Shown here piece by piece: positions 1 to 46,702 of a stretch of DNA of 46,702 nucleotides (positions are counted from its first letter, which is position 1; every line of letters begins with the position of its first letter). The notes under the pieces are model-generated. The model was not told the DNA's origin, searched no databases, and saw only the letters and a program-made list of their open reading frames with translations. The stretch covers positions 1 through 46,702 of the forward strand of contig CAXUUL010000048.1 of NCBI GenBank assembly GCA_964255285.1, written 5' to 3'. The position numbers and the translations under genes are program-made. Source of the DNA: Ionaspis alba. Taxonomy: Eukaryota.

Positions 1-1691
1 GGTGTGTGGGCCAAGAGGAGATGGTGGAGAGGGTGGTGGTGGGGAGGTTGACTAGGACGTCTGAGTGCGGATATCAGTCAGTATAACTTAAGCCATGCGG
101 AGGGTCGGATGAAAAAGGCGGAGGAAAGCTTACTCTCGAGCTTAATATCCCGGTGCACGATATACTGCTCATGCAGATACTGCACCGCGCCGACCAATTC
201 AGCAAAGATGCGACGAATGAGCGAGGGGACCAGGAGGTCGAGTTTCAGGCTTGCGAGCTCGAAGAGGTCGCCGCCGGGGGAGTAGTTGAGGACGAGGAAG
301 GCGCGTTGGTCGAGGATGGATACCGCTTTGAGGTGCACAAGCGAGGGGTGGTGAATTGCTTTTAGGATATCCAATTCGCGTTTCAGAGACGATTCTATCT
401 TCTTTTCGTCGGCCCCGCCTGCGGGACCATGCTCGCAGATCTTTACGGCAACGAGGCTTTTCGGGTCTAGTTGGTCTTCGGAGGGGATGGGAGAGGTGGA
501 GATGGAGTCGTCGCTTGTGGCAAGCATGACGGTGCTGAAGGTCCCTTTGCCAAGTTGTCGGATTGCGGTCCATCGTCGTAATTCGCCAGTTTTCAGGTGT
601 CGCGCTTCGTAGCGCGTTGGTGGTGGACCGCTATGGACTTTTGGGCTTGTGGGTGGACTGTCGACGTCACTGCAACTTGTAGCACTCTTGTTGCTCCGTG
701 GTGGGGTAGGAGGTCGGGGAGTTGGTAGTGCTGATATGCCTCTTTGAATTGCAAGATATTCCTCTCGGTGCATTGGCTGAGACGTGGGTGGCTCCGTACT
801 CGTAGGCGTCTGCGATCCTGACACTGCGATGTTGCGTGTCCGAGGCGCATGTGCACCTTCCGGTACATATTCGCTGAGACTGCGATTGCGGGCATGACTC
901 GCAGCATTGGCTGCTAAGATGGCTGGATCCGGTGCATTGGCGGTCGAAGTTGCTGCAGATATCAGGCCCTGGTAGGCTTTGCGCTTTTTCGGCGACGTCC
1001 TGGGAAAAAGTGTCGGTTCGGAGTCGAACTCGGTCGAACTCGAAGTATAGTTCGAGCTCGGGGGAGAGAGGTTCGAAAGTCCTGCCATACCTGTCCAAGG
1101 ACTCGGAGAAGTGATACTCCCAATAGGTGACGGAAGAGGAGTAATATTAGCCAGTGGACCAAGACCTGGAGAAGATACACAAGAAGCGGGCGACAAGGAG
1201 CCACCAGTATAGTGGGCAGCTGACAGCGCAGACTTTACACTCGATGTACGAACTGGCAAACCCCCTGTACTCGGAGTATTCTGCTGCTTTTGCTGTGTTT
1301 CATTCGCCTGTACTTCCGCGGTGATTGTATCGCCTTTCGCGCTTGCGCCCCATAGATCGGTCTGCACTCGCAGCTCTGCACTTTGCGGGCTGGCTCGGTG
1401 CGTGGCTATCGTCGGATGCGCTTGTGTAGTAGAGGTATCGACTGGGTGTAGAGCGGCATTGTATTGGAATGCTGGATGTAAGGAAATGTTGGAGGAGAGG
1501 ACGACATCTGGATCGGACGACTGCAAGATGGTGGTGTATTGGTGGTTGGAGCCTGGCTGGGAGTGTGACTCTACCTTGGATGGTTGCACCGAAGAGTGGT
1601 GGATGTTGTTTAGATGGGGATCCTCTGACGTAGGTTGGCCGAGTCGCTCCTTGGCTGTGGATGTCACTTGCTGGGGCGCGATGCTTGTCAT
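1..1691 (-). CDS. Ser/Thr protein kinase with long S/P/T-rich N-terminus (3' end runs off the window)
   Basis: First ATG at 1691. Motifs LGKGTFSTV and VAVK. Intron 133-61 (GTAAGC...CTGAC...CAG) joins HRDIKLE to NVLVNLP, restoring the catalytic loop. Confidence 0.93.
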
Positions 1692-1827
1692 TGCTGGCAA
1701 AAAGGGCTAGGAACTGGACAATAAGGTGTCCTTCTACGCGATCACGGGTCTGTTTGGTATAGGCTGAAGTGACTACTACCTATATGCATCTAATTTAGCG
1801 CAAGAAGGCGGGTGAAGTCATCAGCGA

Positions 1828-1869
1828 GATCACGTGCGAGAGTCTCACACACCACGTGAAAGTCACGTT
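1828..1869. promoter_or_regulatory. Cluster of bHLH E-boxes upstream of the kinase
   Basis: CACGTG at 1831 and 1853 and CACGTT at 1864, about 140-180 bp upstream of the kinase ATG. Confidence 0.4.
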
Positions 1870-1919
1870 ACCTGATGTTTCAGATTTTAAGTTCCAGCTT
1901 TTCGTTCCTCGAGGCACTC

Positions 1920-2290
1920 CGTTCTTTAAGGTATTTCAAATCCTGCGATCTCGTGAATCTTCACATTCTGTTATTTTTTTTGCTAGACCCGTTTGTACTT
2001 TCTTCTAAAAAGTGCTAGTAACATAATCTTAATAATGATGCTATTCTTAAGCTATAAGAATCTTCAGCCACTGCAGACGCTCTCTCTAATTTCAGCTACG
2101 ACTTTTGGATTCTATAGAAACGATAGTTAGTAATAGTCCCTAGTCTTAGGGTAGATTAGAGATAGTAATGTTTATATTAGTCTCTATAATGTCTTACTAT
2201 ATGGCTTCATGTTCTTATTCCTATTGCCGAGAAGCTGTTCTGTATCACACATGGGTATCAGAAAGAATCGTTTTATATATACAGTAGTAA
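1920..2290. other. AT-rich, TpA-rich degenerate tract (probable RIP relic)
   Basis: Abrupt drop in GC with many TA dinucleotides (ctatagaaacgatagttagtaatagtccctagtcttagg) and no ORF. Confidence 0.5.
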
Positions 2291-2329
2291 TGCACAATGG
2301 GACGGCTTTGAAACGTGTCTCGGTGGTTA

Positions 2330-3742
2330 TTAGCCACCGCTTCTGTCCCTCCACTTCTCCAACAATTCTCCATTGAAAGTCATGTCCAAGATGGCCGTGC
2401 CGAACTCGTCAATGTCAGCTGGTTCCGCCTCGTCAAAGAGCCTCGCGCACTCGAAGCGCTGCAAGAACGCCACATTCTTTCCCAAGCACAGCTTCTCCCA
2501 CTCGGTAGCGCTCGCGGCATTCCAAAGGCCGCTGCGATTCGTGTACATGACGCCGCCGGGGCAGGCCGACCAGCGCTGCTGCAGCGCGCAGAAGATAGGA
2601 GAGAGGCCGACAGCGACGAGCCAGGTGCGGCGAATGCTCTCCGAAAGGATCCATAGGTACCACTGTTGCTGTGAGTAGGTGGACGGCCTTGGCAGACAGC
2701 CGATAAGATGCGCGGCAGCGGCCTGGGTGTTTGACAATGCCTTTGCGGCCGAGTGAAAGAGCTTGCCAGCCCAGCTATCCTGGACGGCCATGTGGCCTTC
2801 GGCGACGTGGCGGGAGCGGATGTCGCCGTCGAAAAGGCCGATGATCTGGTAGACCATGAGCGCGTGCAGCCTTGTTAGCTGCGCGAACAGGCCAATATCT
2901 TGCTCCTCTCCGTCGGCCCATTTCTCCGCGCCAACTCTTTCTAGAACAGCCCCGTTCTCCTGGAGTAAATCGTTCGACCTGTCCTCTATAATTTGGAAGA
3001 CGGTGTCTGTGTTTGCGGGTGTCCGGTGGATATAGCTAGCCAGCGTGGCATGCGCGATCTGCACGCACGCCGGAAAGTTCGCACTATATAGACGGGAATG
3101 GATAAAAGGATTGCTGCCGGTGGTAACCCAGCGTTCGAACCAAGACTGCAGCACCGCCACGTATTTCGTCATCGTCCCTTTGCCAATTGCCTTAGTGGCC
3201 GAGGTTTCCGCTCTATGGGATATCCTCCACGTTTCGGGCGCAAGGAACCAGTCTGCCCCGGTCGCCGGTGCACTGGGCGTTTCAATGAGAGACGTCGGGG
3301 CAGCGAAGTCACTATCTATCAGTGGGAATGCCAGGTCCAACATAAGATCGTCTGCAAGGATTAGGTTTGCGGTGCGGGAGGATGTGTTGCCGGCAACCTC
3401 AGCGAGCAGTTCATCCTCTACTGTCGGCACCGAGCCTCTCAACGCATCCGACAGCAATGGCCGAGACGAGGAAGCTGCTCTGCTTCTCGACCGCGGATAG
3501 ACGCAGGACCTGCCCCTATCCGCGCATCGTGCACACGACGGCATTTGCCGACCGCACTTCCGCTTCGACCTGGCGCAGGCGCTGCAGGCATTCGACTCAG
3601 TGTGCACCGGCATAGTCAGAGGACAAATCTTTTTGGAGTCTTTTTCGAGGGCAGAACTGGCTCCGGATCTTGTCTGCGGCGGCAGTCGAGGGGAATATTG
3701 TAGGCGCGCATTTGTCATCGGGTGGTGCATCCGCATGTCCAT
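2330..3742 (-). CDS. Zn(II)2Cys6 transcription factor
   Basis: Six-Cys cluster CSACARSKRKCGRQMPSCARCADRGRSC and C-terminal WILSESIRRTW motif. Intronless; the true start may be the ATG at 3613. Confidence 0.92.
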   Translation of the reverse strand: MDMRMHHPMTNARLQYSPRLPPQTRSGASSALEKDSKKICPLTMPVHTESNACSACARSKRKCGRQMPSCARCADRGRSCVYPRSRSRAASSSRPLLSDALRGSVPTVEDELLAEVAGNTSSRTANLILADDLMLDLAFPLIDSDFAAPTSLIETPSAPATGADWFLAPETWRISHRAETSATKAIGKGTMTKYVAVLQSWFERWVTTGSNPFIHSRLYSANFPACVQIAHATLASYIHRTPANTDTVFQIIEDRSNDLLQENGAVLERVGAEKWADGEEQDIGLFAQLTRLHALMVYQIIGLFDGDIRSRHVAEGHMAVQDSWAGKLFHSAAKALSNTQAAAAHLIGCLPRPSTYSQQQWYLWILSESIRRTWLVAVGLSPIFCALQQRWSACPGGVMYTNRSGLWNAASATEWEKLCLGKNVAFLQRFECARLFDEAEPADIDEFGTAILDMTFNGELLEKWRDRSGG

Positions 3743-4066
3743 TGGGCAATTGCCCGCACGCTAATCCGAACGGCGGAAGCCTAGTCCGCAACACAAAACA
3801 TCTCCATTTCTAGAGAATCTATATCGAGGACAAAGAGCCTCCTGTTATTGATGAGGTAAGATGGTTTGATGACATAAAGCTATCTGGAGTTGCAGTGCAG
3901 TCTTTATCGACCATGCAATCGGCGGGTGCTTCTACTAATCAACTCACCATGGCAATACCACTTCGCCGTATTTCCATTATGGGAAAAAATATCTCTCTGC
4001 CCTGAAGAAACGGCAATGCACTCCAAGTCACACCTTGAATACATTTTGTTTAGGAGACCGCGGCGG
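3677..4066. promoter_or_regulatory. Four CGGCGG elements in the Zn2Cys6/SDR divergent region
   Basis: CGGCGG at 3677, 3771, 3920 and 4061. CGG triplets are the canonical Zn2Cys6 half-sites. Confidence 0.35.
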
Positions 4067-4159
4067 GCCAGAGCTTACCAATATGTAACAAAGCGGACTC
4101 AAACTTGTGCGCGGGTTAGCTCTCGGGATTTCGCACGGATGCCGTGAGGTGGCTCTGAG

Positions 4160-4168
4160 TATATATAA
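4160..4168 (+). promoter_or_regulatory. TATA box of the SDR gene
   Basis: TATATATAA about 90 bp upstream of ATG 4251. Confidence 0.55.
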
Positions 4169-4250
4169 GAAGACTCCAACGAAGACTTACAATCCGTATC
4201 ACAATCAAGTACTCTGCTTTGCATCCCACACCAATTTAAAATCACTCAAT

Positions 4251-5246
4251 ATGTCCGTGTACGTTATTACCGGGGTGTCGAAGGGAATCGGGGTGAGTCT
4301 GCCTTATGCCGTATTACGCATTGCTTTTGCTTAATCCAGCCCAGTTCGAGCTCGTCAAGCAGATTTCGGAAGACCTGAAGAACCTGGTCGTCGGTCTGGT
4401 TCGCGACAAGGCTGCGACCGAGAAGAAGATGGCGGCAGAGCTGGGCGACCGTTCCAATGTCCACATCCTTCATGCAGACCTTGTCAACTATGCCAGCCTG
4501 AAGCAAGCCGCTGCCGACACTGCTAAGATTGTTGGCGAGCGTGGTATCGACTACCTGGTTGCCAACGGAGCTTTCCTGTCCCACTTCGACGCCTATGACC
4601 CCCTAGGCGCATTGTAGGTCTACTTCCCTCTGGCTACTGTCCGGGTTGGTCTGTGGTTAACGCTATGTGTTCAACAGGAGCGACAAGGTCGAGGAGCTGG
4701 AGGATGTCTCATCGAAGTCATTCCAGACCAATGTCGTTGGCAACATCCACCTCTTTAACCTCTTCCTCCCTCTTGTCATGAAGGGCAAGGTCAAGAAGGT
4801 CATTACCATTTCCAGCGGCCACGCCGACCTCGACTTTATCAACGATTTCGATATTGAGAATAGTGCTTTGTACTCTGCCTCCAAGGCGGCCATGAACGTC
4901 ATTGTAGCCAAGTTCAACGCGCAATATAGGAAAGACGGTGTACTCTTCGTGAGTATCAGCCCAGGAGCGGTAGAGGTGGGCCACTTTGAAAATGGTACGT
5001 ATCCCTTGTCTTCAAGATTGAAACATCTGGACATTTTACTAATGCAGATCTATAGCCACTCCAGAACAGATCCAAGGCTTGATGGGATTTATGGGCAAAC
5101 TTTCAAGCTATGCCCCTCACTTCAAGGGCCTAACCCCCGTAGACGAAGCCGTCCGAAATCTCAGGTCGACATGGGAGAAGGCCAGCATCGACAGTGGGTA
5201 TGGTGGTGCATTTATCTCGCATTTTGGAAACAAGCAGTGGCTGTAA
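4251..5246 (+). CDS. Short-chain dehydrogenase/reductase (classical, C-factor-like)
   Basis: Exons 4251-4292, 4345-4613, 4678-4994, 5056-5246, all with GT-AG introns. Cofactor motif ITGVSKGIG, then VANGA, ISS and catalytic YSASK. Confidence 0.93.
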
Positions 5247-5592
5247 ACCTAGAATCCCGATCCATTAGATCAGATATACTTATTGATGTAGGTGTACGCT
5301 ACACGTACATCCATGTGCACTTTACGACACCAAGTTATATGTCAATAAACCAAATTTCAGATGTCCATTGATGTAGTTGATGTAACTAGGTGTACCAAGC
5401 TTCGATTTGCTGCCCTAAATAAATACTCCCAGGCTTCCGGAGGTAAGACGCGGCCATTATCACTACCGCCACCACCGCCACACTCAATAAGCAAGGGGAA
5501 ACGCGTGTGATCTGAGACGCGCATGACTGGGCCACCTCAGCACCGTGCAATATTTCCGCACACTACGAGCCACAGTTTCGATATAGTTATTC

Positions 5593-5888
5593 CTAGCGAA
5601 ACATGGCATTGATATCTCATGAAAGCTCGGCATGGTTTGACTTGTCAATGCAGCAAGTGTTAACCTAGAAGTACTGCAGGTCATCGCGTTTGGCTTGTTC
5701 TGCGCAGAATCGAAGCTTGTCATAGCTACTCTTACTCTTGCTAGTACCATCTCTCAGATCTTTGAAGTCACCTCTTGATTCTTAACCCAAGTGTGCGACA
5801 GTATTGCTTAAAGAGGGATCGTGTCATTGCTAATGAGGTCTCTCGTCAGGCTGAACTCGCCTGCGTTATTACACTGCAACCAATGCAT
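5593..5888 (-). pseudogene. HET-domain pseudogene (HET-E/NLR N-terminal type)
   Basis: Translation through stops and a 1-nt frameshift near 5768: MHWLQCNNAGEFSLTRDLISNDTIPL*AILSHTWVKNQEVT/KDLRDGTSKSKSSYDKLRFCAEQAKRDDLQYF*VNTCCIDKSNHAELS*DINAMFR*. This matches the YAILSHTW / WVDTCCIDKS / INSMFRW HET motifs. Confidence 0.9.
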
Positions 5889-6422
5889 ACCGTCTCACTC
5901 CGCAAGGTGAAGGCGGCGGCAGCGACGGACATGGTCATCTTTGCCGTCTGCTTTAGAACCGAGAGACTGCTGATGTCCTCTGTTGTTCTGAAGATGATAT
6001 ACTTCCTGCCCGTCGCCGTCAATGTCATTGTCCTTATCTTTTGGATCAGACGCCTGATACACGGAAACGACGAGCCCATCTCCAACAGCACCCATATCTT
6101 ACTTGTTCGGACTGTCGAGAGCGGATGACGACTGATGCGAGACAGATCCGTCGTTTCGAGTGTTGACAGGGTCTTCCCGAGGCCTATGCGGCACTATAGT
6201 ATCCGTGTATTCCAGCGGCGCATCCTACTCGCTTTCGACACCGTCTAGACGCGGTCTGGTATCATATCCATCGGTATTTTCGCCTACGCTCCTGGCTTTA
6301 CTGGCTCTGTTCGTGCTGTTCGCAGGGACATTTATTTCCTCATCCGCCTGGCCCATATCGGTGAAGGCGTCAGCTTCGCTTCCGCCACCGCGGCGGCTCG
6401 GGCTAGCGGTTTCGTCAAGGCT
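5889..6422 (-). pseudogene. Degenerate acidic/polar reading frame directly upstream of and in frame with the HET relic
   Basis: ORFs 6225-6479 and 5895-6095 and the HET ATG at 5888 share one frame, broken only by single TAG, TAA and TGA stops. Confidence 0.55.
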
Positions 6423-6655
6423 CAGAAGGAATACATTCAGATTCGAGAAGATATTGAGGAATTTCTCCTCTCCGCCCAATCTGATCTGAGTTTTGTTGGC
6501 CGGATCGATTTTTGGTTGTAGATATCATTTTCTAGAGCGCGATGCTTGTCATTGCTGTTTAAAAAAAAACAGGAATTGGATCATAGAGTGTTTTTCTACG
6601 CGGTCACAGGTCTGTTTGGTATAGACTGAAATAACTACTATCTCTAATTTAACGC
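6423..6655 (-). repeat. Chimeric degenerate duplicate: kinase upstream region plus first codons fused to an internal fragment of the HET-6-like gene
   Basis: 6494-6655 aligns to 1633-~1801 and 6423-6508 aligns to 8602-8687. The two alignments overlap at a shared 15-mer. Confidence 0.92.
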
Positions 6656-6862
6656 GCCAAAACCCCACCAGAGGTACGGATCGCCGAACTGGCCGATACG
6701 GATCGAGGGCGCTCGCCCAAAAGAAATAAGTTGAGCATTATAGGGAGATACATGTTACAAATATACTATCTCTATTTCTCAGTCCGGTTTATTTAGAGCA
6801 GACTTTGTGAAGGATATTATCTCATTAAGCTTATCCAGCGGAGTACCAGCTCTTTTCGTCTA

Positions 6863-8859
6863 TCAAACAATCTTCATCTTCTCGCATCTCGCCTCATCCC
6901 ATGCTTCCCCATGCATGATTCCATGTATGTAGCAGTCGCCGATGATCTCCCATCCAGAAGCCCCGTTTGGACGAATGATGAATGGCAACTTCCCGCCCTT
7001 GAAAAGCGCAACACGATCTCCTGCTTGGGCAATACCCGCAACCATGCCGACGAAACCCTTTTCAGTCATCACCGCCTTCCTGCTAATCATGGCTGATACA
7101 AGCATCCTGAAAGCTATTTCGGGATTTGGGATGCCGAGGAGGCGGAGAAGCTGCTCGATGAGCAGGAATAACATGTAGGCCCAGACAAAGCCTTCAAGAC
7201 GCAGTTTGTACAACAGCCGGAGGTACCACTGTCGTTTTTCGAACTTATTAAATGCATCGCGCATTTCTTCTTTCGTTTTTAGGAACACACCCGCAACAAG
7301 GGTTTGCCACGTTACCTCGTACATGTTTTCTCCCGTCGGGTATTCAGCGCCAGACCGGCCACCGATTACACTTTCCCAATCATACACCAAGGCTTGGTTA
7401 GCTTGTAGGATCTTGGCTTGTGCACGTATTGATAGATTGCCCGTGGGGTTCTGTAGTATCCACTGTCGGCTGATAGATGTAATAGTATCGAAGACATATC
7501 CAGAAAGTTCCAAACAATCATTTGCTTCATCAATGACTGATGAATACGTCGACTGGTTTGAGGCAGCTGCTGGAACTCCGTGGTTCACGGTGTTCGCGTG
7601 GCGTATCTCCAATTGCAGCAAAGAGAAACATACCGGCTGGGAGCAACTCCAGTCAGGAACCCAGGAGGGTAGATCTGAAGCTCTGGCAAGGCGAGGTATG
7701 CTCAGGGAATCTAGATCAGATGCTTTTTCAAGTGTTGCTATTGCGAGTCTTTTGCAGATTTGTTCTTTGCTGACGTTATAGTCTGGTTCGGTGCCATGCC
7801 TTTCGAGACTGACGCGACAGGATATGCCGTAGAAAGCGAAGATATGATCTCGGGCATCTGACGCCAGCGTCTCTCGGTGTCGAAGTAAGACCTCATAATA
7901 TAACGTCTGCAGTCCTTGCAAATATTCTTGCTGGGAGACCTGCAGTAGCAGAAATGCATTCAGATCTGGCATCCCGTAATACTCGAAAACCCAGGCTTGG
8001 GATTGCACAGCGTAAAGAGTCGCGACCACCAAGACGGACCAATGTATGGCCTTGTCACCACAAATAATCCGAAGGTTGGAAGAGACAACAACTTCCTGCA
8101 CCACCCATGCCCTCGTGAACCAAGGGCGGTTCATCAAATCAAAAAAGGCTTTCCATGACTTGCTGGGAACAGTGGTCAATTGGTCGTGGTTAGCAGTCGG
8201 CCACCACGACCGCTTTGCTCCATCCTTTTTCGCTCCGCTCTAAGATGCCTCGTAAAGCCTGTTCGCAACTTCGAGACCGGCCGTGCTATTTTCGCTTTCT
8301 ACGCCGAGCCAGATGAACGTCCTAGTAGCCCTGCGATAGATATCACGCATCANNNNNNNNNNNNNNNNNNNNNNNNNNNNNNNNNNNNNNNNNNNNNNNN
8401 NNNNNNNNNNNNNNNNNNNNNNNNNNNNNNNNNNNNNNNNNNNNNNNNNNNNTCTACGCCGAGCCAGATGAACGTCCTAGTAGCCCTGCGATAGATATCA
8501 CGCATCAATAGAATCTGCTGACTCTTTTCCTCGTTGTTTGTCTGGTCAATACAGACGGAGTCCACCCACAGAGTCCGTTTGGACCCTTTCGCCCGCATGG
8601 ACAGGAGGAATGCATTTAGATTCGAGGGGATACTGAGAAGTTTCTCCTCTCCGCCCAATCTGATCTGGGTTTGGTTGGCCGGGTCGCCCCAGCAGTAGGA
8701 CACGGCCTCGTATTGAGGACTTTGCGATAACCGGTGCACAGCGATGCTGAGGGAGATCTCCCCTTCTTTCTCACCAGGCGGGAGCGTCACGAGGCGGATG
8801 TAGTTGTCGGTATTCGGTTGGGTGACGATTGGGAGCGCCGTGTACTGGTAAGCTGCCAT
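6863..8859 (-). pseudogene. HET-6-like heterokaryon incompatibility protein with one in-frame premature stop (possible null allele)
   Basis: Motifs YEAVSYCWG, LWVDSVCIDQ...MRDIYRRA...IWLG, RPWFTRAWVVQE and C-terminal IGDCYIHGIMHGE. After collapsing the gap overlap the frame is continuous (613 codons) except for TAG at 8242-8240. Confidence 0.8.
8298..8507. other. Scaffold gap (100 N) with exact 55-bp flanking overlap
   Basis: 8298-8352 is identical to 8453-8507, with N at 8353-8452. Confidence 0.95.
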
Positions 8860-9454
8860 TGAGATTGTCCGAGTTCTAATGCGCTAGAAGCGGAAATGTA
8901 GATCCTTTAGTTATTGTTGAGGCAATGTTTCATGGATGGGAGCATTTCGAAATGTGGATTTTGTCTAGAAGTAAATGATGAGCATGCTGAGACTTGACTA
9001 TAGTAAATGTGATTGTGTTGCAGATAATTCTTCAGATTTGATCTTGCAAGGTACACGCTATTTGGTAGGCCACAGATGCCAAATCAGATCCGGCAGATTA
9101 ATCACGGCATCTAAGCGTGCAGGCGGCTCGGTCCAGAGGCTTAAATCAGCACTTTGCCAAGCATTATCGATGCAAGACTAAGGCCGCCATCTGCAGGCTG
9201 AGGAAGATGTCAGAATTACCACAAACACGTGGGGGTAAGGTCATTTACAGAGAAGCCCATGTATATGTTCATCGTAGGTGTGAATTCTGTGTAAAGAATA
9301 AAAGCCGAAGTGAAAGTAGCAGAAAGGGTAACGCTCTCAAGTTTCTTGGAGTCTTGGAGTCTTGCAACAAGATCAAGCCACAGTAACTCCACGCTAAGAC
9401 CCGTAAGCCATATACCGAAAAGCCAAATTCCACGCTCCATTGCAATCGTCAATA

Positions 9455-11443
9455 TCAAGCCCACATCTTCGCAGTAACAGCCTTAGTCGCCAGGACCTCG
9501 ACTCTCCTCGCATAAACCTTCATCATATGCATCACCGGATCCCCGAACACCACGCCTCTCAACTGCTGGTCCGTAGTAATCTCCGCTCTGACATCATTGC
9601 CATTCTGGCTGGCTCTCAGTGCAACCAAACGACCAGCGTTTGAGAGCGATCCTGGAGGTACTTTCCAGATAGGCATTGATTTGACCGGTGCACTATGAGC
9701 TCTCTCCACTTTCGGTCGAGGTTTGAGCCCGAAGTTGAACTTTGGCGGAGCGATGGCGGGCATTAATGCGCCAATGCAGTTGGAGCCTGGTGCGGGAGAG
9801 GCGTAGAGATCGAATAGGGAGCGGATGTAAGCTTTGTCCGAGCGAGGGACTCTGTGATCTGTATTAGCAAGATGAATGCACAAAATCCAATGAAATGGCT
9901 GCGTACGGATCGCCCTCGTTGATGAAGGAAAGGAACAGTGATTTGCGATATCGAGGATTATTCGGCTTCGAAAGTGGAAGAAGCGAGACTGGGGGAGCCC
10001 CGAAGGTAATGCAGTGGATGCGTTTGAAGCCTGGATAATATTAGATCCGCGCTTCGTGAAAAGCTTGCAGTAGTGCTCGAAACCTACAGCCAGTCAAGAT
10101 GTTGAGTTCCGACCGAACCCCCTCAGCCAACATATGCGTAAATAGAAGACTGGCAACCGCCCCTCCCGCCGAATGCCCAGTCATAATCAGCGAGCAACAG
10201 CTTCGCGACGGATCTTCTTCCAGCAAAGATCGGAGACGAGCTGCGACGGGTTTGATCATTTTACGAGCTACGGAAAGAAATCCGGCATGACACATGTTGC
10301 CTGCATCATCCTGTTTCTAGTTAGCCTCAAGTCTATGAATTGAAAGGAGAAGGGCTGATGGGCATACTAGAAACCCGGTTGGCGGTGCAGGTGCTGAACG
10401 CAAGTTGACTGCCCAATCCATGAACGTCTGACTACCTCGTATGGCAAACACGACCGTGTTCATGTCGTCAATAGGGATGGACTTGATGACCATTGCCTTT
10501 GTGCCGACGCGCCAGTCGGCGTCCACATGGGCTTCGCGCTCTTTACCCGTAGGTTTGGTGTAAACTCTTTGGGAATATTGAGCTGCTAGACATATGAGTG
10601 GGTACGAGGGTAGATATCTGGAGTGAGAGTTAGCGTCATGCTCGATGATCATGGATTAATTGCCGTACAGTTTGAGGGGTGGTAGGTACGGAGGCAATTT
10701 CGAATTGGCATAAAGGTTCACCTTGGCGAAGTAATTCGTGCTCCCCGGACTGACTGCTGCGGAAGAGATGGCATTGTTGGCAGTCCGGGAGAGCTCTCTA
10801 CTCGAGAGTCCCCACCCGCCTCGGAGTGCTGGATCAGGTGGTTGGTAGATCACTATGATATGTCAGAAACCAAAGCCATGATTGAGAAGAGGAGGGATAG
10901 CATACCGAGTTCCTTCTCATCTCCGCTAAAGATCTCTCCATCTATAGAGGTGATAACGGCATTGAACTTTGAAGATATCAGATCACAGACTGGTGTTTTG
11001 TGAGCCAAGAAATCTGTTCCTCTTTGGTGCCATCCATTTATGTCATCTATGGTGTTCTGAATTGGTCGAGTCACGATCTCTCGCAGGTCCGTACACGACC
11101 TTCCGGTCAATGCTTGAACCCATGGCTTGTCGATAGAAACTGGTGGTCCTGGTGGTGGTGGTGAGAGATATCCATACGGCGCTGGTGGTGACCGTGGCGG
11201 ATGCTGTGGCTGCAAGCGCGGATCGAATGCTGAGTATGGTGGCGGTGGTGTGGAGATTGGCGGATGGACTTCGACTCTAGGGGGAGCAGGTTCTACTGTC
11301 TTCGCTGGCTTTGCTTTCCCAAGAGTTTTGGCTTTCTGTTTGCTATTGCTTTTCCCATTATTGCATTTGCTGCCTGGTTTTGGCTTCGATGCCGGGGCCT
11401 TGGCACTACGCTTCGGCTGTGTGGTTTTGATGAGGACCAGCAT
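9455..11443 (-). CDS. Class 3 lipase (alpha/beta hydrolase) with Pro/Lys-rich N-terminus
   Basis: Exons 11443-10906, 10852-10669, 10617-10368, 10310-10088, 10030-9907, 9852-9455. Motifs FAIRGS, CHAGF, nucleophile GHSAGG, ITFGAPP and NEGDPVPR. Confidence 0.9.
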
Positions 11444-11847
11444 TTTCTATTCGTGATGGTGAAATTTCAATCATTGGAGTCGAGGATCCACAGGATACAG
11501 TGTGGTAAGTGACTACACGACCAGTGACGATAGAAGCAAGAGACGGTCTACATCATAAATTCCAGACGCTGTAGCACGTGAATGCGAATTCGCCTTGAGC
11601 GGGCTGTGCGGAGCTATCGATCTCGACCACGAATAGAACAATGCGAGGACCCGCCACTAAGGTAGTCCCGCCATCCAATCACCATCCTGAAGAAGCAATT
11701 CCCCAAATCCTTTCCAAATGCACCCTGTATCCTACTCTCCAAGTTGCGCCCTGCATAGAGGTGTGCAAAAAGCCGCCCAATGTGCTCGTGAGCTGCACAA
11801 AAAACAATTACGCCAGGGCTACCATAAATCGAGTTCCATAGGCTCAA

Positions 11848-14751
11848 TCAAGAATCCCTTATCTTAGCCTGTCTTTTAGCTGTTCCGATATGCGTGTTGT
11901 GAACCTTGAAGAATTATCAGCGGGGTGCGCTCGCACAGGCATGTATCAGTAGTCACTCACCTTAGTCGCGAATTTCAGACTTGTTAAGGTTTCGCTGAGA
12001 TGTGCCTGTAGCGGACTAATCATCACAAACATCAGGGTCTTGGAGTTTCCGCCAAGAGAGAACTGCAGCAAGTAGGTCAACTACAGCGTTTGTTAGCCAT
12101 GTGTAACAGTGGTTTCCTGTAGGGACAAGCCTTGATTACCTTGCTATTTCGGTAAGGCACATGTCCTCCTTCCTTGCCCTGTCCCAACGCACCAATGACA
12201 TCTCCCAAACAGCTTAGACTCTTGTTGATGTTCTGCGTTTCCTTCAACCGCTCTCCGGTGCTGCCGCTGTGACTCAGTCGTTCGCTGCCAGCAAGGTCGA
12301 CTAGGTTCAAGGTGCCTTCGCTCTTCTCGCCTGTAATGCTGTTCTCGCCAATGAGCTTCAATATGAAGACTGAATGACTTCTCGAAGACCGCTCATTGGC
12401 TTTGGTAGCCGCAACTGAGCGATTGGCTGTTGCTTGACGTAGTATCATTTCGACTTTGCTTGGGGTGTCCAAATTCACTGTGGTGATATCGGTTATTGTG
12501 GTCTTGCATTTTTGCATATCATGCCGGATCTCATGTTTCTTTCTGTCGAACTCATCCGCTTTTCCCAGTAAATCGTTGATGTTCTCATTGTACACCTCCA
12601 CGAACGAGCCCTCCATTGAATATCTCCACCCCTTTTCCTCCAAAGATGTTGCAGTATCGTAAATTTGCCGAACTGCTCTAGGAATCATGCCGTCTTCCGA
12701 AGACATTGTAAATGTTTTACCTGCACCAGTCTGTCCATAGCAGAAGATACAGACATTGTATCCGTCCAGAGCACTTTGAACAAGTTGACTGATCTCGTCA
12801 AAGACATCAGCATTCTGTGATCCTGGACTGAACACTCGATCGAACGAAAACGCGTTCTTCTTCCTCGTGACATTCCCCAAACTGCTTTTCTCCTGCGGAC
12901 CGAGTATCTCCACTTCCTTGGAATCAACTTGATCGTCTGGGAATGTGATTCGGGCAGCCTCTCCGTCCGTCGGATCGGATTCCAGCGAGGGCCGAACTCG
13001 ACAGAAAACTCGGATGTTGCCCTTCAATTCTTGCACTTGATTGTGTAGTTTCCTCCTCAAAGTCTCTTCTATTCTCAGCTTTTCGTTTGCTTCCGCAGCA
13101 TTTCTGATTGCATCCTGTGTCTTTTGCTCTAGGTCGGCAAAAGCTTGGGATTGGCTCTTACAATCTGACTCCAGAAACTCGATCCGTGCTCGCAGGCTAC
13201 GCATTGATGCCTCCAGGCTAAGAGTGTTGCTTGCAGCCTCCGAAAGCTTAGCCCGCAAGTCTGTATTGAGATCCCTTTCTCGCAAAGCGTCGGTCTTGGA
13301 CTTCTCGACCTCATCCTGTAGGGCGCCAAGAGCTTTGTGCTTCATCTCCAACTCCACTTCAATCCTCTGCTTCGCCATGGCTCCTTCACTCGATAGAGCC
13401 TGGACCTCCTTCCGTCGTCGATCCTTCTCGTCTTCGATTGCATCTTCCAGTCGACGTCGTAAATCTGTAGTCTCGTCTCTGTGCTGCCTGACGAGTCGAT
13501 GTACCTCTTCTTCCCCATCGCGAATTGCTTGTTCCAGACTTCTGCGATGTTGCCGCTGCAAGTCTTCAATCTCGACTCTGTGGTTTCTTGCGGCATCGTC
13601 CAGAGTCACGGATGACGAGTTCAACTCAGCCTTCACTCCATCCAATTCTCTTTGGAGCATTGCATTCTTGTCCGCCAGTTGCGTCCTCATCACGTCTAGC
13701 TCAGTTACTGTGATTATTGTCAGCTGCTGAATAGACGAAGCATGAAAAAAATGTTTTCTACTTCTTGCTTTGTACAGGCTGAGACTCTCCTTAAGGCCGT
13801 TAGTCTCCACCGTAGTGCTACTCATTGAGTGCTTCAGCTCGGCGTATAGATGCTCAACATTCTCGAGACGGGATTCGGGGTCCCACACTGTAGCTTTGAC
13901 ATTAGAATCTCTTGTTAGGAATGGCACGAGTTTGTCAGGCTTTTTAGGTGACTTGGATGGACTAGGAGTATTCACAGCCAAGGAAATCTTGTTGTTCTTT
14001 CTTTTCGGAATATGAGAGGGTGATATGCAAGGGGTGGCTGCCTCATCTTTTGGTAGATTAAATGAAATGCTTCCGTTCAACGATAATTTGCTGAATGAGG
14101 TAGATAAGGAAATGTCACGTAGACTCTTGACTGAATGTGCGTTGCTAGACTGCAGCGAAGGATATCTTTTTGCAGAAGAAAACGGGGTCATACTGTTGCG
14201 ATTTATATCCTGTTGTGCACTGGGAACCTTCGCATGATTGTCGAACGAACTGGCCGGCCTTCTGGTGCCTGCAACGGGTTTCTGGCCAATGCAGTGTGAC
14301 ATTACAGACTGGGGGCGGAATGACTGTGCAGAAGGCGGTCGGCCTCCAGAGCCAACACTGCTCGAGAAGGAGCTGTTGGAGACATTGCGTACTAAGGCAG
14401 CGGAAGGTGGCCGTGAGGAAGTCGAGGACGAGAAAGATGTCTGTCGAGAGATCCCAGCGATTGATGTCGTCTTGACAGCAGTGTTGAAAGGCCTCGAACT
14501 AGGTGGGGCTGGGGCAGGTCTAGTAGGTTCACCTGCACGTTCTTGAAGTGTCTTTCTTTTCAACATGCCCGGTGGAGGAGGTAACATGCTCGTGGTCTTG
14601 ACATTGTTAGCTGATGCTGTGATATCAGACAACTTTCCTGGTGATGGTATGCGACTAGGCTGTCGAAGGTGGGAGGTGAACTATGAACTGTTAGAGTCGA
14701 AGAACTTGGAGATGTCAAAGTGTGCCATACCGAGTTCTCGTGATTGTCCAT
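11848..14751 (-). CDS. KAR3: Kinesin-14 (Kar3/KlpA) C-terminal motor protein
   Basis: Exons 14751-14731, 14659-13762, 13707-12141, 12080-11961, 11904-11848. Coiled coil followed by [39 protein letters not shown] and [14 protein letters not shown]. Confidence 0.96.
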
Positions 14752-15261
14752 TGTGGCACCAATTTCAAGATAATCCAAAGCCTGAAGGCATAGAGGTCCT
14801 CATGCCAAATCCTGAGTTGTGGAGTCAGTTGGTGGCTGACTTGCCATGAATGCTAGTGAATGATAGCTGTTGAAGCCCAAGAAACCTAAGTAAACAAAGA
14901 CGCCAAGACAAATAACTATATCTGTGTTAGCTCATTATCGGCGTCCAGCCCTATCGGAACAGCGGCGCGCATAGTCCGCCCCATTCACATGCAAAAGCAA
15001 AAGCGGTACTTTGCACATGGGAATCACAGTTGGACTTAACATGTAGCCTCATGTACTAGTGCAAGACCGCGAGGGCCGCCCATATTCTGTCTCTACGCCT
15101 CCTGTCATCTGACGCCTAGGCTTTCAACGTTCGTTCATGGATCAAAACCAAAGGCAATAAAAGCCATCGACTACTACAGTCTTAACTTAGCACTATTTCC
15201 CTCAAAGCCGCCCCGCATAATCCATTTCCTCAAGAAACAGTGGGAAGGAAAAAGAAGTCGC

Positions 15262-16410
15262 ATGATGGAGAAATACTCCCAATACCGGGATCGTGGTACC
15301 GCCGCACCATCAAGTGCCCAAGATTCTACCGTAGATTGCAGGCATACTGATAATGCTCCAGGGTCCGGCATTGCGCCATTCTTTCCGGTGCCTACTCTAC
15401 CATCGGGCTTTGCTCTCCCCTTCCACCTCTTCCTATTTCTATTTCGTCTTCCTATATTGCTCACTGTCGCCTTGAGTTACTTTCTCGTTCTACAATGGCT
15501 ACCTATCGGTTCTCTGGGCAAGAAGGCTTCACTGTGGCTGATCCTTGGCACGCCCGGTATCTGGTGGATTGATCTCCAAATCGACGGCGTTAGGAGAGGG
15601 TGAGCATCTCCAAACAAATACAGAACCATGGTAGCCATCGAAATGTAGCTTACAAGTTGTCTCAGGTCTCTCGCCCTCCACAAAACCCGCCTTCCCCACC
15701 CAGGGACGATTATCGCCTCCTCGCTCACGTCCCCTATCGACGCACTCTACTTAGCCGCAATATTCGACCCAATCTTCACCGCATCCTACCCGACAACCCG
15801 CCTGGTTCAGCAAGTCAGCCTCTTTCAAGCTCTTCTCCGCGCCTTCTCCGAACCTCAACTAACCCCTCCACCCAACGCCAAACTCGTGGACCTCCAGACC
15901 CTAATCCTGAAGAACCCGCATCGCGCCATCACAGTCTTTCCCGAGTGCACAACGACAAATGGCCGTGGAATCCTTCCTTTCAGTCCCTCGCTGCTGACCG
16001 CTCCCGCCCGAGCCAAGATCTTCCCCATCAGTCTTCGCTACACACCCGCGGACATTACCACCCCGGTACCTGGAAGTTACATCACTTTCTTCTGGAACCT
16101 GCTCAGCAAGCCTACGCACTGCATTCGTGTCCGCATCGCCGAGTGCATCTACAACACCTCGCAGCCCCACACGCCTTCCACGCCGAACGGCTACGCGGCA
16201 GACTTGACACACGACGATACAGCCAGCAGCACGGACACATTACTCGGTTCTGAGGAAGGAAGCGAGGGACTTACAGCGGCAGAAAAGAAGGTCTTGGATA
16301 AGATTGGCGAGGCCTTGGCAAGGCTGGGAAGGGTCAAAAGAGTCAATTTGGGGGTGAAGGAGAAGATTGAGTTCGTGAGGGCGTGGACACGGCAGCGCAG
16401 GCGGAAGTAA
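15262..16410 (+). CDS. LOA1: Lysophosphatidic acid:oleoyl-CoA acyltransferase (Loa1/Vps66 family)
   Basis: Exons 15262-15295, 15362-15599, 15666-16410. Motifs MEKYSQYRDRGSGIAPF, TSPIDALYL and VFPECTTTNGRGIL. Confidence 0.88.
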
Positions 16411-17067
16411 GTTGGAAGGACAGTCAAAAGATGATAGTGGACTTTGAGGACGAAGCATTTGGGTTGAGGGACTTTGGAAGCATTTCTTGCATCGATCTGT
16501 GGGAGATTTATCATCGTTGTACTGGAGCGGACGATTTGAGGGTTCTTGGTTTTCGTTCGTTGTTGAGGTTAAGAGTCGCTCCTTTGACAAGGGAATGCAT
16601 TTATGAATCGTCTTCATTCATCCGTCATTGAATTATGGTCGTCGTGTGTCTCAGGGGTGGAATATGCCAGAAGAAGAATGCAGAGATGTGCTGTAGGTCC
16701 AAAAAGTGTGATGCTTCGAAATCGGAACAATTCATGTCTACTGCGCAACGATCTGCCTGGTGTGAACGGAATGACGTCCAAATTCTGGCCCTTGCCGATG
16801 CATGAACAATTCTCGATAATATGACCTAACTGTCTACTACACAAAAGCTGTGCAATAACACCCCACTTACCCAATTATGGAGATATCCTTTTCTTGCGCA
16901 GAACGTTTTAAGACTCATTATTGTCTCTGGCCACAAACGTTCGAGAGTTTCTTCATCCTCTGTTACCAAATGTCTACGATCTCCAGTTTCACAAAGAGGG
17001 CTACCGGAACTCTCATAGAGCCAATTAACGGCGTATGACGAGAAGAAAGTCGACCTAGCTGCTCTCT

Positions 17068-19173
17068 TTACTTGTAGTCGCTGTCCCCGTTGTTGTCATC
17101 ATCATCGTCATCGTCATCGTTGTCGTCGTAGTCCCCCTCTTGATGCGCATAATCATGGGTCGCCGCGGCTTCCTCGTATCCATGTTTGGGCTGCTCATAA
17201 TCCTGGTCCGTCTCGTGCTGATACCCTACAGTCTCTTCTTCATCCTCCGGCTGCTCATGCTGATACTCATGTCCTTCCCGAGGTTCGTAATTTTCTTTAT
17301 CATTTGCTTGGTCCGCATCATCCTGCTCGTATCTATACGCATAGTGAGCATAATTAATCTCTTCATTAGTGGCTTGATGGCCATACTGCTCGGGTTCAAC
17401 TTGCTCATCCCCAGCGAGATTTTGATCCTCATCTTCGGCCTGCGATCCGTCTTCCTGCTGATACTGTTCGTGCTCAAACTCGTCCGCTTCCTGCGCTTGC
17501 TCGTGCTGAGCATAGTCCCCGTACTCATAAGCCTGCTCTCCGCCATCATGCTCCAAAGACCTATCTTGGGCCTCTGCGACGGTACCGTTACCAATCTCGC
17601 CCTCATCAAATTCATGCGAAGCTGAATGTCCTTCATCCTGTGCCTCTGCCTCTAGATAGGGTGTACCGTGCTCTTCATGCTGCTTAACTTCTGCGTCGTT
17701 TTCGTCCTGCTCCTGTTCGTAATCATAATATCCGTACGCGGCACTTACAGCAAGAGCACCACCGCCTACTCCACCTGCCACAATAGCAGCCTTGTTGTAG
17801 CCTTTGTTCTTTGTTTGACGTGCAGACATTTCCTCGCCACCATCATCGTCATGATCTTGATCATCAACTCGGCCAGCATTGCTAGTGTATCCACTAATCT
17901 CTCGGTTGTTCTGGGAAGTGTGGGAGGAGCTTTGGCCAAATTCAGTACCTCGGTATTGGTCGGCGTCCACCGTTTCACCATGCTCGACCGCAGCGAGCTC
18001 TTTAGAAGCCTCTCGGGTGTGGGCGGCTGCATCATTGAGAGCTTGGGAGGTGGGCTTTGGTGCCGGTTTAGCCGCGTAAGGACTGGTTTGATGTAAGGTT
18101 TCTGATTCGTCCTTATCGTCCTCGTCGTCCAGTTCTTTAGTTGTTCCGGCTGATACTGCCGCTTGGGCAACCTTGGGTTGAGTGGACGGTGGATTTGGAG
18201 CTAGGGCTGCCCTGGGAACAGTCTGGTCTTTTGCAGCAGGGATAGCAGATGTTGGTCCTGGCACTGGAGTAGCAGCACCAGGAACAGAAGTAGTACGGGT
18301 AGTTTTCGTTATAGGCTTGGGTACCACAGCTGAGGCAGCCTTTGCATCAGTCTTTGGAGCAGCAGATGAAGCAGCAGGACTGGCTTTGGCTTCGACTTTG
18401 GCGGCAGCAATGGGAGAAGCAGTGGCAGATGTCTTGGCAGTTCCTGCCTTCTCTTCTGCTTCGACCTCGTTGGCAGCCTTGACAATCTCATCACCAAGCT
18501 TATCAAGTCCACTTGCAAGCCGTCCTAGCCACTTCCTGGTCTTGCTCTGTGGCTTGGCCGGCTCAGCTTTAGTATTCTGAGTAGGTACCGGAGCTTTGGT
18601 GGGAGCAGATGCGGTCGAAGGTCCGGGAGTAGCAGCAGGAGCTGCCACAGCTGGTGGTTTGGAGGTTGCAGCGGAAATAGGAGGTGCAGACGTTGGGCCT
18701 GCAGCAGACGGTGGACTTCTCGGTCCTGTAGCGGGAGGATGGGGACGTCTGGAGGGACCGGTCATTGGGGGAGGTGACCTCGTTCCTGTAGCTGTTTGAG
18801 CTGATGTTGCCTTGGGTCCTGCAGGGGAAGTAGGCGACTTGACTGATGCTGGTGTACTCGGGCTTGTTGTAGAAGTTGGCGACAAGGCCGATACCGGTGT
18901 TGCGGAGCCTGAGGGAGACACGGGAGACTTCGCTGATGCTGGTGCAGCCATAGCTCTGGCGGTTAGTGTTGCGGTCTTCGGGGTGGGTGCTGGAGGTTGA
19001 GGCTTGCTATTTGCATTTGCAGTCTTCACTGCCGCTGGAACAGCAGCTTTCGTGGCTGGCTCCGATGCGTTACGATCAGTTAGTGGAACAACTTCTGCGA
19101 TGGCTGGCGGGTTTGACGGAGCAGCTCCCGCTTTAGCTTCCATTTGGCGGGTAGGCAGAGTAGTATCGGCCAT
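17068..19173 (-). CDS. 701-aa low-complexity protein of unknown function (A/P/T/K-rich N-half, Gly-rich hydrophobic segment, very acidic C-tail)
   Basis: Uninterrupted 2.1-kb ATG ORF with TATATA about 130 bp upstream. No recognisable domain. Confidence 0.8.
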   Translation of the reverse strand: MADTTLPTRQMEAKAGAAPSNPPAIAEVVPLTDRNASEPATKAAVPAAVKTANANSKPQPPAPTPKTATLTARAMAAPASAKSPVSPSGSATPVSALSPTSTTSPSTPASVKSPTSPAGPKATSAQTATGTRSPPPMTGPSRRPHPPATGPRSPPSAAGPTSAPPISAATSKPPAVAAPAATPGPSTASAPTKAPVPTQNTKAEPAKPQSKTRKWLGRLASGLDKLGDEIVKAANEVEAEEKAGTAKTSATASPIAAAKVEAKASPAASSAAPKTDAKAASAVVPKPITKTTRTTSVPGAATPVPGPTSAIPAAKDQTVPRAALAPNPPSTQPKVAQAAVSAGTTKELDDEDDKDESETLHQTSPYAAKPAPKPTSQALNDAAAHTREASKELAAVEHGETVDADQYRGTEFGQSSSHTSQNNREISGYTSNAGRVDDQDHDDDGGEEMSARQTKNKGYNKAAIVAGGVGGGALAVSAAYGYYDYEQEQDENDAEVKQHEEHGTPYLEAEAQDEGHSASHEFDEGEIGNGTVAEAQDRSLEHDGGEQAYEYGDYAQHEQAQEADEFEHEQYQQEDGSQAEDEDQNLAGDEQVEPEQYGHQATNEEINYAHYAYRYEQDDADQANDKENYEPREGHEYQHEQPEDEEETVGYQHETDQDYEQPKHGYEEAAATHDYAHQEGDYDDNDDDDDDDDNNGDSDYK

Positions 19174-20143
19174 TGTTGACAGGATACTCGAAACTACAGG
19201 AAGGCTTGCTCAGGCTGAACACGAAGAGTAAATGATCAAGCTTGGGTGAGAAAATTTTCTTGCTTGCTAAATTGACTTCTCAAAATGACATGAAGAAAGG
19301 CATATATACCAGCACCAGCACGAAGTGGGGCGCGCTCCTCACCAGCGGCCGAAGGTTCTCCCGTGCTTCTCATCCTGTGTGACTAGTATTAAGTGGATCT
19401 TTCATATTTGCATTGTTCTGCATGTTTGGGATTCGTGATAGTCACTTCACCGCCGCACTGGTTGCGCCGAGAGCTTTTGATTTGGCGCTATATACATTAG
19501 CTCTTCGAGGCTGAGAACAACCCTGCGAACGGCCTCGGTAAAATGCTTGTTCAGCCAGTAGTTCAACCAAGGTGGAGCAAGCTTGAGCCGCACAGGATGC
19601 TCGTTGCGTTAGTGGATTTTGTGCCGTATTGCGCCTCCGAACTAATGCTTACTAGGTTGTCAGCCGTTCCAATCCAGAGCCCTTACATATTATTCAAGCC
19701 TTGAAAAATCGCTTCTCAACATTCGATGAGGCGTCCAATGCTGCACGGATAGCGAGTTTTCACGGGTACAGTTGAGCCCTTGAAGGCGCTGTGTTGGACT
19801 AAAAGCAAGGCGTTGTATATGGACGGTCCCGCTGTCTTATCAGTGGCAGATTCAGCCCCCAAACTCGGAGCATTCCTCCGTTTTAGATGGTGCTGAGCGC
19901 TCTGTCGACATACAGAGCACATATCGCTCAGCTTGTATCCGAGAGTCGATATGACGTTAACTTGAGTTTGTGCTTGATGTAGCTTGCAGTGCGGAAACCA
20001 ACGTGGGAATGCTGAGTCGATATGAGAACGCCAAAGTGGAGAATCAAAGTCTGCGTGCAAATCCCGAAAAATTAGTTGTATTGCAAGGCCGGAATTTCAA
20101 ATCATTGTCTTTGATCGCTGATGCTGTCTGTACGGGTATAATT

Positions 20144-21490
20144 TCACATCTCTTTGACCCAACTACCATCCTTCATCTTGCCCTCCCGCTTTCCACCTTC
20201 ACTTCTCCATGTCTCCACCAGACCTTCTTTGGGATCCTCGTCTGGCAGTCCCCTCATGCGCCTGACTCTCAGAACTTCTTGCCTCACCCTCCTGGCACAT
20301 TCCATTCTCAGTTCAACAGCTTCCTTTCCGTACTTCAGATCTTCACTAAGCAGTCCCGCCTCTTCTTGCTCTTCCACATTGCCCTTCTTTGCCCTATCTA
20401 ACTCTTTGAGGTTCCTCCAGCGCCGTCTCAGCTCTGTAAATCCGCTTTCTCTCTCGCCACCGACGTTGTCACCAAACCAGATCCCGAGCTTTTTCCCAAG
20501 CCGTGGAATCCATCTTGGCCACTCGCGCGTTTCGTGCATAACTTGCTCGTTGCCTTCGATCCACATTGGAACTATATCCGGACACTCATCTGGCTCAAGG
20601 ATCAAGCGTGCTATACCCCACTTGAAATAGCGCATTGTCTTTCTTGGATGTTGGTGAACGCGACCTTCGGGAAAAATATGGAGCCAAGCATACCTCCTAG
20701 ATGGGTAAGAGGACGGCGCTGGGAAGGTATCAGTGCCATTGGTAGAGTATGTGAGATGTGGGCTTGAAAATGGATCTGAGAGATCAGGAGAGGACATCGA
20801 ACGGTCAGGCCTGTTGGTGGACGAAGGCTCCACAGAACTAATATTTCCACCCAGTTCGAATGGAGGACTGGACAGTAGTCGGACAGCTTGAGTAAGAGTT
20901 GGTTGAAATAACCCTCCATGAGGAGAGTGTGCCAGCCGATGCGTAGGGAGAACTTGGCCAAAAGTGAAAAATGACGAAAGAAATCTATACACAAAGTATT
21001 AGCATCAGCGCCAGTAAAGGCTGGGAGAGCGTAGTCGCACTTATTTGTAAAGCATATGTCATAACTTCCCAACGACCAGCGATGGTTACTTGGATTGAAG
21101 CTGTAATAAAATGGGAGCGCCCCCCACATGAATGGATCATCAAGACTGTTTCAAGGCCGAGTATCAGAAACAAAACGTACTCATTCGGTCAAATCCACGG
21201 GTCTAAAACATACGTACACACTCGTATGGTTGGAAACTATTAGGTAGAAGGAATCAGCCATAATTTCTAGGCCTTTAGTGAAAAGACGAAATACCTGTAA
21301 TCAAGCCTCTTTCCCTTCTATTTATATCCTCACGCGCATCTAAAAGCCTCAAGAACCCATCCAGACCGTGTACTTCGGTCTTATTTGCTCCAAACATTAC
21401 TATTCTAGAAACCGATCCTGCGAAGGCCATGACAGTGGCAGAAGCAGCCCGCCATGGCAGGCTAGGCTGGTTCGGAGAACCTGCAGACAT
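20144..21490 (-). CDS. TAZ1: Tafazzin (lysophospholipid/cardiolipin transacylase)
   Basis: Exons 21490-21295, 21236-21218, 21145-21041, 20984-20144. Splicing restores ITVSNHTSVLDDP (HX4D); also HIFPEGRV and FKWGIARLILE. Confidence 0.93.
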
Positions 21491-21748
21491 GGGAACAGGG
21501 TCACCTATCGGTACTGAATTCCATAGCGATAATTGACTCACAGGGAGAGCGACAGAAGCGGAGTTTGCAGTAAAGACAGAGGCATATGTGACAAATGATG
21601 AACGAAAGAGTTCGACACTGGCAAATTGCACAACTTTCACTGCTGACGTAGTGCTGCGGCTCTGCGGCTGCTCCTTGGCATCCCGCGCGGGTTCCTGAAA
21701 TATTTCCACGTGCGAGATTGTTGGTGCCCATTTCACACATATCGAAGC

Positions 21749-22975
21749 ATGTCGCACAGTAAATACAGGAAAGATATCTTACAGTGAGTTGATATACTAA
21801 CCTTGATTACTAGGTAAACGAAATACGTCTCTTGCTTTCTTCACGTCCTACGAGCGGTCTCTCCTAAAGTCTACATGGGGTTCCCAGGCAACCCGGCTTT
21901 CCCGTGACTCCTTCCTCCCTTTCGCGTCATGTCGTCTCTGTCTCCAAATTGCTCGTGACCCCGTTGCATGCGCAGCAAGCGGAGACATTTTTTGTCGAGA
22001 ATGCGCTATAAGTAATCTCCTGGCACAAAAGAAGGAGATCAATAGGCTTGAGAAGGACTTCGAGAGGAGGAAAAAGGAGGAAGAAGAGCAAGAGAATGAG
22101 AAGGGCGAGGAGGAGAAGGAAAGAGCGGTAGAAGACTTCGAAAGGGTCATGAACGGCCTAAGCAAGGCGTCACAAAAACGAGACAACGGCGCCACTTTGC
22201 TGGAGAGGCCGCCAGAAGCTGCGATAGAAGGTCGTGGTGTGAAGCGGAAATTTGAATTGGATGAGGAAGAGATGCTGAAGAACGCCCAGGAGGAGCGAGT
22301 GAAGGCTCGGAGGGCGTTGGATGAGGAGAAGGTAGGATTCGCCTTGGCCAGCGGCTATTACAACATATTTTTTACTAATCTACACGAAAGTCCTCGAAAG
22401 CAAGGCTTCCATCCTTCTGGGTACCGTCCTTGACACCTTCCTCCGGAGTTACGAGCACTACAAAAGTCCTCAAGCTGCATCCGTTATGTCCTGCATCCTC
22501 TCTTGATTCGCCGCATTCACTCTCCCTTAGAGAACTCATCTCCGTCCATTTCAGCACCTCAAGATCTGCCCTAGACCCATCTACTTCTCAGTTGGAGTCT
22601 ACTCGGATATGCCCTGCCTGTAAAAAGGCGTTGAAGAATGGTGTCAAGGCAATGCTCACCGTTCCTTGCGGTCATGTGATTTGCAAAGCGTGTGTAGGGA
22701 AGTTCATGACGCCTGATAAAGGAACACCCGATCCTCATGCAGCTCACAATGGGATCACAGATGAGCTTAAGGTAGTATGCTATGTTTGTGAAGAAGACCT
22801 AACTGCAATAGAGCCCACGGAAAAGGACAAGCCGGAAAGGGCTAGTAAACTGGGGAAGAAAGGGGAGAAGGCCAAACTCAAACCAGGTCTTGTGGAGATA
22901 TCCGCTGAAGGCACAGGATTTGCTGGTGGTGGTCAGAATATGGCGAAGCGGGAAGGCGTGGCTTTCCAGTGTTGA
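21749..22975 (+). CDS. NOSIP-like RING/U-box protein
   Basis: Exons 21749-21758, 21814-22331, 22391-22975. MSHSKRNTSLAFFTSYER...WGSQATRLSRDSFLPFASCRLCL, LPSFWVPSLTP, RING CPAC..CGHVICKAC..CYVC and EGTGFAGGG. Confidence 0.88.
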
Positions 22976-23635
22976 AAGAACATCTTGAAACCCAGCCTCA
23001 TCGGAGGCTATATGTTATCGTGCATGAACTCTGCAACTTTGCGGCTGAAAAGCACTTGCATGATACACGGAGGCTTTTAAAAATCTCCGTCTGTATCAAT
23101 CAAAGGGGCGAAGTTGATGGCCCCCACCAGTTCAAGGAATTAGGCGATCAAAATAGAAGCAAATCCGAGTCTAGTCGGCAACCTCCATCTAGTCGTTGTG
23201 CATTAGATCGGCGGACGATCTTCCAATCCGAATCAGACGGACCTGCATCCTGCAGCTGGGGCCGGGTCAACGAGGCTGACCATATTATCATACAAGGTTG
23301 AAGATGACACCCTAATTAAGGAGGCATATTTTGGCTTGAGAGCTCTTGCAATCCCAATTGCTGTTAGCCGCACATTTCTCGAAGCACTGCCCTGTTTTCT
23401 CAATGTCATTCGGTCCCACCCACCATACTAAGCATCTTCTAAGTCTCCGTACATCAAGGCCATATAAGATACTGGGGCCTAATTGTGACTGCGAAGAAAA
23501 TGTTATAATTCCTCTCCTTATTTCAGGGCGTTTTCCCAGTATCCCACGCATTTATATTTCCACTTCGACCTGGCTCAAGTTCTGAGTGGCTCCTTCTCGT
23601 CTTTCTGTTACTCTTAATATAATATCGGCTCCACA

Positions 23636-25311
23636 ATGGCGCATTCAAATGCACCGCTTGTGGGCAACAAGCATCTTTCGACCAGGCAGCCGTCACCAGG
23701 CATAGACGAGCGACTACCCCAAGACGGTACTATCATCGAGTACAACGAAGAGTATGAGAAGTTAAATTCTTCTTATCAACTTTCGTGGAACAAATTGATG
23801 GAGGAGGGGCCGTATGAAGTATCTTCTGCCTATCAGAAGGTTGCTGTTCTACTCATATCCTGGGCCAAAGAGTTTGACGACCTAGGCGTGGAGAACGAGG
23901 TAATATTCCCAGCCCTTATGTACGTACAATAGCTAATGGTTGGAGGTGCATGAGCTTGGAGCAGTCTTCAAAGATATCTACAACTTCAAAGTTCGACCGG
24001 TTCAGCTCCGGTGCGAGAGCGGAAAGAACCCACAAACCCGAGTGACTCGTCATGTAGCTGAGTTCGTGGATGATGAAGGCGGCCCTAGAACATTGTTGAT
24101 AGTTTACTACGCTGGGCATGGAACACCAGGACGTATCGACGGCTTTCTGGAGCTCGCTGGGTGAGACTTTCCTAGGCCAGCTCCACGTTTCCATTGTCGG
24201 GTGCTGATAGCATACAGGAAGAGTACTCCTAACCAGATCAGGGAGAAACTAGATAAGGTAGTGTGGAACTGGACGGAATATGCTTTGAGAGGGACAAATG
24301 CCGACGTCCTCGAGATCTTTGACTGGTAAGAAGGCTAGTGAGGAAAATCAAAAACACGTACTGAGTACTTGCATTACTAGTTGCTACGCAGGAGGGATTG
24401 GTGGTTTGAATAGAGATATAGGAAAAAAGTAGGTGTCAAACTCTTGCTAGCGTCAAAAATTACTTAGCAGCTCTAGGGCATTCGAATTCCTCGCTGCGAC
24501 ATCTTCCAATTCTCTAACCAGACTACCCGGAGAGCAGTCATTCACCACAGCACTTATTTGGGCGCTCAAAGAATTTGCGAACAAAGGACGGCGTTTCACA
24601 ACGTCCGAGCTCCTGAATAAGATTAGAGAGGATGCTCCGAACTTTCCAAAGAAGCAGGTGCCTGTTCTTTCCGAGCGAGGTGGTGCCAGCTCTTCAGAAC
24701 GAATCATGCTTGAGCCCATTCCCAGACCTGGTGATCCGGCATCGTCGAAGACTCGCCGCACGACGGAGTCGACCACACAAGAGCTGCTCACCCTACAATT
24801 CATGTTCAAAGCACGTCCAAGTCCAGAGGAGGTCGAGCGATTGGGTCTGGAGCTGAATGGAATTATGGCAAAACATCCCTTTGGCGTGAATCGTATCATG
24901 TGGGGAGGATTGAAGTCATGGCCGAATTCCGTCATTGTCGAGGCAGCAAGCAAATTCAAAGCCTTGGGATCCAAACGGCAGCTGAGAAATGCTTTCTCCA
25001 GCAATGGGCCGGAAGTGGAGGATTTCCGCGACGATCTCACGCCCAGTCTCAACCCCGTCTTCGTCTCAAAACAGGATGTTCGTGACGCCTTTCGCTCTGA
25101 GTTAAGTCACGAGCTCATGCATAAAACTGTGTCTTATCATTCGAGAATGCTCGTCTTCGCTTTGTGGGCCTCGGTCTTGTCTTTGAGTCGGCTGTTCCCG
25201 GACAAATCTCTAAGCTTCCGTGTCACCCAAGGACTTATTATGGTCTTGACATTGTGTACTGCAATATGGATTGGCTTGGGACCCTTATGGATAAGCAACG
25301 GTGCCATGTAG
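23636..25311 (+). CDS. Caspase-fold (clan CD, peptidase C14-like) putative cysteine protease with C-terminal hydrophobic segments
   Basis: Exons 23636-23899, 23946-24160, 24218-24325, 24381-24428, 24477-25311. Motifs VAVLLISW, LLIVYYAGHG (His), VLEIFDC|CYAG (Cys), EFLAA and SFTTALIWAL. The intron 1 acceptor (GAG) is atypical. Confidence 0.8.
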
Positions 25312-25990
25312 ACCGCTATCGAAAAGGATCAACAATATCTGAGCTCACACTGACGCCTTGGACTACTTCAATCACTCAGACAAGAAAGAAATCTCATCGC
25401 TATGTATTGCAATGCTTTAAATTCAGCATTTTTTTGGAGCAGGACTCATTGAGGAGTAGCGAAGATTCAGGCTGGACAACAAAGGTTAGGATTTCCCGAG
25501 TGACGAACAATTCATGACTTATAAGAAAGAGTTGACTTAATCTAGGAAAAATGAGTCGAACTGGTAGTCATCAAGAACATGGTGCCTTTTCAGGAATTGT
25601 CGCACCTGTGCTACAGAACAGTTGCGCAAAAGGGTGCCATGAGGGAATAGGAAGGAGACCTGGCGCAGACACTGTCAGCAGGCATTCTGATTTCATGACC
25701 TGCGATCGATAAAAAGCAATCTATTTTGCATGGATCTAATGCAGTTTGTTATCTTTTGCGTGCTCCGCCACTTGTACCACCACACCATTCGTCTCTTCAG
25801 CTGGCCCCCATCGCTTGTAAACCTACTCTGGAAGCGCGAGGGCCATTCGCAGAGCAGAGCCTCATTCAAGAGCACAAAAGGCTGAGATCGTACTTTACAT
25901 CCTCCAACTCGAATCTGCCTTGCGTCTGAAACTCATTCGACACCTGGAATTAGTCTATTTCATGCACTCTCTGGGCGCTCTCATTTCAGG

Positions 25991-26380
25991 ATGTCAGAAC
26001 CACTAAAGGTATTACAACGGCTTGTGATGGGACTTTGAGCTTACATTGGCTATGGCTCTAGAAAGCGACAAGTCCCGAATATAGATCATACGTCCCACCT
26101 CAACCAATAGAACAAGTATGACTCTCCCAGCGACCGGAAATGGAGAACGGGCAAATATTTGAACGCCAACTAACGAGCACATTTATAGCCTGAGTCCTCT
26201 TTCGAAGTCGATGATAAAGTCTACATGAAAAATCCGAGCACTGACAAATTTGAATGGCTCATGACGGTGGTATCGCGGTCGTATAACAGCGATAGACCTG
26301 GGTGGAATTACAAAGTCAAAGATTCTGATGGAAAAGAGTACCCGTCTGAGGTGGTAGAAGATGATCTGGAGGACGCCTAG
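25991..26380 (+). CDS. Hidden 87-aa three-exon microprotein with SH3/Tudor-like beta-barrel pattern
   Basis: Exons 25991-26008, 26062-26115, 26189-26380; both introns phase 0 (GTATTA..TAG and GTATGA..CTAAC..TAG). Product MSEPLKKATSPEYRSYVPPQPIEQPESSFEVDDKVYMKNPSTDKFEWLMTVVSRSYNSDRPGWNYKVKDSDGKEYPSEVVEDDLEDA. Confidence 0.72.
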
Positions 26381-26754
26381 ATCGTTCAATATAAGCCAAT
26401 AGAGTCTTCCATTCCTACTGCTGTTCGATGCCTGTGGGTTGGTGGCGCCCGGTCAGTCAATCATTGATAGTCAAGAATCGAATATGCCTTGCAATGCCGG
26501 CTAGACCTAGAAGCCGGCCATGTGTAACATGAGCCTTGTGGTGCGGGACCCAGAAATATGACCTGAGGGTGCAATGCAGGCATTCACCCGATGCTCTCTA
26601 CTAATCAACTTAATCGACCACTCACCGTGTGCATGAATATGCATCGAATGCTCTTGAGTCTCCCTTGGACTCAAGTGCGCACTGATCATAAGACTGCGTT
26701 ATCCCCGGCCTTGTTCTCCTCACCCAGACCCTATGCATTGTACCAAGCAAAATC

Positions 26755-28265
26755 ATGGAGGCATCGAACATTTCAAGTGCATTAGCTAATGACTTGGAAC
26801 GGGGCGAGGCTGTCTCTTCCACCCACTACTATGAGAAAAAGGATCCAAGTAGTCCAACAATCAGTGATGGCACGACTTTGAGATCAAGTGTGCGCAACCC
26901 ACTTCGACGTGAGCCTAGCGTTCAATCCTGCCTTCCCAAGCCAACGCCTGACATGAACAGTGATCCGTACACTACCATCTTGGAGTCGAAAATGGGGAAG
27001 TCCCGGCGCAGGTTTGCCCGCCGCCAAGCCGAGATCGAGAACGATTATCAGGAAACGTAGGCCAGCTCAAATTCATGGAACGTGCTTCACTTCACTAAAG
27101 TCAATCAGTCGAGGACTATCCTATTGGCTATCCAAAAGTTGCAACGTTCCTAGACAGCGACGACTGTTTCATGATTTATCGACGCTTCGGTCATCTGCAC
27201 TCTAGACTGCTTCTCTATAAACAGGACGAATTGCGGATGCTCGAAAATGAACTCTACCGAATGGATCACCGCGACTTCAAGGACGACAAATCCAGGAAAT
27301 GCCTCAAGTCCCGTAGCAAAGACGATGCGCGTAAGGGCATTCCCGTCGGGGAGTCGCGGAAAGAGCTGCTGCAGAAGATTGAGAAAAAAATCTTAGAATA
27401 TGGTCCTTGTGCTTTGTTTCAAATTCCTTTTGACTCATGCTAACGGCTGATGCAGGCCAAATCTTCCAACAGGCCCAGCAATTCGTAGGAACAAACAAGC
27501 CGCCCCGGCGAGACCAAGCAAGTGTACAGAACTTCTTAAACATGGACCCTCCACTGCTCGAAGGAGATAGCAAGTTCATCTATGAAGCTGAGGACCTAGT
27601 CACTCTCAGACCCGGCCGCGAGAATGCGTGGCTAGATGCATGTGTTGAACGATCTCTAAGGTTTTTTCATTGCCTACCCATCAACGTAAGCTGCTCAATA
27701 AACAATATGTTTATGGCGCTGACATCTTTGCACAGCGCATGTTTTGTTCAGAGGTCAATTTCTCTAAGTTCATATATGACAGCTACATCAGAGAACACTG
27801 ACATGGGGTATTAGGAAACCAAAGCCAAAAGTGCCGACCCCAGGATAATATATTTCACTAAGTCACGGATTGACTTCTTAGTCACCCTCATAATTACATG
27901 CATGATTCTCATATTGCTGGTCGTTCCGATTTGGGTCCTTTATCACCTCACAGTTACTCTTGACACTAACACCTCTAATACAATCTGCATCGGTGTCCTC
28001 CTGATCTCGACCCTGATATTCTCGGCCGTGCTATCTCTATTTACAAAGGCAAGACGACACGAAATACTGGCGGCCTCTGCCGGGTGAGTTCCGCAATTTC
28101 ACAGTGCATTTCATTTGAAGATTCGGTCAGAGCTTCGGTCCAGGAGCAATTAGTACAAGCGTCCGGTCACGCATAAATACTAAAGCTGTCTCCGACAGGT
28201 ATTGTGCTGTATTGGTGGTATTTGTTGGAAATGTAGGTGGACACGCGCCTGTGAGCGGGCCCTGA
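26755..28265 (+). CDS. DUF6594-like protein with C-terminal transmembrane helices
   Basis: Exons 26755-27056, 27101-27402, 27456-27685, 27736-27753, 27815-28083, 28199-28265 (intron 1 acceptor uncertain). Motifs EDYPIGYPKVATFLDSD..IYRRFGHLHSRLLLYKQDEL, EDLVTL and FSAVLSLFTKARRHEILAASAGYCAVLVVFVGN. Confidence 0.82.
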
Positions 28266-28954
28266 ATCTCAGGCGTTTGAAGGTCAAAGCGTCTTCTTTA
28301 GACAGCGACTGCCTGGTATGCTGAAATAAGCACCGTGGTACAAGAGTCATCAACGAGCATGGCGTGGCCTCGGTGGATCATTCACGACGAAACGAAATGT
28401 TACGATCTCTGAATCTCGCTAGATGGTTCGAGGGATGGCTCTTGTCAGCTATTCCCACGTAGATTTCGATGGAGGTGCTACGACATGCATGCCTAGTCTA
28501 TCCCCTGATTATGAATTGACACCGGTTTATCCCGAACGTGGATAAGACCATGAGCATCTCGGACTGGCTCTGTGAGGAGCGATCCACGTCCGTAGAATAA
28601 GCCTCTTGTGCTTGGCCCAATATAATGGGTGTCGTTCCGCATTGTATTCTGGATGTCGTGACATTCATGCAAGCGTTTGTCGTGAATCCGGGACGACCAA
28701 GCCGTAGGGTTAGTCCCTACTCGCGTGCCAACGGATTCATGGCGATGCTCGGAACGGCAGACCGTCACCCAAGGCACGATGACTTCATCCCAGAATTACA
28801 GGTAGCCAAATATGGGACAAACCGGAGAGAGCACTGAGAGAGTGGTCCGCTCAATGAAATGAAATGACCATTAAAGAACAGCATAGACTACAACCGTCGA
28901 TTGATCTTGAACCTCCCAGAGTTAAGATTTGGTAATAAGTGCTAAGCGTTGATC

Positions 28955-30424
28955 ATGTCTGACCCCAACAACCCCAACATCGCGAAGCGAGAGACGCCTC
29001 AATGGTCCCTCTATCAACGCGAGAACTTCTGGAAGCCAAATAGCGGAGAGGTGCCTCCATTCAATACTGGTAGGACCCCTTCATATCAGAGCTATACATC
29101 AATTGATATTCCCGCACCCAGAGCCTGGCAGACTAGAAGAGCTCGCCAAGGAAAAGCTGACCCAAGGAGGATGGCATGTATCCCTCTCTCCTGCTCAGCC
29201 ATTTTCGGCAACGACCCTATTTTGCTCCCATTACCGCTTTCATGATCTCTTTCAGCTGATGCATTCGAAGGCTCTACGCGTCGTCCAACGCCGGACAATC
29301 GTACACTCACCTCGCCAACCGTCAAGCCTTCTTTCGACACCGCATCATTCCCCGCCAGCTCGTCGACACCAACCTCCGTGACACACGGACCAGCATCTTT
29401 GGCCACACCGTGTCGGCACCTATCGGATTCGCTCCTATAGGCATCAACAAGATCTATCACCCGCTCGGTGAGCTACCAGTTGCAAAGGTTGCTGGCGAGC
29501 TCAATCTTCCCTATTGCTTATCCACAGCTGGGTCAACAGCAATCGAAGATGTGGCGAAGGCCAATGGCCAGGGTCCGAGGTTCTATCAGCTGTATATGCC
29601 GCACGATGATGAGTTGACGGTGTCGCTGTTGACGAGGGCATGGAAAAGCGGCTTCGATGTTTGTATATTGACAACAGACACATGGCAGCTTGGTTGGCGA
29701 CACGACGATGTGGCCACGGGCAACTATGCTTTCTATCGTGGCATTGGCGCCGATCTTGGACTCACTGATCCAGTCTTTCAGAAGCGTTTGGCAGCCAAGG
29801 GGATTGACCCTGCAGAAGATCCACAGCGGGCTGGTGCCGAATGGATCGATAGTGTGTGGCACGGGCGAGCCTGGAGCTGGGAGAAGATCCCTTGGCTGAT
29901 CAAGACATGGAAGAGCATCAGTGGAGGTAAGCCTTTCTGTCTTAAGGGCATTCAGAGTGTAGCAGATGCCATGAAGGCAGTCGAGGTGGGTTGCGATGGA
30001 ATTGTGGTCAGCAACCATGCCGGGAGGCAAGTGGATGGAGCCATCGCAAGCCTGGACGCTCTGGAAAATATAGTGGCGGCTGTGGGAGACAAGACGTACA
30101 TAATGTATGACTCGGGGATCAGGGGTGGAGCGGATGTGCTGAAGGCGTTGGCCATTGGTGCCAAGTTCGTGTTTGTTGGGAGACTGTGGATTTGGGGACT
30201 GAGCATCATGGGAGAAGCTGGAGTGAGGCATGTTATGAAGGGCTTACTCGCGGACTTTGACATTCTGATGAACGTTGGAGGATTCCGAAACATCGGACAA
30301 ATCGATAAGAGTGTGCTTGGTGAGTTTGTCCCCGTACTTGTCGAGCTGATGAGAATATACTGACCTTGGGATAGAATCTTATCCAAAGGGTTATGCTATG
30401 ATAGCAGAGAAGTCGAAGCTCTAG
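28955..30424 (+). CDS. FMN-dependent alpha-hydroxy acid oxidase/dehydrogenase (lactate oxidase/monooxygenase-like), peroxisomal
   Basis: Exons 28955-29069, 29122-29173, 29271-30319, 30375-30424. Motifs LKGIQS, VVSNHAGRQVDG and DSGIRGGAD; C-terminal -SKL (PTS1). Confidence 0.93.
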
Positions 30425-30667
30425 GGTCTTGACGATCAACGGCAGATGAGAACTCATTATATTCAAGAAACAACGAGACGAGTCGAACAAAGTGACCATT
30501 GACCGAATCTAAATCTTTTGTCTACGAACGTAGTGAATCTAGTAGTCCTTCTTTAGCATCTAGAATGCGTTTTGCTTTTGCACACTTACCTAACATATAT
30601 CCGATATAAGTGGCCCCGAACCCTACAATCAACCCTTCCAAAGAAGCTAGCAAGTCTGAAACGACAT

Positions 30668-32611
30668 CTAAGGACGGGCCCGGAAAGTTACCTCGCCGTG
30701 CCCTGAGCTTGTGCTTTCTGCAAGACCGAATCTTCGTTGTTCCTCTGGATACTCTTCCATGCTGCTCGAACATCCATCCAGCATGGACGATGTGTCTGTA
30801 TCTGAATGGGGACCGCGCGGATCTGAAGGCTGAGGCTCCCCAAGTCCATCATATGGTATGAGGGAATAGTCTGTTACCTCCAAGTCGAGTCTGATATCTC
30901 TGGCGTTGTCGTACCCATGTCCATGATCCCCTTCATCATCGTCATATTCCTGTAGGAAGGGGTCGCTTTCAAAGTCGAGTAGAAGTTCTCCAGAGCTTTC
31001 CTCGGACAGGCAAATATCATCTAAGAGATCGTCAGGGTCTACATCGGAGGTCAGAAGCAGATGTTCATCTCCATGGACAGAGGGTGACCATAGCTCGTTC
31101 ACAAGTCTAGGGGGTGAGTCGGAGTCAAGTATGATCTCTCTTTCCTGGTGAGTTTGCACCTTGGAGCTACTGAAATCAAACAACCTCAATTTGCGAGCTA
31201 CGGATGGATCAAATAACGATTTCTGGGCCGCGGTCCATATTCGAGCGCGGAGCGCAGAATTGATATCTTTTATACTTGGCTGCATTGTCTCGTTGCTGGC
31301 TTCTCGTGTCTGATTTTGAGAGGGCTCCCGCAAACTCATCTTTTCAAACATCGTACGGAGATCTGAAGATTTCGTATGTCGATAGATTCCAGAGACAGAT
31401 CGAGCGAGTGTAGGTAGTAGGTAGTTCCGATATGACATAGCCTGCGTTCTTGATCAGAGTGACCCAAGTTTTCTGGCTGCATCATCTACACACCTGGCGG
31501 TAACCCGGACTGAACAATACCGGTGCGATCGCTGCCAATTTGGGCCCGGGAGAATTTTCCGTAAGCTGGATGCCCACTGGGCTCTGCACTCTACTGTCGC
31601 ATATCATGGTGCGAATTGCTGCGTCCACGAGCCTGGGGATACCAGTAGCAGCAATTTCATATCCCCATCTGGTACTGTTTGCCCTGGATATCTTTCTCCA
31701 ATTTTTTGGCTTCGATGTGTCAAGAGAGTGTCCAAATGAGCCAAGGTGACTGCCAGCGACACTTAGCTTTTCCGTGGTGTTGGAGGTATTGTCGTTGCTT
31801 AAGATAGTGTCGTTGTCCAGCATATAATCCCAAGGACTTCCTGTCGTAGGCTGCGATGCCGATCTAGGAAGTACCATTTCCACATCTGAGACCATTGAAC
31901 ACAGCTCAGGAGTTGGCTGTGAAAAAGCACCCGCCTCCTTCAAGCTATGATTTGGTCCCGACAGTGGACCTTCTCGTACGAGACTTTCCCCCTTATGTAC
32001 CTTCCGCCTCTTGCTCCGCTTTTTGTGATAGGGCATCCCCCGGAATGTAAATTGTACATTGATCTCCTCTAGGCTAGCCAGCGGCACGCCGAGTGGAGGC
32101 TTGGTATTTACAGCGATTGAAGCATGGCCGGCTGGTACGCTCGAAGTTGTCTGATCGTCACTCTGTAACGATAGTATCATCTCGCCTGGCTTGCCATTGC
32201 CATCAAGTCCTGTCACTGGCAATATAAGAGAGGCTCGTAAACTAAGCAGAGGCCAGATCTAAGTAGCACTTTGTCAGTCAAACACTACTATTACCAATGG
32301 CACCACTGAACCTCTGACTCGACAAGTCGAATGGCGAGCTCATCGAGAAGGCTCTTCCTTTCGCTTTCACTCCAAGGTATGTCGTCTATAACATTATTTA
32401 TACTAAGCCGCAGTCCCTGACCACGGTCGACCCATATTTGCTGATAGGTCAACAGTTCAGTATTTGTTTCAATAGTCTCAATGTGCTTGTAAGTATGTGG
32501 AAAAAATAAACGAATTGAACATGAAGAAAAGAGTTCAAGAGACTGTTCGGAGTAGGTATGAGCAAGATTGCATATCTGGATCTCTAAGCGCCGCCCACTC
32601 TGCAGGGCCAT
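30668..32611 (-). CDS. Hypothetical protein (three exons, acidic C-terminus)
   Basis: Three consecutive ORFs joined in frame by GT-AG introns 32311-32259 and 31493-31442. No recognisable domain. Confidence 0.65.
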
Positions 32612-32998
32612 AAGAATGATGTGGATAGTTTTGAAGCTTTAATACTTCCATCACAATGGATTCGTCATCTGCTAAAATGAACGAAAGGAAAGAATGAAAG
32701 CACCGAATCAGGTTACAAAGTATTCACGAGATACAATGTCCCCGAGCTGATTTAATACCGTACAGAGATCTTCCGTCGGTGGAATTGAGGGCCCTTAAAT
32801 TGCCCATAAAGCGGTGCCTTGTACTGCTCACGAACAGTCAAGGATACTTTGAGGAGGGATTGGAATTGCAAGAAACGAAGAGTTGCCAAGCAGACCCCAC
32901 GGATCTATCCGGTTTTCAGGCTCCCCTGTAAACAGTTCACTTCACACTCTTCCTGCAGACACCAAGCACTGCTATTGATGAGACAACACGACGGTGCA

Positions 32999-34629
32999 AT
33001 GAGGCAGATGGTTCGCGCGTGCTTTGCTGGTAAGGCGCGTCACCTTAGCTCGTTCTCCAGCAGGACTCGCAGCTTTCCCAAATGGTTCCGCAAGCTTCAC
33101 ACGACTCCACCATGCTCCACGGACGGTGTCTTCGCAGCATTGACCGAGATGCGAGTGAAGACTCCATGGGTCGAGGCCTTAAGAAAACAGAGGGAAGAGG
33201 CTTCAGGCCGTGTCAAGCAGCCTAGTATACCAGTATCACCGGCGGATCGTCGTCTGAGACCAAAGAAAATGTCAGCCAGTTACCATCGAATTGTACGAAT
33301 AGTACTGGAAAGGGTAATTGCTTCTGACTGACTGATACAGGTATAGGTGCTACCTCTTGCTCAAGATCCATGGCTTTTAGACAACTATCTCAATGCCAAC
33401 GGGCACATCAGGAAAGCAGAGTGACCAACTTACTAGTGATCAACCACTACTAATATCTTACAGACTTGGTACCATTTTCATGGATCTTGATGCTCTATCT
33501 GGAGTTATTGCTTACAAACACACTGGAGAGTCCGTGACAACAGTGACTGCCGCCGTTGACCGGATCACAATTAATCATCCATTGAAAGAACTCTGTGATC
33601 TGGAACTATCGGGGCAGGTGACATATGCCACCGGAAGGAGCAGTATGGAGATATCTATACAAGTTGCAAAGGCTCCGGAGAAGGGTGCTAAGGTCAAGAA
33701 AGAGGATGTGCTCATGACCTGCGCATTTACAATGGTCTCTTTGGATCCCTCAACGAAAAAGCCCGTGGCTATAGCTCCATTGCAGATTGACAGTCCAGAA
33801 GAAAGGGAGTTGTTTAACAAAGGAGAGAAAAATTACATGGCAAAGAAGGAGCTAGCAAAGACGACGTTGAGGAAGCAAACGCCGAACGATCAGGAAAGCG
33901 ACCTGATCCATGCTATGTGGCTGAAGCAACTGGAATACCACGGTACAGCGCATATCTCCACTCTCTACGAGGACTTAGGCGCTTGACTATACCGTTTTCT
34001 TGCCAGTAGACTGACAACTTCTTACCACAGATCCTAACATTTCTACACGAAAGCCTGATAACGAGGTGTACATGGACCTCACCCGTCTTCACTCTTCTCA
34101 AATCATGCAGCCTCAATACCGTAATCGACATAATTTCATGATCTTTGGAGGCTTCCTCCTCAAGCAGACGTTTGAGCTAGCCTTTTGTTGTGCTGCTTCA
34201 TTCTCCCATACACGCCCAACGTTTGTCAGCTTAGACCCGAGCACTTTCGACAATCCTGTTCCAGTAGGATCAGTCCTGTACCTCACGGCTACGGTGGCCT
34301 ATACGGAGCCGCCCCAACTACACAGTACTTCGAACATAACCGCGGCTGATGGAGTCGATGCTCCAAAATACACAAGGGTTCAAATTCGAATAGATTCAAA
34401 GGTCCGCAACATCGAGCACGGGGAGACAAAACCGACCGGACAATTCAACTACACGTTCCTAGTAGAGAGGGATATAAAGGTAATGCCTAGGACATATTCC
34501 GAATTCATGATTTGGATTGATGCCAGGCGAAGAGCTCAGAGGGTCAGCGCCAGCATTGACGGCACGGGAATGACGGAGCAGACAGGGTTTAGGCATGATG
34601 ACGGGAAGAAAGACCGGGTGACTGAATGA
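32999..34629 (+). CDS. Double-hotdog acyl-CoA thioesterase (ACOT9-like), probable mitochondrial presequence
   Basis: Exons ~32999-33292, 33347-33411 (or 33420), 33464-33942, 34031-34629. Motifs LGTIFMDLDALSG, VTAAVD, TGRSSMEI and QYRNRHNFMIFGGFLL. Arg/Ser-rich N-terminus; the start could also be 32978 or 33008. Confidence 0.88.
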
Positions 34630-35051
34630 GATTCGGAGCAAGTCTGCGGACTCGGCAACGTGTTTCTTGCCACAGAGCGTTTGAGACGTGGCTACGGAAG
34701 CATGACGCCCTGAATCTTTGCGTCATAGTACCTAGACAGTAGCATGTGTAGCTCCTATAGTAGAAATAAGTTTGAGACAGCTTGAACAAACCGTAAGCGA
34801 ATGCTGCTGGTCCAAACTCCGTCGAATTAATGTCATGTACAAACTGTATAGGGTCACTGAAGCAGGCTGGCGCCCAGGTACTGACAGCATGATGCCATCC
34901 GACCAAGCATGCCACGAGACATCAGATGGATGTCTCCGTCCTGGCCTGCCTGTCCTTAGCAGAACAGCGTTCAGCTCATAGGGCTGAATGATCGAGGAGC
35001 CACTTCAGCCCTACTCGGCCTCGCTCCGATATACGGTTCCTAACTTTGTTA

Positions 35052-35261
35052 ATTACGAGAGTAGCTGCGACAGCTGCATAGCTTGCGTCTGGAAGCTTAG
35101 CAAGAGNNNNNNNNNNNNNNNNNNNNNNNNNNNNNNNNNNNNNNNNNNNNNNNNNNNNNNNNNNNNNNNNNNNNNNNNNNNNNNNNNNNNNNNNNNNNNN
35201 NNNNNNATTACGAGAGTAGCTGCGACAGCTGCATAGCTTGCGTCTGGAAGCTTAGCAAGAG
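35052..35261. other. Scaffold gap (100 N) with exact 55-bp flanking overlap
   Basis: 35052-35106 is identical to 35207-35261. Confidence 0.95.
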
Positions 35262-35276
35262 CAAAAAAACTACAGT

Positions 35277-36010
35277 ATGGCTCTACCTAATGTGTGGCAT
35301 CTACGTACCGTGGCGGAGGCGTCTGCGAAGCCATGTTTTATCTGCTACAAAGCATCGCCAAGCGTGTTGATAACTCCAGACAACAAGGTGAGCCAACCCA
35401 TAATGTCATGCACGTCCAAGTGGTTCTGATGAACTTGTAGGATCACTTCTACATATGTCGGGGGCATCTCACAGACCGAGGATTCTGTAGTCCAGTCATT
35501 GATGAAGCCGAAGCGGCTGCTAAGAAAAAGAAAGAGGAGTTAGACCGTGAGGTTGAACTGATCAAAAAAGAGTACGAGGAGAAGCTCAAGAAGAGGAAGA
35601 AGAAGTCGAAGGACAAGAAAGGGAATGGAAAGGAAGACGACAAGGGTAAAGAGAAAGAGAAGGAGGAAGAGGACGCTGAAGACAAGAAAGCAGAGAAGGA
35701 GAAGGACGACAAGGTAAATTAGCACGATACTCTTAGTCTTTGCTCACACCGCGTATATTGACCAGGCTTCAGATCAATGCCATCACCAGCAAGCAGTCCG
35801 AGTCCAGTGCTGATGACATTCCCCGTATCTATGCCCTCCATAAGTTAATCCCCTTTACCTTTGGACCGTCAGCATCACTGTCTCACATTGCCTAGGAACT
35901 TCTATCAAATGCGTTCTGATAGAATGCGTAATGCAGAGATCTCGAAACGAAACCGAGAAAGACTCAAGAATCCCTCCGCGTTTCCTTCTGTGCCTCGAGG
36001 TGAAATCTGA
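35277..36010 (+). CDS. VFA1: Vps4-associated protein 1 (Vfa1/DUF1742), absent from the ORF track
   Basis: Exons 35277-35387, 35441-35712, 35773-35843, 35896-36010. MALPNVWHLRTVAEASAKPCFICYKASPSVLITPDNKDHFYICRGHLTDRGFCSP, a K/E coil, IYALHKNFYQMR and FPSVP. Confidence 0.87.
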
Positions 36011-37794
36011 AAGCAAAAGCAGGAAAAGAATCTTGCAATGATGGAAGACCGGAAAGAGACTACCCTGCAATCGCAACTTTATGCAATTTGCGTTGCTTAA
36101 GATAAGCAATTGAGATGCTTCTAGACGACTGAATGTGCTCTTCTGTCCGAGTCTCGCCAACTTTGTTGGTCATCTGGCTTGAATGCCTCTGGACGTCTAG
36201 TACTGGACAATACAGTCAGCAGTGGCGTCCGTAAACCAGGACCCTGATCCAGGATGTTCGGTGTGCTCAGTCATTGAAAACTGGACCAACAGAAAATTTC
36301 CTCATCACGATCAATGCCGTCCGTGATTCCTACCTTGGCGGTGAGCTTCGTATACCATATACCAGGAACCCCCTTTCGCATAAAGTTCCTAGAGCCACAA
36401 TACGTACTAACCCGGAATGGCTCTACCATCCCACGACGCGAATACGAAGCCCTATTGGATATTTATTGCTACTCCCTGTGAACGTCTCTTCGAGTCTGAT
36501 CAAGTAACTCAGATCCGAAGCCTCTCAGATCTATACGGCTTCTGGCCTCACCGCTTCTACACACCTAGACGCAGCGGTGGAATCGCGTGTGGTTGTGCTT
36601 AGAGCCGACTCGAACGCCTCGGAAGGCCATACTCCAAGAGTCGGTCGTGCTATTGTCATTGGTACAATGGCTAGAAGCTGTCGCCTAGAGGCAGTACAGA
36701 AAGAGTACATATCTCCGAACCCTGTTGCTTCCTTAACCTATCATTCGGCAAATGTCAAAAGCCTCTGACACAATATCCCTGGTTCTCAACGCCACGAACT
36801 CCCTATCAGCCTTACAATGCTTACGGGGGCTTTTGACGTTTGGGTCCGGGTGCTTCAAAATATTGAGTTGGGAGCCAATCGATCTGTGAAGCTGGGGTCT
36901 GTCTCAGACACGATACTTGGCTTCGGACGGATCGTCGAGTCAATGAATGATGCTCGAGTTGTTGCATCGTTCCACGCAAATCGGTAATCTCTCATCCGGT
37001 CGACTCACAATACCATAACATACATTCGGGACAGATCAGCTGAAGAGAGTGGATCTAATTGCTGTCTGAGCATACTTCAAATACCATAGGTCGACTTACT
37101 GGTGGCTTCTCGGATCAGGTGAAAACCTTTACGCCAACGATGATGCCGTGACTCACCGCTCATGGACTGCAGGTCGTCGGAACAGAGCGATTATCAAGAA
37201 ATGCAAGGTATGAACAGGAAACCCAATATCAATTTTCGTCAACACGCTGTTCTCGTTGGCTGTGATGACATGCGAACATCGGAAGCGAAAATTGTCGTGG
37301 CGGACAAAGTGGCGATATGATGGCAAAAAGTCTTGGCATGCAGCGGCCGCGCAATAAGATGGCAAAAAATGGAGCTTCCGATATGCACGAAATGGTCAGA
37401 AAATCTTTTGAAAAGCTTCCACTGCGGTTACCGTTCAGCTCAACAGGTACCTGTGCCGGCAGCCGATTTGCACGACACTAACGGTACAGGCGTTGACGAT
37501 GGAATACACGTTCGCTTGTGCCCATCACCAGACAACGCTAAGCCTCCTCACGTTTCCATCTCAGTATCCGATGCTCCACAATTTTCGTCCTCAAGCTGAC
37601 GACATATCGTGGAATACACTTTCTATCGTTCTATGGCGACTTTACATCGTTACAACAGATCTCCGATGTCACGATACTTCTCAGCCCCAAAGGTCATGTG
37701 CTCACTCCCAGCCCTCTAGCGCCGCTTGGCCACAAGCGCTGTCCCGGCAAACCCTCTTCATCATGCTCACCCCAAGCCTTCATACGAATAAACG

Positions 37795-39161
37795 TCAGAT
37801 CTTCCCCCCAGCAAGGCCCTTGGTTCTGGATTTGATCTCATCCACCCGCCCGCGCGCTAGACTAATCCCCGGAACGATCCACGCTCCACAGCTGCAGCGC
37901 ATCCCCTGCCATGCATACTTGCCGACATTGGTCTTGCACTTCGCATTCGGGCATTCGAGCCGGCCGTCCAGCTTTCCTTGCTCGAGCTCGGACCGCATCC
38001 AGGAAAGAGGGTCGAGGAAGAGGTGCGCGCATGGCGGTGAAGGGGTTGAAGTGGTGGTCACGAGCGATGAGATGGGTCCATTCGCGATGGACGTGGGTGC
38101 TGGGGACGACTTGGGGCTGTGCGGTATTAGGTAGGCGGAAGTTGCGAGACTGCGTCTGCATTTCCGACATCGGTAGGAGATGGAGTCGTTAGAAGAATCT
38201 GTGCTGGAGGCTTCGTCCTCGAAGCGTATGGAGTCGGGGGCTCGCCCGCAGGCGATGCTGCTTTCGACTTCGCGCTGGTAGAGCCATCGCTGGTACATAG
38301 GTTGACTAGAGATGTCTTCAGGGCAGCCCATCCGGTGGTAGAGTTCGAGTTGTTGCATGAACCCAGGGTTAGGTTCTGCGACAGAGCGGGTCTCGCGGAT
38401 GGTAGTGAGAGCGGCTTCTGGGGTTGTGGAGGGAGAAAGGCTGAGAATGTAGGCGATGATCAGGGTTGCGGAGCGGGACTTGCCCATGGCACTGGTGACT
38501 GGGTATTAGCAGGGCCTTCATAAACGGGATCGTGCCTCGGCATTCGTGCTAGCCAGTAAAGGGGTTTCGCAAAAATAAAAAGCGAAAAATCGAAAAATCG
38601 AAATAGTTGATATTATCCACAGGAACATGGATCTTAAGTCGGCGATCTCGGCGAACAAAATGGTGAGATCGACCGACCAATATGCTCAACGTAAATGCCA
38701 ATATACAACGATTCTGGTAGAGTATGAATCGGATCCAACACAGATTAGTCACACCGAGAGAATGATTACACGAGAAGAAATGAATAGGAAATACGGAGGT
38801 ACAGTCAGCTTCATACCAATGAACAAGGACACCCCCTCCACCATCCAAGCCGTCCTGAATGAAAGCATTGCTCTGAGCAAAGTACTGTAGGATATCCTCG
38901 TCTTCAACATCATCAAGCTCAATAACGAGATGTTTGTAAGGCGCAAATAGATCCGGATCCAGGGGGAGCCTCAATGCCGATAGCACATGGGTTATGTTCG
39001 CAGCCTTGAGAGCTGCGTAACGCCGCAAGGAGAATAGTCTGGTTTCACATTAGGGTTTTAGGGTAAAGGGAGATTGGGGGCAGTGTGGGAGCTCGATGAC
39101 GACTTTTGACTAACCCGCCGATGAAAAGTTCCCCGTGTCCAGAGATCCGGTCGAGCGACAT
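37795..39161 (-). CDS. YVH1: Dual-specificity phosphatase Yvh1 with C-terminal Zn-binding domain
   Basis: Exons 39161-39115, 39038-38817, 38491-37795. Splicing restores VLVHCAMGKSRS; also PNPGFMQQL, CRKCRR, CAHLF, GRLECPNAKC and WQGMRCSCG. Confidence 0.95.
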
Positions 39162-42100
39162 TGCTCCAGTCAAACTGTTGGGAGATGTGATCTGGGTGTT
39201 TTGCAGCTGCTACTGGCTGCACCCAGCGAAGCAACCAGCTGTAGCGCTCTTGCCAGTTCTATATGGCAATCGTGGAAACTGTGGTAATTATCGTTGATTG
39301 AATGATCGTCGTGGCTGTCGATTTGCAATCCTTGCGCGGACTGGAATCACGGAAGATGTCGAAAGATTTCTCGACCGCACTAATGCAGCGCCGCCGATGC
39401 TCTAGAGAACTCCAGTGGTCTCGATTGCAAAGACTCGAATGCTGCTTCACTACTCCCCATTGGCTCGGGCAAAACACTCCTCGCCGTTCCCCAATGCATT
39501 GCTTTACTTCGGTCGTACTCTTCCCCTTTCGATCCGTGGTTGCAGAAGACTCTGAAGAATGGTGGGCAGTACATATGGGAGGTCGATGATCCCATGAAGC
39601 CATCAATCGGGTAACTGGCATTACGAATCACAACTCCCCCGCCCCTTCGGTTTGATGTCCGACCACGGATGGGTGGGCCAGCGAGCTATTCTGCAGCCTT
39701 ACGTACTGCATTACATACTTTGGCCTTACGGTGGGAGGAGCAAGCCGCGCGCAGTTCCCTCTCCGAAGCCCACACTGAAAACGCGGACGAGGCGAACGGG
39801 ACTTCCGCCCTACAGCCTGTGCGGCAACAGCCCTCGCACGAGGCTTGCTGAAGTCCAGATGCTGTTTCGCTTGTTTCTAAAGCTTGTTTCTTACGAGGTG
39901 TTCCACGTGGCTTGGCACTTTTCAGCTTGGTCGGGCTTGCAGTGCCGCGAGAATCAACGAGTGATGTTCCATTAAATCTGTGTGCTCTGGAAAGCTTGCT
40001 GTGGTTTTTTGATGGTGTGTCGATCCGGGCCACTTGTGATTGGGGATGGTCTTGCTAGAGTCTACTCTAGGTCAAGCTTGGTATGGTATTGCGTCAAGGA
40101 GTACGTTTTCTCTGTATGCATGCCTCAGGATCCCACTTGCCCGTCATGTGTTCCGATCGTCGAAGTATTGGGGACAAACTATGCGAGGGACTCGAGCCTG
40201 TGCGACTGCTCTAGTCATGCAGAAAGGCTGATGCAGGACATGACATATCAACGCCAGTCAGATTTCCCTTCCTTCTTGCCTCTCTGCTTACAAGCGAGGG
40301 CAATCAGCAGCGTATATTTTTGGCCAGCACCGTCATCCTTCAGCCGTCCAGAGTAACACGATGCGATATCCCAATACGATATCACTATGAACCTAGTTTT
40401 TGTGGCGGCTGTTGTTTCATTCAAATGAACTCTTAGCTAGCAACGTGGGACTAATTTGCATCAGCAAGTGACTTGTTTTGCCGTTTGGGGCTCACGCCTT
40501 AGAGGGCTGATAGCCTTGAGCTTGGTCATGCTCGGAGTGATGTTACATGACTCTCCGTACGCAGCACGGTAAACGGTAAAGAAGCAGGCCGAATACTATA
40601 AAGACGACAACATCGACCCTCTCGAAGGATTGCACTTTATGGTATTTTGCCTCCGTTGCTTCCCTGTTGCATTCGCGCCCTCGACTTCGGCGTGGCCGTA
40701 AGATCGAAACACCAACAGTACGGACCAGGTCCTGGATAACCTCGATACTCGCTTTCCGACAGAAAGCAATCTCCCAAGTCCGCTCGCCGTCTCACCTTTT
40801 TCTGATCGTTCTGTGACTACAGACAACAAGGAACATCTACTCCTTAACCCCGTTGGCAAATCTATCTCTGCTGAGCCTCGGAGATTCGGATTAGGGAAAG
40901 TTTGGCGGTAGGATCTTTAAGAGGACACCACAATCCTTTGTTTAGGGCTTAGGGTCCAGCGAATATAGTCGGTCAGCCGCCAAGACCCGGCAGCAGAAAG
41001 CAGGCCATCAGGGCGGAAAACCCTCCAGACGCATCCTAGTATCCTACGGCAGACTAAGCCAGGATCGCCCCCATACAAACACAAGTGGCCAGGTTGCCAG
41101 CTCGAGCTTGCATTCGAACGACCAGTCGAACCACTTTTTGGTGACTACCTTCAACTAGTCAACCCGCAACGCCGCGAGCGCGCATGCTTGTTGCTTTAAC
41201 GGCCAATTCCACGCCGGCCCTTGAACGCCTTCACGCACTATCGCAATCCTGGACTTCAGCGTGCTTGTGTTGCACCAAGCTGCCGCTGCTGGTTGCTGCT
41301 TAGTACAAATTGCTTGACCCTCATGCGCGACCAAGTGGCTGTCTAACGTGGCAACCAGGCCTCGATTTTCAACGCTAATTCGCGATCGAGCTGTTGACCA
41401 GAGAGACGTTGTGTGCGGGCCGTGGGATCTGAACTGCAGCAGGGCTTGCTTAGAGACGTAGGCGAGCCAGGCAGGAAGGGAAGGATTGTACATATGCTTT
41501 GTGCGAAGTAGGCTCGGACAATCCTCCAATTCTGCGGTCACCGCTTCCTCTCAACTTCCACTGGCCAGGTGAGACTGGTACTGCCTCGGGGCTCGAAGAG
41601 CGATCCCCTTCGTAGGCGCCGTGATCGTCCACGGGGGCCAATACTTGAGGCTGTTGGCACATCAGGAGCTTCGCCGCTGTTTCTCCTAGGTTGAGAATCC
41701 CTAAGAGATTGGACTGCGCGGCGCAGCTTTGTTGACTTTGTTCGGAACGGCATCACAGCGTTCCAGAAGAAATCGAGTTGCTTCTGAAGCTGAGCAGGAA
41801 ACCAATTAAGGTACTCCGTGCTTTCTGCCCTTCTCACAGGGCTGATCATTACCCCCGCCCAAAGGTAGCAATAATTAAGTCCCACCAAAATATCAACGAT
41901 ATACTAATAACCCTCTAGTCTCGCTGCCAATTACTCCAACCTCGAAAAGCTCCACTGTCGATAAATCAATTCGTTTGATCGTTTTTGTCATTTCGGCTTT
42001 CTGTCACCCATATTTGTTTCTTTTCGTCTCTTTACCGCCTTAACGACTGTTACGAGTATCGGACGACCTTTGAACGCACCTCTTTTTTTTGCCATCCACC

Positions 42101-42251
42101 TACGCACTCCGCATTCTCGGCTCCACCGTCGTCCACCAACCACACTATTGTTGCCACTCGACTTTTCCAAGCTCCCTATGCAGCGTGGGCGCACCTGATA
42201 TACTCGCAACACAATCTTGCTGTCTCAGCTCGTGGCAAAAGTCAGCTTAGT

Positions 42252-45028
42252 ATGGATAATACTCGCGTTACGTCGCCGCCATCGATTCGTGTTGATTTCG
42301 GCCATCCCTACGCCCTGCACAGTCCTCCAAGCAGAAGCTCTATACACTCTTCGAATACCTCGAAACCTTTCTCAAAGTCAGCTTCTCCGAAGTCGATACC
42401 CACTTCAAGAATGGAATCGCCGCCGCCCCCGCTTCCTCCTCCGAGATTTATAAAAGACCTTGCGGTTGGGCAAGATCCAGGCTGGCAATGGGGAAATACC
42501 AATATCAATGGCGCAGGTGGCGGTGCAGTTGGAACTGGAACAGTCAGTCCAGGGTCAAGTTTACGATCTGGTTGGGATAGGCGCATGGACATAGACGAGG
42601 GTATTGAAGACTCGAAAGACCATAGACGAGGCAATTCGACACCTAGGTACAAGTCACCTCACGATACGGATATGTATGATTACACACATCGAGACGAAGG
42701 TTATAGCAGTCTGTCAGGCTCGAGTCTCTTCCAAAAGTCAGTGCACTCCATCTCTTTTGTCAAGATGCCGCCCGCCTATATTCGCTCAAGAGTTATCGTT
42801 ATGCTCACCAGACTTTCTCACTTCATCCACATAATATGTTCTCATCTCGTCTATGATCAATCTTTCACGAATTCACAGTTGGCCAAAGATAGGATAAGCT
42901 GATCGGTCATTCTGCGCAATCTTAGGCTTCACGGTGAACGTCCACTTGAAAGAAGAAACAGGCAGGATTCCTCTCACGCGTACGACAAACAACTTCTCTC
43001 AAAGATCGGTAAACCTAAAACACCCCCACGAGCAAGCACATCAGGAAGTATGGACGCTTCACCCAATTCGAATGCGCCATACTACAACATGCCGCAACAT
43101 CCAAAGCAACTCAACTCATTGTCAACATCCGACAGATCACTCAGTTCATCCTCGGACTCACCCTTCAAAGTTGGCTCGCCATACAGCCGCAAATGGATGG
43201 ACAGCCCGCGGCCGGGCGTAGTATCGCCTGGACTGATTTCGTCTGCTGCAAATGCAAAGAATTACATGGACTACCGCAGTCCAACGCTCGACAACAGTAA
43301 TGCTGCGTCGCCCGTAGCGGAGTCGGAGAGATTTGGCCGTGTTCGCCAGTCGGCACGACGGTCTGACAGTAACGGGTCATTAATGATGACAGGCGGGGGA
43401 GGAGGAAGTGGCAGTGGTTGCAGTGGCTTTGATGATGAAGCCTCTAATAGTAGTGTGGCGGGCAGGTCTAACCGAAGCGAGAACTACGACCAAGGCAGCA
43501 TTTTCCCTACCGAGCCGGATCTGGACTCGGATTTTCCCATGGAAGAGACTGGTGGAATGCGACACCTCCACCTGGATGATCGAGCGCCACTGCATCCCGA
43601 GCTCTTCTCTCCTCCGAAGCAGCAGCTCTCGCATTCTCATTCACGGCTAGGAATGAAACGCAGAGCCTCTTCGCCGCCGCGAGAGTCAGCAGGGGACGAC
43701 AAAGCCCCACCTCAGATTATTGCAGGTGGTGCCGCTAGTAGCGAGCTCTTCCAACGTCGCACCTCGGGCCACCACGACCGACTTTCAGCAAATCGCGCTT
43801 CTCCTGTCCATCAATACCACCCAACACAAAGTTCCCTTTCATCATCGACATCTTCTGGCGGTCTTCGAACCGGCTCATCATACGCGTCTTCTGCCGGTTT
43901 ATCGGTCGGTAGCAGCATAACCAGTGTCTCATCGCACGATAGATCCTCCCCGGGCGGCATCTCACCTCTGTCGGACCAACACAACGGCGTCCGCGATTCG
44001 TCTTACGGCAACTCGGTCTCCTTGGATCCGAACACTCGAGTCACGAATTCCCTACATCAACGCTTACCTTCAGACACCAAATCCGTTGCTTCCATAGCAC
44101 GTAAAATGTCGGCCGACAACATGGGTCGAGGCAATCCTCAGGACGCGCCTAGACTACAGGCTAATGTCCACATCTGTGTCTGCTGCCCTAAGAAACCCAA
44201 GAAGTTTGAAACTCTAGAGGAGCTTCGGTAAGTGGCTGACAGGTCCCGTCGAGTCGGGCTGTGCCGTGTCTTCTAACACTTGTTGTCCACAGTCACCACC
44301 AGAACGAGAAACAATACTTCTGTCTCTACTGCAACAATCGTTTCAAAAATAAGAACGAAGCCGAACGTCATCAAAACTCTCTACACCTCCGCCGTCACTC
44401 CTGGTCATGTGCGACTCTTGATCGCAACTATGAAGCAGCCTTCCACCCCAACACCGCCATTCCACCTCACACAAACTCCAACGCGCCACCTCCACAACCT
44501 GGTGTACTTGCACAGACTGATGTCTGTGGATACTGCGGCCTAGAATTTCCAAACTTCCCTGCACCAGATTGGATCGCGAGAAGTAACCATCTCACAAATG
44601 TTCACAAGTTCGGTGAATGCAACCAGAGTAAAAAGTTTTTCCGTGCAGATCACTTTCGACAACACCTCAAGCATAGTCACGCGGGCACAAGTGGGAAATG
44701 GACGAACATGCTGGAGAATGCTTGCATGAAGGTCGAACCACCACTTACACCCGAGGCACAGAGTCAAGAGCAACTACGCCAGCAGCAACAACAGCAGCAG
44801 GTACACCAACAACAGATGCAGAGTCAATTGCAAGGTCACCTACAAGGTCAACCACTCCAGCAGCAGCAGTTCCAGCCACAACAACTTCCCAGTGCACCAG
44901 TAGCGAACATGACAGGTGGGGGATCAGCTATGAGGCCGATGGGCTACGGTGGTGTTGGTATGGGCATACCAGGTAGCAGTGAACTACAACACCAGAAGAT
45001 CGAAGAGGAACTGCAAGAGGAAATGTGA
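42252..45028 (+). CDS. C2H2 zinc-finger transcription factor
   Basis: Exons 42252-42736, 42926-44227, 44293-45028. CVCCPKKPKKF..H, CLYCNNRFKNKNEAERHQNSLH, CGYC..H..VH and KFFRADHFRQHLKHSH; N-terminal PPPLPPPR and YDKQLLSKIG motifs. Confidence 0.92.
44780..44884 (+). repeat. Imperfect CAG/CAA repeat encoding a poly-Q tract
   Basis: QQQQQQQVHQQQMQSQLQGHLQGQPLQQQQFQPQQ in the TF C-terminus. Confidence 0.85.
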
Positions 45029-46702
45029 TCAGGTCATTATATGGACCATTGTTGACCGACTACATGAGGATATTTGTCCAGGCTCGGTTCTCGAGCTACA
45101 AGGCTACTTGCTTCAAGAAGCTTCTTGGCCTTATCATTAAGACAAAGTCACCCACCTGGCTGTGGTGGATATATTGTCATCGGCACCTTGCATTTCCAAA
45201 CCTGCTCGCTTGACAACTCGTTTGTACTGTCAGCCATAGGAACAGATATCGTGAACAATAGATAGAGGGCAAAATAGGTTTTGATCAGGATATTCTTTGA
45301 TGACATTCTACATACAAGAATAAAATGAGTCTAACCTATTTATGGTCCACAACAGGCAATCCTGGACAAATTCAGTTACTTTGTCGAAGCCTACCCGAAA
45401 TGGCCCGTTCCACTTGCTGCCGACATCTCATAATATGCATGCCTAGATCTTGCAATCCTGTGTTAGCGGAGCACATAGCTGCAAGACTACATTGCTCGTA
45501 CGAAGGTGTCCTTCATCCAATCCTACTTCAGGCGCTCAAGTAACCTTCCTGCTCATGATCGAAGATCGATTGTGGTAGAGTCACCCGCAATGTAGTCAGC
45601 AATCCATCGTCCTGTCCTTCGATCCTAGTTCAGTAATCCGTTACTCTCCAGCAGGGCGCCGACCCACCCACGCCTCCAACCTAAGGCAGTAGGTACCAAC
45701 ACACGAAAGGAATGAATGCACGTATTGATTCTCAATGTCTCAGACTGTAGGATATGCACTTTCAGGCCTCTGGACTTCATATTTGTTAGGCGGAGTTCAT
45801 AGCGCCCGTGCTCCCGACATGTTCCCGGCTCCAGATGCTAAAGATTCGACCGATGCAGGAAGATAAACCAATGTCGTTCACTCCCGACTGCACGAACCAG
45901 ACTCGACAACCTGATTTCTAATCTTCGCTTGCCAGCCGAGTATGATAACGATGAGCTGGTAGGAAAAGAGGAAGGTATGCAGACATAACCAGAAATCTGG
46001 AAGACGATTCTGCTGTGCAAGTCTCAACAAATCTATCCAATAGCGCGGATGGTGTAATTTCCGTATGCGTCTGAAACTGCAGTAGCAAAAAATGGCAATG
46101 TGGACCAAATTATCGCTGCAGAGGAAATTTGACAACCACCACAATGGGAACGTGGCTGCCAACACCGCAGGTACCTAGGAGAAAAGATTGACCCCTCCAT
46201 TGAGGATGATGAAGAGTCGAGAACAAGAGAGACATGAGATCATGCAGGACGGCCGACATTCTATGCCTACGTGAGCTCTTCCCCGTCCACGATAATCCAT
46301 CTGCAAAGATAAGACTTCAAAGCATCAACTGCACGGGGATTAGCCCTGCAAATGATCGGAAGATCTCTCCCTACAGAAGGGTCCCGCATGATGCCACCAA
46401 TGCGAGGGCAGGGCACGCGACGTCAACTTCCCAGTCAACCTCACCTTTATAATCTCTTGACGAAAGAAAGAAAAAGCAAAACCCCCAACTACAAGCGTAA
46501 CACTCCCCCCGACCGTTACATCGATCCAGCAGCAATAAGCAGCAACCATCATCCTCTTTAAACACCTACCGTGACTACCAACGCTCAATCAAGTGTAACA
46601 TCGTCTCTCCATCACGCATCCTCAAAATCAGCCACACCATCCCAATCCATCACTCTCCTCGCCCATCTCCCTCATCCGGCACCCTCCCACCGCATCTCGC
46701 CC

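Follow-up and report, generated by a model that had tools for sequence, protein, structure and literature searches.

Do the three co-oriented genes found at positions 23,636 to 28,265 of a 46,702-nucleotide stretch of Ionaspis alba DNA (contig CAXUUL010000048.1, a Pezizomycotina contig; the whole stretch is called the window below) work together and, if so, what might a caspase-like protease, a microprotein and a membrane protein accomplish as a set? An earlier note made from the letters alone had suggested an undescribed recurrent module, a proposal now strongly supported by linkage, reshuffled gene orders and co-divergence; a full-text literature search found no description of a caspase-Tudor-DUF6594 trio. 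Judging from these comparisons, G1, G2 and G3 very probably form a real conserved functional module of Pezizomycotina rather than a set of chance neighbours. All three were found where the earlier note had placed them, intact, intron-bearing, on the plus strand and with open frames:

22149-22975: RING/U-box protein, flanking gene.
23636..25311, plus strand: G1, 492 aa in the spliced model, a predicted divergent Peptidase_C14 protein of the metacaspase type; 5 exons (23636-23899, 23946-24160, 24218-24325, 24381-24428, 24468-25311), canonical GT..AG introns, open frame.
25991..26380, plus strand: G2, 87 aa; exons 25991-26008, 26062-26115, 26189-26380, canonical GT..AG introns, open frame.
26755..28265, plus strand: G3, 395-aa DUF6594 protein; 6 exons (26755-27056, 27101-27402, 27456-27685, 27736-27753, 27815-28083, 28199-28265), canonical GT..AG introns.
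29410-30363: FMN-dependent dehydrogenase, flanking gene.

The case for a module comes mainly from linkage. Using a G1-specific peptide pattern, 80 metagenome loci were retrieved via G1 relatives and grouped into 50 clusters at 95% nucleotide identity, and linkage was read as the presence of DUF6594 or G2 near G1; because of this pattern, the sample covers a single branch per family. Twenty-one clusters are informative, with at least 3 kb on each side of the G1 relative. A DUF6594 gene lies within 3 kb of that relative in 19/21, a G2-family gene within 3.5 kb in 18/21 and both partners in 18/21, whereas about 4% would be expected from the background density of DUF6594 in these loci (binomial p ~3e-24 for 19/21), so that the linkage recurs beyond chance, as had been anticipated. 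Expressed as density, 26 DUF6594 genes fall in 192,237 bases near G1 versus 2 in 271,673 farther off, an 18-fold enrichment. Matches to the G2 family are even more confined: 45/45 are within ~3 kb of G1, with zero in the remainder of the loci and of the window, and the G2 gene always adjoins a DUF6594 gene. Over all 50 clusters, DUF6594 is present in 27, G2 in 27 and either in 31, the remainder being mostly short contigs. Partnerless G1 relatives occur in two of the informative clusters (the L004 cluster and L071), and G2 was not detected at L068 (1/21). As a negative control, 77 bacterial caspase-like loci (844 kb) gave 0 DUF6594 and 0 G2 matches.

The order of the genes is by no means fixed. 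The 23 trios show at least five arrangements, G1>G2>DUF> (6), <DUF<G2 G1> (8), <DUF G2>G1> (4), G2>DUF>G1> (4) and G1> <DUF<G2 (1), with 8 arrangement switches on the G1 tree and 8 on the DUF tree. The two trees are congruent and recover identical well-supported clades, and pairwise identities are correlated between families (r 0.84 for G1-DUF, 0.74 for G1-G2 and 0.68 for DUF-G2; 0/2000 permutations as high), the median identity among trios being 34% for G1 and 23% for G2. As a pattern in sequences, this co-divergence demonstrates co-inheritance, not interaction. No further recurrent gene family was seen in the flanks of the trio loci (25 contexts). With a proximity of ~3 kb kept over deep divergence, through changes of order and strand and in unrelated contexts, the trio is, by sequence comparison, an old module.

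What the three proteins are was also largely foreseen, and the calls held for the predicted caspase fold of G1 and its C-terminal hydrophobic segments, the SH3-like barrel predicted for G2, the DUF6594 identity of G3 and the predicted disordered N-terminus of G3 with its basic cluster. The G1 model is backed by the full-length homologues P0005 and P0026, which align to it end to end, through every exon junction, and exon 5 has 592 representative homologues (representatives at 50% identity). Four features of G1 matter here:

24117..24119, plus strand: codon of the predicted catalytic His146 (YYAGHG), spliced model.
24324..24384, plus strand: codons of Cys196-Cys197 (FDCCYAG), intron 3 splitting the first Cys codon.
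24784..24912, plus strand: conserved post-caspase domain (LTLxFxF...RIxWGGL), consensus of alignments A1, A5 and A6.
25147..25293, plus strand: two C-terminal hydrophobic helices (residues 439-455 and 467-487), spliced model.

A hydrophobic strand precedes each of the two putative catalytic residues (..hhhYAGHG.. and ..hhhFDCC.AG..), and the His comes before the Cys, as expected. AGHG or SGHG is present in 22/23 trios, the last one sitting at an exon edge, and FDCC is legible in 16/23, an intron or frame boundary breaking the reading at the motif in the other 7; both motifs are conserved in all trios where they are legible. In the alignments, the catalytic H (A5 and A6) and C211 and C212 (A6) are nearly invariant. 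Pfam support for G1 as a Peptidase_C14 protein is marginal: scored exon by exon, the window G1 reaches 17.5 bits on exon 2 alone (E 0.0035), below the PF00656 gathering score of 21.4 bits. Among 20 full-length homologues, 12 pass this cut-off, 3 fall slightly below it and 5 have no match (30.6 bits at trio locus L069, 22.5 at L011, 25.2 for P0168 and 20.3 for P0174), the matches in the family running from the first strand to past the Cys; a precomputed PF00656 label was found on P0168, P0171 and P0271-P0276. No family matched exon 5 in a Pfam scan, and a profile search with G1 returned no solved-structure relative at E up to 1. The hydrophobic helices are common to the closest homologues (P0005, P0026 and P0007), and a hydrophobic tail (Kyte-Doolittle mean >1.5) is found in 8/23 trios and absent from 15/23; predicted membrane anchoring is not universal among trios.

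An Asp two residues ahead of the catalytic Cys (FDCC[HY]AG) recalls the metacaspase motif D-x-C-H-x-G. The Asp of that motif lines the S1 pocket, and animal caspases cleave after Asp. Because its active-site motif is of the metacaspase type, G1, if proteolytic, would most likely cut after Arg or Lys rather than Asp. Metacaspases are described, in the part of the source available to us, as Arg/Lys-specific enzymes with YSGHG and SDSCHSG motifs (PMC3881575), which the YYAGHG and FDCC[HY]AG motifs of G1 match in order and context. Unlike metacaspases, G1 is very divergent, with Pfam scores near the cut-off, and it has parts of its own, namely a stretch at the N-terminus and a domain without a family at the C-terminus, both conserved, besides membrane anchors in some lineages.

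The second gene encodes a stand-alone acidic protein whose main feature is a single predicted barrel:

26189-26377, in exon 3, plus strand: Tudor/chromo-type beta-barrel of G2 (63 aa), AF2 model.

The third exon is backed by 27 homologues (family n=28) and by this high-confidence model, and both short 5' exons rest on splice signals only. The AF2 model of the 63-aa core (pLDDT 95.9) is a five-stranded SH3-type barrel that matches the MRG15 chromo barrel (2F5K, Z 8.4), the PHF19 Tudor (6WAU, Z 8.3) and the 53BP1 Tudor (3LGF, Z 8.1), with rmsd of 1.8-2.3 A over 52-57 of the 63 residues; in Foldseek, TM to Tudor and PWWP domains is 0.60-0.74 at an E of only ~0.04. For so small a barrel a Z of ~8, obtained with a model, establishes the fold only. 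While it superposes like the Royal-family barrels (Tudor, chromo-barrel, PWWP), G2 is unlike them in its lack of sequence-family membership and in being a separate 87-aa protein: no Pfam family was assigned to the window G2, the 28 family members gave scattered sub-threshold matches, mostly in single members (LBR_tudor, E 0.022, in 1/28), and a sequence search of the PDB found no relative.

The third gene has the clearest family assignment. DUF6594 (Pfam PF20237) is a large fungal family of unknown function, and the term was absent from the full-text literature searched. Three exons of G3 match the profile (E 7e-22, 7e-9 and 2e-17; 79, 36.5 and 64.4 bits), all passing the gathering score of 30 bits and spanning profile positions 1-85, 90-153 and 158-231 of 238, which makes G3, by sequence, a clear member; the annotated homologues P0173, P0239 and P0178 agree with the gene model over its full length, N-terminus included. 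The protein carries the following features:

26998..27027, plus strand: basic cluster KSRRRFARRQ (residues 82-91), within the N-terminal ~100 aa.
27117..27254, plus strand: DUF6594 signature helix region (GYPxxAxFxDSDxxFxIYRRFGxLxxRxLLxKQDELxxLE), Pfam profile positions 1-85.
27590..27637, plus strand: loop EDLVTLRPGRENAWLD (residues 247-262), conserved, a candidate site of contact with the protease or a partner.
27875..28042, plus strand: predicted transmembrane hairpin (residues 305-329 and 341-360), spliced model.
28200-28241, plus strand: short hydrophobic C-terminal helix, coming after the TKARRHE that follows the hairpin, spliced model.

The N-terminal region is predicted to be disordered (pLDDT <50 at residues 1-72 of a homologue model). 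Eleven residues of the signature (D, S, F, R, R, F, G, R, Q, D and E) are invariant in alignments A3 and A7. The loop is at least 90% conserved over the 23 trios and its LRPGRE part is the most conserved non-helical, low-pLDDT stretch in DUF6594; in the P0170 model the loop falls in segment 234-245, which is non-helical and of low confidence. The corresponding L[RK]xG[RK][ED] motif is present in 94/119 close DUF6594 homologues and, with such wide conservation, may therefore serve another role. By DSSP, the homologue model, whose mean pLDDT is only 68.9, consists of helices except for a single short hairpin and has a helical transmembrane hairpin at its end, its long helices 288-320 and 326-349 matching the hairpin of G3. 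Fold searches with this model matched a generic transmembrane hairpin alone, and no pore-former or other solved fold. Of the structure searches that the earlier note had called for, that on G2 yielded a Tudor/chromo barrel and that on the G3 homologue matched no known fold.

How might such a trio act? By analogy with gasdermin systems, the earlier note had inferred that a protease may activate a membrane effector, the microprotein being its adaptor, a sensor or an inhibitor, and we keep this as a working idea. We tentatively favour a mechanism, possible though short of probable, in which a metacaspase-type G1 processes the membrane protein G3 under regulation by G2. G1 would be an active clan-CD cysteine protease of the metacaspase type, probably cutting after Arg/Lys, and G3, a membrane protein with a disordered N-terminus, a ~200-aa helical domain predicted to be cytosolic and a transmembrane hairpin, would be its dedicated partner and most likely its substrate. 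Were G1 to cut within LRPGRE, a flexible and invariant loop, or else in the basic tail at the N-terminus, the helical domain would come apart from the membrane part, and this may switch a membrane activity, whether permeabilisation, cell death, or a stress or non-self signal, with the acidic Tudor-like barrel of G2 serving as adaptor, sensor or inhibitor.

The comparison with gasdermins is instructive on both sides. The gasdermin N-domain is built on beta-sheet; the DUF6594 partner, unlike it, is predicted to be all-helical with an integral transmembrane hairpin, and G3 gave no gasdermin Pfam match and no specific fold match. In the available part of Clave et al. (2022, PMC8851545), the gasdermin genes of fungi are described as clustered with those of their cleaving proteases, which are of the S8 or CHAT type. 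The trio resembles these clusters (HET-Q1/HET-Q2 of Podospora anserina), as that part of the paper presents them, in that (i) a protease gene, sometimes of the caspase clan, recurrently clusters with the gene of a membrane-acting protein and (ii) the two or three partners have been associated over long evolution. It differs in that (iii) its protease gene encodes a short and divergent C14 protein standing alone, while their proteases are described there as S8/CHAT proteases with sensor repeats and (iv) a Tudor-like barrel is a third constant component, the trio being known here from sequences and models. A second parallel is the EACC1-caspase system, in which two genes of multicellular bacteria make up a membrane-associated conflict system (Kaur, Burroughs, Iyer, Aravind 2020, PMC7159879); as the accessible text has it, a constant small membrane protein is encoded beside a caspase-superfamily protease and both are proposed to act jointly at the membrane. 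That system is prokaryotic and, in the same text, has no Tudor-like third gene, and EACC1, which has just one conserved transmembrane helix, a small-residue patch and short extensions, is unrelated to DUF6594: G3 is fungal and combines the ~200-aa helical domain with a two-helix hairpin.

The EACC1 precedent also feeds a different reading, in which the DUF6594 protein would be a membrane sensor or docking platform that activates G1, with G2 bridging the two and other targets being cut. We regard this as rather unlikely, while the linkage, co-divergence and arrangements fit it equally well. In the accessible text of PMC7159879, the transmembrane protein of the membrane-protein and caspase pair is itself the proposed sensor and the proposed activator of the caspase; the G1 relatives of the 15/23 trios that have no anchor of their own would therefore need a membrane partner; and the strongly conserved charged surface motif of DUF6594 (DSD..F.IYRRFG..R.LL.KQDEL) would suit a binding interface. 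However, EACC1 is a single-helix protein dissimilar to DUF6594, and the flanks of the trios hold no other linked candidate substrate.

To a similarly low degree, the trio could be a non-lethal housekeeping or regulatory module for membrane-protein processing or signalling (stress, developmental or organelle-membrane) with no part in death or non-self recognition. Tudor-type barrels generally serve as protein-protein or RNA adaptors, the neighbours in the window are ordinary (the RING protein, the FMN dehydrogenase and a kinesin), and in 25 trio contexts no tie to NLR, HET or other allorecognition domains was seen, a HET gene being present in 3/25 and never adjacent. Against it stand the size and divergence of the families (the 592 representatives of G1 exon 5 and the low median identities of G1 and G2) and the occurrence of several distinct trios in the same metagenome assemblies; taken together, and suggestively only, this would suit families that have expanded in conflict or immunity better than housekeeping genes present in single copy.

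That two expanded families and an orphan ORF are chance neighbours, or inherited synteny under no selection, is very improbable: DUF6594 is indeed a large family and G2 at first seemed an orphan with a self-match only, but this reading is contradicted by the 19/21 clusters against ~4% expected, the local density, the five or more arrangements amid non-conserved flanks, the co-divergence of all three families and a 28-member G2 family found only beside the G1-DUF6594 pair. Least credible of all is a single protease-Tudor-DUF6594 protein with the three frames as exons, as in some of the six database gene models (from Lecanoromycetes, Leotiomycetes and Dothideomycetes) that fuse trio genes (G1+G2+DUF in the window's order in the 802-893 aa NCBI models P0168 of Xanthoria, P0171 of Flavoplaca and P0174 of Squamulea; G1+G2 in P0083; G2+DUF in P0215 of Cudoniella and P0237 of Trypethelium), because G1 and G2 of the window close with stop codons, G3 has its own conserved start (M.AS..SS..AN), 28/28 G2 sequences stop within a few residues of the last barrel strand, and genes lie on opposite strands in the arrangements <DUF<G2 G1>, <DUF G2>G1> and G1> <DUF<G2.

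Returning to the processing of G3 by G1, it is tempting to speculate further, at the price of a lower likelihood still, that DUF6594 proteins would form a class, new and specific to filamentous ascomycetes, of membrane executioners or signal transducers gated by a protease. A dedicated metacaspase-like protease would cut them at the invariant LRPGRE loop, the trigger would be set by a Tudor-like microprotein, and the membrane part, once freed, would permeabilise or remodel a membrane. So far as the literature could be searched, being linked to a protease and to a Tudor-like protein in any case puts the DUF6594 family in a new context. If the speculation is true, the trio would represent a third fungal pathway of the regulated-cell-death or immune type, beside the gasdermin and HeLo/MLKL-like ones, and one expanded in lichen-forming and other Pezizomycotina.

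The window belongs to a fungal contig (Pezizomycotina) whose genes carry short GT..AG introns and whose long open reading frames encode a Zn2Cys6 factor, a HET-domain protein, a kinesin, a fungal C2H2 finger and an FMN-dependent dehydrogenase. Within it, three co-oriented plus-strand genes, G1 (caspase-like), G2 (Tudor-like barrel) and G3 (DUF6594 membrane protein), are flanked by a RING/U-box gene (22149-22975) and an FMN-dehydrogenase gene (29410-30363). Gene models for this trio were drawn up manually on the basis of splice signals and open frames and then compared with homologues. The earlier note had described a caspase-fold protease, a small barrel-like protein and a DUF6594-like membrane protein, and this description was accurate: the models agree with the homologues, the motifs and the DUF6594 match.

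Features of the window (coordinates, strand, gene)
78-1700, minus strand: protein kinase, an ordinary neighbour
2330-3742, minus strand: Zn2Cys6 factor, an ordinary neighbour
12077-14632, minus strand: C-terminal-motor kinesin, an ordinary neighbour
23636-25311, plus strand: G1, 5 exons, 492 aa; full-length relatives align over all four junctions
25991-26380, plus strand: G2, 3 exons, 87 aa; homology supports the last exon (63 aa) only
26755-28265, plus strand: G3, 6 exons, 395 aa; matches annotated homologues from the first residues on
37795-39028, minus strand: dual-specificity phosphatase, intron-split, an ordinary neighbour
43050-44231, plus strand: fungal C2H2 finger, an ordinary neighbour

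For the first intron of G3, phase also permits an alternative of 89 nt that would remove RFARRQAEIENDYQET; the 44-nt intron is preferred because homologues retain a comparable basic stretch. Two sequencing runs, both contig sets from one study, contain the stretch and come from the same organism as the window: a contig of run X1 covers it whole, and the pieces from run X2 are short, near-identical and of low depth. X3 gave a weak match to the FMN-dehydrogenase gene only, and no RNA run was among those listed for the stretch. Over 14 kb, the long X1 contig differs from the window only in a C>T change and the loss of a single base (at 26594 and 26609), both in the G2-G3 intergenic region.

The earlier note had suggested looking for the same linkage in other genomes, and the trio does recur. 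Metagenome contigs from JGI and GenBank were scanned with an alignment of G1 relatives, all loci being recovered through one G1-specific peptide pattern (116 pattern matches, 87 confirmed, 80 loci kept), and the six-frame ORFs of these loci were searched with DUF6594 and G2 profiles made in this analysis. Contigs whose G1 genes share 95% identity or more were collapsed, which left 50 clusters, not all of them independent lineages. With the longest flank of any member taken for its cluster, 21 clusters reach 3 kb or more on each side. All three genes are present in 18 of the 21 well-flanked clusters, a DUF6594 gene lying within 3 kb in 19 and a G2 gene within 3.5 kb in 18. The exceptions are L068, where no G2 was detected, and two cases of G1 relatives alone, the L004 cluster and L071. 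Like L071, the L004 cluster has a G1 relative without partners, a solitary one; L071 itself carries two tandem G1-like genes (7654-8287 and 9335-10570, plus strand), DUF6594 and G2 being absent within 9 kb. Across all 50 clusters, many of them on contigs of 1-4 kb, DUF6594 was found in 27, G2 in 27 and either in 31. The density of DUF6594 genes is 18-fold higher within 3 kb of G1 (26 genes in 192 kb) than beyond (2 in 272 kb); at this background rate, which is set by only two events, the chance of 19 out of 21 is about 3e-24. As a negative control, the 844 kb of DNA surrounding 77 distant bacterial caspase-like genes was searched with the same profiles, and neither DUF6594 nor G2 was found.

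Selection holds the three gene families together. Among 23 complete trios (22 loci and the window), five arrangements occur: G1>G2>DUF> (6, window included), <DUF<G2 G1> (8), <DUF G2>G1> (4), G2>DUF>G1> (4) and G1> <DUF<G2 (1), where DUF is the DUF6594 gene and arrowheads give the strand. G2 adjoins DUF6594 in every trio, and G1 is not always adjacent to G2. Maximum-likelihood trees of G1 and DUF6594 recover the same well-supported clades, and on each tree the arrangement switches 8 times, the minimum possible being 4. No gene family recurs in the flanks besides antisense ORFs and HET-domain genes (3 of 25 contexts, non-adjacent), and the window's own neighbour genes are absent from all loci. 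Pairwise identities across trios correlate (r 0.84, 0.74 and 0.68, reached in 0 of 2000 permutations) at low median identities between trios (G1 34%, DUF6594 46%, G2 23%); the trio is therefore old, and has been inherited or duplicated as a whole. In the window there is a HET-domain gene (8350-8859, minus strand) 15 kb upstream of the trio, and HET genes are also found less than 10 kb from G1 relatives at L006:12188-13897 and L071:18107-20467; since such genes abound in these fungi, the proximity may be due to chance.

Three observations rule out a single long gene: arrangements with genes on opposite strands, stop codons conserved behind G1 and G2, and a conserved start in G3. Six database models merge members of the trio (P0168, P0171 and P0174 (Teloschistaceae), P0215, P0237 and the fragment P0083). 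Three NCBI models from lichen-fungus assemblies, found by searching G3 exon 2 among longer proteins, join all three genes in the window's order, in Xanthoria mediterranea (829 aa), Flavoplaca navasiana (802 aa) and Squamulea sp. (893 aa), and are 40-44% identical to the window in the G1 part, 45-51% in the G2 part and about 60% in the G3 part. When all fetched proteins were scanned with profiles, three more mergers came up: G1+G2 in P0083, and G2+DUF6594 in one model each from Cudoniella acicularis (Leotiomycetes) and Trypethelium eluteriae (Dothideomycetes). Missing from the fused models are the stop codons and the C-terminal part of G1. They look like annotation errors of a systematic kind, the G2+DUF6594 ones being possibly true fusions.

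G1 carries its motifs in caspase-clan order, LLIVYYAGHG (His146) followed by VLEIFDCCYAG (Cys196/197). The Pfam cut-off for Peptidase_C14 is passed by 12 of 20 longer G1 homologues, 3 fall just below it and 5 have no C14 match; a single-exon relative at trio locus L069 scores 30.6 bits, and Botrytis relatives appear in UniRef as 'Peptidase C14 caspase domain-containing protein'. The family is remote from every solved structure: with E values up to 1 allowed, PDB sequences searched by profile yielded no relative. The C-terminal part consists of a conserved domain without a family and two hydrophobic helices, and exon 5 alone retrieves 592 cluster representatives (E up to 0.001, 1.84 billion proteins searched). 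AGHG or SGHG is present in 22 of the 23 trios. FDCC is present in 16; in the remaining trios the reading is broken at that codon by an intron or a frame boundary. The predicted catalytic residues are thus retained wherever the sequence is readable. In metacaspases, an Asp two residues ahead of the Cys forms the S1 pocket. Because of such an Asp and of the parallel between G1 motifs and those of Arg/Lys-specific metacaspases, G1 is expected, on sequence grounds, to cut after basic residues and not after Asp. The parallel is that of YSGHG and SDSCHSG, which belong to Arg/Lys-specific enzymes, to YYAGHG and FDCC[HY]AG in G1 (PMC3881575).

In the window's G1, an intron splits FD from CC at the catalytic Cys codon (24324-24384). 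The match also stops directly after FD in the trio clade of L003, L006, L015 and L021, and the sequences suggest an intron position common to both. P0272 of Coleophoma cylindrospora (800 aa) has a G1-family caspase domain (76-250) and, further on, a protein kinase domain (504-787); it represents a fusion or else one more merged gene model.

An initial near-length, word-based search with G2 matched only the window's own ORF; the family came to light when the DNA next to G1 relatives was examined. An iterated profile gave 45 matches (31 distinct) in the loci, every one adjoining G1 or DUF6594; although derived from the same loci in which it was counted, the profile gave strong, position-specific matches and none in the control DNA. 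Pfam has no family for the window's G2, only scattered sub-threshold matches occurring across family members, and a profile search of PDB sequences found nothing credible. AlphaFold2 modelled the window's own third exon (28-sequence alignment) as a five-stranded barrel (pLDDT 95.9), which superposes best on MRG15 (Z 8.4), PHF19 (Z 8.3) and 53BP1 (Z 8.1), with an rmsd of 1.8-2.3 A over 52-57 residues. The predicted fold thus resembles chromo-barrel and Tudor domains; Foldseek gave TM values of 0.60-0.74, though at E about 0.04. The protein is acidic (net charge -8).

G3 is a clear DUF6594 member (Pfam), with an N-terminus of about 100 aa containing KSRRRFARRQ, a helical domain and a transmembrane hairpin. 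The family's structure was modelled on a relative, P0170, a 60%-identical homologue of the window's G3 (60-sequence alignment, mean pLDDT 68.9): its N-terminus, to which that of G3 corresponds, is disordered, and is followed by helices (about residues 90 to 277) and then by a pair of long helices of membrane length. Against the PDB, Foldseek found nothing with this model (best E 1.0), an exhaustive VIA search gave only generic transmembrane hairpin matches (Z up to 8.2), and the DUF6594 profile matched only a coiled-coil-like tropomodulin stretch among PDB sequences (E 0.005). The most conserved non-helical stretch of the family, EDL.TLRPGRE.AWLD, coincides with a low-confidence loop (234-245) of the P0170 model, and L[RK]xG[RK][ED] is present in 94 of 119 close homologues. 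At L040 (2970-4125, plus strand), and also at L041, a second, more divergent DUF6594 gene lies beside the trio, 5.3 kb upstream of G1; at L040 its loop reads LNTRERE, vs LRPGRE. Amyloid-type signalling motifs common to the three window proteins were not found (best E 0.4).

How might the three proteins work together? Fungal gasdermins cluster with S8 or CHAT proteases and the partners act on each other (PMC8851545; PMC12881547). By analogy, we infer that G1 and G3 act on each other. In the most economical model, G1 would cleave G3 either at the LRPGRE loop, giving an N-terminal piece of about 29 kDa and a membrane part of about 15 kDa, or within its basic N-terminal tail; G2 would dock onto or restrain G1 or G3. 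The reverse logic, in which the membrane protein senses and then switches the protease on, is equally compatible with the data, and has a precedent in bacterial EACC1-caspase pairs, whose membrane protein is proposed to be a sensor activating the protease (PMC7159879). A non-lethal role in processing or signalling is also possible. We lean towards a conflict- or immune-type function of the trio because the families are large and divergent and several distinct trios originate from single metagenome assemblies.

Protease genes clustered with membrane-acting partners are known; the membrane family, the protease branch and the constant third component are new. Within the full text of the 8.4 million papers and preprints searched (subscription journals and supplements lying outside), the term 'DUF6594' does not occur, and no description of the trio was found in work on fungal caspase-like proteins, gasdermin clusters, NLR effector domains or lichens; the portion consulted of a survey of fungal NLR domains mentions neither caspase nor C14. 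The trio thus provides a first functional context for DUF6594, a large fungal family without literature in the searched text, and also a context for a populous and very divergent branch of fungal caspase-like proteases. The role of fungal caspase-like proteins, and whether fungi possess protease-driven death or immunity pathways besides gasdermins, are long-open questions; as a compact unit of three genes, with the catalytic dyad and the P1 preference predicted and with a candidate for the cleavage loop, the trio makes them directly testable.
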